Positions 1-64,000 of a stretch of 64,000 nucleotides of DNA are shown here, in pieces. Where the stretch lies: contig CP064982.1 of the NCBI GenBank assembly GCA_016699595.1, forward strand, positions 203,647-267,646, in the 5' to 3' direction. The notes under the pieces were generated by a model. It was not told the origin of the DNA and made no database searches. It saw only the letters and a program-made list of their open reading frames with translations. This DNA is from a bacterium (GTDB lineage: Bacteria; Patescibacteriota; Dojkabacteria; GCA-016699595). Numbering within the stretch: position 1 is the stretch's first letter; each line of letters begins with the position of its first letter. Made by a program: the position numbers and the translations under genes.

Positions 1-334
1 AATTTATGTCGGCAACTAGTCCGTCTAAATCGTTTAAAATTTGCTCTTCACAATACATCAAAGTACTCATAGCTTGCGGAATGTCGATTTTTCCACTACT
101 CACACTTTCAACTTTACCACCACTTATATTGCAAAACTGCCAGTTTACTTGATTGTTTTCAAATTTCAAACTCCCACCCCTATAAGTTTCAGTAGCACGT
201 TCTAGCTTACTAACTTTCCAATTTCCTTGTATTTCATTTGTAGAGTTTATCAAGCTATATTCAATTCCATTTTTTGTTGTATAAATTTTGGATTGAGCTT
301 GCATATTATCTCTAACTACAAAATAAGCTAACAT
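1..334 (-). CDS. hypothetical protein; ATG at ~334, 3' end runs past the window start (not in the ORF track because it has no stop in the window)
   Basis: Manual translation of the minus strand gives an uninterrupted ORF: MLAYFVVRDNMQAQSKIYTTKNGIEYSLINSTNEIQGNWKVSKLERATETYRGG... No recognisable motif. Confidence 0.35.
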   Translation of the reverse strand, partial: MLAYFVVRDNMQAQSKIYTTKNGIEYSLINSTNEIQGNWKVSKLERATETYRGGSLKFENNQVNWQFCNISGGKVESVSSGKIDIPQAMSTLMYCEEQILNDLDGLVADIN

Positions 335-415
335 TAGTCCAAAAGAGTATTGTTATAAAAATTGAGATGATGATAAGAGTTTGTTTGGACATAGGTTTAA
401 TAACAAAAACAAATT

Positions 416-1687
416 TTATCTTCCCGTTTTTGCTTTTATCTCTTCTTTCATATTCAAAACTCCAGGTTTATTCAAAATCTCTTGTGCTGGTTGCAAAAGT
501 TCTACAAAGTAATCAGCTACTGCAATTTTCAAATCTACGGGATGTAGTTTCTTTGCTAGGAAGTCTTCTTTCAAAGTTGCAAAATCAGTATAGGTCAGAT
601 CACCCCCCCATTCTAATTTTCTTTTTATTTCCAATTTCTTATTTAATTTTGATTTTGGATTATCAAGTTTGAAAATAATCTTGTCACACCAGTCAAGTAT
701 AGGGTTGAGAGTATCATCACCTTCGGGACAATAAGCATTTCTTAGCTTGCTTCTGATTTCCTCTTCGTTCTCATCCATGAAAATTGCAGTACTTGCTTTG
801 CTTTTACTCATCTTAATTTCCGTTGCAGAGATTTCCTCGCCTTTCTTGACCTTCTGGAGCGTTTCAGTTGATGGTGCTTGCAATCCAAGTATCAATGCAT
901 GGTGTATAGCAACAGGTTTGAACCCCAATTCATTTCCTACATCTATTGCAATTACATGTATTTTTCTTTGATCCATACCTCCGTGGACAATTTTGTTGTC
1001 CATAAAGAAGATGTCTGCAGCTTGAAGTGGAGGGTAAATCAGACTTGCGAAGTTCACAACCTCCCCTTCAGTCCTACCCATGATATCTATACTTCGTTGA
1101 ATTCTTGCAAGTGTTGTGTTTTTACTGACTTTTATAAGAGTTTCCCAGTATGTAAGTGGAGATAGAACTTTATCTTGAGCAACTTTCCTGTTTTGTGACT
1201 CTGTCACTAAGACATCCTCCCTTGTGAGGGAGGCATTTAAATTATTAGGAATTTTGTCAGGATTATTTTTATAATATTCTCCACTATAAAGTTCAGATCC
1301 TGTTATAAATTCAAGTGGATTATCTCCATCAAGCTGAACGCCAACGCATTTTGCTCCAGCAATCATATATTCTTTGAAAAGTCCAACTCCGGTATTTTGA
1401 ATCAATTCCCAGTCTCCACCAAGTTTTCCGTTGATCCAAGCATGCCAATCTGCAATGAAAATTCTACAGTGAATGCCAAGTTTTTGAAGTTCTTTTATAA
1501 CCATCATACCTAGTATCCCATGCCCAATGTGTGGTCTACCTGAAACTTCGTAGCCTATATAATGATAAACTTTTTCACCGTTTGCAATTTGATTGAGAAG
1601 TTCGGCAAGTCTATCTTCTCCAAGTATTTCTTGAGTTAATGATTTTAGAGTTGTAAGATCTTTTGACATTATTATTGATTGTAGCAT
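416..1687 (-). CDS. tyrS: tyrosyl-tRNA synthetase, archaeal/eukaryotic type, with a ~100 aa internal insertion
   Basis: Class I motifs PHIGHG (HIGH) and KMSKS. The C-terminal block AYCPEG...EWGGDLTYTDFATLKEDFLAKKLHPVDLKIAVADYFVELL matches the euk/archaeal TyrRS anticodon-binding region (AFCEPG...KWGG...HPGDLKN). Stop is TAA. Confidence 0.8.
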   Translation of the reverse strand: MLQSIIMSKDLTTLKSLTQEILGEDRLAELLNQIANGEKVYHYIGYEVSGRPHIGHGILGMMVIKELQKLGIHCRIFIADWHAWINGKLGGDWELIQNTGVGLFKEYMIAGAKCVGVQLDGDNPLEFITGSELYSGEYYKNNPDKIPNNLNASLTREDVLVTESQNRKVAQDKVLSPLTYWETLIKVSKNTTLARIQRSIDIMGRTEGEVVNFASLIYPPLQAADIFFMDNKIVHGGMDQRKIHVIAIDVGNELGFKPVAIHHALILGLQAPSTETLQKVKKGEEISATEIKMSKSKASTAIFMDENEEEIRSKLRNAYCPEGDDTLNPILDWCDKIIFKLDNPKSKLNKKLEIKRKLEWGGDLTYTDFATLKEDFLAKKLHPVDLKIAVADYFVELLQPAQEILNKPGVLNMKEEIKAKTGR

Positions 1688-1950
1688 GTTTATATGCTTG
1701 ACAATTTATTTAGTGCTTACTGATTAGTGTTTAGTGATAGTTTCAAAGTGTATAAAAATGTAAACTAACTTTTGTTCAAATAGTGTAACTCTTGTAAATT
1801 ATTTTATACAAATTATTAAGTATCAACAAATCTTTTGCTAAATTCATAATTAATTTGTGTAAATTGTCTTAAAGGATCACTTTTGAACTTCTTGGTTTGT
1901 CCATAAACAGGAAAAATTTGCTTCGTTGAGACAAACTAGCAACAAGTTTT

Positions 1951-2397
1951 TTATACCTTTATTACTTTTGGTAACGGAATCCTCCCATCCAAAACCTCAT
2001 CAACTTTTATATTCTTTTCTTGTGGAATTTCGAGTTTATCTTTTTTCGCCAGTTCTTCAATTATAAACTCTATTTTTTCTATAAGTTTTTCGGCTTTCAA
2101 ATCAGCTATAAAGTCAGCATCATCACGAACTTGATTTCTTTTTTCCTGTCTGTTTTGAGAAATAAGTAATAGAGGCATGAAAGTCATTGATTCTACTGCC
2201 AGAATTAAATTCAAAATTTGGAAGGTTTGAGAATCAATTGTAATTTTGGCTTCGGATGCTATCAAAACCAAATTCAATATAATCCAAAAAGCGATAAATA
2301 TAGTATGTATTATCAAAAATTTCCAACTGCCAAGTATTTGACCAACCTTATCAGCTAAAATTTCAGATTTTTGACTTTGTTTTTCTTGGTTGAACAT
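1951..2397 (-). CDS. DUF1003 family membrane protein
   Basis: Two TM helices followed by ISQNRQ...DFIADLKAEKLIEKI, which matches the DUF1003 signature (SQNRQ, D..NLKAE). Confidence 0.65.
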   Translation of the reverse strand: MFNQEKQSQKSEILADKVGQILGSWKFLIIHTIFIAFWIILNLVLIASEAKITIDSQTFQILNLILAVESMTFMPLLLISQNRQEKRNQVRDDADFIADLKAEKLIEKIEFIIEELAKKDKLEIPQEKNIKVDEVLDGRIPLPKVIKV

Positions 2398-2485
2398 ATA
2401 TTGATTTTACGAAAATTCTACTTTTACTGCAAATTATTACTATTAGAAAGTTTGTATGTGCTAAAATATTTTGATTATAAATTAT

Positions 2486-3172
2486 ATGCATAAAAAAGAT
2501 ATGGATAAATTAAGAAAATACTTACCACAGATATTGGTACTTTTGACAGTGATCTTGTCAATACTTGGTATATATTATCTAATTTCTCGAAATGGAAATA
2601 AAGATTCAGAAGTTCTAACTGAATTGAACGCCACAAAGTCTGAGATAACAAAAGGGACGAATGATCCTAAAATAATTGTAGATATTTTTAGTGATTTTCG
2701 ATGCCCTGCATGTAGATATGCAAATATGACAATTGAACCTGCACTTTATGAAAAGTACAAAGATCAAGTGCAGTTTAGATTTAGACATTTTCCTTTGCCA
2801 TCTCATGGTCAACTTGCAGTTGATGCTTCCGAAGCTGCTGAGACAGTGTTTCGTTTATCAAACTCTGATACTTTTTGGAAGTATGCAAACAAACTTTTTG
2901 TCGAACAAGGTACAGATATGGGAGAAGTCACTTTCACGCTAGATAATTTTGGACTTTGGGCAGAAGAATTTGGTGTAAATAAGGAAGAATTTCTAAATAG
3001 CATGAACTCTGCAAAATATAGACAAAATGTTCAAAAAGATATAGATCTAGGAAATAAACTTGGTGTATCTTGGACTCCAAGTTGGTTTGTAAATGGGAAG
3101 CTTGTAAAAAGCTCTAGTCAAGATTTAGAAGGTATAAGCAAAGTTATAGATGAAGCTTTAAAGAATTTATAA
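2486..3172 (+). CDS. DsbA-like thiol:disulfide oxidoreductase (thioredoxin fold), N-terminal membrane anchor
   Basis: CxxC active site in DFRCPACRY within a thioredoxin-like context, after an N-terminal TM segment. The track ORF starts at a TTG at 2471; the first ATG is at 2486. Confidence 0.7.
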   Translation: MHKKDMDKLRKYLPQILVLLTVILSILGIYYLISRNGNKDSEVLTELNATKSEITKGTNDPKIIVDIFSDFRCPACRYANMTIEPALYEKYKDQVQFRFRHFPLPSHGQLAVDASEAAETVFRLSNSDTFWKYANKLFVEQGTDMGEVTFTLDNFGLWAEEFGVNKEEFLNSMNSAKYRQNVQKDIDLGNKLGVSWTPSWFVNGKLVKSSSQDLEGISKVIDEALKNL

Positions 3173-3244
3173 AGTGTGATTTATTCTTTCAAAATTTGCT
3201 GACAATATTGAAAAAATTTGTCGATATTATCAGCAAATGGTTTC

Positions 3245-5722
3245 TTATATCTTTTTAATTTTTAGCTTGCCTTTTCCAACTTTCACTTCAAAGTCATTTT
3301 CATCTTGCAAAATCCCTTCTGCGATTTTATCTTCTACTTCTCTTTGAATTACTCTTCTTATTTCCCTTGCTCCAAATTCCTCACTAAATCCATCTTCCAA
3401 TAGTTGTTCGATGACTTTTTCATCGTATTTCATATCAAAATGTTGAGATACTAAGTTTTTGACTACTTTGTCGAGTTCTAGCCTAACTATTTGTTGTACT
3501 TCATCTTTTGCAAGTGGCTTGAAAATAATTATCCCATCAAGTCTGTTTATAAATTCTGGTTTGAAAAATTTGTCTATGTCTTCTCTGACTTCTTGGACTA
3601 CAAAATCCCAAGTTGATTTAGGGTTATCATTTTTTGTAACTTTACTTTTTTTCGCTTCGATATTGTCCGTATCTTCATTAACTTTGAAACCCAATGCATT
3701 ACTTACTTTCCCAAATTTATAATAATCTTGAATAATTTCAGAACCTAAGTTGCTTGTTGCAATAATTATAGTATTTTTGAAACTAACTGTTCTACCTTTT
3801 CCGTCAGTCAATCTTCCATCTTCAAGAATCTGAAGTAAAGTATTGAAGATTTCATTATCTGCCTTTTCTATTTCGTCAAGTAAGATCAAACTATAAGGAT
3901 TTCTACGAACTTTTTCAGTTAATTGTCCACCTTCATCATAACCAACATAACCTGGAGGAGCTCCAATTAGTTTGCTTGAAGTGAATTTTTCACTAAATTC
4001 ACTCATGTCAATTCTGATTATATTTTCATCACTTCCAAATACTTCAGCAGCGACTGATTTTGCAAGTTCTGTTTTACCTACCCCAGTTGGGCCAAGAAAT
4101 AGAAAACTAGCAATTGGCCTACTTGGACTTTTCAAACCAGCTCTGGCTCTACGAATAGCACTTGCGACAGCTTGAACAGCTTCGTTTTGACCTATCAATC
4201 TTTTGTGAATATCTGATTCTAAATTAATTAGTTTCAACTTTTCGTCAAGTTTAAGTCTACTAACTGGAATTTTTGTGATCATTGAGCAAACTTCAGCTAT
4301 ATCATCTTCAGTTAATTTTGGAGTTCCAGTTCCTCGAACTTTCATCCATTCTTGTGTCAATTTTTCAATCTCTTTTTGCTTTTCATCTATTTCCAATTTC
4401 AAAGCGGCTGCTTCTTCAAACTTTTGGGAAACTGTAAGACTTTCTCTTTCTTGTTCCATTTTTCCTATCTCATGTTCAACCTTCTTCAAATCTTCAGGCT
4501 TTACCATTTTTTCTAACCTAACTTTACTTGCAGCTTCATCGATAAGATCAATTGCTTTATCCGGCATAAACCTGTCCTGAATATATTTCTCAGCAAATTC
4601 AGCAGCAGCAACTATAGCTTCATCAGTAATTTCAATTTTGTGATGGGATTCATACTTGTCTTTGATTCCTCGCAAAATCGCTATAGTTTCTTCAATTGTT
4701 GGTTCATCAACTTGAACTGGTTGAAATCTTCTTTCCAAGGCTCCGTCTTTTTCTATATATTTTCTATATTCATCAATCGTCGTTGCACCAATCATCTGAA
4801 GCTCACCCCTAGCTAATGGTGGTTTCATTATATTGCTTAGGTCAAGTCCACCTTCTTTGTCACCTGCCCCAACAACTGTATGAAGCTCGTCGATAAATAA
4901 AATAATTTTTCCCTTTGCTCTCTGAACTTCTTGAAGAATCTTCATCGCTCTTTCTTCAAATTCACCTCGAAACTTAGCACCAGCAACAAGCATCCCGAGA
5001 TCAAGCGCCATAACCCTTTTGTCAAGTAAGACTTCAGGAACATTTCCACTAGAAATCCTAAGTGCCAAACCTTCAGCAATTGCAGTTTTTCCCACACCAG
5101 GATCACCAATCAAAACCGGATTATTTTTTTTTCTTCTACTAAGAATTTGTATAACTCTAGTGACTTCCTTGCTTCTTCCTATAACTGGATCAATTTTCCC
5201 TGCCTTTGCAAGTGCTGTAAGATCACGGCTATACTTGTCAATTGTGGGCGTTTCACTAACTTCTTTTTTCTTTAGTTCTTCAGCTCCAACTATTTTTTCT
5301 ACTGCGTTTCGAACTTCAGGAAGGTTTAGTCCAAAAGACTTCAAGACTTGTGCAGCCAACCCCTCATTTTCTTCAAGCAATCCTATCAAAATATGTTCGG
5401 GTCCTACATACCTATGATTCAAGTTTCTTGCATTTTGTATAGCAAGTTCCAAAACCTGTTTTGCACGAGGTGAAATCTCAATTTGATTTGCATTCGTTGC
5501 ATTGCCAGGAGTCAGGCTTGGTTCTATTCGGTTTCTTATAGCTTCAGATGATGTTCCTAAATCATTCAATACTCTATCTACAACATCATCACTACAAATT
5601 CCCAACAACAGATGTTCTGTATCTATAAATGGCATTCTAAAGTCAAGTGCGTATTTGGCTGCGTTTTGAATTGCTTCTTTTGCCCTATCTGAGAAAAGGT
5701 CTAGTAAATTGAATTGAAACAT
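3245..5722 (-). CDS. clpC: ATP-dependent Clp protease ATP-binding subunit ClpC (double AAA+ ATPase)
   Basis: Two Clp_N repeats, then two Walker A P-loops (GDPGVGKT, GPTGVGKT). The middle domain is short (~60 aa, UVR-like), as in ClpC rather than ClpB. A candidate ClpP-docking loop LGF follows NBD2. 825 aa. Confidence 0.85.
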   Translation of the reverse strand: MFQFNLLDLFSDRAKEAIQNAAKYALDFRMPFIDTEHLLLGICSDDVVDRVLNDLGTSSEAIRNRIEPSLTPGNATNANQIEISPRAKQVLELAIQNARNLNHRYVGPEHILIGLLEENEGLAAQVLKSFGLNLPEVRNAVEKIVGAEELKKKEVSETPTIDKYSRDLTALAKAGKIDPVIGRSKEVTRVIQILSRRKKNNPVLIGDPGVGKTAIAEGLALRISSGNVPEVLLDKRVMALDLGMLVAGAKFRGEFEERAMKILQEVQRAKGKIILFIDELHTVVGAGDKEGGLDLSNIMKPPLARGELQMIGATTIDEYRKYIEKDGALERRFQPVQVDEPTIEETIAILRGIKDKYESHHKIEITDEAIVAAAEFAEKYIQDRFMPDKAIDLIDEAASKVRLEKMVKPEDLKKVEHEIGKMEQERESLTVSQKFEEAAALKLEIDEKQKEIEKLTQEWMKVRGTGTPKLTEDDIAEVCSMITKIPVSRLKLDEKLKLINLESDIHKRLIGQNEAVQAVASAIRRARAGLKSPSRPIASFLFLGPTGVGKTELAKSVAAEVFGSDENIIRIDMSEFSEKFTSSKLIGAPPGYVGYDEGGQLTEKVRRNPYSLILLDEIEKADNEIFNTLLQILEDGRLTDGKGRTVSFKNTIIIATSNLGSEIIQDYYKFGKVSNALGFKVNEDTDNIEAKKSKVTKNDNPKSTWDFVVQEVREDIDKFFKPEFINRLDGIIIFKPLAKDEVQQIVRLELDKVVKNLVSQHFDMKYDEKVIEQLLEDGFSEEFGAREIRRVIQREVEDKIAEGILQDENDFEVKVGKGKLKIKKI

Positions 5723-5972
5723 AGCTTGTTAAATAAAGTAAATTGTTTGATAAATTGAATGTAAAATTACATCTAATTTTAATTTTATCATTATTTTTGA
5801 AGAATGGAAGTAAAAAACTAGCAATCACAAAGAAGCAGTGCTAATGCAAATTGTTTCAAATAAAATAATGGATTTAGCAAGTTAGCTTTACTATACAGTA
5901 AGCAATTTTCTTCAAAATCAAACTTTATAATTAAAGGTAAAGTGAATTGACAATAAATAGTTGTTACTCATT

Positions 5973-8384
5973 TTATCCAACTTGTGCTCCCAATTTTTCT
6001 ACAACTTCTTTTGTTATCAAGTCTACTATATTCTTATCTTCAGAAGTTGCTCTAACTGTAACAGCATGTTTGGTATCTTTATCAAATCTACTTACTTGAG
6101 ATACTTCAATGTCAAAAAAGTTATCTTTTATGAAGTCTACTAGCTCCTTTATCTGAAACCTGTCTCCTACTTCGAATGTTATGTCTTGTGAGATAGCTTC
6201 GGTACTGACTGGTTTGAAATTCAGATTATTCCGCTCACTATATTTCAGCATCTTTTCCAAATCCAATTCTGCAAGTCCAACTTCATTCAGTTTGAAATTC
6301 TCGCTAACTTGGGGGTTCACCAAACCAAAGTAACCTAGAATATCTTCTCCAATTCTTACAATTCCAGCTTGTGATGGATTGAAGATAAGTTGTATATCAT
6401 CCGTGTCTCCTAGTTCAGTAAAACTTACAATTTCATAATTGTCAGATATATTACTAATGTCCAAAACTTCTTGAACATAATGACTCAATTGCTCTAGTTT
6501 ATTTGTAGTTAGCAATCCAAGTTTCCAAGGTTGAGAAGGTATTCTTATTACTCCATTTGACTCGATCATAGAGTTTGTCACAATTCTTGTAAGTTCAAAG
6601 TAATTTATTTCTTCAAATCCAAACCTTCTCCTGTTGATACTTGCTTTTTCCAATAATGATGGTAAAAGTGTATCTCGTAATTTGTTGAGTTCCGGTGATA
6701 AAGGATTTAGAACTTGTATAAGGCTGTTTGAGTTCAGGTTGCTATTTTCCCAAAGATTATCATTTACAAATGTATAACTTAACATTTCATCAAAACTTTG
6801 TCCAATTAAGAAAGTTTTCAACTTCCTTTCCAGTTTTGATACATCGCTTGTTTTAACTGGAGTAGCATTTCGCTTTGGTATTGTTGGCTCTATCAAATTA
6901 TAACCATACAACCTCCCAATTTCTTCAAGTATATCCTCTTCAATGTTTATATCTCTTCGCCAAGTAGGAATAAGAAGTGTCACAAAGTTGGTATTCAAAA
7001 CTGGGTTGACTCCATCGACATTAACATATGCTGCGTGATCTGTGTTGATACCTAGTGATTTTAGCTTATTTATTGCCTCAGTTTTGTCCATACTAATACC
7101 AAGAAATCTCGATACTCTATTGAAGTCAAATTCCACGTACTTGTCACTCATCGGCTCTGGATAAATATCTATAATTTCAGATGCAACCTCTCCCCCTGCG
7201 ATATCTACTATCAAACTAGCAACTTCATTTATTGCTTGCACTGTAAGTTCTGGGTCAAGGCCCTTCTCAAAACGAGTTGATGCCTCTGATCTCAGTCCTA
7301 GAGTTCTACTTGTTCTTCGGATATTGAACATTTCAAAATTCGCAGCCTCAATTAGTATAGTTCTTGTTTCATTACTAATTTCTGAATCCATGCCACCCAT
7401 TATGCCAGCAATGCCAACTGGAGTATTTTCACCATCGCAAATCAACATCATTGATTCATTCAAATCTCTTCTAACATTATCTAATGTAAGAATGCTCTCA
7501 TCAAGATTTGCATCTCTTGCAATCAATTTATTTCCTTTGATTTTACTGTAATCATAAGCATGAATCGGTTGTCCTAAATCCATCATTACAAAGTTCGTAG
7601 CATCTACTATATTATTCACCGGTCTCATACCAACTGAAGCAAGTCTATCCATCAACCAAATTGGTGATGGCCCAACTCTGACACCTTTTATCACTATTCC
7701 TGAAAATCTTTTGCAATTATCTGTTTGTATTTCGATTTCCAAATCAAGATTTGTAGTTTTTGTAGGAAGCTTGTATTCAATTTCTGCAAAATTATCTAAT
7801 TCTAATATTGCATTGACTTCTCTAGCTATACCTTTTATCCCAAAACAATCGCCTCTATGTGTCAAACTTTTATTCTCAATTTCATAAACTATATCAGGGT
7901 TGAATTCGCCCTTGATGTCTTCGTCGGTAACTAATTCAGTACCTACAATTTCATTATTATTCAGTTCAAGTATACCATTATGCTCCGAACTAAGTCCAAG
8001 TTCTCGTTCAGAACAAATCATTCCTTGACTCTTGATTCCTGCAATCTCAGCTTCATCTATATCAAACTTCTCTCCAAATTCATTCAAGCAACTACCGCCT
8101 ACTTTGCAAACGACGACTTTCAAATTGCTTCTTACATTTGTGGCTCCACAAACAATGTCCACAGCTTCATTTCCAATGTCAACTTTGCAGATATGAAGCT
8201 TCTTTGACTTTGGATGTTCGCTAACTTCAAGTACTTCTCCAACAACAAGTTTGTTCAATTTATCATTTCTGAATGTAAATCCCTCAACTTCTGCAAGTTT
8301 TTGTGTTATTTGTGTTCTAAATTCTTCTGTGTCGTTAGTAAGTTTCGGGATATAAGTTTTTAACCAGTTATTTGAAATAAGCAT
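5973..8384 (-). CDS. pheT: phenylalanyl-tRNA synthetase beta subunit
   Basis: 803 aa with typical PheT N-terminus (MLISNNWLKTYIP) and B3/4, B5 and catalytic-like domains. Lies directly downstream of pheS. Confidence 0.9.
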   Translation of the reverse strand: MLISNNWLKTYIPKLTNDTEEFRTQITQKLAEVEGFTFRNDKLNKLVVGEVLEVSEHPKSKKLHICKVDIGNEAVDIVCGATNVRSNLKVVVCKVGGSCLNEFGEKFDIDEAEIAGIKSQGMICSERELGLSSEHNGILELNNNEIVGTELVTDEDIKGEFNPDIVYEIENKSLTHRGDCFGIKGIAREVNAILELDNFAEIEYKLPTKTTNLDLEIEIQTDNCKRFSGIVIKGVRVGPSPIWLMDRLASVGMRPVNNIVDATNFVMMDLGQPIHAYDYSKIKGNKLIARDANLDESILTLDNVRRDLNESMMLICDGENTPVGIAGIMGGMDSEISNETRTILIEAANFEMFNIRRTSRTLGLRSEASTRFEKGLDPELTVQAINEVASLIVDIAGGEVASEIIDIYPEPMSDKYVEFDFNRVSRFLGISMDKTEAINKLKSLGINTDHAAYVNVDGVNPVLNTNFVTLLIPTWRRDINIEEDILEEIGRLYGYNLIEPTIPKRNATPVKTSDVSKLERKLKTFLIGQSFDEMLSYTFVNDNLWENSNLNSNSLIQVLNPLSPELNKLRDTLLPSLLEKASINRRRFGFEEINYFELTRIVTNSMIESNGVIRIPSQPWKLGLLTTNKLEQLSHYVQEVLDISNISDNYEIVSFTELGDTDDIQLIFNPSQAGIVRIGEDILGYFGLVNPQVSENFKLNEVGLAELDLEKMLKYSERNNLNFKPVSTEAISQDITFEVGDRFQIKELVDFIKDNFFDIEVSQVSRFDKDTKHAVTVRATSEDKNIVDLITKEVVEKLGAQVG

Positions 8385-8594
8385 TTTTATATAACAATTA
8401 AATATAAAATATTAGATAAAATCTATTTGATACTAAATATTATTTACTTTCCTTCTATTCTATAATTTACAATAATCATAATGCACTTAGCTAGGTCTGT
8501 GAAGTATTTGGAACTTGAATGCTGATTACATAAACTCTGACTTAGCTTACTTGATAAATATATGATATATCAAGCGTCTAGCACTTAATCATTT

Positions 8595-9623
8595 TCAAAA
8601 CTGATCCAAGAATCTTCGGTCTCCTGAATGAAAAAGTCTAATATCATCGACTGCATACTTTATCATTACCAATCTTTCAAGTCCAAAACCCCAAGCGAAG
8701 CCGGAATAAACCTCGTGGTCAATCTCGGCCATTTTCAAAACATTTGGATGAATCATTCCGCAACCAAGAACTTCCAACCAACCAGTACCTTTCGTTATTT
8801 TCAAAATATTTTCACTTGGATTATCCCATCTAATTTCAATGCCGTTTCCGGGCTCAACGAAAGGAAAGTAATCACAGCTAATTCTGATCTCAACTTCTTT
8901 CTCGAAATAGGCTTCAAAAAAAGTTTTCAAGATACCTATCATATCACTAAACCTAATTCCCTTCCCTACTACGACACCTTCACACTGGAAGAAAGTATGT
9001 TCATGTCGAGCATCAGTGGATTCATGTCGAAAACATTTTCCAATACCTGCAGTTCCAAGAAATCCGTTCTCAAGTGCATCGATTTTCGTAGCGAACTCTT
9101 TCAATATCCTATTTTGAAGTGAGCTAGTATGAGTTATCAAAACATTTTTGTCAACATTTGTAAAAAGTGTATCCCAACTATCTCTTGCTGGATGACCTTC
9201 AGGTATATTTACAGCTTCAAAATTGTTGTATTCACTATCTACCTCAAAAGCATAAGCAATTTCAAAACCCATTTTTTGGAAAATATCTTCAATCTTCCAT
9301 CTTTCTTGTGTGAGTGGATTTAGTTTGCCAATCTTATGTTGCGGAATTGCAAGACTTATATCCTTCCAAGTAGATAGCTGTATTGACAATTCTTTCTTCT
9401 TTAGCTCTTCTCGCTTTGTATCAAAGATATTTTGCAACAATTTTTTTTGATTGTTTAATTCATTTCCAAGCAGTTTTCTTTGCTCTACAGGTAACTGAGT
9501 AAGATCTTTGAACTTTTTCATTAGTTCGGATTGTGGACCGATTGTATCTTTTTCGAAGGTATCTAGTTCTGAAATAGTGTCTATGAGGCTTACTTTATTT
9601 TGTAGTTCAGTTGTTTCTGACAT
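8595..9623 (-). CDS. pheS: phenylalanyl-tRNA synthetase alpha subunit
   Basis: Class II motifs FRHESTDARHEHTFFQCEGVVVG and GFAWGFGLERL. Ends ...RRFLDQF followed by TGA, the canonical PheS C-terminus. The likely ATG start is at MSETTELQ (~9623); the track ORF extends to a TTG at 9653. Confidence 0.9.
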   Translation of the reverse strand: MSETTELQNKVSLIDTISELDTFEKDTIGPQSELMKKFKDLTQLPVEQRKLLGNELNNQKKLLQNIFDTKREELKKKELSIQLSTWKDISLAIPQHKIGKLNPLTQERWKIEDIFQKMGFEIAYAFEVDSEYNNFEAVNIPEGHPARDSWDTLFTNVDKNVLITHTSSLQNRILKEFATKIDALENGFLGTAGIGKCFRHESTDARHEHTFFQCEGVVVGKGIRFSDMIGILKTFFEAYFEKEVEIRISCDYFPFVEPGNGIEIRWDNPSENILKITKGTGWLEVLGCGMIHPNVLKMAEIDHEVYSGFAWGFGLERLVMIKYAVDDIRLFHSGDRRFLDQF

Positions 9624-9658
9624 GGCGGTGATTATAACAATAAAACCTTTCAATAGAC

Positions 9659-9682
9659 AAAAAAATCCCGCAGTTGCGGGAT
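9659..9682 (-). terminator. rho-independent terminator downstream of the 9732..10136 gene
   Basis: On the minus strand: GGATCCCGCAACTGCGGGAT hairpin (8-bp GC-rich stem) followed by TTTTTTT. Confidence 0.55.
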
Positions 9683-9731
9683 CCTTAGTCTCAACATAGT
9701 GTAGTCGAGCTACCGACTATATTCGATTATA

Positions 9732-10136
9732 TTATATCAAATTCAATTCCCTTAATTTTGCTCCCAAAGCTTTTAGTAGCATTAATTGAAATTTTGTTGT
9801 AGGTTTATGTTCTATTCCTTTAGGATCTGTGAGTTTATCTATACCCTCCCCCAATATTTCAAACGACTCAGGAGGTATTTGCAACAATTGTCTGTAAGTT
9901 ACTGAACTATTCAAAAGAATAAATTCTGCAGCTATTCTAGCTAAATTATTTATAGCTTCACTAAAAACTTTTCGAACTCCTTTTGTTCCAGGATTTATTA
10001 ATTCGCCTGTATTAAAGCTATGTGCTTCTAGTTCCAATAAATCTGGTTTACGCTGTACATTATTTGTAAACAAGCGAACTATTTCATCTACTTTTTCTTG
10101 TTTTTCGCGTTGTTTTTCTTCCTTTCTAGTAGTCAT
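9732..10136 (-). CDS. hypothetical protein (134 aa) between rplT and pheS
   Basis: Clean ATG-to-TAA ORF in operon context. No recognisable motif. Confidence 0.45.
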   Translation of the reverse strand: MTTRKEEKQREKQEKVDEIVRLFTNNVQRKPDLLELEAHSFNTGELINPGTKGVRKVFSEAINNLARIAAEFILLNSSVTYRQLLQIPPESFEILGEGIDKLTDPKGIEHKPTTKFQLMLLKALGAKLRELNLI

Positions 10137-10144
10137 CTTAGTAA

Positions 10145-10489
10145 TTATTTTACATTATTTACTATTTCACCAAAAACTTCAGGTTTATCAAGAGCTAGGG
10201 TAGCAAGAATTTTCCTGTTCAATCTCTTGAAATCAGATTTTCCAAGCTTATTTATAAATTCACTATATCTCATATCATACTTTGTTAATTCTGCAGAAAT
10301 CATTTTGATCCATCTTTCTCTATATACAGAAGTTCGTCTCCTTCTATGTCTGAAGCTATAATCTCCGGCATGCAATACTGCTTCTTTTGCTCTTTTGATC
10401 AACTTGTGATTTGATCCTAAGTAGCCTTTCGTCAATCCTAGTATTTTTTTGTGTTTTCTATGGGCTGAAATGCCTCTTTTTACTCTCAT
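10145..10489 (-). CDS. rplT: 50S ribosomal protein L20
   Basis: MRVKRGISAHRKHKKIL...FRHRRRR... is a typical L20. Part of the infC-rpmI-rplT arrangement. Confidence 0.92.
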   Translation of the reverse strand: MRVKRGISAHRKHKKILGLTKGYLGSNHKLIKRAKEAVLHAGDYSFRHRRRRTSVYRERWIKMISAELTKYDMRYSEFINKLGKSDFKRLNRKILATLALDKPEVFGEIVNNVK

Positions 10490-10493
10490 TTTT

Positions 10494-10694
10494 TTATATC
10501 CATTTAATTATAGTTTTTGTTTGTGCAGTCTTTGTTAGAGATTTATCGCCAGTCATTCGATTTTTTTTCAGTGCTGACTTCTTTCCTTTCAAATGATGAT
10601 TGTCGAATTGACCACTATGCATAAGTTTTTGTTCTGTTTTGGAGCCTGTAACTCGAAATCGCTTCGAAAGACCTTTGTGCGTTTTTTGTTTCAT
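10494..10694 (-). CDS. rpmI: 50S ribosomal protein L35
   Basis: 66 aa, MKQKTHKGLSKRFRVTGSK..., a typical L35. Confidence 0.9.
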   Translation of the reverse strand: MKQKTHKGLSKRFRVTGSKTEQKLMHSGQFDNHHLKGKKSALKKNRMTGDKSLTKTAQTKTIIKWI

Positions 10695-10712
10695 CTTGAT
10701 AATTTTGTAAAA

Positions 10713-11330
10713 CTATTTCTTTGAAAAAATAACTGTATATCTCCTATTACCTTCAAATTTTGGAGGTTGATCTATTTTAACATTATCTTTCAGTTTTTCA
10801 AGGATTTTATCCATTATCTCCTGAAATTTGCCTTGCGGTATTCTTCCTCCTTTAGCTCGAATTTCTACTTTCACAGGCATTCTTTTCTCTGTAAATTCAA
10901 TGGCTCTTTCAATCTTTTGGTCCAAATGACCTGATGATGAGTTAATCCCTATCCATAAAACTTTTGTTTCAGTTGTATGTTGTTTCTGTTCAGATTGTTT
11001 CTTTTTTACTTCATATCGAAATTTATCCCAACTCACAATCCTACAAACAGGTGGCTTTGCATTTGCAGAAATTTCAACTAAGTCAAGTTCTTGTTCAGTT
11101 GCAATTCTTCTTGCTTCATCTGTAGACAAAATCCCCAAATTCTCTCCATCACTATCAATTACTCTGACCTCTGTTGCCAAAATATATTCGTTTCTATTAA
11201 AACCATATGTATTTTCTCTAGCTTTAAATGGCTTGTTGAATCTTGGTTTATAGTTCGGATTATAATTGTTTCCTTTGTAATTCGAATTCTGTTTGAAATT
11301 ATTTGAGAATGAATTGTTACTCTTATACAT
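10713..11330 (-). CDS. infC: translation initiation factor IF-3 with an N/Y-rich N-terminal extension
   Basis: Core NEYILATEVRVIDSDGENLGILSTDEARRIATEQELDLVEISANAKPPVCRIV is characteristic of IF3. The first ~45 aa are a low-complexity N/Y-rich extension, so the true start may lie downstream. Confidence 0.85.
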   Translation of the reverse strand: MYKSNNSFSNNFKQNSNYKGNNYNPNYKPRFNKPFKARENTYGFNRNEYILATEVRVIDSDGENLGILSTDEARRIATEQELDLVEISANAKPPVCRIVSWDKFRYEVKKKQSEQKQHTTETKVLWIGINSSSGHLDQKIERAIEFTEKRMPVKVEIRAKGGRIPQGKFQEIMDKILEKLKDNVKIDQPPKFEGNRRYTVIFSKK

Positions 11331-11357
11331 TAATGTTAATTATATATTTACCTGTCA

Positions 11358-11915
11358 TTAATTTGAATAATTAAATTTACCAACGATAACTTTCGTAGGT
11401 CTCAGCGTTGTATTTGTACTCTTCATCATATAACCCTTTTGTACAATGAATCTCACAGTATCATCTTTTGATTCTTCATCTACATCAACCAAGCTTATAG
11501 CTTCCATTTTCTCTTCGTCAAATTTATCACCTTCACTTATATGCAGCTCTTCTATTCCTTGATTATGTAAAAATTGAAATATCTTTTCCCCCAAAATATC
11601 AAAATTTTGCACTACTTTTTGGACATCCTCTTCGTTTGCTGATTTCTCTCTTATTCTTTCTATATCATCTGACAATTCCAATAGTTTTGAAAAAATTAAG
11701 GTATTTCCCAAACTTCTTGCTTTTGCAATTTCTTCTTCAAATCTTTTTCTCAAATTATCACAATCAGCTAAAGCTTTCAACTTTTGATACTTTTCCTCTT
11801 CCAAATTTTTCTCTAAATCAGCAACCTTTTTCTCTAAGTATGTCTGGTCTAATGGAAGATTATTTGGTTCGGTTTGATCAAAGTCTAAGTTCGTATTACA
11901 ATTTATATCATCCAT
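11358..11915 (-). CDS. grpE: nucleotide exchange factor GrpE
   Basis: N-terminal coiled-coil with ALADCDNLRKRFEEE, and the C-terminal beta-domain motif TLRPTKVIVGK (GrpE ...LRPA.V.V). Confidence 0.8.
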   Translation of the reverse strand: MDDINCNTNLDFDQTEPNNLPLDQTYLEKKVADLEKNLEEEKYQKLKALADCDNLRKRFEEEIAKARSLGNTLIFSKLLELSDDIERIREKSANEEDVQKVVQNFDILGEKIFQFLHNQGIEELHISEGDKFDEEKMEAISLVDVDEESKDDTVRFIVQKGYMMKSTNTTLRPTKVIVGKFNYSN

Positions 11916-11932
11916 GAAAGTATTAATTATAA

Positions 11933-13501
11933 CTATTGTTTAAGTAAGGATTCAGCCTTAGCTGCAAATTCACCTGTATTGTCAAGATCTAGAACTTTTT
12001 CAAGTCTTGCTTTGTATGCTTTTGATATCTCATCAATTGAATCAGCAGTAGTTGAAAATTTTAACATATCTTTGTAAATTATGCCAATATAATAGTTCAG
12101 TATAGCCATGTCTGGATATTCTTTATCCAAATTTGACAAATCTTGAAAAACCTTGATATAAAAAGATGCATTGCTTTTATTTTCTTCTTTTAGAACATTT
12201 ATTTGATAGGAAGACCAAATATTATAGAATTTAATTAAATAATAATTTTCTGTATACCCATCAGCATTTTGCCAAAACCGAAGAATATCATCAGAGTTTC
12301 TATAAAGATTTTCATAATCATTCACTTTGTTGAATAATATATAATTTAGTCGCATATAGTTTGCAAAATCATCTTTTGATTTGCTCGCAAAATTCATCTT
12401 TTTGTAAACATTTGCAGATTGAGTGTAGAGATTTGCTCGGAATAGCATTTCAGCATAAATTTTCAAATTTGCATTGTTACTATCCATGAGTATAGCTTTA
12501 TCGTAAGTCGAAATTGCCTTTTGAGTCTCGCCTACTTTTTCCAAAGCTTGTGCAAGATAGATTTGAGATTCTGGTGTTGGATTTAAATCAAAACTTTTTG
12601 TTAGATCATTTATAGCATCTTGAAAATTATTAAGTTGATATTCAGCTATACCTTTTATCAAAAATCCACCATAATACTCCGGATTTTCAGCAGAAAATTT
12701 TTCAGTTATATCTTTTGCAAGGATAGATAACGAATGATTGGCCATATATCTTGCAATATTTATGAGTTTTTCATTTTGGCTAATTTCTTGATTTTCAAAT
12801 AACTTTCTTAGTTCAATAACTTCTTCATCTACATATCCTGCCTCAATTTTATCTAAATAACTTATTGCTGTAGTAGGGATAGTATAATTTGATAATGCTA
12901 AAACTATAAAAATTTCTCTTTCAAATTCTCCTTTGATATAAGAAGGATAGTCAATAACTATTTTGTTCAAATTTGTCTTTGCAGCATCAAAATCTGAATC
13001 CTTCATAGAGTAAAAGTAAAGATATGCGGATTTACTTAGATCAGTTGTTTTCACAAGATTTTCAACATTCTCAATGTTGACATTTGCCCAAAACTTCTTT
13101 GAATACAAATTCAAATTAGACATGTCATTTTCTAAATAATAGATGTCAAGAATCTCCATCATCAAGGTTAGACTTGAAGGATTTTTTTCTAATCCAAGTT
13201 TCAATACTTGCAATGCATCATCTGTTCTATTTTTAGTTAAGTAAATGTTAGCTAGATTATGATAAAGGTTCGTGTCGTTAGGATGTTTTTGGATGCCTTC
13301 TGCAAGAACCTTGGCAGCTGATGTGTAATCATACTTTTTCAATAATTCATTTGCTATATCATCATAATTCGTCTCTGTGATTACATTTTTGTCTCTCGTG
13401 AGAACAATAGCAGTGCCAATTATGAAGCCGAAAACTATTATTAAAATCAAAAATATAAAAAAAATGCTTTTGAAGTTTGATGCTTTGAATTTCATTTTCA
13501 T
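11933..13501 (-). CDS. TPR-repeat protein with N-terminal transmembrane anchor
   Basis: N-terminal TM helix followed by multiple 34-aa TPR-like repeats (AxxYxxAL..P.. patterns). Confidence 0.6.
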   Translation of the reverse strand: MKMKFKASNFKSIFFIFLILIIVFGFIIGTAIVLTRDKNVITETNYDDIANELLKKYDYTSAAKVLAEGIQKHPNDTNLYHNLANIYLTKNRTDDALQVLKLGLEKNPSSLTLMMEILDIYYLENDMSNLNLYSKKFWANVNIENVENLVKTTDLSKSAYLYFYSMKDSDFDAAKTNLNKIVIDYPSYIKGEFEREIFIVLALSNYTIPTTAISYLDKIEAGYVDEEVIELRKLFENQEISQNEKLINIARYMANHSLSILAKDITEKFSAENPEYYGGFLIKGIAEYQLNNFQDAINDLTKSFDLNPTPESQIYLAQALEKVGETQKAISTYDKAILMDSNNANLKIYAEMLFRANLYTQSANVYKKMNFASKSKDDFANYMRLNYILFNKVNDYENLYRNSDDILRFWQNADGYTENYYLIKFYNIWSSYQINVLKEENKSNASFYIKVFQDLSNLDKEYPDMAILNYYIGIIYKDMLKFSTTADSIDEISKAYKARLEKVLDLDNTGEFAAKAESLLKQ

Positions 13502-13557
13502 ATGATGAAATAATACTAAAAAGTTGGATACTTTTAAATCAAAATTTCTCTGAATGT

Positions 13558-14574
13558 TTAATTAACTAAAAGATATCCAAATCCAGCAATCATTGCAGCA
13601 TTGTCAGTGCAGAGTATTTGAGGTGGAAAACTTACTTTTATATCATATTGATTCATTACTCTAGTCATAGTTTCTCTAAGTTTAGTGTTTCCTGCAACTC
13701 CTCCTGCGAGATAAATTTGAGAGGCACCATACTTTTGCGCAGCTTGCAAAGTTTTTTGACAAAGTATATCAACTGTAGTTTTTTGAAAACTTGCTGCTAC
13801 ATTACTTTTTTCTTCTTCAAGTTTTTCAACTTCTTTCAATTCTTTCGCTAACTTTACTACATGAGTTTTCAAACCTGAAAAACTAAAGTTTAAATTTTCT
13901 TCAAATCCATTCCCGGTCATAGGATGTGGTAATTCAAATTTATTTTCATCTCCAAGTTTTGCCAATTTTTCTAAGTTTACTCCTCCAGGATATGAAAGAT
14001 CAAGGACTCTAGCAACTTTGTCAAAACATTCTCATGCTGCATCATCTACAGTTTCACTTATTATTTCCAGTTCAAATTTATTATCTACATTTTTGAGTAA
14101 TATCAACTGAGTGTGTCCACCAGAGACTAGAAGACAAAGAGCTTGATTTGGCAACTTCTTTGTAATGCTAGATCTATTATTTGCAACAACATTATCAGAT
14201 TCTTTGAATTCAAGAAAATTTGCCCAAACATGAGCTTTGAGGTGATCAACTTCGAGAAGTGGTTTATCTACTGACAATGCAAGTCCTGAAGCATAAGCAT
14301 AGCCAACTGAAAGTGCAGGTGGAAGTCCGGGATTTCGCGCAATTGCGATAGCATCAATATTATCAATAATTACTTTAGCTTGTTGTAAAGCCTCATCTAT
14401 AACTATTGGTAATCTTTCGAGGTGAAGTCGTGAAGCAATTTCAGGCACAACTCCACCATATTTTGCGTGCAAGTCAGCTTGGGAAGCAATTATATTTGAC
14501 CAAATTATTTGACCATTTTCAACAACTGATGCAGCAGTTTCGTCACATGTTGTTTCGATTCCTAAAATTAGCAT
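13558..14574 (-). CDS. tsaD: tRNA N6-adenosine threonylcarbamoyltransferase TsaD (Kae1/Gcp family), interrupted by one in-frame TGA at 14032-14034
   Basis: The track ORFs 14032..14574 and 13558..13965 are in the same frame. Read through, the sequence is ...TVDDAA[TGA]ECFDKVARVLDLSYPGG..., which matches the universal TsaD motif DDAAGEAFDK with TGA at the conserved Gly. N-terminal part: MLILGIETTCDETAASV...; C-terminal part: ...LAGGVAGNTKLRE... Confidence 0.75.
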
Positions 14575-14626
14575 AAAAAATCTTATGAAAAATTCAAACT
14601 ATTTAGTTAATATTATTTTTGTAAAA

Positions 14627-15274
14627 TCATTTGCCAATAAGTAACTTTAGTGAATTTATTACTTTTGGCATATTCATCATTCCCATTCCAACAGGATAAT
14701 ACATTGGAAAACATTTTATTTCTTTTTCTCCAATATTTAACATTTCAAATTCTAAATTTTGATACTTACTTACTGAAATTCTTTTATTCAAAACAATCGA
14801 ACTTACTTGATTACCAAATAACATTGTATTACTTGGGTTAAGTTCTGATAATTCTTGATACATCAAATCTAAATAATTTCTAAACACTTTATCTTTCAAC
14901 GGCTTGGCATCAATTTGTGTACATTTTGCCAAATTTGTCACATAAACTTTGTTTTCAGCTAAATAATTATACAATGACTTTGCAAATTCTGCTGTCCAAG
15001 CATCATTATTTTGAGTATTCTTAAAATATTATTCATTTAACATCCCAACTCTTTGAAATAATTTCCAAACATTTTTAGTTCCAATCCAAGGTGCCTGAAT
15101 TCCTGTCCAGCTTTTGTGTGAACTAATATTTTTCGCAGTTGGATTCATGAAGACAAAAACATATTTTGGATTTTCTGTGCAACCAGCTCCATATATTGAA
15201 TTGAAGTTTGTATCACCATGCAGTTCGTGTAACTTATCAAACTCGGAATGTAGGTGTGTTAGTTGAAGATTCAT
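14627..15274 (-). pseudogene. uracil-DNA glycosylase superfamily-like protein (divergent) interrupted by an in-frame TAA at 15029-15031
   Basis: Track ORFs 15029..15379 and 14627..14974 share one frame. The N-terminal part has an FVFMNPTAKN motif (compare G[IM]NPG / GEAPG) and the C-terminal part has VYVTNLAKC (compare [VI]YITNVVKC). The family call is low confidence. Confidence 0.4.
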
Positions 15275-16056
15275 AAAATATTGATAAACATAAATATTAT
15301 AACCGCAGCAATTCCCCAAACAGGCAACATTAATATTGATGTATATCTTCTCATTATTGGATAATCGAAATATTCCCAATGTTTATACCTTTTACTAACT
15401 ATTAAATTAATTGTATTACCAAGAGCACCTTCTCCTATTGATCCGGTAACGCTACCTATAAGAAATATAAATAAAAAATTGGTTGAGATATTTGTTAAAA
15501 ATACCCCCAAAAATATAATTGGTAAAATTATACTTAGAAAATATCTGCTAAATCTAAACTGTAAGTTCAATTTTTCATTGTCTAAATTATAAAACTTACT
15601 TAGTAGAAAAATTGTTGCAATCATTATTGAAAATAGCAAAAGAAGAAGTTTGAGAATTATTAGTTGATTTGGATTTATATTTAATTTAATTGCAGATGGT
15701 ATAAAATTATTAGTTGTTGCAATAATTAATAAAACGCCTCCAGCATAATATCCAATATTCACTAAGCTTGCATATTTAATCAAATCAAATGAATTATCGG
15801 CATAACTATATAATCTGTGTTTTTGAAATAAGTGATAAATATAACTAAACGAGTATTCTGCAATAACAAAAACTACTGACATTGAGATTGCTATAGCTGC
15901 ATTTTTACCGAAAAACATTAAACCTATCGAGATAAATAAAATATAATTCAAGATTGTAATAATAAAGTAGCTCACATTGAAGTCTAAATGTTTAATAAGA
16001 TTGCGATGTATTACGCTAGTTAATAGGTAAGTTAGGAGAAAAGTTAATGTGAACAT
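15259..16056 (-). CDS. polytopic integral membrane protein (about 7 TM helices), unknown function
   Basis: 261 aa, highly hydrophobic. The track ORF ends at a TGA (15271) that overlaps the ATG of the downstream UDG-like ORF in an ATGA arrangement. Confidence 0.5.
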
Positions 16057-16086
16057 GATGAAGATTTTATATATATTTGCAAAATT

Positions 16087-17241
16087 CTAACAAAATTTTT
16101 CAACCAACTCATTATAAAACTCTAAATTCTGCAAACTTGCAATTCTAAATGCATTACTATCTTTGATTTTGAATAATTGTCTTAGATATTTGAAACTAGT
16201 TGTTCTAAGTTCTTCACTTTTTGAGTTAGGATTTATCATTCTGTCATCATGTTCATATTTGGCTGAATTTATCCTGATTGTTTCAAAACTAGAACGAGAT
16301 GAATTATTACTACAATGATCACAGAGCGAGTCATTCCAAGTATAAATAGTCCCGTGCCTTGCGTTTCTAGTTGGCAATACGCAATCAAAAAGATCATAAC
16401 CATACTTCAAGCATTTTATAATGTCATGAGGCGCACCTACTCCCATTGCATAGTTATAAACTTTCTTCATTGGAGACACATTCAAAACATAATTCAAGCT
16501 ATTTACAAGTTCTGCATTAAACTCAGCAAGTTCATCCAAAAAACTTCCATCTTTATCAAGTGGCCAACCTCCCCAACCATAACCACCAAATCCGATTGCA
16601 GCAAGTTTATCAAAACAATATTTCCTTAGTTCAAAATTTCCTCCACCTTGAATTACACAAAAAATAAGAGGTTTGTAATTATTATCAAATTCATTTATTT
16701 CTTTTAGTCTTTTTTCAAAATAATCTTTACAAATCTTCGCCCAACGAACAGTTCTTTCAACTGATGATTTTATCCTACCTATTTCAGAATCTGGTTCAAG
16801 AGGATCATCAAGTACAACTATGACATCAGAATAAAGTGCAAACTGAATTTCAATTGATTTTTCTGGTGTTAGTTTATGGATACTTTTGTCAATCGGTGAG
16901 CTAAATTTGAAAAACTCGTCAGTTACTCTTCCTAAACCTCTTTTTGCGAAACTATATGCTTGAAAACCTCCAGAATCAGTTAAAATTCCACCTTGCCAAT
17001 TTGTCAAATTCCTAAAGTTATATTTTTGAGAATTCGTTAAATTTTTCAATTCTTCTAAACTCATATCTCTACCAGTTCTATTCAAATAGTTTAGATAATT
17101 ATGCAAAGTATTTGTCACAATTGCAGAAGTTCCAATTTGTTTTAGATCTGACCAAGAAACTGAATTTACAACTCCATAAGTTGCATCAGGCATGAAAAAT
17201 GGTGGATTTTGGGTTGAGAAATTATTTTTCAATTGATACAT
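16087..17241 (-). CDS. tgt: queuine tRNA-ribosyltransferase (tRNA-guanine transglycosylase)
   Basis: ILTDSGGFQ catalytic motif, MGVGAPHDII, and C-terminal QNLEFYNEL (compare HNLHFY). The Zn-site region is CDHC. Confidence 0.8.
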   Translation of the reverse strand: MYQLKNNFSTQNPPFFMPDATYGVVNSVSWSDLKQIGTSAIVTNTLHNYLNYLNRTGRDMSLEELKNLTNSQKYNFRNLTNWQGGILTDSGGFQAYSFAKRGLGRVTDEFFKFSSPIDKSIHKLTPEKSIEIQFALYSDVIVVLDDPLEPDSEIGRIKSSVERTVRWAKICKDYFEKRLKEINEFDNNYKPLIFCVIQGGGNFELRKYCFDKLAAIGFGGYGWGGWPLDKDGSFLDELAEFNAELVNSLNYVLNVSPMKKVYNYAMGVGAPHDIIKCLKYGYDLFDCVLPTRNARHGTIYTWNDSLCDHCSNNSSRSSFETIRINSAKYEHDDRMINPNSKSEELRTTSFKYLRQLFKIKDSNAFRIASLQNLEFYNELVEKFC

Positions 17242-17885
17242 ATGACTGTATAAAGTCGTAGATTTTTTCGGATGTATTTCAAAAAATCACCTTCTCCAAT
17301 TCTTGCTTTGCCTATTTCTCTAACTAACTTTTCAAATTTGATAAGTTCCATATTACCACAAATCAACGGATTTTTTATCCTTGAGATTCTGATAACCTGA
17401 GTTTCAACACTTGGCTTTGGTTTGAAATCATTTTTTGATAAATCCATCAGAATATCAAAGCCAAAATAATTTTGATATACAATTGATTTTAGATTATTGC
17501 GAAAAACTCCCATAAACATTTCAGCAACTTCTTTTTGAACTATAAAAACCCCATATTGAAAATGACTATTTTTCATCAATTTAGTCAAAATTTCTGAAGT
17601 AAATGCAAAAGGCAAGTTAGAAAGTACTTGATAATCAAAATCTGGCAATTCAAAATCAAAGAAATCAACATTATAAATATTCAGCTTTGGATAATATTTT
17701 TTGAGGTTTGTAGCAAGTTCGATATCTTTTTCTAGAATAATTGAGTGAGGTTTCAAAAATTTGCTGAATTCTCCGTGTCCACCACCTATTTCTAAAGTTG
17801 GCAAGGAAGAATCTTGATTTGCAAGAATTAGTTTGACTTTACCTGAATTTGTGAAAAAGTTTTGAGTATACTTCAGTGAAAACAT
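17229..17885 (-). CDS. rsmA: 16S rRNA (adenine1518/1519-N6)-dimethyltransferase RsmA/KsgA
   Basis: TQNFF (GQNFL), EIGGGHGEFS SAM motif, and VLSNLPFAFTSEIL (SNLPYnISTpil). The TGA stop overlaps the tgt start by 13 nt. Confidence 0.8.
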   Translation of the reverse strand: MFSLKYTQNFFTNSGKVKLILANQDSSLPTLEIGGGHGEFSKFLKPHSIILEKDIELATNLKKYYPKLNIYNVDFFDFELPDFDYQVLSNLPFAFTSEILTKLMKNSHFQYGVFIVQKEVAEMFMGVFRNNLKSIVYQNYFGFDILMDLSKNDFKPKPSVETQVIRISRIKNPLICGNMELIKFEKLVREIGKARIGEGDFLKYIRKNLRLYTVICIN

Positions 17886-18445
17886 TATTCAATAATTGTA
17901 GCATTTCCTAACCTTACAATTTCAAAATGGTTATCAAAAAGTTTGACTATTGTTGAAGGTTTTTGCAAAGATTTGTAGTGAAATTCATAAATAAAATCTA
18001 TTTGGCTTCTTATATCTTGTGGTATGTCATGAGAATTCATAATCGGATCTTCTCCAGAATGATTCAATGATGTTTGAGCAATCAAGCCAATTTCGTTGAT
18101 GAGTTCTGACAACCATTTAACATGTGTGACTCTAAAACCAGAATATCTTTTCAAACCATCTACCATAAATAAATGACTATCAACTTCTACGAGACTTTTC
18201 AATGGCACAACAAATGTCATGTCGCTGACATTATTTTTGTGTATGAAGTCCAATTGATAATTATTCAGCTGATATAGTTCAATTACTTTATCAAGTGAAT
18301 TGCTAAGTATAAGTAATGGTTTTGAATAATCTCTTTTTTTGATTTCAAAGATTGTTTGAATTGAATTATGATCACTATACCTGCAAAATAATCCAGGCAC
18401 AGTTTCAGTTGGACCGGCAAATACTTTATACTTACTAAAAATCAT
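17885..18445 (-). CDS. tsaC: L-threonylcarbamoyladenylate synthase TsaC/YrdC family
   Basis: FAGPTETVPGLFC...KKRDYSKPLLIL and PSTIV, the YrdC/Sua5 signature. Adjacent to ksgA and tgt, forming an RNA-modification gene string. Confidence 0.7.
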   Translation of the reverse strand: MIFSKYKVFAGPTETVPGLFCRYSDHNSIQTIFEIKKRDYSKPLLILSNSLDKVIELYQLNNYQLDFIHKNNVSDMTFVVPLKSLVEVDSHLFMVDGLKRYSGFRVTHVKWLSELINEIGLIAQTSLNHSGEDPIMNSHDIPQDIRSQIDFIYEFHYKSLQKPSTIVKLFDNHFEIVRLGNATIIE

Positions 18446-18471
18446 AATATTAGATTACCAGTAAAAATCAT

Positions 18472-21400
18472 TTAAATAACTATACTAACAATTCTACCTT
18501 TGACATAGATAAACTTTTTGATTTCTACCCCTTGCAACCATTTAGCTATATTCATATCTTGCATAACTTTTTCCTTCAAACTTAATTCGTCATCATCTAC
18601 ACTCAACTCAAGCTCTCCCCTTAGCTTTCCATTAACTTGTACACCTATTACCATCTTCTCTTCAGATATAAGTTTCTCATCCCAAGTTGGCCAATTTGTT
18701 TGATGAATACTAACCTCTTCAGTCTCGCTTAGATCAACAGATTCCACAGAAGAAGCAATATTAATTGTTAAATTATTGTATATTTCATCAGTTATGAATG
18801 GTGCAAACGGTGCAAGTAATTTCATGTAAGTCAAAAAGTCATCAATTGAAATAGTCATACCTTCTTGTTCAATCAAGTTTTGGAACTTCATAAACTCAGC
18901 AACACAAGTATTGAATTTCAATTCCGGAATGTTTGTAGTTACATACTTGATCAATTTCTGTAATTCTGCTTTGACTTTTGGAGTTGAGACATAGCGTACC
19001 ATTTTAATGACTGGCAAATAATGAACATTATCTTTCAACATATACTTGTCTTCTCCACATTCTACAAACCCGAATTTTCGGTAAAGGTTAATCGCATTGT
19101 TTCCACTAACTACCTCAAGATACAAATCATGAATTGCAAATTTAGTTATTATAACTTCCATAGCAACACCTCCAATTCCTTTAGCTCTAAAATCTCTATC
19201 TATGTATAGAACTAGTTTCCTATGTTGATTTTTATCTTGAGATAGAAAGCTACTTAACCAACCTATAACTTTTCCTTCTGATTTAATTGTTAAACTGATT
19301 TTTCTGTTGGAATTTGCAAACCTTGGAATAATGTTTGTTAAATCGGTACTTTCATCAGGAACTATCATTCCTTGAATATTTTTTAGAATTTCTATATCAA
19401 TTCCAGTTTCAGGACTTATATTATTATCATACCAACCTTCAACTTGAATTCTTCTGGCATCTCTAATTTCAGATTCTTTTATTGATTCAAAAGTTAAATT
19501 ATATTTTTGAATTACTTCTTGAGCCTTTTCTGAATAACTATCTTTGACATTAGTATTTCCCAATTGTTCAGCAAAATTCCAAACTCTATCAATATATCTT
19601 CTCACTCCAACTACGGTTTCTTCGCTCCAATTCTTGCTTTGCTCAAGCGGACCCATAAACATTTCATAAACACGCAATGTATCAGCACCATACTTCTCAC
19701 AAACTGTGCTAGGATTCACGATATTTCCCCATCGCTTGCTCATCTTTCTACCATCAGGACCTTGAATCATGCCTTGATGTCTCATTTTATAAAAAGGTTC
19801 GGAATAATTTATCAATCCTTTGTCAAAAAAGTATTTCGTAAAAAACCTAGAATACATCAAGTGCAAAACTATATGCTCTGGACCAATCATATATAGATCT
19901 GTTGGTAACCAAGCATTACAAAGTTCACTATCAAAAGCCTTTGTATCGTCATTTACTGACATATATCTCATATAATACCAGCTTGAATCTATAAATGTAT
20001 CGAGAGTGTCAAATTCAAATCGAGAGCCTACTCCGTAAAGTTCTTCAGCTAATTTTTTGTAACTTTCTGAATATGCAATTGGAGATTCTCCAGTTGGTTT
20101 AAATTCAACATCAGTTGGAAGTTTGAGTGGTAAATATTTTTCATCAACTGGTTTTACAAAGTATTTTTTACCATCAAATGTTACTTCTTTGAGTTCATTA
20201 TAATCTTTGTTTTGGGAATTATCCTCAGTGACAGGAATGTAAACTATTGGAATTGGACAACCCCAATATCTTTGTCTTGAGATCAACCAATCACGAAGTC
20301 GATAAGTTATTTTTGTGCTACCTATTCCAAGTTTTTCAAATTCTTTTATAATCCTTTTTTTAGCTTCAGGAACAGTTAGTCCATTCAATATATCTGAATG
20401 GATCAATCTTGAATTTTCATCATCTGTCAAAAATGGAAGTTTCTCACACCTATCAACTTCACACTCACAATTATCCTTGCAGTTATTACAATTAGGATTA
20501 TTACAGCCGAGATTTCCTTTTGCATCTATTCGTTTTATGACCTGAACTATATCACATCCGTATTTTGTTGCAAACTCAAAATCTCTTTCATCATGAGCAG
20601 GCACTGCCATTATGGCTCCGGTTCCATAAGTATTTAGTACATAATCTGCAACAAATATGGGAATTTCAGCTTTTGTCATTGGATTTATAGCCTTTATACC
20701 TTTCACTTCAACTCCTGTTTTTTTTATTTGAGATTCTCTTTCCAGTTGAGATTTCAACTTTGCTTGATTTTTATAATCTATAATGTCTTGATTATTAGTT
20801 ATAAAATCTTGCATTTCAACGAGCATAGCATGCTCAGGAGCAATTACCATAAAAGTTGCTCCATAAATTGTATCTGGGCGAGTCGTGAAAACTTTGAGAG
20901 TATTTCCATCGTTAGAACCTTCCGCTTCCGTCACCTTCCTAGAAGGAAAGATTTGAAACTCAACTTCTGCACCTTCAGATCTGCCTATCCAGTTCTTTTG
21001 TGCAGCTTTTGTGCTCTCTGGCCAGTCAACTTCATCCAAATCTTGGTAAAGTCTTTCAGAATAATTCGTTATCTTCATAAACCATTGTTCCATATCTTTT
21101 TGAAGAACTAAACTTTCACATCTTTCACACTTTCCATTTATAACTTGTTCGTTTGCGAGGACTGTTTGACAGCTAGGACACCAGTTTACAGGAGCATTTG
21201 CTCTATATGCTAAACCATCTTTGTACATTTGCAAGAAAATCCATTGAGTCCATTTATAGTAGTTTTCCCAATGAGCAGCAAGTTCATGAGTTTCCCAGTC
21301 TGTAGAGAATCCGACCAAATCTAGTTGCCGTTTGAAATTACTTATGGCTTCTTGTGTTGTTGTATTTGGATGAATACCAGTTTTTATAGCATAATTCTCG

Positions 21401-21660
21401 GCAGGTAGCCCAAAACTATCCCAACCAATGGGCAATATTACTTCTTTGCCACGCATTCGTTCAAACCTAGCTAAAATATCAACCGGATTGAAGCAATACA
21501 TATGACCTACATGTAGTCCATAACCAGAAGGATAAGGCAAGGCAACAAGTGCATAATATTTATCTTTTTCTGACTTTAGGTTTGGCTTATAAAGTCTTTG
21601 TTCTTTCCAAACTTCTCTCCATTTGGAGTCAATTTGTTGGTGTGGGAATTTGTTTGTCAT
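18472..21660 (-). CDS. leuS: leucyl-tRNA synthetase carrying an in-frame GNAT acetyltransferase domain insertion (about aa 701-898) and a Cys-rich insertion in the editing region
   Basis: HIGH-type PYPSGYGLHVGH and KMSKRWGN. A complete GNAT motif A/B (LYIDRDFRAKGIGGVAMEVI...VVSGNNAINLYRKFGF) sits between the catalytic core and the anticodon-binding ELKFNTCVAEFMKFQN...LAPFAPFITDE. 1062 aa. Confidence 0.9.
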   Translation of the reverse strand: MTNKFPHQQIDSKWREVWKEQRLYKPNLKSEKDKYYALVALPYPSGYGLHVGHMYCFNPVDILARFERMRGKEVILPIGWDSFGLPAENYAIKTGIHPNTTTQEAISNFKRQLDLVGFSTDWETHELAAHWENYYKWTQWIFLQMYKDGLAYRANAPVNWCPSCQTVLANEQVINGKCERCESLVLQKDMEQWFMKITNYSERLYQDLDEVDWPESTKAAQKNWIGRSEGAEVEFQIFPSRKVTEAEGSNDGNTLKVFTTRPDTIYGATFMVIAPEHAMLVEMQDFITNNQDIIDYKNQAKLKSQLERESQIKKTGVEVKGIKAINPMTKAEIPIFVADYVLNTYGTGAIMAVPAHDERDFEFATKYGCDIVQVIKRIDAKGNLGCNNPNCNNCKDNCECEVDRCEKLPFLTDDENSRLIHSDILNGLTVPEAKKRIIKEFEKLGIGSTKITYRLRDWLISRQRYWGCPIPIVYIPVTEDNSQNKDYNELKEVTFDGKKYFVKPVDEKYLPLKLPTDVEFKPTGESPIAYSESYKKLAEELYGVGSRFEFDTLDTFIDSSWYYMRYMSVNDDTKAFDSELCNAWLPTDLYMIGPEHIVLHLMYSRFFTKYFFDKGLINYSEPFYKMRHQGMIQGPDGRKMSKRWGNIVNPSTVCEKYGADTLRVYEMFMGPLEQSKNWSEETVVGVRRYIDRVWNFAEQLGNTNVKDSYSEKAQEVIQKYNLTFESIKESEIRDARRIQVEGWYDNNISPETGIDIEILKNIQGMIVPDESTDLTNIIPRFANSNRKISLTIKSEGKVIGWLSSFLSQDKNQHRKLVLYIDRDFRAKGIGGVAMEVIITKFAIHDLYLEVVSGNNAINLYRKFGFVECGEDKYMLKDNVHYLPVIKMVRYVSTPKVKAELQKLIKYVTTNIPELKFNTCVAEFMKFQNLIEQEGMTISIDDFLTYMKLLAPFAPFITDEIYNNLTINIASSVESVDLSETEEVSIHQTNWPTWDEKLISEEKMVIGVQVNGKLRGELELSVDDDELSLKEKVMQDMNIAKWLQGVEIKKFIYVKGRIVSIVI

Positions 21661-22031
21661 GTTGATTTAATTGTTGTTTCAAAGGATTGAGTGATTTTTT
21701 GCCAAAATTTTTCAATAGTAGTTGTTTGATCTGATATTTCGAAATAAAAACCTACTTCATCGTTATGAAGCTTTATAAACTTTGCATCAGAGGCAAAAAC
21801 TTCCCTGTTTAGCTTGTCAAAATCTTCTATAGTAGTAATTTGTTTAAAAGTATCTTTTACTATACCAAGGTCGTCAAAGTTATTGTTCAAAGTTTGTTGC
21901 ATAATACTTACTATTTCTTTTGATGTGCAGCCAATTATTGATTTCATCTTTTGCTTTTGGCCCATAGTTGTTCGTATATAAAAAGATGGTTTTGGAGTAA
22001 TGATTTTTTGAATTTTTTCTAATATACTCAT
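21657..22031 (-). CDS. hypothetical protein (124 aa)
   Basis: ATG-to-TGA ORF whose TGA overlaps the leuS ATG (ATGA). Confidence 0.4.
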   Translation of the reverse strand: MSILEKIQKIITPKPSFYIRTTMGQKQKMKSIIGCTSKEIVSIMQQTLNNNFDDLGIVKDTFKQITTIEDFDKLNREVFASDAKFIKLHNDEVGFYFEISDQTTTIEKFWQKITQSFETTIKST

Positions 22032-22053
22032 ATTGGTAATGTAAAAACTTAAT

Positions 22054-22590
22054 TTATAAATATTGCAAAATCTCAGCTAAATTCTCTGGAGCATTAAAAC
22101 CCTTGCACATGTAAGCATCGGATGGAGGTGGTATCCAATCTGAGGATGTTACTTCAAGCTTTTGCATTTTACCTTCAAAGTATAAAACTGCACAATCAGT
22201 ATTCCACATCTTTTCTCCAAGAGTGAAGACTACATAAGAATTATCATCTTGCTTTTCACTACTATTATTCTTAGCAAGATATTTACTCTCTTTTATCAGT
22301 TTAAGTTCAGAAATTTTCATATCGTTGTTTAGATTAGACTTAAGAAATACTCTTATACTGTCAAAATAATCTTGATAATAACTGCTTGGATCTCCAGTGC
22401 CTTTCGCATACAGAGAAACTTTCTCTACTTCATTTGCCAACACAAAATTACTTTTGTCAAAGTTTGGTATGCCAATTTTGTTTTCAGTATCAAACAGACT
22501 AGAAGTTAATATTCGTATAATTATATATATGATGATGATAATTAGTATGAAAATTATTACTATCAAAGTTGCTATTCGTGATTTGCTCAT
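22054..22590 (-). CDS. membrane-anchored hypothetical protein (N-terminal TM helix)
   Basis: N-terminus MSKSRIATLIVIIFILIIIIIYIIIRIL is followed by a soluble domain with two Cys. Confidence 0.45.
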   Translation of the reverse strand: MSKSRIATLIVIIFILIIIIIYIIIRILTSSLFDTENKIGIPNFDKSNFVLANEVEKVSLYAKGTGDPSSYYQDYFDSIRVFLKSNLNNDMKISELKLIKESKYLAKNNSSEKQDDNSYVVFTLGEKMWNTDCAVLYFEGKMQKLEVTSSDWIPPPSDAYMCKGFNAPENLAEILQYL

Positions 22591-22601
22591 GTGTTAAAGA
22601 G

Positions 22602-22943
22602 TCACTTAGTTAATATTTGGACTAAAGATACTAGTGTAATAATGATCCAACAAATATTTATAACTATCGGTTGTGGATTCTTGTCTTTCAATGTATCAAT
22701 TATTATTCCTGTACTTGCAGTAACATTCAAGAAAATAGCTAGTAGTACAAGTGGAATTTGTTCAAATTTGTTCGTGATAAGCCAGCTGTTGATAGTGTAA
22801 GCTGTCAAAGTTGCAATTACTCCATACCAGCCAGCTATTTCAGTTAGTTTGTTGTTCAATATATAAAAAATACCCTGAAATACATATCCTAAACTAAATT
22901 TAGAACATATACTCCAGGGTTGAAAATTTAATAATATTTCCAA
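22602..22943 (-). CDS. small integral membrane protein, unknown
   Basis: About 3 TM helices. The TTG start is uncertain. Confidence 0.35.
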   Translation of the reverse strand: MEILLNFQPWSICSKFSLGYVFQGIFYILNNKLTEIAGWYGVIATLTAYTINSWLITNKFEQIPLVLLAIFLNVTASTGIIIDTLKDKNPQPIVINICWIIITLVSLVQILTK

Positions 22944-23245
22944 GGTACCACCCTTAGTTTGAGATCAGTATTTAAAATTAACAATCAAATTCACCTTTCC
23001 AAATTGAAAGTAACTTGTCTCACTTGAAACTCATTTTTGTATTCTGAGTTTGTATATTTGTTTTACAAGTAATTTACTTAAAGCTTGTCAGAGTCTAATA
23101 AGTTATGTCTAACCTTTCTTTCTGAACTAAAATTCGGCGAGTTTCCCATTTATTCTATCTTGTAAAAACTACAACATAATTATTCATGGCCTCCGAAAGT
23201 GTGCTTATTATAACAACGATATAAAATATATGTCAAACTTTTTTT

Positions 23246-26200
23246 CTATAATTTAAACAAAGGGTTTAGATAAAGGAAAATAACATTTCTCTTTCCAGTA
23301 TCAGCTAGTTTTATCTCAAATTGAACTGGAGTAGGATCATTCAATCTGTTAGGTAAAATATTACCTGAATTGGTTCTATTATTCAGGTCATCTGGTTGAT
23401 CCGTTCCCACATTATTGTTATTTCCATTGTAACCACTTTGATTTTCTGTATTATCATCTGAAATATCAATTACGGTCTCACTCAGATCAGAAGTGCCTTT
23501 TATTGTTGCAGAATTCCAAAATACACTTCTACTAGTACCCACAATCTTGAGATCAAGAGTAATGATTATAACTCCCTCTTCTAATATCCCTAAACTATCT
23601 GTACCAATCAAAACATTGTCATCTGTTACTCCGTCGTAAAGAGAATTTATTTGAAAATTATTATCAGTCGTTGCGACAACATTACTTATTTCTATTGGTA
23701 CTGGGAAAGCTAATCTCAAGTTATCTTTAACTTGTAAGTTATGCAACTTCATATTTCCCACATTTTTGAATCTTAATTCATATTTAATTTTGAATTGATT
23801 CGAACCTAAATCAGTCGAGGATATCAGTTTCTTAAGCAAACCTATCTTAGGACTTGAAACCATTGCATTCGCAGGATCATCTGAAGATATACTATCAGGA
23901 ACCGTACCATCAGTAAGTGGGGATGGTGTTGCTGTAACAACTCCTGTATTTGTATGCTGACCATTTTCTGGAGCTATTAGTGTAGCTGTACAAATCATGC
24001 TCTCCATAGGTAGTAATATAGTTTTGGGGCAGTTGATCTCACTAGTATTTATATGAGTGTCAGAAACTACAATATCATTCAATGTTATATTACCAATGTT
24101 AGTTACTTCAAATGTAATTTCCATCAAGGTTCCGGCACTGATATATATTCCAGGTTCTACATTAGCGTCTTCACCATTTATTCTTTTGATAATGTTTATA
24201 GCTGGATTGATAGATAATGCATTCGCAGGATCGCTGTCACTAATAGGTGACGGATGTAAGTTGTTAGGTGTAGGTGATGGAGTTCCCATTACAGTCCCAC
24301 TATTGGTATGCTGAATACCACTTGCTGGAGATGTGAAGCTCGCAGTACATGTCATGGTTCCACCCACAGCAAGTACATTGCTAGGACAATTGATTTGAGA
24401 AGTAGCAATCATGTCATCTGCTATGACTATATGGTTTAGTTGAACATTGCCAGTATTTGCAACTTGATACTCGATAGTTAAAGGAGTGTTCGGTAACACG
24501 TAAATTCCCGGAGTAATATTTGCGTCATTACCATTTATCAACTTGATTAAACTTATTCCAGGTAATGCTGGTACAAATGCATTTGCTGGGTCAGAATCAG
24601 TAACATTTGCAGGCTGATTCCCATTTGGCAATGTAGGGGGTGTGCCGGTGACATTTGCAATATTTGTATGTTGCCCTGCATTATTAGGTAAAGTAAATAC
24701 ACTAGTACATGTTATAGATTCTCGAGGAATCAATGTAGTTTTGGGGCAGCTAATATCTGATTCGCTTAATACATTATCTTCAAGAAGAATATTATTTAAA
24801 ATTGTATTTCCTGTATTTGTAATTTCAAATGTAATGTTTAGCTGAGAACCACCTTCGTAAGATAGTCCTGGAGTAGAATTTGCATCATCGCCATTTATCC
24901 TTTTGACGACTGAAATGCTAGGACTGCTACCTACAAATCCAGCATCAATAGTTATATCTGACTCACCGATATCCAAAGTAATAACTTGGCTTATACCATT
25001 TGCAAGTGAAGCATCTGAATCTTCAGTGTCATTACCAGTATTTGGATAAGTATAAGTATAACCAGCTGGTGGCGTGAATCTTATTTTATAATCTCCATGT
25101 ACTAAATTTTCAAATAAATATAATCCATCATTCCCAGTGACAACAGAATCAATAACTGTATTATTTATATCTATCAGCTCTACAAGTACTCCAGCTAATG
25201 GTAATTCCCCGCTATCGATTATCCCATTAAAGTTACTATCAACCCAAACATAATCTCCAATTTCTCCAAGAAGCACTTGAACAGAAACATTATTTGATAC
25301 CGCAGGTAAAGCAAGTCCGCTTGCCCTAAGTATAAATTGATTTGTGAAAATATCACCATTCATATTTGGAGAATTAGTCTGAGGCTTCATAACTAATTTG
25401 TATATAGAACTATCACCTCCATTTAGTAAACCAGTTTGAATTCTTAACCCGGTTACTTCATTTAATGTAGCTGGACATCCTATATTTCCAAATTGCAATT
25501 GAGTACACCAAACAATGGCTGGGTTGATAGAGATCGGATCAAGGTCATTAGGTAGTGACAGGGTGCTTCTGTCATGTTTCGTGAAGAGTATGTTTGTAGG
25601 AACAACTCCTGACTCGTAAGATATACTTTGTAGTATAGTTGTTCCATGATAATTTGTAGCAGGTGTTCTCTGATCTCCGTTCCAAGGAAGCCAATCTATA
25701 AGATCAGTACTAGGTACAGGATTTTGACCCGGATTCGTCATGCCCAACGAAAACTCAATTGTATCTAATGGCTCAACAATTGGCTTGATTGTTGACTTTT
25801 CAACTGCAAATGCAGATGTGTTTATAACTTGTAATGTAGCCGTTGATGTTCGCCAAGATTCCATAGAAGGATCATTCTCGGCAGATATTAGGGCACTATT
25901 TGTTTTCATAGTTCCACTAGGAATCAAATTGCTGATGTCAGTCCTGAAAGCAATAAATTTGAATAGTTTACCAACTTCTACATCCCCATAGTTCCAAGTG
26001 AGAGTACTAGTACCATCAACATTGTAAGTAATGCTAGGTTCGCAATTTATAGGTGCTATTTGAAAAACCATTGATATAGGTAAGTTGCATAAAGCTGTTC
26101 CGGGTATATAAGCTATCCCTTGTGGTAAGGTATCTGTCAGTACCACATTTTGTGCAAATCCAGGTGGAGTAGCACCCATAGATTCAGTGTTTGGCCATAA

Positions 26201-28282
26201 CATCCAGAATGCCTCTTGGTCTGTTGTCAATGTATCATCTTTCTTAGCACTATCTGTTATAGTCTTATTCACACGAACTTTTGCACCTACTACAGTAATT
26301 CTGTCACCAAGACCATTTCCAAGTGCGGTATCAACATTATAGTTGCTGTCAATCCAACCTCCATTTACAGGTTGCCATTGTAATGCAGCGTCTTTAAACC
26401 CAAAGTGATTGGCAACTTTTTGATTTAAGGGGGCAGTAGACTTCACGATATAAGGGACTTCTAAAACGAATGAAGCATTGCTGACTTGTTCTTGATAATT
26501 TAATTGTTCAGCAATGGTATAATCTTCGGTAAATAGAACTCTAATTTTTGTAATTGCAGCACTACCACCGGGTACAGAACCTAAATCCGAGTACCATAAT
26601 CCATCAGTTGACTGATTATTTTCGCAATTTGCTGACATTATAGCACTGTCATTAGCCCAATTTATACCTACTCCATTTACTCCTCCTGTGCCATATTGAA
26701 CTATGACATCAGTGAAGCTATCTAGTAGGGACGGATTGTCTACATGTACTATTGCTCCTTCAGCAGTATGGCCTGATATTGGGTAGACCTCTACATATCT
26801 ATTATCGATTTTGGTACATAACATACTACCGGCAATATAAGTCATTTTTCCATTTGGATAAAAAATATTTTTGCTAGAATACAATCCACCTCTTGGAACA
26901 ACACCATCTCCAGATGCATCTGTCGAACCAACGGGCACAATACTCGATAGATAACCAGCGGTTAAGTTACCATCACTGATCAAATTTGCAGTGCTAATAT
27001 TATCAACATATTTATAATCTCTTTTGGCAACTATACCACCTGGAGGTAATGTAATTACATTTACATATCCATTTTCTGAACCATACAAAGAAGTATTAAG
27101 TGTATCTTCATTTGTTAGACCTGTTCCTGGATCACCAGCTCCACCAAAGTTAGCATTGCCTGAGTTTAAGCCAACCGGACTAAAGTTTTCAAACATATTC
27201 AATACATTTGCAAGTTCATAGTTACCAGTTGATGGATTGATATTTAGATCAGTAAATGGTATAAATATTGCTATATAGTCAGAAACAATCCACATGTCAT
27301 TGCTTGAAAGAGTATTCCCGTTTTTTGCAACAGTTGGAAATGTAGAAGGATTTGTATGAGTACTAGAAATTGATATGTTGATAATTTGTGCATCTCCAAG
27401 ACTAGGAGTACAAGTAATTGTACCTGAATCTTCGACAGCATTTGTCGCAGTTGATCCTGAGTAATTGCCAATCTTGCCAAATGGAAAATATTGGACTTGA
27501 AAAGTACTTACGCCACATGCATCAAGTTCTGCATTGGGGCTAATTCCTGAAATATCATCTGTAAATGTCATTGGTAATTGAGGTATTTCTGACCCAGGTT
27601 TCAATTTGACACCTATTCCATAGTACCAAAGTGTTCCAGCTACGCCATCTTTCAACTTTGTACCTCTATATTCTATACTTCCTTTTTGTAAATCAATTTT
27701 AGGTGTAGCAGTTCCTGTTACTGTAGGTGCTGATGCAGTTGTGACATGCGTTGCTCCTGTAGCTGATGCAGTACCAGTTAAAGTAATAGTTGTCCCCTCA
27801 ACTATACTAGGTAAAGCGCGCACATTACCGTATACAGAAGTAATTTCACCGGTGTTTCTAATCCCAGTATTGCATATCAATATTGACTGAGTGTTTATGC
27901 CATCTCCAGTTAATGAGCCTCCTGAACCAAGATTACACCCTACAGGTATTTCCGTCCAAATATATCCTAGTGGTAGTGGATTTAATGTAGCAGTTAGATT
28001 TGCATAAGGTTCTTGAGTACTACCCGTCGAATCAACTAAGTTTAAATCAATTTTATATACTATAAGTTGTCCAGCACGTACTCTGTAATTGTTTGCTGAA
28101 CTATCGTTTCCAATTAAATCATCTATGTCAAAAGGAGAATTGCCATCATACTCAACAGATATAGCAATACCAGCCGTTGTCGTTGAACCATCAGCAGTAA
28201 TCTTTTCGTTTAGTTTACTTGATGCAGTGAAAAAGACGGTTACAATAATCAAAATTAGTGCTGTGATTTTAATTAGTTTCAT
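23246..28282 (-). CDS. giant secreted/cell-surface protein (1678 aa) with a signal peptide, at least three tandem DUF11-type conserved repeat domains and an SdrD-B/Cna-B-like domain; putative adhesin
   Basis: N-terminal signal peptide MKLIKITALILIIVTVFFTASS. Repeats RINGDDANSTPG...ITFEITNTGNT...ISCPKT...GQHTNIANVTGTP occur three times, typical of DUF11. GDYVWVDSNFNGIIDSGELPLAGVLVELID...TGNDGLYLFENLVHGDYKIRF resembles an SdrD B-like domain. Composition is Thr/Ser/Asn/Gly-rich. Confidence 0.8.
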   Translation of the reverse strand: MKLIKITALILIIVTVFFTASSKLNEKITADGSTTTAGIAISVEYDGNSPFDIDDLIGNDSSANNYRVRAGQLIVYKIDLNLVDSTGSTQEPYANLTATLNPLPLGYIWTEIPVGCNLGSGGSLTGDGINTQSILICNTGIRNTGEITSVYGNVRALPSIVEGTTITLTGTASATGATHVTTASAPTVTGTATPKIDLQKGSIEYRGTKLKDGVAGTLWYYGIGVKLKPGSEIPQLPMTFTDDISGISPNAELDACGVSTFQVQYFPFGKIGNYSGSTATNAVEDSGTITCTPSLGDAQIINISISSTHTNPSTFPTVAKNGNTLSSNDMWIVSDYIAIFIPFTDLNINPSTGNYELANVLNMFENFSPVGLNSGNANFGGAGDPGTGLTNEDTLNTSLYGSENGYVNVITLPPGGIVAKRDYKYVDNISTANLISDGNLTAGYLSSIVPVGSTDASGDGVVPRGGLYSSKNIFYPNGKMTYIAGSMLCTKIDNRYVEVYPISGHTAEGAIVHVDNPSLLDSFTDVIVQYGTGGVNGVGINWANDSAIMSANCENNQSTDGLWYSDLGSVPGGSAAITKIRVLFTEDYTIAEQLNYQEQVSNASFVLEVPYIVKSTAPLNQKVANHFGFKDAALQWQPVNGGWIDSNYNVDTALGNGLGDRITVVGAKVRVNKTITDSAKKDDTLTTDQEAFWMLWPNTESMGATPPGFAQNVVLTDTLPQGIAYIPGTALCNLPISMVFQIAPINCEPSITYNVDGTSTLTWNYGDVEVGKLFKFIAFRTDISNLIPSGTMKTNSALISAENDPSMESWRTSTATLQVINTSAFAVEKSTIKPIVEPLDTIEFSLGMTNPGQNPVPSTDLIDWLPWNGDQRTPATNYHGTTILQSISYESGVVPTNILFTKHDRSTLSLPNDLDPISINPAIVWCTQLQFGNIGCPATLNEVTGLRIQTGLLNGGDSSIYKLVMKPQTNSPNMNGDIFTNQFILRASGLALPAVSNNVSVQVLLGEIGDYVWVDSNFNGIIDSGELPLAGVLVELIDINNTVIDSVVTGNDGLYLFENLVHGDYKIRFTPPAGYTYTYPNTGNDTEDSDASLANGISQVITLDIGESDITIDAGFVGSSPSISVVKRINGDDANSTPGLSYEGGSQLNITFEITNTGNTILNNILLEDNVLSESDISCPKTTLIPRESITCTSVFTLPNNAGQHTNIANVTGTPPTLPNGNQPANVTDSDPANAFVPALPGISLIKLINGNDANITPGIYVLPNTPLTIEYQVANTGNVQLNHIVIADDMIATSQINCPSNVLAVGGTMTCTASFTSPASGIQHTNSGTVMGTPSPTPNNLHPSPISDSDPANALSINPAINIIKRINGEDANVEPGIYISAGTLMEITFEVTNIGNITLNDIVVSDTHINTSEINCPKTILLPMESMICTATLIAPENGQHTNTGVVTATPSPLTDGTVPDSISSDDPANAMVSSPKIGLLKKLISSTDLGSNQFKIKYELRFKNVGNMKLHNLQVKDNLRLAFPVPIEISNVVATTDNNFQINSLYDGVTDDNVLIGTDSLGILEEGVIIITLDLKIVGTSRSVFWNSATIKGTSDLSETVIDISDDNTENQSGYNGNNNNVGTDQPDDLNNRTNSGNILPNRLNDPTPVQFEIKLADTGKRNVIFLYLNPLFKL

Positions 28283-28801
28283 ATAGGCAATTGTTGAGGT
28301 GTGGCTAAAAGTATTTGCTTTATTTTAAAAGATATTTGATGCAATATCAAGTAATGAACTTTCTGTATAAGTTCATTGTTAAATTTGATAAGCTAAAATT
28401 GACAAGAGGTTGATTAGGGTTCCTTGATAATTTAACAATGTAATACTAAGTGTATTGCAGTTGTCGTTAAAACTTATATTATGGTTTTTTGAATAATTCA
28501 ACTCATGTCAGAACTCTTGCTTTCAAATATTATCAAATCAAAAGTTTGATAACAATGCGCAATTCAATTGTTTTGATGACCATAGAATGATTTCTCTGTT
28601 ACAAATGATCTATCAAGTTATCACAAGACAGTAAATAATTTTTGGTCTACACTTTTTAATATTAAATTATTATTTGTCCTATTTTCATTTTTAACTGAAA
28701 GTTTTTTGTCCGAAAATAATCGAACTATCAATACATTTTTTACCTTCAAAAGCAGGTTTTTGCAATTTGAATTATCAAGCTTTTGAATATATAATGTTGC
28801 T

Positions 28802-29644
28802 ATGAAACAAGAATTCAGTTTTTTTAAGGATTTTTTTGTCAATATATTTAGACCGAAGAATTTAATGCATAATGTAGAATTCAGTTCTATGTCTGAAAAG
28901 TTATTGAAATTTTCAGGCACATTTTTCTTGGGGCAGTTTATTACGTTTTTTGTTGCAGTGTTTCAACTAACAGCCTTGGCAATTATAGCTTTTATAGCGA
29001 ACTTTGAATTTCAAAATCAGTTATCTATTCGAAATGATATTTTTGGTGATCCTAGCCGACTTTTAAACGACATAATAATTCTTTTGTTAGGATTATTGTT
29101 TATTGTAATTATTGCTCCAATTTTTGAGGAATTAATCTTTAGGCTACATCTGAAAAATGATAAAACTCAACAAGCAATTTCATTTGCATTATTTGTTAGT
29201 TACTTTTTAATACCTATTACAGGTGGGTTTCTCTTCAAAAGATATACTTCATTAAGTCAAACAAACATAAGTATAATAATCTTATTAGTAGGCATATTAA
29301 CATTTTTGTTTTTATTTGTTTTTTTAAAGTACATTTTTTTTGATCTTAAATTTGTAAATTCATTTATTACAAATTTGTATACAAAGTATTTCTTTGTGCC
29401 TTTTTATTTGTCGGTGATAATATTTGGGCTTATACATATTTTGAATTATAAGCCAATGCCATGGTATTTATATTTGTTTATACCGATAATTACTTTGACG
29501 CAGCTGTGGTTAGGATATTTATTTGGATACATCAGAATGAGATATGGAATGATTTATTCAATCGTAGCTCATGTGCTACACAATTTTGCAATTGTAATTG
29601 TAATTGGCACATTGGTGGCATTTTTGGAGCTACTAATTACTTGA
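28802..29644 (+). CDS. CPBP family intramembrane metalloprotease (CAAX protease / Abi family)
   Basis: Motif 1 FEELIFR (EExxxR), motif 2 FGLIHILNY (FxxxH), motif 3 VAHVLHNF (HxxxN). Polytopic. Confidence 0.7.
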   Translation: MKQEFSFFKDFFVNIFRPKNLMHNVEFSSMSEKLLKFSGTFFLGQFITFFVAVFQLTALAIIAFIANFEFQNQLSIRNDIFGDPSRLLNDIIILLLGLLFIVIIAPIFEELIFRLHLKNDKTQQAISFALFVSYFLIPITGGFLFKRYTSLSQTNISIIILLVGILTFLFLFVFLKYIFFDLKFVNSFITNLYTKYFFVPFYLSVIIFGLIHILNYKPMPWYLYLFIPIITLTQLWLGYLFGYIRMRYGMIYSIVAHVLHNFAIVIVIGTLVAFLELLIT

Positions 29645-29670
29645 GTAGTTAGCTAAATATATGAAATGAT

Positions 29671-30123
29671 ATGAAGAAAATTGAAGTAATTCTTGATAAC
29701 ATAAGATCTCTTTATAATGTTGGGTCAGTATTTCGAACCAGCGATGGGCTGGGAATTTCAAAGCTTTATCTTTGTGGAATTACTGCAACTCCAGAACATC
29801 CAAAGTTAGCAAAAACTTCACTTGGTGCAGAAAAATCTGTAAGTTGGGAATATCATAAAGATGTGCTTGAATTAGTTAATAATTTAAAGTCAGCAGAAAA
29901 AAGAATTATTAGTATAGAAACTGGAGAAAGTGCAGTTGAACTTAATAAGTTTCAGTTTAGGGATGATGATGTTTTGGTCTTTGGTCACGAAGTAGATGGT
30001 GTGAATAAAGAAGTTTTAAAGTTATCCAATTATATAGTGAAAATTTCAATGCAAGGTATGAAAGAAAGTTTCAATGTAGGAAGTAGCTTTGCAATTGTTG
30101 CGTATGTTGCGATGAAAAATTAG
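29671..30123 (+). CDS. trmL: SpoU/TrmH-family RNA 2'-O-methyltransferase, TrmL-like (tRNA wobble C/U34)
   Basis: 150 aa. Has NVGSVFRTSDGLG and GHEVDGV...ISMQG..ESFNVGSSFAIVAY, typical of minimal SPOUT TrmL. Confidence 0.7.
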   Translation: MKKIEVILDNIRSLYNVGSVFRTSDGLGISKLYLCGITATPEHPKLAKTSLGAEKSVSWEYHKDVLELVNNLKSAEKRIISIETGESAVELNKFQFRDDDVLVFGHEVDGVNKEVLKLSNYIVKISMQGMKESFNVGSSFAIVAYVAMKN

Positions 30124-30149
30124 ATCTTCCTTAAAAATATCAATTAAAT

Positions 30150-30860
30150 TCAAGAAGTAATACTACTTAAAATAAAGTATCTATTCCAATCCATTTCAAA
30201 CTCTTTCTCAATTTGAAAATTATTTACTACAAAGTATTTCTCGATATCTTCCTCTTCCCACTTGTAACAAATCCTTTCAGCTTCATTATTTCCAAAAGCC
30301 AGTTTATATAGATTTGGACTTATTTCAATTGCTTTTTTCATAAGTCTAGGTATTTTCCAAAACTCCCAAAAACTAAGTATAAGTAATGTGCCATTTTTTG
30401 AATGATTTTTGATATTTTTGAAGAAATTGTCCCTCGCTGTTTCACTTTCTAAATGATGTGTAACTCCAAAACCAACTTTGATATCAAACTTCTGATCTTG
30501 CAATATTTCCCAACTTTCCGAAGTGAAATCTTGTTTAAGAAATTTAACATTTGGTAAATTAAATTTTTCTTTTGAAATCTCAAGCAAAGTGTCAGAATAA
30601 TCAATTCCTGTATAATTCTCAAAACTAATATTATTATCAATCAAAAAGTTCAGAAATCTACCGTTTCCAGATCCAATGTCTAGTATATTTTTATTCATTC
30701 CTTGTGGAAGGTGGCTGAAAGTCGGAAGGGGTTTTGAAGTATCATCTGCTTGAATTATGTTAAAATAAGGCATCAATTCATACCAACCTTGCCATGGTGC
30801 ATAACGGCTATCTGAAAATTCTTTTGCTGATTTTGGATTTAAATACAAATTATTTTTCAT
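30150..30860 (-). CDS. class I SAM-dependent methyltransferase (possible Trm9-like partner of Elp3; inference)
   Basis: ILDIGSGNGRF (motif I, Rossmann SAM-binding). Lies divergently adjacent to elp3. Confidence 0.65.
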   Translation of the reverse strand: MKNNLYLNPKSAKEFSDSRYAPWQGWYELMPYFNIIQADDTSKPLPTFSHLPQGMNKNILDIGSGNGRFLNFLIDNNISFENYTGIDYSDTLLEISKEKFNLPNVKFLKQDFTSESWEILQDQKFDIKVGFGVTHHLESETARDNFFKNIKNHSKNGTLLILSFWEFWKIPRLMKKAIEISPNLYKLAFGNNEAERICYKWEEEDIEKYFVVNNFQIEKEFEMDWNRYFILSSITS

Positions 30861-30905
30861 TCTGACTTAAACAAAACCCAACTTCATGAAATTATATCAG
30901 AACTT

Positions 30906-32765
30906 TTGAGCCTACTTGAGAAAAACGAACTAGATACTGCGAGTTATATCAAAATAGTTAGAAAATATAGTCGAGATGGAAATTCAACATTCAGCAAAGA
31001 TGACATATTGAAAGAAATTGATGTATTGCTAAGGGTAAAAGGTGAATATTGCTTCCTTGGGGAAGCTGGCGAGCGAAGCGAACCTGAAGGGGTTTTGAAA
31101 AACGAATTAGAATCTCTCAAATCTGCAATCAAACTCAAACCAATGCGAACTGAATCAGGAGTTACTACAGTTACGGTTCTGACTAAACCTTATGCTTGCC
31201 CTGGACAATGTATATTTTGTCCAAATGATGTTCGGATGCCAAAAAGTTATATCGCAACTGAACCTGGAGCTCAAAGAGCTCTGATGTTCAGGTTTTCTCC
31301 ATACGCTCAAGTTTGGAATAGACTTAAAGCTTTGCAAAATATAGGTCATCCAACCGACAAAGTCGAAATGCTTGTACTTGGTGGAACTTGGACGAGTTAT
31401 AAAGAAGATTATAAACTATGGTTTACTTACAATCTTTTCAAGGCTATGAATGATTTTGGAGATGGAATTTGTGATGAGAGGTTAATGACAAAGCAAGATA
31501 TAAGTGAGATATTTGAAAATGATTTTAATGATGATATTAGGAAAAATTACTCCTTCACATGGGAAGGTGTCCAGCAAAGCAGGACAGAAGGGGTTAACTC
31601 TTTAATTGATAAAAGTAAAACTAATTTTATTGAATACAACAAACTTCTCCAAACTCAAGAATTTAAGGCGTGGGAAAAAGAAAATGTTGTTGCAGGAGAT
31701 TTTATGAATTCTCCTACATGGGAAATTTTGTTTGAAGAACAAAATCGAAATTCGAAAGGTAAATGTAGATGCGTGGGTTTAGTTTTTGAAACTAGACCAG
31801 ATAGAATTACACAAAAAGAAGTTTTGACTTTACGAAAACTTGGTGCTACAAAAGTTCAACTAGGAATTCAGATCCTAAATGATGAAATTTCAAGTTTGAA
31901 TAAACGAGGTGAGAATATTGAAGATGCTATGAAAGCTTTTGAATTACTTCGACTTTGGGGCTTTAAAATTCATGTTCATATGATGCCAAATTTACTTGGT
32001 GCAACTCCAAAGCTAGACTTGGAAAGTTATAAGTTACTCGTTAATGATCCTCACTTTCTTCCAGATGAAATAAAAATTTACCCAACAAGTTTGATTGCAA
32101 ATACTGAACTTGAGAATGAGTATAAAGCCGGAAACTGGAGACCTTATGAAACTCAAGAATTGGTTGAATTAATCGCTCAAATGATTGCAGAAACTCCAGA
32201 ATATGTAAGGTTAACTCGTATTATTCGAGATATACCAAGTCAAGAAATTGAAGCTGGAAATAAACTTACTAACTTAAGACAAGTCGTTGAGAAGTATATG
32301 CAAGATAATGATATGCAAGATCAAAATATCAGAGCAAGAGAAATTAAACAGGAAAAAGTAACTTTTGTCGATTTGGAATTGAAAATAGTTGAATATCAAA
32401 CTACAATTTCAAAAGAATTGTTTTTGGAATATGTAAAGCCCCCATTGAAAAAGGGGGGCAAGGGGGATTTTATTGCTGGGTTTTTAAGATTGAGTTTGCC
32501 TATTGATAATATTTCTGCCATGATTCGAGAAATTCATGTTTATGGTCCAAGTTTGGAAATTAGCAAAGATAGTTCTGGCGATGCTCAGCATCTTGGACTT
32601 GGGACTAAGTTGATTGAAAAAGCAAAAAAAATTGCGAAAGATTTGGGTTATAATAGCTTGAAAGTAATTTCAGCGATTGGAACTAGAGAATATTATGCCA
32701 AAAGAGGTTTTGAAATGACGGAAGATGGACTTTATCAATTGACAAAACTAAAAGTTAATTTCTAA
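30906..32765 (+). CDS. elp3: Elp3 family tRNA uridine(34) carboxymethyl-modification enzyme (radical-SAM domain plus C-terminal GNAT/KAT domain)
   Basis: Radical-SAM CxxxCxxC in ACPGQCIFCP, the Elp3 core (LVLGGTWTSY, FETRPDRIT), and a C-terminal GNAT fold (HLGLGTKLIEKAKKIA...YYAKRGFE). The TTG start is uncertain. Confidence 0.8.
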   Translation: MSLLEKNELDTASYIKIVRKYSRDGNSTFSKDDILKEIDVLLRVKGEYCFLGEAGERSEPEGVLKNELESLKSAIKLKPMRTESGVTTVTVLTKPYACPGQCIFCPNDVRMPKSYIATEPGAQRALMFRFSPYAQVWNRLKALQNIGHPTDKVEMLVLGGTWTSYKEDYKLWFTYNLFKAMNDFGDGICDERLMTKQDISEIFENDFNDDIRKNYSFTWEGVQQSRTEGVNSLIDKSKTNFIEYNKLLQTQEFKAWEKENVVAGDFMNSPTWEILFEEQNRNSKGKCRCVGLVFETRPDRITQKEVLTLRKLGATKVQLGIQILNDEISSLNKRGENIEDAMKAFELLRLWGFKIHVHMMPNLLGATPKLDLESYKLLVNDPHFLPDEIKIYPTSLIANTELENEYKAGNWRPYETQELVELIAQMIAETPEYVRLTRIIRDIPSQEIEAGNKLTNLRQVVEKYMQDNDMQDQNIRAREIKQEKVTFVDLELKIVEYQTTISKELFLEYVKPPLKKGGKGDFIAGFLRLSLPIDNISAMIREIHVYGPSLEISKDSSGDAQHLGLGTKLIEKAKKIAKDLGYNSLKVISAIGTREYYAKRGFEMTEDGLYQLTKLKVNF

Positions 32766-33599
32766 CCTATCAATTGGACTTTGAATTTTCCTTTTATGAG
32801 CATCAGTAATATGTGTATATATTTGTGTAGTTTTTATATTTTTATGACCCAATAACTCCTGAACCACCCGGATATCTATACCATTTTCTATCAAATGCGT
32901 TGCAAAGCAGTGCCTAAGAGTATGAACGCTCGCAGGCTTATTTACTTCGGAACTCAATAATGCATTTTTAAAAACTTCTTGTACACTTCTTACATTATAC
33001 ATTTCACCACTTCTTCCCTCAAAAATATATTTCTTAGGTTGATATTTTACATAATACTTTCGAAGCAATAATAAGATGTTCGAAGATAACATAACTTCTC
33101 TATCTCTATTACCTTTCCCTCCACGAATCAATATTGTCATCCTTTTGGAATCAATATCCGCTATTTCCATCTTCACTAGTTCTGATACTCGTAATCCTGC
33201 ACTATAAATCAGGGAAACTATTGCCCGATGTTTTATATTTTTGATGCTTTGTATGATCTTCTTGATATCTTCCTCTGATAAAACAAATGGCAATTTATAA
33301 ACTCGTCTATCTGGATAAATATAATCAATTTGAATTTCCAGTTTAAGTACATATTTATAAAATAATTTTATTGAGCTAATGATACCCTTCTGTGCAGACT
33401 GAGAAATATTCTGTTCATTAATTTTGTAGCAAATATATTGTAATACGTCACTTTCGGAAATGCTATTAATTTCTTTGTTTGCAAAATATTTGAGGAAGTC
33501 TTTGATATAGGAAGAATAAGCACGAATAGTATTTGGCGAGTATCTCTTTACCTTCAATATTTCGATGAACTTCGTGATTAGTGACTCTGGCGGATTCAT
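32748..33599 (-). CDS. tyrosine-type site-specific recombinase / phage integrase family
   Basis: Catalytic tail HTLRHCFATHL...LLGHKNIKTTQIYTH (R..H..R...Y). Its 3' end overlaps the elp3 stop by 18 nt. Confidence 0.85.
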   Translation of the reverse strand: MNPPESLITKFIEILKVKRYSPNTIRAYSSYIKDFLKYFANKEINSISESDVLQYICYKINEQNISQSAQKGIISSIKLFYKYVLKLEIQIDYIYPDRRVYKLPFVLSEEDIKKIIQSIKNIKHRAIVSLIYSAGLRVSELVKMEIADIDSKRMTILIRGGKGNRDREVMLSSNILLLLRKYYVKYQPKKYIFEGRSGEMYNVRSVQEVFKNALLSSEVNKPASVHTLRHCFATHLIENGIDIRVVQELLGHKNIKTTQIYTHITDAHKRKIQSPIDRLEINF

Positions 33600-33729
33600 A
33601 ATACACTATTATAGCAAAAATATTAGTGTATAATCTAGTAAAGTTCGTATAACCTAGTGTTATATGACATATTTTGATGGCAATAAAAAACGAAGGTTTT
33701 AAAAACTTTTATTAAGATACAATATTATT

Positions 33730-34419
33730 ATGAAAACAGTAGGAATAATTGGAGGTCTTGGACCAGAAACAACATCGGAATTTTACCTAGATGTAGTTTT
33801 TTCGTGCCAGAAAAAAGACAAAACTCATAGGCCTTCAATCATAATCGCCAGCGTCCCTTTGCCATACAAAATTGAAGAAGAAGCTATTGCTAAAAACATT
33901 GGATTTGAAAGAATACCTCCTTTTTTAATTGAAGAGGCAAAAAGACTAGAAAAAGCTGGTGCTGATTTTATTGTTATGCCGTGTAATTCTTTGCATGTTT
34001 TTATCAAAGAGATCAGGGACGCTGTCGATACTCCTGTTTTAAGTATCGTGGAAGAAACGGTAAAATTCCTCAAGAGAAATAATTTGAATAAAGTAGGCAT
34101 TGTTTCTACTTCTGCGACGATTAAGAATAAATTATACGAGAATGCCTTCGCTGAGAATAAAATTGGTTACGAAACTCCAGACGATTTTCAACAAGCGAAA
34201 ATGGGTAAATTTATTCTTAATCTTGTTACTGGAATGCAGAATAACAGAGATAGAGATGAACTTATTCAAATTATTTCTGATTTTGAAAAGAAAAATGTTG
34301 ATTGTGTCGTGTTGGCATGCACAGACCTCCAATTATTAATCCCTCAACATCCATCCTTAAAGATATTCGACACAATGAAAATATTTGCCGATGCAACTGT
34401 TGAGGAATTATTAAAATAA
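33730..34419 (+). CDS. aspartate/glutamate racemase family protein
   Basis: GIIGGLGPETT (GG[LM]GP), PCNSLH and VLACTDL (the two catalytic Cys regions). Confidence 0.7.
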   Translation: MKTVGIIGGLGPETTSEFYLDVVFSCQKKDKTHRPSIIIASVPLPYKIEEEAIAKNIGFERIPPFLIEEAKRLEKAGADFIVMPCNSLHVFIKEIRDAVDTPVLSIVEETVKFLKRNNLNKVGIVSTSATIKNKLYENAFAENKIGYETPDDFQQAKMGKFILNLVTGMQNNRDRDELIQIISDFEKKNVDCVVLACTDLQLLIPQHPSLKIFDTMKIFADATVEELLK

Positions 34420-34449
34420 AAGTTTTTAAAATTATTATAAAATTGCCAT

Positions 34450-34625
34450 CAAAATACGCTAAAGCCCCACTGCGCTCTCGCTTCACTGCGTTACGCTCGG
34501 GTCATATAACACAGTATATGCGGTGAGAGCCTTGCAGGCTCTCACCCATATTCCGCTACAATTTTTAAAATGATAAAATAATGGTGTAGCGGAACATCGC
34601 ATATACTGGAACGTTAGGCGAAATA
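34450..34625 (+). repeat. GC-rich structured repeat R1, copy a (contains a perfect 10-bp hairpin GGTGAGAGCC/GGCTCTCACC)
   Basis: Shares ordered blocks with copy b at ~36860-37015: GCCCCRCTGCGCTCTC, then RTATAACACAGTRTATGCGGT, then a GC hairpin, then ACCCATATT, then ...AACGTTA. Local GC is about 50% against a ~30% background. Confidence 0.6.
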
Positions 34626-34653
34626 ATTCAAAATTAATTTAAAACTTTTTACT

Positions 34654-35166
34654 ATGAAACATACTTTATTATTCTTAATCACTATAACAATTATGAGTAT
34701 CTTTTTATCAGGCTGTAATAACAATTCGACGCAGAAAAATGAAGTTGATATTGTTTATCAAGCAATTAACATGATATCTTCCAATAATAATCTAGTTAAT
34801 AAAACTCCTTCTGAACTGTATGAATTATTAAATTTAAGTAAAGATATTTACAAAATTACCACACACTCGCATTCAGAAAATTATCAAAATTTACAAATAT
34901 CAGTAATTGATAAAAAGATTGGTGCATATGATTTAGCGAAAAAGATGAATATATCTAACGCTAATGCATATGAAGTGAATGCAGAACATTCGATATGGGT
35001 TATTGGAAGTAAAAATGAACCATTTGAATCATATAATGGATTAAATATCGATATTCATATTACCTATCCAAGTAAAAATTCAATTAAGGGTAGTTCATAT
35101 TCTGGAAATACAGGAAGCCTCAAAAATACATATATTGATTACATATACATAAATATACCAGAATAA
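34654..35166 (+). CDS. lipoprotein (lipobox LSGC), unknown function
   Basis: N-terminus MKHTLLFLITITIMSIFLSGCNNNS is a SPase II signal with Cys+1. Confidence 0.6.
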   Translation: MKHTLLFLITITIMSIFLSGCNNNSTQKNEVDIVYQAINMISSNNNLVNKTPSELYELLNLSKDIYKITTHSHSENYQNLQISVIDKKIGAYDLAKKMNISNANAYEVNAEHSIWVIGSKNEPFESYNGLNIDIHITYPSKNSIKGSSYSGNTGSLKNTYIDYIYINIPE

Positions 35167-35534
35167 AAATTAATTTTGAATTACATCGCCTAACACTGAG
35201 TATCCGGTTCCACAAAATGGACTCAATAATAAAGATAAAGACTGTCCATTTTGTTCCACCCAAGTTTTTTGCCAACAAATATGCTGAAACTGAATGTCTT
35301 CCAGTAAATAAACAAAAGTGCTAGGATACACGTAAATACTGAGAAATCCGGCAAAAAACTTCCGATACTCAGAAACGTTATACGCAATTCAAAAAATATT
35401 TTTCTTATAGTAAGGAATTTTGACAGACTTTTAAAAAGAGGAATAAATTTGTTTTTTTATTTATGCTGATGGGGATAGCGGTATTTTCTCCGCTATCGCT
35501 CCGAAAATGGTTTATAATTTAACTAAACATAATT

Positions 35535-36737
35535 ATGGGATTTGAAGATTACACTCCACCAATAGATGATATTAAAACTGGCATACAACCAGAAGTAACA
35601 GAAAGTGGTCCTAAACCACCAGTTTTGTCATTCAAAAGGAATAGTGATATTCACTTTGAAAGGTTTGGACAAACTTTTACATACGACAGTATTGCCCTTT
35701 ATCAAGAGGAAGGAAATCTGGTTACTCTTGATAGTTTGGAAAAGCTACCTCCTTCCGTTTTGCTTCAAACTGTTCTGAATATTTCTCAAATGATTGAATT
35801 ACAACAAGATATTAAGGCTTTTTCTGAAGGTGGGCTTGATATTGATGCGGCAGTAGAAAATGGCGAAGAAGTTTTAGCAATGCAATTTCAAGATATTAGA
35901 AAAGTTTTAGATGATTTGGCTTTTACCCAACAATTTTCAAAAGATGATCTTACCAAAATGCTTGACTATGTTTATGGAACCGGAAAGCCCAAGCCTTTCA
36001 CTGAAGGATTATCGTCAGTACTTTTCGCCTCTGCTTTAGCATTTCAGAGAGAACTACTTTATTCAGCCATGGAATCTCGAAAAATGAGTTTAGAAGAAGC
36101 ATCGGGAATCATTAGGAAACTTCCTTACGGAGGAACATTTTTGCTTGAGGGTGAACCAACGCTTAATGAGCTCTCGCAATTTTTTACTCAAACTGAAGAC
36201 GAAGCTGAAAAGAACTTAGTCGTAGATCAGCAAGGAAGGTATTTTTTAGTCCAAGGAATGAGCAAAGATACTGGTGTTATAACATATAGAAGTTTCCCTG
36301 ATTTGGTTGCAGATTATCATACGCACAGAATTGATTACCCTTTTTCCGCAGGAGATATTGGCGCTTATAAAGCTTTAGGTGACTCCAGAGATATTTATTC
36401 AATTACTTCTGACGAAGTAAGATTTTTCGTATGTAGTCCCAGTGGAATTTTTGAATTTGAAGGAAATTTGGAAGAAAATGTCTTTGATAAGCAGGACAGA
36501 AAAAATGATAGTGTAATGATTCCTTGCACTGTCATAAATGAAGATACAGGAGAACAAGCAAGTTTTGATGTTTATACTAATCATGCAATAGGAGAATCCG
36601 GTAGATTTATACAAGAACAAATGGAGAAAAAACCTAGACGACTAAGAATTGAACTTGAGAATGGTGATATTATTCGTTTTACTTCATGGGAGGAATTAAA
36701 GAGAGGTGATAAATTAAATTCAGATAATCATGAATAA
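35535..36737 (+). CDS. hypothetical protein (400 aa) with a possible JAMM-like HxH...SxxD motif
   Basis: Clean ATG ORF with acidic composition. YHTHRIDYPFSAGD resembles the JAMM metal site, but the spacing is one residue short. A GC hairpin (GATAGCGG...CCGCTATC) lies just upstream at ~35470-35495. Confidence 0.5.
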   Translation: MGFEDYTPPIDDIKTGIQPEVTESGPKPPVLSFKRNSDIHFERFGQTFTYDSIALYQEEGNLVTLDSLEKLPPSVLLQTVLNISQMIELQQDIKAFSEGGLDIDAAVENGEEVLAMQFQDIRKVLDDLAFTQQFSKDDLTKMLDYVYGTGKPKPFTEGLSSVLFASALAFQRELLYSAMESRKMSLEEASGIIRKLPYGGTFLLEGEPTLNELSQFFTQTEDEAEKNLVVDQQGRYFLVQGMSKDTGVITYRSFPDLVADYHTHRIDYPFSAGDIGAYKALGDSRDIYSITSDEVRFFVCSPSGIFEFEGNLEENVFDKQDRKNDSVMIPCTVINEDTGEQASFDVYTNHAIGESGRFIQEQMEKKPRRLRIELENGDIIRFTSWEELKRGDKLNSDNHE

Positions 36738-36859
36738 ATAAGGAGTTTTGGTTTTTTGGCATTCACCCCTAACCCCTCCGCCCAAAATCCAAAACAAAAA
36801 ACAAATTTATGATTATTGAATAAAAAGCCTGTCAAAATGAAATTGAATGAAAAATATTT

Positions 36860-37015
36860 TTTGAACTCGCTCCTTTCAGTCGCGCCCCGCTGCGCTCTCC
36901 TCCCTTCGGTCGTCGGGGCGTATAACACAGTGTATGCGGTTCGGGGTTCGGCTCGCCCCTTACCCATATTTTTGCTCCCGTTGGTCGCAACTTCTCATAT
37001 CCGCAAACGTTATAT
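36860..37015 (+). repeat. GC-rich structured repeat R1, copy b
   Basis: See copy a; same orientation, about 2.4 kb downstream. Partial related fragments are at ~35178-35200 and ~35355-35385. Confidence 0.6.
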
Positions 37016-37089
37016 ATAATTTGAATCAGGAATAAAAAGAAAATAATGTGAAGGTAAAAATTTATATAGATTGCTAATTCATCAATATT

Positions 37090-37987
37090 ATGGACAAAAA
37101 AATCATAAATCATTACTTACAATTCGGCACATTTACTAACCCGGGCTGTTACAAAGAATTTCTTCAAAATCTTCCAGATGATGTCAAAGAACTGGGCAAT
37201 TTAATCAGTCATCAAGTTATTCATCGCGTTACACTCAAAGAAGGCAACACAAAATCTAACAGGGATTTACGATATGGGGATATGAAAAGATATCCTTGGC
37301 ATAGATTGAGATGTGAAGATGATATTTTGCCTACTACCGTTTCAATGATTGCAGAATTATTAAGATTTGATGACCGAGGGTTTTTGCCCGACAGAAAAGT
37401 TGAAAATAAAATTGTTGTCACCTGTCGTTTTGTGGCAATACTTATGGCTTCAATTTTAAAGTCAAAAGGTGTCCCTTGCAGAGTCCGTTCGGGATTTGCC
37501 CCCTATTTTTCAAAGGCAGTTGGGATCATTGGATAAATCAATACTGGGATAAAGATAAACAAAAATGGATTACTTTTGACGCTGATGGATTTTTTGACAG
37601 TACTATTGGTTTTGACCAGTATGATATGCCTGCGAAAAAGTTGATTGGGCAGCAGATACATGGCTCGGAATAAGAGGGGGCAAACTAGATGCCAACAACT
37701 TTAGAAATGCAGATGGTTCTGTTGGACTTATGCCAGTTCTTTGGGCAATATTTTATGATTTTCATAGTTTAATGAATAACGAAATTCTTTATAATCAAAT
37801 GCCTAGTTATATCTATTTCAAATTTGATAAATTGACTGAAAAAGATTTTGAAGAAATTGATGAATTAGCCAAATTGATGTTAGAACCAGATAAAAACTTT
37901 CATGAATTAGTCAAAATTTGGAATACAAAAAAGAAATTCAGAACTTTGAATGGTCCACTTATTAGTGATAGTGATCATTTTAAATAG
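37090..37987 (+). pseudogene. transglutaminase-like cysteine protease domain protein disrupted by two frameshifts at homopolymer runs
   Basis: The core Cys (VTCRFVAIL), His (GSWDHW) and Asp (FDADG) are split across three frames. Breaks are at the T5 run (~37506) and the A5 run (~37634), and the reading frame continues into ORF 37730..37987. Confidence 0.6.
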
Positions 37988-38172
37988 AAATAAATTTTAA
38001 GTACCTACTTACTACTTATGAAAAATTACAAAACATTGATGCTATATTATTTGACATGATGGGTGTTCTGCTTTTTCAAAGAAAAGATTATATCCCGAAC
38101 AAACTTGTTGATGAAATAGATTCTAAGATTGGAGATGTAACAAATGACGATATTTTCAAGCAAGAAACTGTG

Positions 38173-38270
38173 CAAGAATTTGGGTTATAATAGCTTGAAA
38201 GTAATCTCAGCAATCGGAACTTGAGAATACTAGGTTTTGAAATGACGGAAGATGGGATGTATCAGATTGT
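38173..38270 (+). repeat. degenerate duplicate (~85% identity, 12-bp deletion) of the elp3 3' end (32634-32745); attR-like island boundary
   Basis: TTTGGGTTATAATAGCTTGAAAGTAAT[C/T]TCAGC...GTTTTGAAATGACGGAAGATGG is shared with the elp3 C-terminal coding sequence. Confidence 0.75.
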
Positions 38271-38322
38271 AAATATTCAAACATGTTTTGTAATTACTAA
38301 CATAAATTGGTATAATATCATT

Positions 38323-38670
38323 ATGAAAAAGACATTTATTACATTTTTAAGTGCATTACTAATATTTCTTCTAATTACAATTGTTTATCTTTTTGTCCAA
38401 AATTACTTTCAAGGTGATTTGAGAATTTCTGGATTGGTTCAATATCATAAGGCTGATCTCACGATATCTGCAGACGCACCAGAAGGATACTTTATTGAAT
38501 CTTCTGCAATAGGTAGAATTTATCTCCGTTATGGAAAGAACGAAAATCTAGCAGAGCTATTGGATAAAAACATTGTTGCTAAAGGATTGATGAGCAATCG
38601 ACTTTTGTGTGGTAATGATGGAGGATTATGTTATCCGGTTGTCAAGATAGAAATGGTTGAAGTGAAGTAG
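38323..38670 (+). CDS. small secreted/membrane-anchored protein, unknown
   Basis: Starts MKKTFITFLSALLIFLLITIVYLFV (signal anchor). The upstream part of track ORF 38221.. is translated elp3-duplicate sequence and is unlikely to be coding. Confidence 0.4.
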   Translation: MKKTFITFLSALLIFLLITIVYLFVQNYFQGDLRISGLVQYHKADLTISADAPEGYFIESSAIGRIYLRYGKNENLAELLDKNIVAKGLMSNRLLCGNDGGLCYPVVKIEMVEVK

Positions 38671-38785
38671 AGTCTATAAATAATGATTGTTTGGCAGGAT
38701 TTGTATGGTTTGGATTTACTTTCTACAAGTACTTTGTTTCTTATTGTATTGAACTAGGGTTGTAATGATCTCTCATATCAGTAAT

Positions 38786-38860
38786 TCTGACGTAGGTCCT
38801 TTCAATTTTATAAAACGCAATGGCTAAACCTAACAAAAACTTTAAGGAAGTCAATCTGGA
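38786..38860 (+). repeat. R2 repeat copy a
   Basis: CTGACGTAGGTCnTTTCAATTTTA(T)AAAACGCAATGGCTAAACCnAAnAAAAACTTTAAGGAAGTC recurs at 40465-40540. Confidence 0.6.
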
Positions 38861-39000
38861 AGAGTATGAAAGAAGACATTCCTACAATAAATCATATATA
38901 CACACATATGAAAAATACGCAACTTACCTATCTTTGTATTTTGCAGTATCTTTAGGTGTCATAGGTTACATCTTTTTTTGATAAAGATATAGGAGCATTC

Positions 39001-40110
39001 TTGAAAAATCTCAATCAATTTACACTTGATACACAATGGTTATACTTTACAATTTTTCTTTTTTTTGCAATTCTTATGTATTATTTATTGTCATGCTTAC
39101 TTAGTAAATTAGAATCAATATATATAAATGCAACAAGAATAAACATTTTAGAAAAAAGTTGTAACAAAATGTTTGGTCCGGATTTCATAGCTTATGAAGT
39201 GATGAAACCACGATACTTTATTTCAATTTTGGTTATTTTCATGGGTTCTATTTACTCACTTTTACTTAGTTTTTTATGTTTCATATTAGCAAACGACTTA
39301 GTATATTTTTTTGTGCTATTTACATTTTTGTTCTCAGTTTTAATACCTTATCGGTTTTATATAGTTAATACAGCTCTTATAAAAACAAATATTCGTAATG
39401 AATACGAGTTGTCTTTATCTAATAATGTGCAAGACATCTTTAAAGTAAACAAGCTAATTTTTGCACCTATTCTAACCTTGATGTTTGGAATAGTTAGTTT
39501 CTTTGTTTTGTCTTTAAAAGACGGTTCATTTTTAACGAATTCAAAAGTAGACTATCCACTGCTAGCTGTGCCAACAATATATATAGGCGATTTAATCCTG
39601 TTACCGTTAATAAACTATAGCACAGCTAAACTAGTGTTTGAATATAAAGAGTTTATTAAGAAATTCTTTAAGCAGTGGCGTTTTAAGGCTGTCTTGTTTT
39701 TATCACTTTGCATAGCAACTTTCTTTAATATTAAAACGCATAAAGTATGGGAAGGTGATAATTTCAATGGATTTATAGATATGAATCAAAAGTTAACAAC
39801 TGCAGGTCAAATTCACCTGGTTTTCAGTATAATAAATATGTTTGTAATTCTTTTTATTATTCTAATATCGATTTATGCATATTTGAACAAGTACAAAGTA
39901 ATATTTAATAAAACGATTGATATTTGGAAATACCTAATTGCTTTCTCAAGTTTATCAATTTTGGATTTCTTATATAGATATTATTTTATGAATTTCAACA
40001 ATGAGGCCTTTGGTCTGTTTTTGAAAAGTAACTCAATATCATTTTTACTATTGTATTTTAGTTTGGCAGTATTTTTAACTTTGAAAATACTTCAAAAAAG
40101 AATACGGTAA
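39001..40110 (+). CDS. polytopic membrane protein (369 aa), unknown
   Basis: About 9-10 hydrophobic helices, TTG start, bracketed by the two R2 copies. Confidence 0.5.
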   Translation: MKNLNQFTLDTQWLYFTIFLFFAILMYYLLSCLLSKLESIYINATRINILEKSCNKMFGPDFIAYEVMKPRYFISILVIFMGSIYSLLLSFLCFILANDLVYFFVLFTFLFSVLIPYRFYIVNTALIKTNIRNEYELSLSNNVQDIFKVNKLIFAPILTLMFGIVSFFVLSLKDGSFLTNSKVDYPLLAVPTIYIGDLILLPLINYSTAKLVFEYKEFIKKFFKQWRFKAVLFLSLCIATFFNIKTHKVWEGDNFNGFIDMNQKLTTAGQIHLVFSIINMFVILFIILISIYAYLNKYKVIFNKTIDIWKYLIAFSSLSILDFLYRYYFMNFNNEAFGLFLKSNSISFLLLYFSLAVFLTLKILQKRIR

Positions 40111-40464
40111 GAAGATGTTTTTAAAGTACGCCTAAAAACTTCTATTGAACTTTACTGCTAAAAGCATATTGGATTGTCAAGTCAATGTTGCGTTATTTTA
40201 AATTTGGCTAATGCACAAATTGTTATAAGTTTGAAATAAAGATTAGCAGTTTAGTATAGGATATATAAACAATATCCCTACTCCATTCTAACTTTCAAAC
40301 CCTCAATCTCACCTACTATTCTTCGCGATTCGAGGTTGTATACAACTAACTTTGAGTTATTCGGTCTTCCTTGAAAGCCATCTATTCTAGCATTCTCAAA
40401 ATCATGTATGTCTTTGAGTTCATACTTTTCTAGAAAAAGAAACAAACCATCTTCTCCTGACGTA

Positions 40465-40540
40465 GGTCATTTCAATTTTAAAAACGCAATGGCTAAACCC
40501 AATAAAAACTTTAAGGAAGTCTTTGATACACGAGAAATAA
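40465..40540 (+). repeat. R2 repeat copy b
   Basis: See copy a. It runs directly into the integrase remnant. Confidence 0.6.
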
Positions 40541-40700
40541 GCACGAATAGTATTTGGCGAGTATCTCTTTACCTTCAATATTTCGATGAACTTCGTGATT
40601 AGTGATTCTGACAGATTTATAATTAATACACTATAAATAGCAAAAATATTAGTGTATAATGTAGCAAAGTTCGTATAACCTAGTGTTGTCCGAAATTCTC
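40528..40700 (-). pseudogene. remnant of a tyrosine integrase gene: 5' ~90 bp of coding sequence plus upstream region, about 90% identical to 33494-33690, with the start codon mutated
   Basis: AAGCACGAATAGTATTTGGCGAGTATCTCTTTACCTTCAATATTTCGATGAACTTCGTGATTAGTGA and the promoter-region block TAGCAAAAATATTAGTGTATAAT...AGTTCGTATAACCTAGTGTT are duplicated. The CAT (ATG) at the start position is now TAT. Confidence 0.7.
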
Positions 40701-40779
40701 TTTTGTGAAATAGTTTTAATAAGGAAAATTTTTTGGAACTTTTTATTTTTAATTTAATAATTTTTTAACAAATACTACT

Positions 40780-41388
40780 ATGGAAAACTCCAACGAACAG
40801 TCGCAAGGACAGACCATAAAGTGTCCTTCGTGCAAAGAAGCTATTCAGCTTGGCGCAAAGAAATGCAAACATTGTGGCGCAGATTTGAGAAATTGGTTTG
40901 TTAGGCACAAAGTCATAACTGGTATACTGATTATTATTGGAATTGGAATTATTGGAAGCGCTATGGGTGGCAATGAAACAAAAAATACTTCTGACAGCTC
41001 GTCCACCACTAACAATGTACAAGAGGCTAAGTCTACTGCAGATGTAAAAGCTGAAGCAGACACTAAAGTAGCAGAAAGCGTGCCAGCTGAATATAAATCT
41101 GCTTTGAGCCAAGCAGAAACTTATGCCAACACAATGCACTTGTCAAAGCAGGGCGTCTACGATCAGCTTGTTTCAGAGTATGGTGGAAAGTTTCCAAAAG
41201 AAGCCGCACAATATGCAATTGATAATGTAAAAGCTGATTGGAACGCAAATGCGCTTTCTCAAGCAAAAACTTACCGAGATACTATGCACTTATCGACAGC
41301 AGCAGTTCGTGACCAGCTCATTTCAGAATATGGAGCAAAGTTTACAAAAGTAGAGGCAGACTATGCCATTCAGCATCTCAATGATTAG
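40780..41388 (+). CDS. Ltp-like protein: N-terminal zinc ribbon (CPSC...CKHC), TM helix, and two tandem host-cell-surface-exposed-lipoprotein (HcsEL) type repeats
   Basis: The repeats ALSQAETYANTMHLSKQGVYDQLVSEYGGKFPKEAAQYAIDN and ALSQAKTYRDTMHLSTAAVRDQLISEYGAKFTKVEADYAIQH resemble the phage TP-J34 Ltp superinfection-exclusion repeat family. GC is about 40%. Confidence 0.55.
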   Translation: MENSNEQSQGQTIKCPSCKEAIQLGAKKCKHCGADLRNWFVRHKVITGILIIIGIGIIGSAMGGNETKNTSDSSSTTNNVQEAKSTADVKAEADTKVAESVPAEYKSALSQAETYANTMHLSKQGVYDQLVSEYGGKFPKEAAQYAIDNVKADWNANALSQAKTYRDTMHLSTAAVRDQLISEYGAKFTKVEADYAIQHLND

Positions 41389-41529
41389 TGTGTCTATTGT
41401 TTTTCCATGGAGTTAAAAAATGCGAATTGAGATAAAAAGTGCCAAAAAATTATCTTTTATAATTTCACAAAAGAGAACTCAAGGGGACGTTGCGCTTTTG
41501 ATTTCTCTTTTTAGATTTTAAAGCTAAGG

Positions 41530-41680
41530 AAAGAAATCAAACCCTCGGACAACACCGAATAAACGGAAAATGCCTCGGCTCGGCATTTTCGCAAATTCGT
41601 TTTCACTAAGTTTCAAACGAACTTCGTTTATTCGGAAACGTTGTCCGACATATTTTTCTGAAAATTTTTACAAGAAAGTT
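41530..41680. other. structured inverted-repeat region between convergent genes (nested hairpins; possible bidirectional terminator or small RNA)
   Basis: Outer arms CGGACAAC..GAATAAACG / CGTTTATTCGGAAACGTTGTCCG. Inner 9-bp hairpin GAAAATGCC/GGCATTTTC and a second hairpin TTCGTTT/AAACGAA. Confidence 0.4.
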
Positions 41681-41718
41681 GTTGAAGAATTAAAATAACG
41701 AAACAAATTTTTATTATT

Positions 41719-43296
41719 TTACAACGGCAACATTTTAAACTGCTTGACCCTTTCCTTACACTTCTCCTCCCCAATCAACCACATAGTCTCAGGAAAAGGT
41801 GGTGAAAATTGTTTTCCCCAAAGAATTACTCGAAGTAACATAAATATATCTTGCGCTTTGTCTCCATTTTCTTCTGCGACTTTTTTTACTTTCGCAACCC
41901 AATCTTCTTTACTCAAACTAAAATCCAAAATATCTTTTTCTATAATTTGCAAATATTTCTCAAACCAAGCTTTATCTTTATTTTCTAAACCTTTTATTTC
42001 TTTCAAATTTAGCTTAGTATAATCTGGATTAGTTTCAAATAGTTTTAACTCTTCTACAAAATCTTGAAGTAAAGTAGTTCTTTCTTGTAATAATTTAAGC
42101 TTTTCATCAAAAATTTTAATGTCTCGATTTTGCGAGACTGAAGGGGTGAAAAGATCTATATTCTCAGGTTCAAATTTTGTGACGTAATTTTTGATCTCAC
42201 TTTTAAGTTCTTCAATTGTCAATTTTCGAATATAAACTCCTTGAAACCAATCAATTTTCTTTTGATCAAATGTAGGATTTGCTTTTTGAATTCCATCTAC
42301 ATCAAATTGCTTGACAAACTCTTCTAAATTAAATATTTCAGGATAAACATCAACTCCAGCTTCATTCTTTATAGCTTTAGGTGCCCAACCTAGCAACATT
42401 AGATAATTTAACAATGCTTCTTTCAAATAACCACTTTTCAACCATGGCATAACTCCAAACATTCCTTCTAAATCACGTTTGCTAAATTTCTTGCCAGTTC
42501 TTGGATCCATTATAACTGGAAAATGCCAAAAGTTTGGTCTTGTTAGGTTTAAGCTGTCATAAAGAAACAAATGAATAGGAGTAGTTGAGAGCCATTCAAA
42601 ACCACGCATCACATCAGTAACTTGCATATCACTATCATCAACCACAACAGCAAGATGATAAGTCGGAAACCCATCTGACTTGAGTAAAACTAAATCTTGA
42701 ATTTCTTTGAAATCAAATTCAACTTTCTTTTTCAAAATCACATCTTCCCAACTAACTTTTCCAGAGTAGGGAATCATTGGACGAATTACAAAAGATTCAC
42801 CATTTTTAATTTTCTCATCACAAAGTTTGAGATATTCCTGCCAATTATTTTCAGATTTAAATTTATCTGCAAATTTTCTTGCTTGAGGTTTTTCTTTTAG
42901 TTTCATAAATTCCTCAGCAACTTCTTCATTATCTTCTTTTTTAATCGCATGAGAATAGCTAGATTTTATTTCTTCTTTAGTTCTTTTCTCAGAATCAAAG
43001 TCATAGTATGCAGCTCCAATTTCAGCTAACTTTCTTGCAACTTCCTGATACCTTGCAATTCTATCTGACTGACGAAACAATTCATCATACTTAATTCCGA
43101 AATCACTCAAAATATCTATAATTGCAGTTTCTGTATCTTTTCTTGAACGAACCTGATCAGTATCTTCAATTCTCAATATAAATTTACCATTGTTTTTCTT
43201 TGCCCAAGCATAACTCCATAAAGCTCGGATGACAAATCCTAAGTGGACTGATTCAGGAGTTCCAGTAGGTGATGGTGCGAAACGAGTGATTGTCAT
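41719..43296 (-). CDS. gltX: glutamyl-tRNA synthetase
   Basis: RFAPSPTG...LHLG, ILRIEDTDQVRS, KFSKRDL (KMSKS). 525 aa. Confidence 0.85.
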   Translation of the reverse strand: MTITRFAPSPTGTPESVHLGFVIRALWSYAWAKKNNGKFILRIEDTDQVRSRKDTETAIIDILSDFGIKYDELFRQSDRIARYQEVARKLAEIGAAYYDFDSEKRTKEEIKSSYSHAIKKEDNEEVAEEFMKLKEKPQARKFADKFKSENNWQEYLKLCDEKIKNGESFVIRPMIPYSGKVSWEDVILKKKVEFDFKEIQDLVLLKSDGFPTYHLAVVVDDSDMQVTDVMRGFEWLSTTPIHLFLYDSLNLTRPNFWHFPVIMDPRTGKKFSKRDLEGMFGVMPWLKSGYLKEALLNYLMLLGWAPKAIKNEAGVDVYPEIFNLEEFVKQFDVDGIQKANPTFDQKKIDWFQGVYIRKLTIEELKSEIKNYVTKFEPENIDLFTPSVSQNRDIKIFDEKLKLLQERTTLLQDFVEELKLFETNPDYTKLNLKEIKGLENKDKAWFEKYLQIIEKDILDFSLSKEDWVAKVKKVAEENGDKAQDIFMLLRVILWGKQFSPPFPETMWLIGEEKCKERVKQFKMLPL

Positions 43297-43351
43297 AAAA
43301 GTTAGAATAATAGTTGTAACATAAATGATTTAAACGATTATAACATCAAAT

Positions 43352-43381
43352 AAAAAAGCTCACCATATTTAGATGAGCTTC
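43352..43381 (-). terminator. rho-independent terminator after clpP
   Basis: Minus strand AGCTCATCTAAATATGGTGAGCT hairpin followed by TTTTTT. Confidence 0.55.
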
Positions 43382-43410
43382 TAAGTGTTTTATATTAAAC
43401 AAATTGCTTG

Positions 43411-43998
43411 TTATTTAATTTCCACTATCTTATCAACAATTCCATACTTCACAGCTTCTTCTGCATTCATCCAAAAATCACGATCAATATCTTGAGAAAT
43501 TTTTTCCGCCTTTTGACCGGTTTGTTTTACATAAAAATCAACTAACTTTTTCTTGGTTTGAATTATATGCTTAGCTGCGATTTCTATGTCGCTTGCTTGT
43601 CCTTCTGCACCACCAATGGGTTGATGTATCATAACTTCTGCATTTGGTAACATGTGTCTTTTGCCTTTTTTCCCAGCAGTTAGTATAACTGAACCCATGC
43701 TTGCACACATTCCCATTCCTACTGTAGCAACATCACATTTGACCAAATTCATAGCATCAATAATTGCAAGGCCAGAATGTATATGACCACCTGGTGAATT
43801 TACATACATAAAAATATCTTTGTTTGGTGCTTCTTTTTCTAGAAAAAGTAATTGAGCTATTATAGAATTCGCCATAGTATCTTCAATTTCGCCACCTACA
43901 AACACGATTCTATCTTTGAGAAGTCTTGAATAAATATCATAAACTCGCTCGCCTTCTCGTGATTTTTCAATTACATTTGGTATGAGTACTGTTGACAT
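43411..43998 (-). CDS. clpP: ATP-dependent Clp protease proteolytic subunit
   Basis: Ser-His-Asp context [19 protein letters not shown]. 195 aa. Preceded by a ~470-nt upstream non-coding region. Confidence 0.92.
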
Positions 43999-44471
43999 AT
44001 TTTAGAATTTAATATAAATTATTGAATATTTGATGCTATAAAAAGCTTTGAACAAAGCATCGTTCAAAATTATAACCGACGCTTTAGCAAAATGCAAGGT
44101 TGATTGCTAAAAAACTTTCGTTAAGTTTGAGCTTTATATAATTAGATGGTCCTTTGGGATCATTAAATATATAAATAAGGTCATAATGTCCTATAAGTTT
44201 GGTAATGAGCAATATAGCATATCATTTTGAAGAAATCGCTTGTAGCATCTCTAATATGTTCAGAAAGGAATAATTACAAAGAAAAATGAAAAGAAAATAT
44301 CATAGTTATAATAAATATCCGTATAGTGGTATGATAGCAGTACATTTGCTAACAAAACTGCAATAACAATACTATCTTACTTATCTGCTATTTAAGAAGT
44401 CACAAAAACCGAAATCACTGTGCTTGTCAATATGACATTCTGATACTCCCAAACCTTAATGAAAAATGTCG

Positions 44472-44792
44472 TTAAGCTATTGTTTCAGTTGATGACGGAT
44501 TTATGATAACTGGATGATCTTTTCTAATTATTAAGTAAACTATGAATCCAAAAATATTTCCTACCAAAACAGCTATTAGCCAAAGTGTAGCATTTTCTGG
44601 CATACGCTTTTTCGCGTCTCTATATACCCACAAGCAAACTACAATTTGAAAAATTAGCATAGCGATTATAAATATACAATAAGCAGCAAAAAAGAGTATC
44701 CCAACAGTATCTTCAGTATTTAAAGTTCGTGCTGAGACAACCGGAATGAAAAGTGTAAGTATTATTGTTGAAAGAGTAAGTATTTTTTTCAT
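44472..44792 (-). CDS. small membrane protein (3 TM helices), unknown
   Basis: ATG at MKKILTL. The tandem 33-bp repeats lie in its upstream region. Confidence 0.45.
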   Translation of the reverse strand: MKKILTLSTIILTLFIPVVSARTLNTEDTVGILFFAAYCIFIIAMLIFQIVVCLWVYRDAKKRMPENATLWLIAVLVGNIFGFIVYLIIRKDHPVIINPSSTETIA

Positions 44793-44983
44793 ATTATTAT
44801 TTCTCCACACTTAAAAAAACATGGAGTAATTTTTATAAAAGTTCATAAAATATTGTCTACAAGTCGAAAATTTCTTAGAAAATGACTTTGGTTTAGCTAA
44901 AAGCAGACGGAACAATAAAACCTATGTTTCTTAGAAAATGGAAAAATTTATCTGTTGATTGAATAGTTTCAGATAGGTGTTTA

Positions 44984-45080
44984 GTTGCCACCTGTTATTC
45001 CTGCAAATAACCTGTAATTACCACCTGTTATTCCTGCAAATAACCTGTAGCCACCACCAACTATTCCTGCGAAAATATTA
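44984..45080. repeat. tandem direct repeats, period 33 bp, about 2.7 copies; each unit contains the palindrome TTATT-CCTGCA-AATAA
   Basis: CCACCTGTTATTCCTGCAAATAACCTGTA(ATTA/GCCA) appears twice, followed by a diverged third copy CCACCAACTATTCCTGCGAAAATATTA. Confidence 0.65.
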
Positions 45081-45177
45081 TACATATTTGTATAGTCTCT
45101 AAAGATATCTCTACCTTTAGACAAGTTATGAGTTTAATTACTTATACTACAATTTTTGTAAAATATCAAGAGAAATT

Positions 45178-45843
45178 TTAACCAATTTTATAACCAAATC
45201 CTCTACTAGATGTAATGATTTCGATTTTGTCTTTTTTTCTTTCAACCTTCCTTTTTAAGTTCTTTATATGTACAGCAACAGAATTACTTGCAATATCTGC
45301 ACTGATATCCCAAATATTATCTATCAGTTCTTGCTGATTGAAGTACTTGCCTTTGTGTCTGAGAAGTAATTCTAAGATTTTGTACTCTTTGCTGGTTAGT
45401 TCAATTTCATCATTATCAAGTTTTACAATTTTATTGACCGGATCAAGAGTCAAGCCTTGATGAGACAAAATAGTCTCACCACTTGTACTTCTTCTAAGTA
45501 AAGCACGAATACGAGATTTTAGTTCCTCAATTTTGAATGGTTTCACTAAATAATCATCAAAGCCACTGTCAAGATTTTCTGTTACTGTCTCAAGATCACT
45601 CAATGCAGTTAAAGCCAATATAGGAACCTTTTTGTTCTTTTCTCTTATTTTCCTCATAACTTCACTGCCTGTAAGCCCTGGCATCATTAAGTCTAAAATC
45701 ACCAAGTTATAATCATTTTGCCAAAATAACTTGTATGCCTTTTCTCCATCCATACAAGCATCGACTGTATAACCTTCTTTTTGAAGTGCTTCTTCAACCA
45801 ACATATTTATTTTGACTTCATCTTCTGCATAAAGTATTTTCAT
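45178..45843 (-). CDS. OmpR/PhoB-family two-component response regulator with no adjacent sensor kinase
   Basis: Receiver domain (ILYAEDE, phospho-acceptor D in LVILDLMMPG, K in YLVKPF) and a winged-helix output (ELTSKEYKILELLLRHKGKYF...RGFGYKI). Confidence 0.85.
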   Translation of the reverse strand: MKILYAEDEVKINMLVEEALQKEGYTVDACMDGEKAYKLFWQNDYNLVILDLMMPGLTGSEVMRKIREKNKKVPILALTALSDLETVTENLDSGFDDYLVKPFKIEELKSRIRALLRRSTSGETILSHQGLTLDPVNKIVKLDNDEIELTSKEYKILELLLRHKGKYFNQQELIDNIWDISADIASNSVAVHIKNLKRKVERKKDKIEIITSSRGFGYKIG

Positions 45844-45976
45844 AGTTTTGAAATAATTAATACTGTCATAATTTTGCAAATTAAATAGACAGAGTTAAAA
45901 AGATTTTATTAAATATCAGTGAAATTTTAGAAACTATTTATGAAGATTCAATGAAGAAAGTGTATTTGAAGCATGA

Positions 45977-46057
45977 ATACCGAGGACAGGACTTGAACCT
46001 GCATGCCTTTCGGCGCTTGCTCCTAAGGCAAGTGCGTCTACCATTTCGCCACCTCGG
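45977..46057 (-). tRNA. tRNA-Leu (anticodon UAG) with a long variable arm
   Basis: Minus strand: GCCGAGG-TG-GCGAAATGGTAGACGC-A-CTTGC CTTAGGA GCAAG-C-GCCGAAAGGCATGC-AGGTTCAAGTCCTGTCCTCGGTA. Cloverleaf with a 7-nt anticodon loop CU-UAG-GA. Local GC is elevated. Confidence 0.8.
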
Positions 46058-46107
46058 CAATATATACAATAATATACACTACTTAACATTTGATCGTGTA
46101 GATGAAT

Positions 46108-46860
46108 TCAATTTGAAAATATCTTCAATCTTCTAAAACCAGAATCTTCCTTGTTTGTCTCGTACTCTTCTTTTATCCAGTTTTTTCCATTTTTATCTAC
46201 ATCAACCCACTCCTGATCTGACAAATCTTCTGAACCTAGATTTGTTATTCGTATTTTACTATATCTAACACCATTTTCATCAAGATAAAATTTTGATGAA
46301 TGAATGTAAGTGATTTCATTGTTTTCAACTTTGGTAACTAGTGCTATATGAAATCCACCAGGAATAATTGAATGCAATCTTATCATATCAAGCGGTTGGA
46401 CTTCATCTAGTCTAATTTTTACGCTGTTTGATTCATTTGTCAAAGTATTGGCTGAGATAAATTCAACTTCCTTTAGAAGTCTTGAGAATTTGGCTCGAAC
46501 ATCATTATTTTGAAATTTCAAAATGTGTTTCAAACTCTTCATGCCTCTGCTCTTAAGTTCGGTGTTCAATATATGTGCGACAAATCCAGAACAATCAACA
46601 CCAATTCCAAACTTTTGCATAAATTCTCGAATTTGTGATTCACTAGAATTATTTAGATCAAACTTCATAATTTGAGCCCATATTTTTACTTCATCTTCGA
46701 TTTCGTTTGGATTTCCCTTTCCAACTAAAGTTCGCAAATCCATTTTTGTGTGTTTTGAATTAATGTAGTATGGACATCTAACTTTTTTATTCCCTAAATT
46801 AAGATTGATATAACCATCTATTACCTTTTCTGTGTTTTTTGACAATGATGAAATTTTCAT
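46108..46860 (-). CDS. NlpC/P60-CHAP-like papain-fold cysteine hydrolase domain protein
   Basis: GVDCSGFVAHIL (catalytic Cys context) and a downstream His in GGFHIALV. Confidence 0.5.
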   Translation of the reverse strand: MKISSLSKNTEKVIDGYINLNLGNKKVRCPYYINSKHTKMDLRTLVGKGNPNEIEDEVKIWAQIMKFDLNNSSESQIREFMQKFGIGVDCSGFVAHILNTELKSRGMKSLKHILKFQNNDVRAKFSRLLKEVEFISANTLTNESNSVKIRLDEVQPLDMIRLHSIIPGGFHIALVTKVENNEITYIHSSKFYLDENGVRYSKIRITNLGSEDLSDQEWVDVDKNGKNWIKEEYETNKEDSGFRRLKIFSN

Positions 46861-46862
46861 TT

Positions 46863-48200
46863 TTAGTTTATTAGCTCCAATTTATTTGCAATATAATCAA
46901 ACAAATTATTTCGAATGTCCCCGTTTTCATTTAGTGGATTTTCAGAAAAACTTTGCATTCGAAATATCTCCTGTTCTTCTTTTATAATGTGATTATCGTT
47001 TCTTTTGTGAATTTTGAATTTATCAAATTCTTTGTCTAACTTCAAATCAGAATAATTTATACTTCTACCTAAATAATTTCTGATTATAATTTGTCCAGCT
47101 TCAAAATTTGAAAAGTTTATATTGTTATAATTATCAACATCTCCAGAAGTATTGATATTGAAAAAACTAGCAAGATTTAGTTCCGACAAAGTTGGACTTA
47201 TATTATTTCTAAATTGCAACTCATTGAAAAATCCAACATTTGCTGTTTGTCTTGCATTTATTTCAATAATTTTAATTAAACCTGCCCCTTCATTATCATT
47301 CAGTATATTCATAGGAGGAAGGATCATGAGGTCAATTCCAAAAAATCCTTTGTAACCTTTCGTAGACATGAAATCTCCTAATTTCTGAATTAAACTTATT
47401 ATATTACTTTTAGTTTCACTATTTAAAAAACTTAAATCATAACTATTTCCTAAAGTAACTCCGGGATGCGGTGCGATTTTATTGGTATTATCTTGAATTT
47501 GACGATTTAAACCTCCAACATATGTTCCATTCCGAGTCACAATGCCATTCGCATTAACTGGGATGCCTTCTAAAAATTCAGTAACCTTCACCTCGGCATG
47601 AAATAGTTTCTCCTTAATTTCTTCCAAATCATGATTTGACTTTATTATCCAAGTGCCATCACCAGTATGGCCACGATTTAGTTGAACAACGATATGTTTA
47701 GAATTTTCATAACTAACTTGAGAAATGTCAGTCAAGTAAGTATTCGGAATGAAATCATCTAAGTTTGCATTTGTCAAAACATCTGTCAAATTAAACTTAT
47801 CCTCAAAGTATTGGCTAAGTTTTGCAGAATTATTCAATAATCTCAAATTTAGATCTTTGCATCTGTTTTCAATTTGAGGTGAAACTTTGAAGACTTGAAT
47901 GTATTTTTCTCCGTCAAAACTATCTATAAAGTCCATTGAATCAGAATTGTTCAAAAGTTCATTTGTGCTTCTGTAAATTGAATTATAATTCTTTGTAAAC
48001 TTTTCTAAGCAAAAATGTTGACCTGGATATTCTAAATCAAGTTTCTCAAAAACATCTGTATGATCGATACAAACAATATGAAAATTATCACTAATGAAGT
48101 TCAAACCCAAACCTCGTTCAGGGTCATTGCAAAGATAAAAAACATGATAATTATTTTGTTTTATGAAAGTGTCAATATTCAAAACTAAAGTTTTATTCAA
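46863..48200 (-). CDS. ATP-grasp fold ligase
   Basis: HIVVQLNRGHTGDGTWII and the C-terminal GFFGIDLMI...IIEINARQT (ATP-grasp E-x-N motif). TTG start two codons after the upstream stop. Confidence 0.55.
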   Translation of the reverse strand: MNKTLVLNIDTFIKQNNYHVFYLCNDPERGLGLNFISDNFHIVCIDHTDVFEKLDLEYPGQHFCLEKFTKNYNSIYRSTNELLNNSDSMDFIDSFDGEKYIQVFKVSPQIENRCKDLNLRLLNNSAKLSQYFEDKFNLTDVLTNANLDDFIPNTYLTDISQVSYENSKHIVVQLNRGHTGDGTWIIKSNHDLEEIKEKLFHAEVKVTEFLEGIPVNANGIVTRNGTYVGGLNRQIQDNTNKIAPHPGVTLGNSYDLSFLNSETKSNIISLIQKLGDFMSTKGYKGFFGIDLMILPPMNILNDNEGAGLIKIIEINARQTANVGFFNELQFRNNISPTLSELNLASFFNINTSGDVDNYNNINFSNFEAGQIIIRNYLGRSINYSDLKLDKEFDKFKIHKRNDNHIIKEEQEIFRMQSFSENPLNENGDIRNNLFDYIANKLELIN

Positions 48201-48206
48201 TCCAAT

Positions 48207-49223
48207 TTATATGCCTGAAATTATAATCAAAGGGTTTTTGAAATCCCATCCCTTTTCTTTTGCTCTCATAGTACCAGCAAAACTAGAAAGTGCATTCCAA
48301 GTGAGATCATTCAAAATATTGGCCTTATCTTCCAAGATCAAGTGCTGTGACAGTCTATCTAATGAAGCTTTGGATTTCTCAAGGTCTTCATTATCAACAA
48401 TCCAGGCAGTTCCAGAGGTTTCTAATACAAGTTTCGTGACAATATCTTTTCTCTTGGCTACTTTGTCAACAACACAAGTTACAAGACTTCCTTCTTCATC
48501 TATACCCAATTCTTTGTTTGTGAGATCGATTATATTTGACGCAATAGGTCTGCAAACAGGAGTTTGGATAATGTGAAATTGAGGCAATAAATGCCCCTCA
48601 AGATCAAGCTTTTCCTTCATTCCTTCATATATTCCCAATGTAGCAGTACCTGAACTGCAGGTAATAAAAATGCTGTCAAAATCTAAATTTTGTTCAAATA
48701 TATCATAAGCCAAACTTTTGTAACCTTCAATTGCAATGTCATCTTCTGAAGCTCGAAGATTCAAAACTTGATTTTCATTGCAAAACTTTACACAATCAGA
48801 TTTCGCTTTCGAACTTTGATGAATTTGTATAAACTCAGATTTGAAATTATTTAACTTTTCAAGTTTCCCAATATTCAACTTATCTGAAACAAAAATATCT
48901 AACTTAATATTATACTTTTTGCAGATATTTGCAGCAGCAATTGCAGCATTTCCAGAACTTGAAATTGCAAAGTGCAAATTATCTTTACTTCCAAATTGCT
49001 GAAAATAATATGAAATTTGATAAAGTAGAGATCGATCTTTAAAAGAATTTGTAGGATTTATAGTTTCGTTCCAAAATACCAAATTATCCAATTCAAAATC
49101 AATTTCTTTCAAAGTTTCAGCATTAAGATTAGTTACAAAATTAGTATTTGTTTCATCAAGCTCTAATTGAAACTCTTTCTCAATTTGGTATTTATAATTA
49201 TTTTGATATTTCCAAATGTTCAT
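48207..49223 (-). CDS. fold-type II PLP-dependent enzyme, threonine synthase-like
   Basis: INPTNSFKDRS (PLP-lysine motif NPTxSFKDR) and SSGNAAIAAA (SxGN[AH]). Confidence 0.6.
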   Translation of the reverse strand: MNIWKYQNNYKYQIEKEFQLELDETNTNFVTNLNAETLKEIDFELDNLVFWNETINPTNSFKDRSLLYQISYYFQQFGSKDNLHFAISSSGNAAIAAANICKKYNIKLDIFVSDKLNIGKLEKLNNFKSEFIQIHQSSKAKSDCVKFCNENQVLNLRASEDDIAIEGYKSLAYDIFEQNLDFDSIFITCSSGTATLGIYEGMKEKLDLEGHLLPQFHIIQTPVCRPIASNIIDLTNKELGIDEEGSLVTCVVDKVAKRKDIVTKLVLETSGTAWIVDNEDLEKSKASLDRLSQHLILEDKANILNDLTWNALSSFAGTMRAKEKGWDFKNPLIIISGI

Positions 49224-49330
49224 AACTTTTTTTGAGAGGTTGAATTATATTTGCAATATTTCCATGTTCAATTACAAAATGACTAACACCTTTAACTGTG
49301 TTTTTAATGTTTATACTTTTTTCATAACCT

Positions 49331-49372
49331 TCCGTCTCGCTCATAGCTCGACACCTTCCTAAGAGGAAGGAT
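49331..49372. repeat. member of a dispersed family of short GC-rich hairpin elements (CCGTCYCGC... + CCTTCCTAAGAGGAAGG)
   Basis: Related copies are at 53291-53325, 53723-53762, 54172-54196 (CCCTCCCGTGAGGGAG), 57361-57410 (inside mnmA) and 9659-9682. Confidence 0.5.
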
Positions 49373-49380
49373 TGTAATTG

Positions 49381-50331
49381 CTATTTCGTACTTTCTACCC
49401 TAACCCAAGTTTTGGCAAATGATTTTTTGATGATTTTTCTCTCCCAAAATATTTTTATCCAAAGCCAAAGTCTAGTTGGATATAGTAGCAAACTCCAAAT
49501 AAATTCCTTCACATTTTTTGCATATTTGATTGGATAAGTTGCAAGCGCAATTTCTCCCCAAAAACTTCGAGACTTATTCGCACTGTTTATTATACCAAGT
49601 TCGTGAAGTTGGACATAACCTCCAAGCGATCTAACTTTTTGTTTATACCAATCTTTCATATTTTGAGGATACTTTATTTTGCAAAGTGCTTTTTCTTCAT
49701 ATCCTATTTCAAATCCAAGTTCCTTTATTTTATAACTCATCCAAGCGTCATCTGAAAGTACTTCTGAAGGTAATTCTAATTTGAAATTTCTCATCATGAA
49801 ATTGTAGCCTGAAACTGGGAAAAACTTATTACTTTCGCTTTTTCGAACTCTAACTTCATTTGCAGTGTCGGCAAGCAAATTTCCCCAATATCCAAATAAT
49901 GTATTTTTTTCATCAGCTGATATTGGATGACCTGTAACTGCACCAAGTTTATCATTAGATTTCAATTTATTGTGAAGATCAACTATAGCATTTTCGGATA
50001 AGTAAGTCAGATCACCATCAGTCAAAAATAAAAACTCACCTTTTGCGATTTTGAAGCATTGATTTAGTGCAGCAGGTTTTCCTTTTTTTTCGTCTTTGAT
50101 ATGGATGAAGTTATTTTCTAAACCTCCAGTCCTCCACTTTGTGGAATCTACTCTACTTGACAGCATTTTAATTTCATACATTGCTGCATTATATGTTTCA
50201 TCATCTGGACAAGCTAAGATTAGTTCAAAGTTATCTTGGAAATAGTTTAGAAAAGTAGGATTTAGTATGCAAGAGATCAAGTTTCCTATAGTTTTTTCTT
50301 CGCGCCAAGCAGTGATAATAATTGAAAGCAT
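49381..50331 (-). CDS. family 2 glycosyltransferase
   Basis: N-terminal GT-A fold with GKPAALNQ and DxD in LTDGDL. Confidence 0.7.
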   Translation of the reverse strand: MLSIIITAWREEKTIGNLISCILNPTFLNYFQDNFELILACPDDETYNAAMYEIKMLSSRVDSTKWRTGGLENNFIHIKDEKKGKPAALNQCFKIAKGEFLFLTDGDLTYLSENAIVDLHNKLKSNDKLGAVTGHPISADEKNTLFGYWGNLLADTANEVRVRKSESNKFFPVSGYNFMMRNFKLELPSEVLSDDAWMSYKIKELGFEIGYEEKALCKIKYPQNMKDWYKQKVRSLGGYVQLHELGIINSANKSRSFWGEIALATYPIKYAKNVKEFIWSLLLYPTRLWLWIKIFWERKIIKKSFAKTWVRVESTK

Positions 50332-50358
50332 ATCGAAATTATAGCAGAAAAGGAAAAT

Positions 50359-50661
50359 TTATTTTTCCTTGCAACGTTGTGTTCCCAACCGCACACCTAA
50401 CCCATCAACTTGTGCGGAATCTACTTCATTAGCTGCTAGTCCATAACTTCCAGGTTTACTGTCTGCCCAGGTTGTAATACCTAAAGCACCGTTGCCTTGC
50501 CTATAGAAAGCAACATTATCACCCCATGGAATACAATTCTCACCTGAAGTAATCTTGCGAGCTTCATTAAAGTACCTTACTTCTCGGATTACAGCTAAAC
50601 CTAATTCTGCACACATAACTATCACAATAACAGAGTTAAATATATTCTTGAACTTTCCCAT
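50359..50661 (-). CDS. small secreted protein (100 aa), GC-rich relative to its neighbours
   Basis: Hydrophobic N-terminus MGKFKNIFNSVIVIVMCAELGLAVI, Gly/Ala-rich mature part, 3 Cys. GC about 45%. Confidence 0.45.
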   Translation of the reverse strand: MGKFKNIFNSVIVIVMCAELGLAVIREVRYFNEARKITSGENCIPWGDNVAFYRQGNGALGITTWADSKPGSYGLAANEVDSAQVDGLGVRLGTQRCKEK

Positions 50662-50724
50662 ATCCTATTATATCACTTCTCTATCATTTGTCAAACATTT
50701 TTTGTTTGTGCTAAAATTTGGCAA

Positions 50725-53277
50725 ATGTCTACACCAAAACTTACAGCAGAACAGCAATATTTAGATCTGAAATCAAAATACCCTGATTGTATCTTATTTT
50801 TTCGTATGGGAGATTTTTACGAAGTTTTTGATAATGATGCTCGTGAAATGAGTAAAGTTTTAGGTTTAACTTTGACAAGTCGAGATAAAGGTGAGAAAAA
50901 ACGACCAATGGCTGGAATTCCACATCACGCGCTGAACCAATATTTAGGAAAAATTGTAAATTTAGGTTACAAAGTTGCAATTGCTGAGCAAATGGAAGAT
51001 GCCAAGTTTGCCAAGGGAATCGTGAAAAGGGAAGTTACAAAAGTTGTAACAGCAGGAACTTTGATTGACGAGAAAAATTTACAAGAACAAGAATCAAACT
51101 TTATTCTAGCTTTGAATTATTCTAAGTATAAAAACAGTATTGTTTGGGGTTTGAGTTATCTTGAACTTTCAACTGGAGAATTCAAACTTATAGAACTTGA
51201 AACTAGTCAAAATTATTTAGCTCAAAATAAACTACCAAGTAAAATAATTGACAAAATTTCAACTTTGCAACCAAGAGAAATATTACTTCCAGAAAAACTG
51301 AAGTACTTCCTTACTCCGATCATCCAAACAAGACTTACTTTGATCGAAGAATTCCAGTTTGACTTTGATATAAGCTATAAAAATATAATCCAACATTTCA
51401 AACTTGCAAATTTAGTTGGATTTGGTATTGAAAATTATAAAATTGCAATTGGTGCAGCTGGAGTTATATTGAATTATGTCAAAACTAGTGAAAAAACTGA
51501 ACTTAGCCATATCACAAAACTAGTTTTTGATAACTTTTCAGAAAATATGAATTTTGACTTTGCAACTATACGAAGTCTGGAACTTATTGAACCTATAAAT
51601 TTATCAAACTTAAATTCAGATAAACCTACTACTTTGCTTGGAGTTTTGGATAAAACTAAAACTCCGATGGGAAAAAGACTGATTCGAAGTTGGGTTTTGA
51701 AACCTTTGACAAATTTAGCTCAAATCCAAAATAGACTTGATAATGTCGAAAACTTTTTGAAACTAGATAATGATAATAAATTAGTTATTTCAAATTCGCT
51801 GGATAATATTTATGATATAGAGCGAATTTGCGGAAGAATTGGACTTCAAACAATTTCACCGAAAGATTTTGTAGCACTAGATGGTTCTATATCTGAAATA
51901 TTAAATTTAATTCAAACTTAAACTAAATTAAATTCTGAAAATAAGCAAGGCGAATTAAAAGAAGGTTTAATATTAAATAAATTAATTAAGTACTTTGATG
52001 AATTAAATATAATTAAAAACAAAATTAGCTCATCCCTACTTTCAAATCCAAGTTTTGAGATAAATCAAGGAAATATTTTTCAAGATAATTATAATTCTGA
52101 AATTGCAGAACTTCGAAATATTTCAACAAATTCAAAAGATTGGATATTAAATTATCAAGCAGAACAAATTACTCAAACACAAATATCAAACTTGAAAGTG
52201 AAGTTTAATTCTGTTTTTGGATATTTCATAGAAGTATCAAATTCGCAAACTTCAAAAGTTCCAGAAAATTATATCCGCAAACAAACTATTGCTGGGGGTG
52301 AAAGATATATAACTTCTGAATTGAAAGACATGGAGCAGAAAATCTTAACTGCAGATGAAAAGTTGATTGGTTTAGAAAAAGAATTATTTCTAAAGTTTAG
52401 AGAAGAATTTATACAACATATTCAAACTTTGCAAAAAGTATCACAAATTATAGCAGAAGTTGATACTTTATTTTCTTTTTCAGAAGTTGCAAAGGAAAAT
52501 AATTACACAAGACCTATATTTACTGAAAAATCGCAAGTACTAGCTATTACTTCAAATCGTCATCCAGTAGTTGAAAAACTAGTTGAAAACTTTACTTCGA
52601 ATGATTTAAATCTGAATAGTCAAAACTCAATGATGATTTTGACAGGTCCAAATATGTCTGGAAAATCCACATATATTCGGCAAGTTGCACTTTTAGCTAT
52701 AATGGCTCAAATTGGAAGTCTTGTTCCTGCTGAAAGTTGTGAGCTAAGTCTAGTTGATAGAGTTTTTACTCGAGTTGGAGCAAGTGATAATTTGTCAAAA
52801 GGTGAATCAACTTTCATGGTTGAAATGAATGAAACTGCAAATATTTTGAATAATGCGACTTCAAATTCACTTTTGATTTTAGATGAAATTGGACGAGGAA
52901 CTTCGACTTTTGATGGAGTTGCTATAGCTTGGTCAGTCATGAAGTATATTTACGAAAATCTGAAGTGCAGAACTTTGTTTGCAACGCACTATCTAGAACT
53001 TACTGAACTTGAGAAAAAGTATGATGGTATTTCAAATTATTCCGTTCAAATTGCTGAAAAAAATGATCAAGTGATTTTTATGCATAAAATAATTCCTGGT
53101 AAAGCGCAGAAATCTTTCGGGGTTCATGTTGCAGAAATTGCAGGAATGCCAAATGAAGTTATAAATAATGCTAAGGAAATTTTGAAATCTTTTGAAGATA
53201 GTCAAAATAAAGTCAAAAAGGTAGTAAATAAAAAAATAAATTCAGAAAAAATTCCTCAAATGGGATTGTTTGAGTAA
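50725..53277 (+). pseudogene. mutS: DNA mismatch repair protein MutS interrupted by one in-frame TAA at 51919-51921
   Basis: Track ORFs 50725..51921 (domain I, GDFYEVFDNDA) and 52192..53277 (ABC ATPase GPNMSGKST...DEIGRGTSTFDG) are in the same frame. The 270-nt gap between them translates without further stops into MutS-like clamp/lever sequence. Confidence 0.8.
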
Positions 53278-53342
53278 AATGATTTCTTTGAAAGTTGCTT
53301 TCCTGTTAGGAAAGCTCCCCGCAGGGGTGATAGGTTAAAAAC

Positions 53343-53762
53343 ATGATTGCAAAAAACAAACATATAATTTATAAACCAAGCATTAAGTTTGCAAGGCAGA
53401 ATAGAAAAATTATGAATAAGTATGAAGTTTTTGTTTGGGTAGCTCTGAAGATTCTGAATAAAAAGTATAGATACGGTTTTAGTAGACAAATTTGTTTTGG
53501 ACCATATATATTAGATTTTTATTCCAAAAAGTTAAAAACAAATATTGAAGTAGATGGTGAAACTCACGAATTTAGGGGTAATGAAGATATAATAAGGGAT
53601 GAATATGTAAAAAGATATGGAATAAAGATAATTAGAATAACAAATTCTGATGTTCTCAAATCATATAGCTTTCTTGATGAATATCTAAATCAAATTATAG
53701 TAAATTCTACTAACCTATCCGTCCCGCAAAGCGAGACACCTTTCCTAAAAGGAAAGGAATAA
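53343..53762 (+). CDS. DUF559 family (Vsr-like PD-(D/E)xK) endonuclease-domain protein, free-standing copy
   Basis: FSRQICFGPYILDFYSKKLKTNIEVDGETHEF...DEYVKRYGIKIIRITNSDV matches the DUF559 core (RQ.pIg.yIvDFy...l.IEvDG..H...D..R...L...G..viRf.n.dv). Bracketed by GC-rich hairpins at 53291-53325 and 53723-53762. Confidence 0.7.
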   Translation: MIAKNKHIIYKPSIKFARQNRKIMNKYEVFVWVALKILNKKYRYGFSRQICFGPYILDFYSKKLKTNIEVDGETHEFRGNEDIIRDEYVKRYGIKIIRITNSDVLKSYSFLDEYLNQIIVNSTNLSVPQSETPFLKGKE

Positions 53763-53767
53763 TTCAC

Positions 53768-54139
53768 CTATTGTCCCAATGCAACATTATTTACACTATC
53801 AACTTTGATACTTACAATTTTCTTGGAGACTTCTAGCTTCATATCACTTGCGAAATTTTGTAGATTTTCAATTGAAGATAAATTATATATCTTTGACTCT
53901 AATTCCTTGTTTTCGAGATTAAGTTTCACTTGCTGAGCTTGTAATTTTGTAATTTCCTCTCCTTTGGTTGCAAAAACAGCAAAAACAGACATTTGCATCA
54001 CTATCATCAAACTAAAAATTGCTATAGCAAGGCGTACGAGTTTGTGTTGGGCAAGTTGCTTTCTCTCGGTTTCTTTCCTTGTTTGTTCCTGAACTTTTCT
54101 TGGAATGAATGTTGTGTTGTGTTGAAAATAAAGTGACAT
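53768..54139 (-). CDS. ftsL: FtsL-like cell-division protein (single TM plus coiled coil)
   Basis: Sits downstream of mraZ-rsmH, has a TM helix LVRLAIAIFSLMIVMQMSVFAVF followed by a coiled coil. ATG at MSLYFQ. Confidence 0.55.
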   Translation of the reverse strand: MSLYFQHNTTFIPRKVQEQTRKETERKQLAQHKLVRLAIAIFSLMIVMQMSVFAVFATKGEEITKLQAQQVKLNLENKELESKIYNLSSIENLQNFASDMKLEVSKKIVSIKVDSVNNVALGQ

Positions 54140-54203
54140 TTTAAACTTTTTTCTTACCAATACTGACTTTTGTCGATCCCTCCCGTGAGGGAGATTATGA
54201 AAC

Positions 54204-55220
54204 TTACTTTTTTATTACGAATCTAAATTTTGCTGATCTTGATCTGTTGTTACTCTCAACTTCAATTTCATTTGGGATTATAGGTTGATCTTTCAGATCG
54301 TTGCCGATCAAACCTTGTTCCTCAAAGGATTTAAAAAAATGCTTTACAATTCTATCTTCACCAGAATGAAAAGTTACTACTTCAAATACTCCAAATTTAC
54401 CTAATACTTCAAATCCAGAACTCAACAATCCTTCTAAATTATCATATTCGCTATTTACAACTATTCTCAACGCTTGAAAAACTTTGCTATGCAAATTAAA
54501 CTTAACTGCATTATTTTTGCCAAAAGCAATATTTATTATTTCAACTAAGCCCCCTACTTTCAGATCCCGGTTGTCTTTAATTCTATCTTTTACCAGCTTA
54601 CAAAATTTGTAACTTCCTTTTAGATCTGCATACTTTTCAAACAGTCTCACTAACTCATCCACACTAGCCATTTTCAAAATATCCAAAGCCTTGACATTGC
54701 TGTTTCTATCTAATCTCATATCAAGTTCTTGATCTAAGTTTTGAAAACTAAATCCTGATTCATTATCAAGTTGATCAGAATTCAAACCTAAATCTGCAAC
54801 CATTCCTCTAATTTTTAAATTATTCAAAATATTATCTAGTTTCAAAAATTCAATAACTTCCTTTATTTTCGCAAAGTTCTCATTAACTAAGATTACTTCT
54901 AAGCCATTATTTAAAACCTTATAAATCAATATTTCAGATCTATTTATTCCGAAATACAATTTATCGACTAACTTAAATCCTTGCTTTTCTAATTCATTTG
55001 CAAAGTTTGAAATCGCACTTTGATCAAGATCAAATGAAATAAGAATATTCCCTAACCCACCCCGAGCTTCACTTACCCTTCCAAGGAGCGGCATTTTTTG
55101 CAATTTGCTAATTATACTTTGTGAATAACCACCTCCACCAAGCGTACAATCAATCCAAATCCCATTTTTTGAAAAATCAAGATTGTCAATTGCTTCTTTG
55201 AGCATTACAGGTATATGCAT
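54204..55220 (-). CDS. rsmH: 16S rRNA (cytosine1402-N4)-methyltransferase RsmH/MraW
   Basis: HIPVMLKEAIDNL...IWIDCTLGGGGYS (compare H.PVLL.E....L....IYVDGTFGRGGHS). Its start overlaps the mraZ TGA in a TGATG junction. Confidence 0.85.
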   Translation of the reverse strand: MHIPVMLKEAIDNLDFSKNGIWIDCTLGGGGYSQSIISKLQKMPLLGRVSEARGGLGNILISFDLDQSAISNFANELEKQGFKLVDKLYFGINRSEILIYKVLNNGLEVILVNENFAKIKEVIEFLKLDNILNNLKIRGMVADLGLNSDQLDNESGFSFQNLDQELDMRLDRNSNVKALDILKMASVDELVRLFEKYADLKGSYKFCKLVKDRIKDNRDLKVGGLVEIINIAFGKNNAVKFNLHSKVFQALRIVVNSEYDNLEGLLSSGFEVLGKFGVFEVVTFHSGEDRIVKHFFKSFEEQGLIGNDLKDQPIIPNEIEVESNNRSRSAKFRFVIKK

Positions 55221-55648
55221 CAGGATTTTATAACTTCAAAAACTTTGTTTGCTATTTCAGTTGAATTCATTTCATTCATTCTTTTACTCCATATTGTTTT
55301 GTCCCAAACTTCGACCCAATCTCCAAGTCCTACGAAATAAACTTCTTTTGTCAGATTTGCATAAGTTTTCAAATTTTCACTAAGCACAAATCTTCTTTGA
55401 CTATCAAGCTCAACTTCTATTGCAGAACCTATCAAAAATCTCCTTACATCTCTTACATCACTATTCAAAAATGGAACCGCTTCAAATTGTGAGATAAGTT
55501 TATTCCAGTTTTTGTCGTTCACTACGATCAAGCAATTATCATAGCCACGGGTCAAGATAAGTTTATTTCCAAGCTCATCGGAAAACTTTTTGGGCATAGC
55601 TATTCTGTTTTTGTCGCCAAGAATAGAATCTTGAGTTCCGATGAGCAT
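55220..55648 (-). CDS. mraZ: transcriptional regulator MraZ
   Basis: Two-repeat MraZ fold: RIAMPKKF...LILTRGYDNCL and RRFVLSENL...VYFVGLGD. Confidence 0.85.
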   Translation of the reverse strand: MLIGTQDSILGDKNRIAMPKKFSDELGNKLILTRGYDNCLIVVNDKNWNKLISQFEAVPFLNSDVRDVRRFLIGSAIEVELDSQRRFVLSENLKTYANLTKEVYFVGLGDWVEVWDKTIWSKRMNEMNSTEIANKVFEVIKS

Positions 55649-55821
55649 CACCACTTATCACCACTGGTAACCATTTTAGTAGTTTCTGAAAATGATGTCA
55701 AGAGAAATAATAGTTTTTTTGAAATTTTATTTTATTTGCAAAATGCAGTTCATTATAGTATAATTACTAAAATATTTTCTTTTTGCTATATGAAATTTAA
55801 TTCATATAGGATTTTTTAAAT

Positions 55822-56202
55822 ATGCTATATAAACGAAATAAAACCAAAAAATATTTTATGCCTGTAAGTGAAATATTTACGGATGGAGTTGATCAGCGAG
55901 AAAAAGAGGCGTTAAATCTCGCTTATACACATTCTGAGTTATTACGTAAGATATCTCAACCAGGAAAGGCATCTGGAAGTTCAATCAGAAATGCTGGGGT
56001 TACGTTAGATTCCTCTTTGATGTATTTACCTGAACACATGCATACTCTGATTAAACATTATTTGAAAGAGAATATTAATGATTTTGAGAAGAACTCGAAT
56101 CTTTCAGACTACCAAAAGCTTGTGACGAATTTGTTTGCGTTAGGTGCACATCTCGAAAAGGGAGACCCAAAAAAGATATACCAATTACCAGAAGGTTTTT
56201 GA
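55822..56202 (+). CDS. hypothetical protein (126 aa)
   Basis: Clean ATG-to-TGA ORF in a strand-switch region with slightly elevated GC. No motif recognised. Confidence 0.35.
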   Translation: MLYKRNKTKKYFMPVSEIFTDGVDQREKEALNLAYTHSELLRKISQPGKASGSSIRNAGVTLDSSLMYLPEHMHTLIKHYLKENINDFEKNSNLSDYQKLVTNLFALGAHLEKGDPKKIYQLPEGF

Positions 56203-56234
56203 TATGCAACAAGGGAGGATAATTTGAGATTTTG

Positions 56235-57848
56235 CTATTGAATTATCCCTCTTCCGAAGCAAACTTCGCCATTGTAGAAAACTGCACTTTGACCTGAAGA
56301 GATTCCACGAACTGGTTCTGCGAAGTTTAGCTCATTATTTTCTAAGTTTAATGTTGCTCGAACAGGTTTTGCTCTATAGCGAACTTCAACTTCAAGATCA
56401 ACCAACCCACCTCGTCCTTCGGACACTCCTCCAATGGAGGAGAATAATTTTGAATTTATGAAATGAAGGTTTTCAAGTTGGCAACTATTTTTATATAACT
56501 TCGGATTATCAGTTCCTTGAACTACATACAAAATATTTTTTTCTAAATTCTTGCTACTTACAAAATATGGTTTTTGATGTGGCGAAATTACTTTGATTTT
56601 ATTCAGACCTTCTCGTTGACCTATAGTATAAAATGCAATCCCATCATGCTCACCTACTTTAAGCCCACTGTCTTCATCTACTATAATTCCAGGTTTATAA
56701 GCGATATTATTCCTCAAAAACTGAGCAACATCAATATCTCCTATAAAACAAATTCCTTGAGAATCTTTCTTTGTTGCAATTGGAAGTTCAAACTCTTCTG
56801 CTAATTTTCGAACTTCACTTTTTTGTAAATGACCAATTGGAAATAGTGTTTTGCTAAGCTGAAATTGATTTAGATCAGACAGAAAATAAGACTGATCTTT
56901 GTTTTGATCCAAACCTTTTAGTAAAAAATATTCAACAGATTTAGATTGATTATTTACATTAGCAAATTCTACAGTTGGGCCTTCCTGATAAGGAGGGTAA
57001 ATTTCGCTTTGCGAAATTTGGGAGGTTAAATAATTTTTAATTTTAGTGCAAACAATTTCAAAATTATACTCTACATCATTACTTTCAAATCTTAAAACAT
57101 TTATTCCTAGACTATTTAAATAATTCGTTCTTACTTTATCATATTCTAAACCTTCAGTAGTAAAGTGTTCTGCACCATCAAGTTCTATTGCAAGATTATA
57201 TTTTGAACAATAAAAATCTACTATGAAATTTCCTATTGGTTTTTGTCTTGTAAATTTATAATTTTCTAGTTTTGATAAGAAGTCATACCAAAGATGATTT
57301 TCAGACCTAGTTGCTCGTTTGTGATGTCTATTTAATTTTGTCAAGTTTGTATTGTAATTAACCCACCGTCCCGCTTCGCTGTCCACCTCCCTTGACAGGG
57401 AGGCCACCAAATTTGGAGTGATATTGTCAGTACTTGACTTTACTCTTGCATAATGTCCTGTTGCGATCATATCAGCGTCTTCCTCTAATGCTCTATTTAG
57501 AAAAGTTCCAAACTTGATTTTACTATTGCAAAGTATATCTGGGTTTGGAGTTCTACCTGCTCTATATTCATCAAAAAAATAATTTACAACTTGTTCTCTA
57601 TATTCTTTTTCAAAGTTATATATCTTCATCTCAATTCCAAGTTTGTCGCAAACTAACTTCACATCTTCTACATCCTTTTCCCATGGACAATCAGTTTGAA
57701 TTCCAAAATCTTCACCTGACCAATTTTTCATGTAAACTCCAACTACATTATCTCCATTTGATTTCAAAAGTGCTGCAACTACTGAAGAATCAACTCCTCC
57801 GGACATTGCAACGAATATTGTTTTTTTGCCGCTGTCTATAACATTCAT
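56235..57848 (-). CDS. mnmA: tRNA-specific 2-thiouridylase MnmA carrying an in-frame ~170-aa insertion that contains a complete DUF559/Vsr-like endonuclease domain
   Basis: PP-loop SGGVDSSV, ATGHYAR, then the insert, then EYFLLKGLDQNKDQSYFL (canonical LRGLD.NKDQSYFL) and GICFIGD. The insert contains FTRQKPIGNFIVDFYCSKYNLAIELDGAEH...GINVLRFESNDV. Confidence 0.85.
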   Translation of the reverse strand: MNVIDSGKKTIFVAMSGGVDSSVVAALLKSNGDNVVGVYMKNWSGEDFGIQTDCPWEKDVEDVKLVCDKLGIEMKIYNFEKEYREQVVNYFFDEYRAGRTPNPDILCNSKIKFGTFLNRALEEDADMIATGHYARVKSSTDNITPNLVASLSREVDSEAGRWVNYNTNLTKLNRHHKRATRSENHLWYDFLSKLENYKFTRQKPIGNFIVDFYCSKYNLAIELDGAEHFTTEGLEYDKVRTNYLNSLGINVLRFESNDVEYNFEIVCTKIKNYLTSQISQSEIYPPYQEGPTVEFANVNNQSKSVEYFLLKGLDQNKDQSYFLSDLNQFQLSKTLFPIGHLQKSEVRKLAEEFELPIATKKDSQGICFIGDIDVAQFLRNNIAYKPGIIVDEDSGLKVGEHDGIAFYTIGQREGLNKIKVISPHQKPYFVSSKNLEKNILYVVQGTDNPKLYKNSCQLENLHFINSKLFSSIGGVSEGRGGLVDLEVEVRYRAKPVRATLNLENNELNFAEPVRGISSGQSAVFYNGEVCFGRGIIQ

Positions 57849-58039
57849 AAGTTTCAATAATTTACACAAAAATTATACCACTTCCATAGGGGTTTAACTT
57901 ATTTTAGATAAAGTTACAATATTTCTCAAAAAATGCTTGACTTATACCTCTTTTTTGGTACAATGACTTTGTCAACCAACAATATTGTCTTTGACTATGT
58001 CATTCGATGATATTGTAGTTGGAAAATCTTTGGTTTTTC

Positions 58040-58225
58040 AACTAGGTTGACATAATTTTTATGATCTAAGTTAGTGACAACTTAGGGAGAAAGTACAAAT
58101 TAAATAATTGAGAAAGATTAGATTATTTATAATCCAAAAGTAAAGTGGCACCGCGAATTACATTTTTAATCTCGCCTTTACAAAGTATTGAAAGTTTCAG
58201 TATTTTGTAAAGGCCTTTTTTTGTT
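58040..58225 (+). promoter_or_regulatory. putative T-box riboswitch-like leader with intrinsic terminator upstream of aspS
   Basis: AAAGTGGCACCGCG at ~58142-58157 matches the T-box consensus GGUGGNACCGCG. It is followed by an 11-bp terminator hairpin GCCTTTACAAA...TTTGTAAAGGC plus a T8 run. Upstream are TTGACA (~58048), a small hairpin whose loop AGUGACA contains a GAC (Asp) triplet, and an AGGGAGAAAG GA-motif-like element. Confidence 0.5.
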
Positions 58226-58267
58226 ATAAAAAATATCACTATAACTTAATTCCAAGTATTCAAAATT

Positions 58268-59647
58268 ATGCAAAGAACACTCACATCACAACTTAAAGAA
58301 AATACAGGTCAAGAAGTCATGCTGCAAGGTTGGCTGCACAATGTACGAGATCTTGGCAAATTTGGTTTTATCATTATTCGAGATAGAGGAGGTCTGGCAC
58401 AATGTGTAGTTGAAGATGCTGAAGAACTGCGTAAACTTGATAACTTATATACAGGCACAATAATTCAAATTGAAGGTAAAGCTATAGAGAATGAGAAATC
58501 AAAGTATGGATATGAAGTTTCAAATTCAAAAGTTACTGTCTTGAATCCAGTTACCTACCCTAGTCCAGTCGATATTTCAAAAGAAGACTTGAATGTAGAA
58601 CTAGATACTGCATTGAATCTTAGATCTATTGTACTTCGACATCCTAAACAGCAAGCTATCTTTCGAGTTCAAGCATCATGTATGAAAGCATTTAGGGAAT
58701 CTATGGAGAGGCAAGGATTTACAGAGTTTGTTTCACCGGTTTTGATAGGAGTGCCATCCGAATCAGGAGCATCAGTCTTTGAAGTTAATTATTTTGGCGA
58801 AAAGGCATACTTAGCACAATCTCCTCAGATCTACAAACAAATTATGACTGGAGTTTTTGAAAGAGTGTTTACTATAGCAAGAGTATTTCGTGCTGAGAAA
58901 CACAATACTAGCAGACATCTTATGGAAATTGTTCAAATGGATGGAGAAATGGGTTTCGTCAATAATTATGATGAAGTCTTGCAAGTCATAGAACAAGTAG
59001 TTCGAGACATCGTCAACTATATTGCAGAGCATAATGTTGCAGATTTGAAAATCCATGGTGTGAATTTACCAAAACTACCTTCTGGCAGATTTCCAAAAGT
59101 GAAAGTTAAAGAAGCGTTGCAAATAATTGAAGAAAGAACTGGCAAATCTGCCAATCGTGAAGAACTTGATTTGGAACCTGAAGATGAAAGGGAAATTGCA
59201 AAGTATATTCTAGAAAAGTTTGACAGTGATTTTGTTTGGCTATTGAACTTCAAAAGGGATAAGAATTTTTATACTTGGAACAATGAAGTTGGAACGGTAG
59301 ATTCAGTTACTGATAAAACAGCTGATCCTGATGAATCACTTTCATTTGATCTCGAATGCAGAGGTTTAGAGTGGTTGTCTGGTACGCATAGAATTCACAA
59401 CTTTGAAAAACTTTATACAAACTTAATTGCACAAGGATTGAAACCTGAACATTATGTTCACTACCTTCAAGCATTCAAATACGGTATGCCTGCGGAAGCT
59501 GGATTTAGTTTTGGTTTAGAACGACTGACCAAGCAAATATTTGAACTTGATAATATCAGAGAAGCTACAAATTTCCCTTGTGATCTAAATCGGGTAGCGG
59601 GATATCCAATGAAGTCAGAAAAGAGTTGGGGAATTGATACAAACTAG
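58268..59647 (+). CDS. aspS: aspartyl-tRNA synthetase, archaeal/eukaryotic-like short form (possibly non-discriminating); AsnRS not excluded
   Basis: Class II motif 2 FRAEKHNTSRHLMEIVQMDGEMGF, motif 3 GFSFGLERL, and an N-terminal OB fold. 459 aa. Confidence 0.75.
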   Translation: MQRTLTSQLKENTGQEVMLQGWLHNVRDLGKFGFIIIRDRGGLAQCVVEDAEELRKLDNLYTGTIIQIEGKAIENEKSKYGYEVSNSKVTVLNPVTYPSPVDISKEDLNVELDTALNLRSIVLRHPKQQAIFRVQASCMKAFRESMERQGFTEFVSPVLIGVPSESGASVFEVNYFGEKAYLAQSPQIYKQIMTGVFERVFTIARVFRAEKHNTSRHLMEIVQMDGEMGFVNNYDEVLQVIEQVVRDIVNYIAEHNVADLKIHGVNLPKLPSGRFPKVKVKEALQIIEERTGKSANREELDLEPEDEREIAKYILEKFDSDFVWLLNFKRDKNFYTWNNEVGTVDSVTDKTADPDESLSFDLECRGLEWLSGTHRIHNFEKLYTNLIAQGLKPEHYVHYLQAFKYGMPAEAGFSFGLERLTKQIFELDNIREATNFPCDLNRVAGYPMKSEKSWGIDTN

Positions 59648-59722
59648 AAGATTTTGAATGAAACTTACATATGTGGTATATAAATACTTGCATATCTAGA
59701 TACGTGTGTTATAATCAAAATT

Positions 59723-60154
59723 ATGAATGACACAAATACAAAAAAACAAATCACTGATGAATTGAAAAAATTCAAAACTTCTTACAAAGATTTACAGGAA
59801 AAAGCGAGGGTAATATTTCCTGACATGAATGCGAAAGAAAGACAATGGTTTGAAAGTTTTCTATACAACCTAAATGTTGAATTTGATAATTTTGCAGATA
59901 ATCTAAACGAAATTTTGGATAGTATCAAAGAAGAAGATAAAAAATTGCCAAATGTCTTCAAAACTCTAAATTCGAGACAATACAAAATCTTGACTTATCT
60001 CAAAAAGTATCCAAATATTGTGAGAAGAGAATATTGTACAATGTTCAACATATCAGCTATGACCGCGTTCCGCGACTTGAAAGATCTAGAACAAAAAGGT
60101 TTGATATTTGGAATGGGTGCTGGAAAAGGAAGAAAGTTTGGTTTGAAGGATTGA
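59723..60154 (+). CDS. putative winged-HTH DNA-binding protein
   Basis: C-terminal LNSRQYKILTYLKKYPNIVRREYCTMFNISAMTAFRDLKDLEQKGLI resembles HTH_24/DeoR-type recognition modules. Confidence 0.45.
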   Translation: MNDTNTKKQITDELKKFKTSYKDLQEKARVIFPDMNAKERQWFESFLYNLNVEFDNFADNLNEILDSIKEEDKKLPNVFKTLNSRQYKILTYLKKYPNIVRREYCTMFNISAMTAFRDLKDLEQKGLIFGMGAGKGRKFGLKD

Positions 60155-60220
60155 TGAAACTTGATAATTTATCAACTTGTTTTGAGCTTTTGATTCTAAT
60201 TCTAGAATCAAAAGCTCTTT

Positions 60221-60772
60221 TTATATCAAAATTGGTAGGTCATTCAAATAAGGACTAAGACCAAGCAGTTCTCTCATAAAAAATGGGATACCTGCTAGAC
60301 CGAATACTAGCATAGTTATTACAAGCATTCCAGTAAGAATTGCATCTTGTATTTCTTTGAAAGTTTCACTCTTGTTATCCTTTGTTTTTGCATTCATAGC
60401 AGCTAAAACTATTTTTACAAAGACCATAAGAAGTATAATTGGTATAAAGATTCTAAGTATAGAGGTTGTAATATTGTTTTTCGCATTATCTGCATTTACT
60501 AAATTTGAATATATACATCCAGCTGAAGTCCATTGAGTATTGCCTGTTGGTGAAGTAGTACTTGTATTTCCTGGTGCTGAATTTTCAGATAAACATATAC
60601 GACAGTATTGAAGATCTCTTGACTTGTCTAATGCTCTTTTTGGATCATTTCCATAAGTAGCATCAACATATCCGTTGCAAATACTATCAATAGTCAACAC
60701 TGGTGGAACTGCATATATTTGACCAAAAAAAATAGCATTTATGACAAGGTAAAGGCTAAAAATTTTAAACAT
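60221..60772 (-). CDS. secreted/membrane protein with N-terminal signal peptide and C-terminal TM helices, unknown
   Basis: Start MFKIFSLYLVINAIFFGQIYA (signal). Ser/Thr/Asn-rich middle, two C-terminal hydrophobic helices. Confidence 0.45.
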   Translation of the reverse strand: MFKIFSLYLVINAIFFGQIYAVPPVLTIDSICNGYVDATYGNDPKRALDKSRDLQYCRICLSENSAPGNTSTTSPTGNTQWTSAGCIYSNLVNADNAKNNITTSILRIFIPIILLMVFVKIVLAAMNAKTKDNKSETFKEIQDAILTGMLVITMLVFGLAGIPFFMRELLGLSPYLNDLPILI

Positions 60773-60922
60773 GTTTTTGCTAGTGAAAAAAGTAAATGTC
60801 ATTGTTGTAAAGTTTGTAGAAAAGATGGCATACAATTCATGTTTGATTTTATATTTATTGTTGGTAAATATCAACTCTTTTTGTTATAATCTATACGCTA
60901 TTATTTACATATACTTGTTTGA

Positions 60923-63900
60923 ATGCCGTTTATTAAAGGACCTGAAAATACATATGGATCGCATGAGGTGGTTAAATATTTGCCAGGCTCTTCCGGTGAT
61001 CCAGAAAAAATTCTTGCTGAAGTAAAGTCCTTTCTTGGAGACTCAATGGATGCAAATCTACCTGTCCCTCGATGGGCACCAGAAAGTATTTCGACAATTA
61101 TGAGAGCAGCCGAAAGAGCGAAAGACAAGAATATTCGGAAGCAATTAGAGGCAGTTCTGTATTTTATTGATATAATACCTTTGGTATCTGATGCTTTGAC
61201 TCATAGTGCCGTCGGATTGGATGGCAGGATAAATGAAATAGCTAAGAAAGTTGGAGAATCTACGACATATGGAGATCATGCTAAATATCTTATATCCTTA
61301 TTTGAGGGTGATTCTAGTAAACAAAAGAAGTTAGAAGAAGCACTTTTTTTTGATTTTGGGGAATTAGATCTCACCATACCTCATAAAGCATATAAATCCT
61401 ACAAGTCGAAGCCTGGCTATACTGCAATTTTTTGGCACATTCCTGAAAAAGTTGCTTTTGATTTGACTAATCTAAGTGTTTTATTTTCAAATGCTGACCG
61501 AAATAGATCTGAGCTTTTAACTAGGCTTGGCAAAGATTGCCAATCTTCTTTGGGAGTAGACCCCGAAAATGATCCAAGACTTTCTGTTACTACTATTGAA
61601 TCGACTTGCAATATCCGAGATATAATATATGGCCTGCATGAGATAGGTCGTTTAAATGGATTGTTGAGAGCACATGTAAACGATGCATTAATTGTCAATA
61701 TGCAGACTCTTATGTCTGCTGGAGATAGCTTAGTTCATGACGAGAGATCAGCTCAACCAGTACCTTTAACTCTTTTAGTCATTGTTCAGGAAGTATTAAA
61801 CAAAATATTTCCCAGTTATGGGGGTGGAGTTGGATATACTTCAGCCTTAAAAAAGATTGAAGAATCTCATAGATTGCATGATTTGTTTACTCGATCTATC
61901 TCTGAAGGTGCAATAAGAGGTCTAAACCGTAGACTCAGACCAACCCTTGATGGAAAAGCTTTGAATCTTCCTGATCTTGTGGACTACTTAGTTAATTCAC
62001 CTGAAAACCGGAGCGATCGGTATGGTGTTTTGGTTGACGTTGCCTTTGATGGAGATGAAGAGGGGAAAAACAACTTTGTTTTGTCTCTTCATGGAAGAGA
62101 GCCAGTAATTGAGCATCTTGTTAATGAAAACTTTAATGTTTATACAGGGGTAGGCTATCAAGGGTTTGTCAAAGCTATAAGGGAACCTAAACTGGAAAAG
62201 ACAGCTACTATCTTGGGTCGACAGGGGACAATGAGACCAACTGAAATTGCAAGTGCTATTGCATCAGATATCGTTAAAAATTATGGAGGAAAAACATCAG
62301 AACTAATGGCTGCTTATGAGAAAGTTTTTGATGCATTTCGTATAATTAATTATGGACCAAATTCGCCGTTGAAACATTTTCTTGAGTCATGTGGAATATT
62401 TGTTGCCCCCGGCTTCAAAGCAACAGGATCGTCAAATACATTTTATGATGAAATTCTGAGTCTTCTTGAGTTACTTAAAGAAAATAATATTCCATTTTTG
62501 GTAACAGAAGGGCAACAAGGTTACACCTTACAGATTGGTTTAGGCGATATTACAGATAGCGCTGATAACATAAGTAGAATTAGAAAAAGTGAAAAGGATA
62601 TTTATATTTCTGGACGAAATTTTCTTGAACTCGTTTCTGTAAGGTCGAAGTTTTCAGATTCAGATTTAGAAAAAGTCTCACCATATCTGTTCGGTTTGAT
62701 GTTAGGATCTAGAAATGAATATGGTTATTTGCCTTATGGTATTCTAAATATGGTTGATTTGAATCCTGATAAGTTGATATGGCGATATACTGCAGCTATA
62801 CAACATATTTTGACATCTGGTTACTTAGATTCAATAGTAGATGCAAGAGCGCAAGGCAAAAGAGTTGCTTTTGATCCTTCTTTTGGATTGGTTTCTGCAG
62901 TTAGGCAATGGCAGGAAAATGCATTTGCATACTTGACAAAGCAGCAACTTACCGTAAGATTAACCCGGTATGTAGTTAATTATGGAGCTAAAAAGGATGT
63001 GATGCATGATGCTATAAAAAAGTTTATCGAGGACAGGCAGAAACTAAAGTTAGGTGATATTAAATATCACTCTATAGAAGATTTCATTATAGCTTTGAAA
63101 TCTGATCCATCTTTAATAGAAATATTTTATGACGATGAAATTGGAGCATATATATTTCCTGATGCAGGAGATTCTATCCCTGGAATTATTTTTAGAATTA
63201 GTGATATAGTAAATTCAACAAATAGAACAGATTTTTATAAAAAAATGCTACCAGTTATTGCCACATTTTTTGAAAGATTGACTGGTGCAGATCCATCATA
63301 TAAGATATCTAACATTGTAGAATCAATCAATGCTAATGTTATGGGTTTTTTTGATGCAGCAGTAAATAAGCTTACATCATTGATAGTCGTTCTATCTGTA
63401 CTAGATTTTGCTACAGTAGGTGGAGATAAACACTATGAATATAGTTATCTAGGAATATCCAAAGAAACCGCAGCCACAATTTTGTTTGCTCAGTTAGACT
63501 ATACATGGAAGAACTTTTCAAAATCACTAGAAGCTTATGCAGTTTATGGTAACTCCTATTTAAGGAATAAGGGTGAGTTTGCTGCTGAAGCTGCAAAAGG
63601 ATTCTTTGATAAGGCCAAATTAAAGAATGCATTGGGACAAGGGTTTGTACAAGTATTTTCAAAAGAAAACTTTGCATCTCTTTTTAGAGATATATTACCA
63701 GATCCAAAAGATCCTCAACAACTCATAGTAGCTATAGCTTCACCATTTCTATCTGTTTTCTTATATACCAATGTAGTAAAAACTATTTTGTCTGGTATTG
63801 AAAGTTTTTTTGGTATAGCTGATCCGATCATGTCTGCTAATATATCATTATTTCCTTTAGGTACAATCTTTACATATATGACTTTGATATCTTTGTTTAT

Positions 63901-64000
63901 GGGGCCATTTGTAAGGTTGAAGGAATCAGCAGTAGTAGATAGAGTTAAAGACATAAAAAGTAGTAACAATTTTGAAAAAATAGGGTTAACTTTAGGTAGA
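60923..64000 (+). CDS. large hypothetical protein (>1025 aa, continues past the window end), GC-elevated, C-terminal hydrophobic segments; not in the ORF track because no stop lies in the window
   Basis: Manual translation from the ATG at ~60923 runs uninterrupted to position 64000 (MPFIKGPENTYGSHEVVKYLPGSSGDPEKILAEVKSF...). GC is about 38-42% against a ~30% background. The C-terminal region has hydrophobic stretches (LIVAIASPFLSVFLYTNVV..., LFPLGTIFTYMTLISLFMGPFV). Confidence 0.6.
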   Translation, partial: MPFIKGPENTYGSHEVVKYLPGSSGDPEKILAEVKSFLGDSMDANLPVPRWAPESISTIMRAAERAKDKNIRKQLEAVLYFIDIIPLVSDALTHSAVGLDGRINEIAKKVGESTTYGDHAKYLISLFEGDSSKQKKLEEALFFDFGELDLTIPHKAYKSYKSKPGYTAIFWHIPEKVAFDLTNLSVLFSNADRNRSELLTRLGKDCQSSLGVDPENDPRLSVTTIESTCNIRDIIYGLHEIGRLNGLLRAHVNDALIVNMQTLMSAGDSLVHDERSAQPVPLTLLVIVQEVLNKIFPSYGGGVGYTSALKKIEESHRLHDLFTRSISEGAIRGLNRRLRPTLDGKALNLPDLVDYLVNSPENRSDRYGVLVDVAFDGDEEGKNNFVLSLHGREPVIEHLVNENFNVYTGVGYQGFVKAIREPKLEKTATILGRQGTMRPTEIASAIASDIVKNYGGKTSELMAAYEKVFDAFRIINYGPNSPLKHFLESCGIFVAPGFKATGSSNTFYDEILSLLELLKENNIPFLVTEGQQGYTLQIGLGDITDSADNISRIRKSEKDIYISGRNFLELVSVRSKFSDSDLEKVSPYLFGLMLGSRNEYGYLPYGILNMVDLNPDKLIWRYTAAIQHILTSGYLDSIVDARAQGKRVAFDPSFGLVSAVRQWQENAFAYLTKQQLTVRLTRYVVNYGAKKDVMHDAIKKFIEDRQKLKLGDIKYHSIEDFIIALKSDPSLIEIFYDDEIGAYIFPDAGDSIPGIIFRISDIVNSTNRTDFYKKMLPVIATFFERLTGADPSYKISNIVESINANVMGFFDAAVNKLTSLIVVLSVLDFATVGGDKHYEYSYLGISKETAATILFAQLDYTWKNFSKSLEAYAVYGNSYLRNKGEFAAEAAKGFFDKAKLKNALGQGFVQVFSKENFASLFRDILPDPKDPQQLIVAIASPFLSVFLYTNVVKTILSGIESFFGIADPIMSANISLFPLGTIFTYMTLISLFMGPFVRLKESAVVDRVKDIKSSNNFEKIGLTLGR

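Follow-up and report, generated by a model that had tools for sequence, protein, structure and literature searches.

A DUF559 nuclease cassette bordered by inverted triplex-motif repeats in frame inside mnmA

Among the systems described to date, the I-Bth0305I-type homing endonucleases (EDxHD/Vsr-like; Dassa 2009, Taylor 2011) share with an insert in the mnmA gene studied here a homologous catalytic domain and a patchy, lineage-specific presence in a conserved gene. Unlike them, the mnmA insert lies neither in an intron or intein nor between the halves of a split intein, has no counterpart of the additional DNA-binding regions of I-Bth0305I, and is part of the host ORF, with inverted triplex-motif repeats on both sides. 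Inteins are comparable as in-frame selfish nuclease insertions in conserved enzymes, compatible with host function, but the mnmA insert has neither a Hint splicing domain nor the junction residues, and its removal by such chemistry is impossible, nor is it indicated. The Rickettsia palindromic elements and the LAGLIDADG genes of fungal mitochondrial rps3 persist as translated in-frame insertions in tolerant loops; however, their sequences, nuclease families and hosts are unrelated, and neither is known to pair a nuclease ORF with terminal triplex-motif repeats.

The repeats themselves resemble the BoxC/PIT/'TM' triplex motifs (Hoyne 2000; Holder 2015, PMC4666352) in their order of arm, loop, arm, loop and mirror tail, in their class II purine motif, and in being GC-rich, dispersed and at times paired in inverted orientation. 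BoxC-type motifs form triplex DNA in vitro, with CD and NMR data for E. coli TMECO only, and no mobility gene or function was found for the E. coli motifs (PMC4666352). In contrast to these motifs, the second loop of the repeats in the window (the whole stretch of DNA analysed, 64,000 nucleotides) is mostly a hairpin of 12-20 nt, longer than in the experimentally characterised triplexes; copies occur in frame within coding sequence, whereas the E. coli BoxC copies are reportedly always intergenic; and the repeats flank a DUF559 gene, an association unmentioned in PMC4666352. As in REP/REPIN elements with their RAYT, a low-copy gene lies between inverted short hairpin repeats that are also dispersed in the genome, but the enzyme is a PD-(D/E)xK nuclease and not an HUH/Y1 transposase, the repeat geometry is that of a triplex and not of a simple hairpin, and there is no experimental link. 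Terminal inverted repeats are shared with TIR transposons and MITEs; the mnmA cassette nevertheless has no target-site duplication and no transposase.

The mnmA gene and the parts of its cassette are as follows.

56235..57869, minus strand: mnmA ORF, 544 aa, identified by Pfam and by alignment to 2hma.
57361..57404, minus strand: left terminal repeat of the mnmA cassette, encoding ASLSREVDSEAGRW, with 7/8 mirror triads.
57021..57356, minus strand: DUF559 (Vsr/EDxHD-like PD-(D/E)xK) nuclease core, aa 172-283 of the mnmA ORF.
56979..57026, plus strand: right terminal repeat of the mnmA cassette, inverted with respect to the left one, z = -3.4, with 7/8 mirror triads.

The mnmA ORF is single and uninterrupted, and its frame remains open through the insert. 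The tRNA_Me_trans HUP domain was recovered in two stretches (Pfam, 2e-77), the PRC-barrel and C-terminal domains of MnmA following after DUF559. The position of the insert corresponds to a 3-residue turn in S. pneumoniae MnmA (2hma; query 148->315 aligned to chain 140->144), and the cassette occupies the tip of a beta-hairpin on the surface of the MnmA catalytic domain. Every residue that is invariant in a set of 49 MnmA sequences is kept, on both sides of the insert, and the inserted segment was a gap in every other sequence of the alignments with 12 and 48 relatives. PF04480 occurred among the best 120 MnmA matches in 5.8 billion proteins solely in the identical NCBI protein (P0001), the remaining 119 being homologues of 345-393 aa without the insert. 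The 544-aa protein is identical in the NCBI and Logan collections. At NCBI it is named 'DUF559 domain-containing protein'. Neither an empty-site allele nor a close relative (>60% identity) of the 544-aa mnmA was found in the databases searched; recent mobility and the ancestral site therefore cannot be demonstrated. The only Rfam match in the window was a tRNA-Leu, with no intron family. The host is AT-rich and probably a candidate-phyla-radiation (CPR) bacterium, an inference resting solely on MnmA homologues of Dojkabacteria type, and is represented by one genome only, a metagenome assembly.

The nuclease domain was assigned to PF04480 (DUF559) at aa 183-281 of the mnmA ORF, with E=7.1e-25 and 87.4 bits against a gathering cut-off of 20.6. 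All family-invariant columns of a 48-sequence DUF559 alignment (14/14) are kept, including D..F, E-x-D-G-x-x-H, D..R and R, and the core matched PDB 3hrl with a profile E=4e-17. For structure prediction, MnmA and DUF559 homologues were aligned separately, a joint MAFFT alignment having been discarded with its DUF559 rows misplaced. In the AF2 model the core was predicted with pLDDT 86-98 and the flanks as disordered; a restriction-endonuclease-like alpha/beta fold was supported, with Foldseek matches to 3hrl and 3r3p (TM 0.82). The second of these structures, I-Bth0305I, was matched with a profile E=4.2e-4 and a Foldseek E=5e-5. Identity with the Vsr very-short-patch repair endonuclease was rejected: the Vsr family model was not matched by the insert, for which Pfam gave DUF559 and MTES_1575 but not Vsr, and 1vsr was a weak fold match (E=0.05, TM 0.45). 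To our knowledge, no activity has been established for any protein of the DUF559 subfamily of the insert.

The cassette comprises 426 nt, or 142 codons (56979..57404), stop-free in the frame used, in the order left repeat, whole DUF559 ORF minus its start codon, and right repeat inverted; free-standing DUF559 homologues start precisely at the end of the left repeat (48-sequence alignment). The left repeat consists of a pyrimidine arm GCCTCCCT, the loop GTCA, a purine arm AGGGAGGT, a small hairpin with a GAA loop and the mirror tail GGTGGGT. The right repeat, read on the plus strand, consists of a pyrimidine arm GCCTTCCT, GATA, AGGAGGGT, a 9-bp hairpin and the tail TGGGAGGT, and codes for TSQISQSEIYPPYQEG on the minus strand. 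The G+C content of the left repeat is 57%, versus 25% in the nuclease core; the core is AT-rich in composition like the host (GC3 13%), and the repeats remain GC-rich. The extra MnmA residues outside the 142-codon cassette form a lineage-variable host loop, present in some relatives too. No direct repeat, and hence no target-site duplication, was present at the cassette borders. The DUF559 nuclease is the sole protein encoded by the cassette, without a transposase (Pfam).

A further DUF559 gene with its own repeats was located in the same window.

53343..53762, plus strand: free-standing DUF559 gene, 139 aa, directly 3' of a MutS-like ORF.
53297..53335, plus strand: left repeat of the free-standing gene, intergenic, with 7/8 mirror triads.
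53713..53757, minus strand: right repeat of the free-standing gene, inverted, z = -4.3, with 8/8 mirror triads.

The inverted repeat pair is thus common to both DUF559 copies of the window. The free-standing gene belongs to DUF559 (Pfam E=3.8e-16) and is 31% identical to the mnmA insert; it is an old paralogue and not the donor. The tail of its left repeat stops 7 nt ahead of the ATG, and its right repeat encodes the C-terminal tail SVPQSETPFLKGKE of the protein, the stop codon (53760-53762) lying just beyond the outer end.

An earlier note, made from the sequence alone, had claimed a DUF559 domain in frame inside mnmA, with MnmA intact on either side, and both claims held. It had also proposed checking that the insert is absent from relatives, that a profile search supports DUF559 homology and that the domain is structurally independent: the first held in the 119 other best homologues, so the insert is not a conserved native domain, the second held on the Pfam score, and the third is supported as a model prediction. 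The roughly 170 extra residues it had counted held in part, the putatively mobile part being about 142 codons and the rest the host loop; the site, described as a loop of about 10 aa in E. coli MnmA, is the 3-residue turn seen in S. pneumoniae MnmA. The same domain, claimed to be free-standing nearby, was confirmed as DUF559, but as an old paralogue and not the donor. The GC-rich hairpin said to border both copies was confirmed in part, as the element is on both sides of both copies, inverted, and beyond that description it can be recognised as one of the known triplex-motif repeats.

In the repeat, of about 45 nt, a pyrimidine arm is followed by a loop, a purine arm, 'TG' and a small hairpin, after which comes a G/T-rich tail that mirrors the purine arm. 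A DNA triplex of the intramolecular purine-motif kind requires this geometry, which is also that of BoxC/PIT/'TM', where triplex formation itself has been shown only for E. coli TMECO. The elements were missed by a default-seed repeat search; a GC-window scan with motif searches revealed them, and a hairpin-plus-tail scan came next. For pairing and mirror symmetry a scoring script was used in place of a covariance model, a MAFFT alignment of the repeats being out of register at the stems. The hairpin-plus-tail scan of the window gave 10 matches, corresponding to 9 distinct elements, versus 0.26 expected. Of eleven candidate copies scored, six had at least 7/8 or 7/7 mirror triads, among them all four copies bordering the two DUF559 genes. 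The second connector measured 12-20 nt in the nine clear copies, usually with a hairpin of its own, and the short-loop criterion of ITxF (1-6 nt) was not met. The folding z-scores of single copies were modest (-0.03 to -4.3), and the argument therefore rests on family-level statistics. Copies away from the DUF559 genes were the following.

20918..20952, minus strand: solo repeat in frame in leuS (FPSRKVTEAEGS), a gap in the T. thermophilus LeuRS alignment.
31051..31091, plus strand: solo repeat in frame in the Elp3-like radical-SAM/GNAT ORF 30906..32765 (FLGEAGERSEPEG), from the scan and mirror scoring.
31552..31595, plus strand: second solo repeat in frame in the same Elp3-like ORF 30906..32765 (FTWEGVQQSRTEGV), from the scan.
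49327..49370, minus strand: solo repeat 11 nt past the stop of the glycosyltransferase ORF 49381..50331, with 7/7 mirror triads.
55054..55087, minus strand: degenerate solo repeat in frame in rsmH (GRVSEARGGLG), a weak copy.
56407..56442, minus strand: solo repeat in frame in the MnmA C-terminal domain (GGVSEGRGGL), with 7/7 mirror triads, in a region gapped in relatives.

The rsmH repeat folds no better than shuffled sequences, and its region was unresolved when rsmH was aligned to solved structures. The leuS gene of the same genome carries an extra GNAT domain.

Hairpins of the repeat type were present at no more than 150 nt from the gene in 74 of 80 DUF559 loci of other phyla, at a density of 4.4 per kb near the gene versus 0.66 per kb further off, an enrichment of about 7-fold. 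In these 80 loci they tend to face the DUF559 gene (upstream F24/R8, downstream F8/R34, p=1.6e-6), and across loci the tail mirrors the purine arm and does not copy it directly (mirror-only 141 versus direct-only 31, p=6e-18; shuffled-arm control 2.7%). At many free-standing loci, 6-10 nt separate the tail from the ATG downstream of it. The repeat module accompanies DUF559 genes of just 31-55% identity, across phyla, and a consensus BoxC motif is located within about 170 nt 3' of E. coli ycjD (DUF559). The in-frame cassette of mnmA is not unique: DUF559 is in frame inside a DNA methylase ORF (L076), a MurD-like ligase (P0304) and several enzymes of the Type ISP and Eco57I-like kinds, and it is joined 5' of ribF as an in-frame N-terminal fusion (L168). 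The same cassette architecture was met again in further phyla and host ORFs. Apparent long fusions at L055 and L038 were rejected, the reading frame having been extended past a stop codon. In the full-text literature searched, which was incomplete, no paper ties DUF559 to triplex repeats or describes in-frame DUF559 cassettes.

The anatomy of the insert, its lineage-specific presence, its intact nuclease signature and the intact MnmA motifs are established by these data. On balance they favour, without settling it, the reading that the extra segment of mnmA is a selfish DUF559 cassette translated as a permanent extra domain, and neither a native domain nor an intein; the mechanism of mobility is inferred. 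This reading is strengthened by the inverted terminal repeats and by the presence of DUF559 with the same repeats in frame in unrelated hosts. Read-through translation would yield an MnmA of about 62 kDa carrying a folded nuclease domain on two flexible repeat-encoded linkers, expression of the fusion being inferred from the open frame only. MnmA activity would be retained because the insert is proposed to project from a variable loop. The nuclease may nick or cut DNA with a triplex motif or hairpin, or DNA close to one, and repair templated by a copy that carries the cassette would spread the repeats and occasionally the whole cassette. By analogy, DUF559 may act as the RAYT transposase does with REP/REPIN, or as a free-standing homing endonuclease, and only in-frame insertions into tolerant loops would survive.

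The best-surviving alternative, although unlikely, is that repeats and nuclease are not one mobile unit, DUF559 having entered mnmA by unrelated illegitimate recombination and the repeats merely accumulating nearby as independent small elements or as expression signals (ribosome-binding site, terminator or mRNA stabiliser). In its favour, the tail is found shortly before the ATG in many free-standing loci, where it may act as a ribosome-binding site, transcript stability or termination could depend on the hairpin, most repeats of the window are solo and distant from any DUF559 gene, and the E. coli BoxC study found no linked mobility function (PMC4666352). Against it, the repeats persist on both sides of the nuclease within coding sequence, where expression signals are pointless; on both sides their orientation with respect to the gene departs strongly from random; they are enriched beside the DUF559 gene; and the same module accompanies widely divergent DUF559 genes across phyla.

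It is also improbable that DUF559 is a domesticated, adaptive addition to MnmA, for example a nucleic-acid-binding or repair module that is no longer selfish. The host-like, very AT-rich codons and the preservation of all conserved residues are compatible with long residence under selection, and other housekeeping genes of the genome have extra domains, such as GNAT in leuS. However, DUF559 is missing from every other MnmA retrieved, s2U34 synthesis is not known to have any functional link with a DNA nuclease, hosts of unrelated function carry the same cassette, and the flanking repeats are typical of free-standing copies.

Removal of the insert before the mature protein is formed, whether by protein splicing, RNA splicing or hairpin-promoted ribosomal bypass, is very unlikely. 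T4 gene 60/mobA, inteins and group I introns are precedents for nuclease-associated bypass or splicing, and stable GC-rich hairpins are present at both junctions. Nevertheless, no Hint/intein family was matched at E<=0.01 (Pfam), there are just about 30 non-nuclease residues per side, junctions of the Cys/Ser...His-Asn/Cys type are absent, and the window contains no Rfam intron family. The nuclease is in the mnmA frame, in 142 stop-free codons of AT-rich DNA without a start codon of its own; read-through translation is favoured because this shared stop-free frame is its prediction and is not required by bypass or splicing. An assembly chimera or an inactivated mnmA is likewise very unlikely: the genome is a single metagenome assembly and the protein was found in no second sample, but the frame is continuous over both junctions, the nuclease core matches the host in composition, the identical protein was recovered from NCBI and the Logan collection, the catalytic and invariant MnmA residues are all kept on both sides, and independent assemblies of other organisms show the same architecture.

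The selfish cassette invading a gene that the earlier note had proposed is accordingly supported in its anatomy, its mobility being inferred and not demonstrated; the essentiality it ascribed to mnmA is not shown for this organism. Its statement that intein splicing motifs are lacking held, there being no Hint/intein family, no junction residues and no room for an intein domain, but the wording 'intein-like in outcome' is misleading, as there is no sign of removal and the mature protein most probably retains the domain.

On the selfish-cassette reading, a nuclease gene can reside in a conserved enzyme without splicing machinery, as an extra domain in a tolerant loop. The label 'DUF559 domain-containing protein' may conceal housekeeping genes, which is a warning for annotation. 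A bolder reading, which is possible but no more than that, is that DUF559 nucleases supply the partner enzyme hitherto missing for the triplex repeats of BoxC/PIT type, which occur in hundreds of bacterial genomes, and that together they may constitute a mobile system recognising DNA structure (triplex or hairpin), whose repeats, and now and then the entire cassette, colonise coding sequences in frame. If true, it would account for chimeric housekeeping enzymes such as the MnmA described here, the MurD-like ligase and many restriction-modification enzymes. The findings on DUF559 and its repeats link a very large uncharacterised family (DUF559, >50,000 cluster representatives) to the BoxC/PIT triplex-motif repeats, the origin and spread of which have been unexplained since the 1990s, and they yield a testable enzyme-substrate hypothesis even in E. 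coli, with ycjD and BoxC.

The window is AT-rich (GC content 32%), and its mnmA gene and the two DUF559 genes are placed as follows.

56235..57869, minus strand: mnmA ORF, a single uninterrupted frame of 544 aa
56979..57404, inside mnmA: nuclease cassette, from outer hairpin to outer hairpin, 426 nt or exactly 142 codons
53343..53762, plus strand: free-standing DUF559 gene

In the Pfam comparison, the PP-loop HUP domain of MnmA was split in two stretches (2e-77) and followed by the PRC-barrel and the C-terminal barrel, with DUF559 (PF04480) at aa 183-281, between the HUP stretches (E=7e-25). Query residues 148 to 315 corresponded to chain residues 140 to 144 of S. pneumoniae MnmA (2hma); ~165 residues replace a tight turn of this solved homologue. 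An identical NCBI entry, P0001, was retrieved from a search of 5.8 billion proteins. PF04480 was absent from all 119 other MnmA sequences listed among the best matches (345-393 aa, with identity not above ~56% over long stretches, many from Candidatus Dojkabacteria), and when the protein was aligned with 12 and with 48 relatives, the DUF559 segment was a gap in all other sequences. Loop length at the insertion point differed by up to ~20 residues between relatives, and the residues invariant in 49 MnmA sequences were all kept, including the SGGVDS PP-loop, Cys114 and Cys374. Apart from the insert MnmA is intact, and the insertion point is a variable hairpin on its surface. The earlier note had placed a DUF559 domain in frame inside mnmA; this claim held in the profile search, the 2hma comparison and the alignments, as did that of an insert foreign to relatives. 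The public annotation of P0001 starts 7 codons downstream of window position 57869, giving 537 aa, and is labelled merely 'DUF559 domain-containing protein', which hides the MnmA identity.

The nuclease part of the insert matched the N. gonorrhoeae DUF559 structure 3hrl (E=4e-17). Its closest relatives were free-standing proteins of 118-135 aa (44-56% identity), mostly from Clostridia, Bacteroidota, cyanobacteria and Chloroflexota. In a 48-sequence alignment 14 of 14 invariant DUF559 residues were kept, and the start of the free-standing proteins (MSLKYNYNL...) coincided exactly with RWVNYNTNL of the insert; because the homologues begin at this very point, the insert is a whole gene except for its start. 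In the model predicted from this alignment for the 170-aa segment, pLDDT was 86-98 in the core (aa 40-145) and below 60 in the flanks, and in the full-length model the MnmA parts were above 90 and connecting segments 161-190 and 286-308 below 50. In the Foldseek ranking the top structure was 3hrl, followed by 3r3p, the catalytic domain of the homing endonuclease I-Bth0305I (TM 0.82 for each), and Vsr came far below; the DUF559 family profile matches 3r3p at E=4e-4. No intein or Hint family matched the MnmA ORF in Pfam, splice residues were absent at the insert junctions, and only about 30 residues are left on each side of the nuclease core, so the earlier claim of a lack of intein splicing motifs also held. 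GC content was 25% in the nuclease core (GC3 13%, host gene 19-23%) and 57% and 44% in the two repeats. A core AT-richer than its host, with repeats still GC-rich, argues for long residence and for repeats maintained against mutational bias.

Both insert junctions are short GC-rich elements, mutually inverted. The left border reads, on the coding strand, GCCTCCCT-GTCA-AGGGAGGT / GGACAGCGAAGCGGGA / (C)GGTGGGT, and the right border, on the opposite strand, GCCTTCCT-GATA-AGGAGGGT / AAATTTCGCTTTGCGAAATT / TGGGAGGT. The free-standing gene has the same inverted repeat pair: the tail of the intergenic repeat ends 7 nt upstream of the ATG, and the other repeat, inverted, codes for the C-terminal tail, with the stop codon just beyond the outer end of the element. 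The two nucleases are only 31% identical, the alignment extending into the repeat-encoded tails; they are old paralogues with a common architecture, not donor and copy. The free-standing gene lies 66 nt downstream of an ORF on the same strand (together 52192..53762, plus) which we take to be MutS-like, from its TGPNMSGKST and DEIGRGTS motifs only. E. coli Vsr is stimulated by MutS and MutL, so this adjacency may, but need not, have a meaning.

The 3' tail of the repeat is a mirror image of the hairpin purine arm, in which A may have either A or T as its mirror base, and so copies the arm in neither direct nor inverted form, as in AGGGAGG / GGTGGGT, AGGAAAGG / GGATAGGT and GGAGGAG / GAGGTGG. 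The count covered 612 unique hairpin sides, taken from the window and from 170 related loci: 199 had a full mirror copy within the limit of 42 nt and 89 a direct copy (mirror-only 141 versus direct-only 31, p=6e-18); shuffled arms matched in 2.7%. The hairpin is usually followed by 'TG', and of the 157 elements whose spacer was at least 9 nt long, 125 contained a second small hairpin there, commonly with a GAA or GCA loop. Judged by its geometry in the sequence, the succession of pyrimidine arm, purine arm and mirror purine/GT domain fits the definition of a class II intrastrand purine-motif triplex. The same geometry characterizes the BoxC/PIT/'TMECO' repeats of E. coli, for which triplex DNA formation was shown by CD and NMR; these motifs are abundant in >260 genomes, at times as inverted pairs, and no mobility function was found for them (PMC4666352). 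The present repeats differ in their long, hairpin-forming second connector and in their presence inside ORFs, whereas E. coli copies are reported to be always intergenic (PMC4666352). Since purine-motif triplexes do not form in RNA (PMC4666352), what is conserved is a property of the DNA.

When the window was scanned for hairpins with a pyrimidine arm and a following ...RGGTT, 10 matches were obtained versus 0.26 expected (100 simulations, maximum 2). One match is the mnmA C-terminal palindrome read from the opposite strand, and for technical reasons the scan did not pick up two elements, the rsmH copy and the right repeat of the insert. The same repeats also stand alone, as in-frame insertions in genes and, in one case, just outside an ORF:

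leuS: one, in frame, aligning to a gap in T. thermophilus LeuRS
Elp3-like radical-SAM ORF: two, in frame
rsmH: one, degenerate, in frame
mnmA: one, in frame in the MnmA C-terminal domain
glycosyltransferase ORF: one, directly after the ORF

All solo coding copies have one common orientation relative to the coding strand, and encode hydrophilic loops rich in Ser, Glu, Gly and Arg. Separately, the leuS ORF (18472..21660, minus; 1062 aa) contains a GNAT domain (Acetyltransf_1, E=1.6e-9) at aa 781-873, separating the catalytic core from the anticodon-binding domain, and is a second housekeeping enzyme of this genome with an additional domain. The borders of the GNAT domain showed no repeat. The window also holds several direct repeats (46-120 nt, ~91% identity, 1.7-7 kb apart) and, in the same region, short GC-rich patches, where no Rfam family reached threshold:

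33483-33670 and 40504-40696: direct repeat pair
32641-32695 and 38178-38232: direct repeat pair
38807-38852 and 40476-40521: direct repeat pair
34447-34553 and 36748-36977: unusually GC-rich short patches

Free-standing DUF559 genes on three other CPR-type contigs had the same hairpins at their ends. A wider sample comprised 80 DUF559 loci of GTDB genomes across many phyla; such hairpins lay ≤150 nt from the gene in 74 of them, with 4.4 per kb near it versus 0.66 per kb further out. They tend to face the gene (upstream 24 forward and 8 reverse, downstream 8 forward and 34 reverse; Fisher p=1.6e-6); far from it, 28 were forward and 30 reverse. Whole modules, including the GCGAAGC hairpin, recur in Paludibacter, Clostridia and cyanobacteria. 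In E. coli K-12 (NC_000913.3 1351030-1351840, L171), the 3' end of ycjD (DUF559) is a degenerate pyrimidine/purine hairpin containing the stop codon, and a ~50-nt duplicate of this end, then a consensus BoxC/TMECO motif, follow within ~170 nt downstream. Arrays of 2-4 repeats flank some DUF559 genes (loci L048 and L004). No paper connecting DUF559 with these repeats was found in the literature searched, the coverage of which was incomplete; this is absence of evidence only.

In-frame residence was also found in other hosts. On a Paludibacter contig (L076), an N6/N4 DNA methylase and DUF559 share one open frame, with PPYQGG/PPDKGG/PPLSGGL repeat peptides on both sides of DUF559, after which the host sequence resumes. 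Searched with a profile, 1.84 billion cluster representatives gave 51,592 DUF559 proteins, the best 150 of which included about a dozen long proteins with internal DUF559. Among them are a MurD-like Mur ligase, in which the C-terminal domain continues past the insert, several enzymes of Type ISP, in one of which the insert splits the specificity domain, and an Eco57I-like enzyme holding two copies, all with repeat-type peptides at the junctions. On a metagenome contig (L168 1625-2950), a DUF559 ORF runs without a stop via a repeat-type linker into the start of what we take, from sequence only, to be a ribF-like riboflavin kinase/FAD synthetase. The mnmA case is therefore one of a recurrent class, and both cassette architecture and in-frame residence recur elsewhere. 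Proteins P0221, P0222, P0261 and P0329 have two or three DUF559 domains each, in tandem or at separate host sites, which suggests repeated insertion into or beside existing cassettes.

The insert, in frame and lineage-specific, comprises a whole DUF559 gene, apparently intact, and its inverted triplex-motif repeats. Translation straight through it, giving a chimeric MnmA-DUF559 protein, is inferred from the absence of a stop codon, of a nuclease start and of a splicing apparatus, and from the predicted disorder of the linkers. MnmA would stay active despite the insert. The nuclease may act on the repeats, or on sites without them, and would so spread both, an analogy drawn from RAYT/REPIN and from homing endonucleases that share its fold. 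This movement mechanism is the weakest step, because there is no empty site, target duplication or biochemistry.

Among the rivals, that repeats and nuclease are merely co-located ranks first and is unlikely; across the sampled loci the hairpins cluster at DUF559 genes and mostly point towards them. That DUF559 is a domesticated domain is less favoured still; it is missing from the other MnmA listed and is bordered by the repeats. Removal of the insert by splicing or bypass is very improbable, with no splice residues at the junctions. An artefact or pseudogene is just as improbable, the frame being open and the invariant MnmA residues kept.

The reading as a selfish nuclease cassette, proposed in the earlier note, was essentially right, and the phenomenon is broader than was stated there. 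The case brings together selfish nuclease genes and palindromic repeats lying in frame, both of them known kinds, and suggests a connection, open to test, between DUF559 as a large family and the BoxC-type triplex repeats, which are still unexplained.

Follow-up and report, generated by a model that had tools for sequence, protein, structure and literature searches.

At the right-hand end of the window, which is the whole stretch of 64,000 nucleotides of DNA that was analysed, lies an open reading frame that runs past the last nucleotide. This raises the question of whether the frame is a real gene and, if so, what kind of protein it encodes and what role that protein may play. The part of the frame that falls in the window is:

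60923..64000, + strand: codons 1-1026 of the 1260 codons of an orphan gene (open frame and match to QQR93791.1)

From the ATG at 60923 to the window end at 64000 on the forward strand, 1026 codons follow one another without a stop, and the codon right before this ATG is itself a stop. The first-pass annotation had described an ORF of more than 1000 aa running off the window, and this description was confirmed; no stop breaks the frame between 60923 and the window end. The translation matches residues 1-1026 of GenBank entry QQR93791.1 with 100% identity. This entry is the hypothetical protein IPJ91_01380, which is 1260 aa long and encoded on a 761,814-bp contig. The last 234 residues were taken from the deposited protein sequence, and the total length of 1260 aa would place the stop codon ∼705 bp past the window end. 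Because a random codon in this AT-rich DNA would be a stop with a probability of ∼7.6% (our own estimate from base composition), a chance origin of an ORF of this length is ruled out. The GC content at the three codon positions (GC1 46%, GC2 36%, and GC3 23%) follows the pattern of the genome's real genes, and the amino-acid composition of the protein has no obvious bias. In addition, the same gene is present with 96-99% identity on two more Logan contigs, both of them short (2235 and 940 bp). These data demonstrate that IPJ91_01380 is an intact, real gene of a Patescibacteria (CPR) bacterium that encodes a 1260-aa orphan protein. The CPR affiliation is based on the adjacent aaRS, whose best relatives are found in Saccharibacteria-labelled and Dojkabacteria MAGs (52-67% identity), and on the source contig of 761,814 bp.

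One further observation concerned the genetic code. The tsaD gene in the same window contains an in-frame TGA at a position that we take to be a conserved Gly, which prompted the idea that the organism could use genetic code 25 (UGA=Gly). This idea was rejected, as TGA ends 11 of 50 ORFs, full-length PheS included, and read-through past TGA only appends junk. Since genetic code 25 was rejected, the end of the protein at 1260 aa needs no revision on code grounds.

Hydropathy analysis according to Kyte-Doolittle (KD) revealed four strong transmembrane (TM) helices, two of which are within the window (aa 934-952 and 974-992) and two beyond it (aa 1031-1049 and 1060-1078), as well as weaker hydrophobic segments at aa 809-827 and 1126-1144. 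The features of the protein that map to the window are:

60923..63721, + strand: predicted cytoplasmic N-terminal region, aa 1-933 (hydropathy, motif and self-BLAST checks, low-confidence AF2)
63347..63403, + strand: weakly hydrophobic helix, aa 809-827, which contains K and D (Kyte-Doolittle 19-residue mean 1.71)
63722..63778, + strand: TM helix 1, aa 934-952, LIVAIASPFLSVFLYTNVV (KD mean 1.98)
63842..63898, + strand: TM helix 2, aa 974-992 (KD mean 1.68; loop-charge analysis of the full protein)

The C-terminal hydrophobic region reported at first reading is therefore present, with one pair of strong helices on either side of the window end. TM1 and TM2 make up hairpin 1, with a joining loop of 21 aa that contains one K/R. 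The two short loops of the protein contain 1 K/R in total, as compared to 7 and 6 in the predicted cytoplasmic loops. The N-terminus, MPFIKGPENTYGSHEVVKYLPGSSGD, is hydrophilic, two Asp residues are present in the earliest segment with KD>1.5 (aa 75-93), and no strong TM helix appears before aa 934. By hydropathy, then, the protein has no N-terminal signal peptide or signal anchor. The segment at aa 809-827 is probably a buried or amphipathic helix and not a TM span; accordingly, the N-terminal part is soluble, as first proposed, although its length would be nearer 930 aa than the ∼850 aa originally given. Based on hydropathy and the positive-inside rule, IPJ91_01380 is predicted to be an integral membrane protein with an N-in/C-in topology and two TM hairpins, in which ∼930 N-terminal and ∼180 C-terminal residues are cytoplasmic. 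The C-terminal tail of ∼180 aa follows TM4 and is outside the window. The earlier suggestion of a membrane-inserting protein is supported insofar as these two hairpins would make the protein integral to the membrane.

Walker A (regex across 1260 aa), HExxH, GxSxG, CxxC, GGDEF, and LPxTG motifs are all absent from the protein, and no internal repeats were detected by self-BLAST. An alignment for structure prediction was impossible because homologs are absent, and single-sequence AF2 gave models with pLDDT values of 38 (aa 1-1026) and 55 (aa 1-160). In these low-confidence models, the N-terminal region is mostly alpha-helical with a few beta hairpins, and a Foldseek search of the PDB with both returned 0 matches at E≤1e-3. 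Bacterial dynamin-like, atlastin, and mitofusin-type proteins are hairpin-anchored large cytosolic membrane remodellers, and the orphan protein resembles them in its predicted N-in/C-in arrangement, long helical cytosolic region, TM hairpin, and cytosolic tail. However, a dynamin-like or atlastin-like GTPase was rejected, as the 1260 aa contain no Walker A sequence (GxxxxGK[ST]) and no dynamin or GTPase Pfam match.

The first-pass annotation had found no recognisable domains, and the profile libraries agree: Pfam and NCBIfam returned 0 families even at E≤1 to 10, both for aa 1-1026 and for the full 1260 aa. Likewise, no PADLOC-DB v2 family was matched at E≤1 by the orphan protein or by a 217-aa neighbour, while a nearby HTH protein gave generic wHTH matches only. 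The PHROGs search produced just two weak matches to the orphan protein (E=0.012). The only match among the PDB sequences was non-significant (E=2.5), and the full protein matched no PDB sequence. No match was found in phage and plasmid collections by tblastn, and no relative was found in contig scans of viral contigs (IMG/VR), GTDB genomes, and JGI metagenomes. An exhaustive phmmer search of 1.84 billion representatives recovered only three fragments that are 96-99% identical and correspond to the gene itself. The full protein is absent from these matches because the representative of its cluster in the collection is a 106-aa fragment. Queries with aa 1-1026 and aa 901-1260 in a word-indexed 5.8-billion search also gave no significant match. 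We also examined synteny through the adjacent aaRS, which identified 39 loci in GTDB genomes and JGI metagenomes (best identity 67%). None of the 39 contains a relative of the orphan protein, or a large ORF in which a long soluble N-terminal part precedes TM hairpins at the C-terminus. Together, these searches strongly indicate that the protein, already in GenBank as a 'hypothetical protein', has no detectable relatives.

The gene had also been described as having a GC content ∼10 points above the local background, from which horizontal acquisition was proposed. The measured difference is +3 points (35.2% for the ORF vs 32.2% in the rest of the window), which corresponds to the 95th percentile of same-size windows and to z=+0.93 among the 38 other window ORFs. 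The GC content also matches that of ClpB (35.5%), TyrRS (36.3%), and the adjacent aaRS (36.2%). GC3 is at the gene mean (23.0% vs 23.6%, z=-0.19), and the synonymous-codon log-likelihood (z=-1.39 vs the 38 other window ORFs) is within the host range and not atypical. Codon usage of the ORF is thus native, and a GC-based case for horizontal transfer was rejected. Native codon usage therefore points to a long-resident gene, or to same-lineage exchange by homologous recombination. The true compositional outlier of the window is an Ltp-lipoprotein gene at 40780-41388.

The compositional argument for acquisition fails; accessory status, in contrast, is supported by comparison with a sister strain. 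This strain is represented by a single Logan contig of 3 kb (L015, from SRR30164251). The features needed for the comparison are:

59723..60154, + strand: winged-HTH (DeoR/MarR-like) protein, 143 aa (Pfam)
60221..60772, - strand: IPJ91_01375, a divergently transcribed 183-aa protein (translation; identical annotated protein in the source genome)
60692..64000, no strand, right boundary outside the window: strain-variable segment (blastn and binned identity vs L015)

The reverse complement of L015 (positions 1-2395) aligns by blastn with window positions 58303-60694 at 97.9% identity. Binned identity then falls from 98-100% to about 55% past ∼60691. From there on, L015 has an unrelated ORF in the divergent position, a different promoter region, and, for the membrane protein next to it, a different signal peptide. 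Within IPJ91_01375, the breakpoint is close to aa 26/27, which, judged by eye, is approximately the end of its hydrophobic signal sequence; over aa 27-183, the copy in the sister strain matches at 93%. The winged-HTH protein is conserved at 98.6% amino-acid identity (tblastn vs L015), and its gene is therefore outside the variable cassette. The alternative ORF in L015 (156 aa) occupies the equivalent divergent position, has its own -10 box, and matches nothing in Pfam or in viral contigs. A shuffle test of the orphan protein against this ORF (Smith-Waterman z=-0.5 and 0.9) led us to reject distant homology between the two. Because L015 is unrelated past ∼60691 despite the 97.9% identical flank, the comparison supports that the orphan gene belongs to a strain-specific accessory cassette and is not core machinery, with the reservation that L015 is a single 3-kb contig and could be a chimeric assembly.

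The immediate neighbours are as first described, an HTH protein (the winged-HTH protein above) and a secreted membrane protein. The latter, IPJ91_01375, consists of a signal peptide, a ∼90-aa Cys-containing ectodomain, and a C-terminal TM hairpin, and has no pilin or VirB2 match in Pfam or NCBIfam. Two putative regulatory features flank it:

60184..60217, no strand: 15-bp hairpin followed by a T-run, between the convergent HTH and membrane-protein genes (terminator scan)
60861..60915, + strand: promoter-like elements (consensus scan; these are consensus matches, which do not by themselves prove function)

The terminator scan found 2 such structures vs 0.5 expected, and the hairpin is predicted to keep transcription of the HTH gene separate from that of the cassette. 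The promoter-like elements include TTGGTA-18-TATAAT with an upstream TG at 60861-60890 and a TATACT box at 60910-60915, which ends 7 nt before the ATG. Of 38 genes, 15 have a box at 5-11 nt from their ATG on the upstream side, compared with 5 of 38 at a control distance, and the spacing of the TATACT box is putatively of a leaderless type that is common in the genome. The wider neighbourhood is of a housekeeping nature (mraZ-rsmH-ftsL-like, mnmA, and aaRS). No defence or mobile-element genes were recognised beside the orphan gene within the window, and a Pfam scan of window ORFs of at least 120 aa recognised no secretion-system genes. The closest tRNA and tyrosine recombinase genes lie at 45977 and 32748-33599, respectively.

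Our preferred reading, for which we estimate a probability of roughly 0.4, is that IPJ91_01380 encodes a cytoplasm-facing, TM-hairpin-anchored orphan protein that is part of a strain-variable cassette and has an arms-race role, the function being assigned by analogy. The ∼930 helical N-terminal residues would face the cytoplasm, with no signal peptide, and the four helices of the two TM hairpins would anchor the protein such that the ∼180-aa C-terminal tail returns to the cytoplasm. The gene is transcribed divergently from the small secreted, membrane-anchored IPJ91_01375, and the orphan gene, the shared promoter region, and the signal-peptide end of IPJ91_01375 appear to have been replaced together in the sister strain. 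CPR bacteria depend on a host cell, and the arms-race role may be phage defence, abortive infection, or host-cell interaction at the inner face of the membrane. Such a role is suggested because the segment turns over rapidly, the protein has no relatives, and a large cytosolic domain is combined with TM hairpins. The cytosolic part could be a sensor or scaffold, and the TM hairpins an anchor or a membrane-perturbing effector. Some known anti-phage defence proteins, such as Kiwa KwaA, Zorya ZorA, and the TM effectors of CBASS and Pycsar, combine TM effector helices with a cytosolic part that acts in sensing or as a scaffold. The orphan protein is similar to these in its cytoplasm-facing bulk with a few TM helices, in a segment that differs between strains, and in rapid turnover. 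Unlike them, it has no typical partner genes that could be recognised and is much larger than usual TM effectors, so that the link consists of architecture and variability only. A known anti-phage defence system was rejected, given the empty PADLOC-DB v2 result (0 families at E≤1). A bolder version of the preferred reading, in which the protein is the founding singleton of an unrecognised CPR class of cytoplasm-facing, TM-hairpin-anchored conflict proteins, in a cassette that swaps divergent gene pairs and the partner's signal peptide between near-identical strains, seems doubtful to us.

Two other explanations merit consideration, though we regard each as unlikely. The protein could be a lineage-specific housekeeping membrane scaffold that has diverged beyond recognition, such as a VirB6/TrbL-like channel, a pilus or competence platform, or an envelope or division organiser. 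The housekeeping neighbourhood and the native composition are what such a scaffold would predict, CPR genomes contain many highly divergent envelope proteins, and the signal peptide and TM hairpin of the partner are reminiscent of pilin or VirB2-type proteins. VirB6/TrbL-type T4SS proteins are polytopic, with very long VirB6 paralogues in Rickettsiales, and the orphan protein shares with them long soluble regions with TM helices and a position beside a small signal-peptide and TM-hairpin protein (VirB2/TrbC-like). However, VirB6/TrbL proteins have five or more TM helices spread along the protein, whereas the orphan protein has four strong ones. Also against a scaffold, a sister strain with 98% identical flanks contains unrelated sequence in its place, and neither relative nor synteny was found even where the aaRS is 52-67% identical. 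VirB6/TrbL was rejected as an assignment, as Pfam gave no match at E≤10, and thus none to a TrbL/VirB6 model, and no VirB4/VirD4 ATPases were recognised in the scanned window ORFs; the partner is similarly without a pilin or VirB2 match.

Alternatively, the gene could be cargo of a prophage or other integrated mobile element, the main part of which would lie past the window end; the segment would then be an insertion and not an allelic cassette. Consistent with this, similarity is lost sharply at ∼60691, the right end of the variable segment lies past the window, and orphan status is typical of mobile-element cargo. What makes this improbable is that PHROGs offers nothing beyond E=0.012, the phage, plasmid, and IMG/VR searches are empty, GC3 and codon usage are native, and no integrase or tRNA is adjacent. 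Moreover, a breakpoint inside a gene and a different sister ORF with its own -10 box look like replacement.

Far less probable is the toxin/effector reading of the first-pass annotation, that is, a secreted or injected protein of the Tc-toxin, RHS/YD, or MARTX type that inserts into target membranes. The protein resembles these toxins in its size (>1000 aa), its hydrophobic helices near the C-terminus, its lack of annotation, and its variable genomic setting, which is common for polymorphic toxins. Unlike them, it has no family matches, repeats, or export signal, and its positive-inside pattern fits a resident N-in/C-in protein of the inner membrane that is mostly cytoplasmic. Each family proposed for comparison was rejected on profiles and self-BLAST: the Pfam and NCBIfam libraries include RHS/YD, Tc, and RTX models, and none was matched at E≤1 to 10. 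For RHS/YD-repeat toxins, the internal repeat is missing; for the Tc complex (TcA/TcB/TcC), the upstream genes encode the HTH protein and the 183-aa membrane protein; for MARTX/RTX toxins, repeats are absent and no T1SS genes were recognised in the scanned window ORFs, nor were other secretion-system genes. A Sec-exported or surface protein was rejected on the hydrophilic N-terminus, as judged by hydropathy only. Finally, a spurious or decaying, non-functional ORF is scarcely credible, for although homologs were found nowhere and mutS and tsaD in the same window are each broken by a single in-frame stop, so that the assembly or genome carries some damage, the 1260 unbroken codons in 32% GC DNA, the gene-like GC1>GC2>GC3 order and unbiased composition, the well-formed TM hairpins with a positive-inside pattern, the promoter-like elements at genome-typical spacing, and the recurrence of the gene on the two Logan contigs all argue against it.

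As it stands, IPJ91_01380 adds one to the many large hypothetical proteins of its lineage. It is useful in practice because it offers a defined target, for which a topology prediction, a partner gene, and an alternative allele are at hand. In uncultivated Patescibacteria, little is understood of phage resistance or of how the host cell is attached to and exploited. Should the cassette reading be true, a reduced-genome CPR bacterium would be spending ∼0.5% of its coding capacity (on the 761,814-bp contig) on a large, fast-turnover membrane protein, and such genes would be the likeliest to mediate phage resistance or the attachment to and exploitation of host cells.

The large open reading frame at 60923-64000 (+) (the target, IPJ91_01380) is free of stops over its 1026 codons in the window, in keeping with the first-pass annotation. 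ATG 60923, which a stop codon immediately precedes, is the first possible start. The full-length product was located via a 90% cluster common to one fragment from an exhaustive search and is GenBank QQR93791.1 ('hypothetical protein IPJ91_01380 [bacterium]'), a 1260-aa protein encoded on a 761,814-bp contig. The window ORF is identical to its residues 1-1026 (100% across all 1026 residues), and the gene thus extends ∼705 bp beyond the window end, with 234 residues outside. A TATACT box ends 7 nt 5' of the ATG, and a TTGGTA-18-TATAAT arrangement with TG upstream is found at 60861-60890. The neighbors are an HTH protein and a secreted membrane protein, as earlier described, and the following features lie on the upstream side:

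60184-60217, hairpin of 15 bp plus T-run, which sets the HTH gene apart from the target side
60221-60772, minus strand, gene for a 183-aa membrane protein, start confirmed by an identical GenBank protein

Based on the promoter-like boxes and the hairpin, the target is likely driven by its own promoter, within a short divergent region common to the 183-aa protein gene. Across the window, Shine-Dalgarno sequences are nearly unused (1 of 27 ATG-start genes), and a -10-like (TATAAT-like) box ends 5-11 nt before the ATG in 15 of 38 genes as compared to 5 of 38 at a control distance; among these 38 ATG-start genes, the box-to-ATG distance peaks at 6-8 nt. Taken together, the near-ATG boxes and scarce Shine-Dalgarno sequences suggest that leaderless mRNAs are widespread in this genome.

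The sole relative of the 183-aa neighbor (P0006) is encoded on L015, a 3079-bp Logan contig from SRR30164251 taken to represent a sister strain. Read in the orientation of the window, L015 matches 58303-60694 at 97.9% identity, a stretch that takes in a class II aminoacyl-tRNA synthetase (aaRS), the HTH gene (98.6% identical in aa), the terminator, and the larger part of the membrane protein gene. When binned at 150 bp, identity stays largely within 97-100% as far as ∼60550, with a single bin at 94.7%, and drops past ∼60691 to about 55%, a value typical of AT-rich sequences that are unrelated. The break falls near aa 26/27 of the 183-aa protein, roughly at the end of its signal sequence as judged by eye. 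Past it, the signal peptide encoded by L015 differs from that in the window, as does the intergenic region, which has a TATAAT box of its own, and L015 carries a divergent ORF (MLDKNLDNEK...) that spans 156 codons or more. This ORF does not resemble the target significantly (Smith-Waterman against shuffles, z = -0.5 for aa 1-250 and z = 0.9 for the whole protein) and has no match in Pfam or viral contigs. The mature part of the 183-aa protein (60221-60772, minus, versus L015 583-1158) is 93% identical between strains at the amino acid level, as compared to 98.6% for the HTH protein and 97.9% nucleotide identity for the flank, and its ectodomain may evolve faster than its surroundings.

The target is thus located where near-identical strains differ, as seen on this one contig. 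Because L015 diverges past the break, the target and the promoter region, along with the partner gene's 5' end, appear to behave as a single replaceable cassette. This replacement, observed on one short contig, is the only positive evidence for the target being accessory. It also weakens the reading of the target as a divergent housekeeping scaffold or secretion component, which we consider unlikely.

The first-pass annotation had placed the GC of the ORF ∼10 points above background, which was not borne out by measurement (35.2% versus 32.2% in the remaining window). Compared to the 38 other window ORFs, the target has a GC z-score of +0.93, a GC3 of 23.0% (mean 23.6%, z = -0.19), and a synonymous-codon log-likelihood z-score of -1.39; its codon usage is native. 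ClpB, TyrRS, and the adjacent aaRS equal or exceed it in GC. The slight surplus is confined to codon positions 1 and 2, which identifies amino acid composition as its source. The gene that truly stands out in composition within the window is 40780-41388 (+), which encodes a zinc ribbon and two Lipoprotein_Ltp domains ('host cell surface-exposed lipoprotein') and has a GC of 41.4%, a GC3 of 34%, and the lowest codon-usage likelihood among all ORFs. Horizontal acquisition is more plausible for this gene than for the target; its family includes a prophage superinfection-exclusion protein. The highest-GC stretch (about 37-38%) is 23246-28282 (-), encoding a likely surface adhesin of 1678 aa; its C-terminal third contains SdrD_B, three DUF7507, and SpaA-like domains, and some 1000 residues at the N terminus are unannotated.

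The window represents ordinary chromosomal DNA of a small AT-rich genome, with Pfam-recognized genes for many aminoacyl-tRNA synthetases, ClpB, ClpP, GrpE, IF3, TsaD, Tgt, KsgA, MutS, mraZ-rsmH, an ftsL/DivIC-like gene, and MnmA. Two housekeeping genes are broken. In tsaD, 13558-14574 (-), a single in-frame TGA (14032-14034) splits the gene, and read-through would add 157 aa to give full-length TsaD. The stop lies in the DDAA-G-E motif at a conserved Gly position, where GGA to TGA is one substitution. Genetic code 25 was considered because of this Gly position and was rejected: TGA ends 11 of 50 ORFs, including full-length PheS, it is a true stop in 10 ORFs besides tsaD, and read-through yields only junk. 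In mutS, 50725-53277 (+), a single in-frame TAA (51919-51921) separates 50725-51921 (domains I-III) from 52192-53277 (III-V) in the same frame, which is open again from 51922; the split is either a nonsense mutation/pseudogene or an assembly error. Two such genes per 64 kb is notable and reflects either real decay or consensus errors. MnmA, 56235-57869 (-), has a DUF559 (Vsr-like endonuclease fold) inserted at aa 183-281 that interrupts the HUP domain, and a stand-alone DUF559 ORF, 53343-53762 (+), lies 2.5 kb from its gene. In the 1062-aa LeuRS, 18472-21660 (-), the catalytic body and the anticodon-binding domain are separated by an inserted GNAT acetyltransferase domain (aa ∼781-873). A 283-aa tyrosine recombinase, 32748-33599 (-), with Phage_integrase and SAM-like N-terminal domains, overlaps the 3' end of a radical-SAM/GNAT gene (30906-32765) by 18 bp; it may be XerC/D or may be left over from an integrated element.

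The nearest aaRS-anchored genomes and contigs are Patescibacteria (CPR), with aaRS identities of 66% for Saccharibacteria-labelled MAGs, 52-58% for Dojkabacteria-labelled MAGs, and 67% for a JGI contig; none has a comparable gene beside the aaRS. The target also proved to lack recognizable domains, as had been noted, with no Pfam or NCBIfam match at E ≤ 1 to 10. PHROGs gave nothing significant (two matches, each E = 0.012), nor did PADLOC, and PDB sequences gave one non-significant match (E = 2.5) for aa 1-1026 and zero for the full protein. An exhaustive phmmer search of 1.84 billion representatives returned three matches, all 78-131-aa fragments with 96-99% identity, whose ends depart from the window protein as expected of frameshifts or contig ends; these are the target gene itself on short Logan contigs. 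IMG/VR, GTDB representative genomes, JGI metagenomes, and phage and plasmid collections (tblastn) contained no significant match. At the level of sequence, the target is a true orphan. That it is cargo of a mobile element reaching past the window end is improbable given no phage or plasmid signal, although this reading overlaps in part with our preferred one of a strain-variable, hairpin-anchored membrane protein.

Hydropathy of the full 1260 aa supports the hydrophobic helices reported close to the C terminus:

aa 934-952, 974-992, 1031-1049, and 1060-1078, strong TM segments, forming two hairpins
aa 809-827 and 1126-1144, weaker hydrophobic segments

The two short hairpin loops contain one K/R in total, as compared to 7 at 993-1030 and 6 at 1079-1125, and no N-terminal signal sequence is present. 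By the positive-inside rule, these features fit an N-in/C-in topology, with ∼930 N-terminal and ∼180 C-terminal residues predicted to be cytoplasmic. No internal repeats and no Walker A, HExxH, GxSxG, CxxC, GGDEF, or LPxTG motifs were found. Structure prediction without an alignment (pLDDT 38 for aa 1-1026, 55 for aa 1-160) gave low-confidence models that are mostly alpha-helical with few beta hairpins, and Foldseek with these models returned no match at E ≤ 1e-3. A secreted Tc/RHS/MARTX-like toxin is very improbable for a protein in which neither repeats nor domains nor an export signal were detected and whose predicted topology is cytoplasmic. The gene is intact and encodes a large protein with well-formed predicted TM hairpins; a non-functional ORF is the least probable reading of all.

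The best explanation is that the target is a strain-variable, hairpin-anchored membrane protein with an arms-race role, to which we assign a probability of roughly 0.4 as a whole; its descriptive part is firm, its functional part weak. Since GC3 is native and the cassette was replaced rather than simply inserted, the cassette may have been exchanged within the lineage by homologous recombination and not recently imported from a distant donor. A protein whose large cytosolic part is anchored by TM hairpins and that turns over fast in such a small genome would best fit an arms-race function such as phage defense, abortive infection, or host-cell interaction. In possible working mode, the designs most similar to it are those of TM-effector defense proteins, long VirB6-type proteins, and dynamin-like proteins anchored by hairpins; none of their defining features testable on the target was found in it. 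CPR genomes commonly encode large orphan membrane proteins, about one-quarter of the window ORFs scanned lack a Pfam match, and the target is already deposited in GenBank as a hypothetical protein. We therefore rate it as not categorically new and as belonging among strain-variable accessory membrane proteins.
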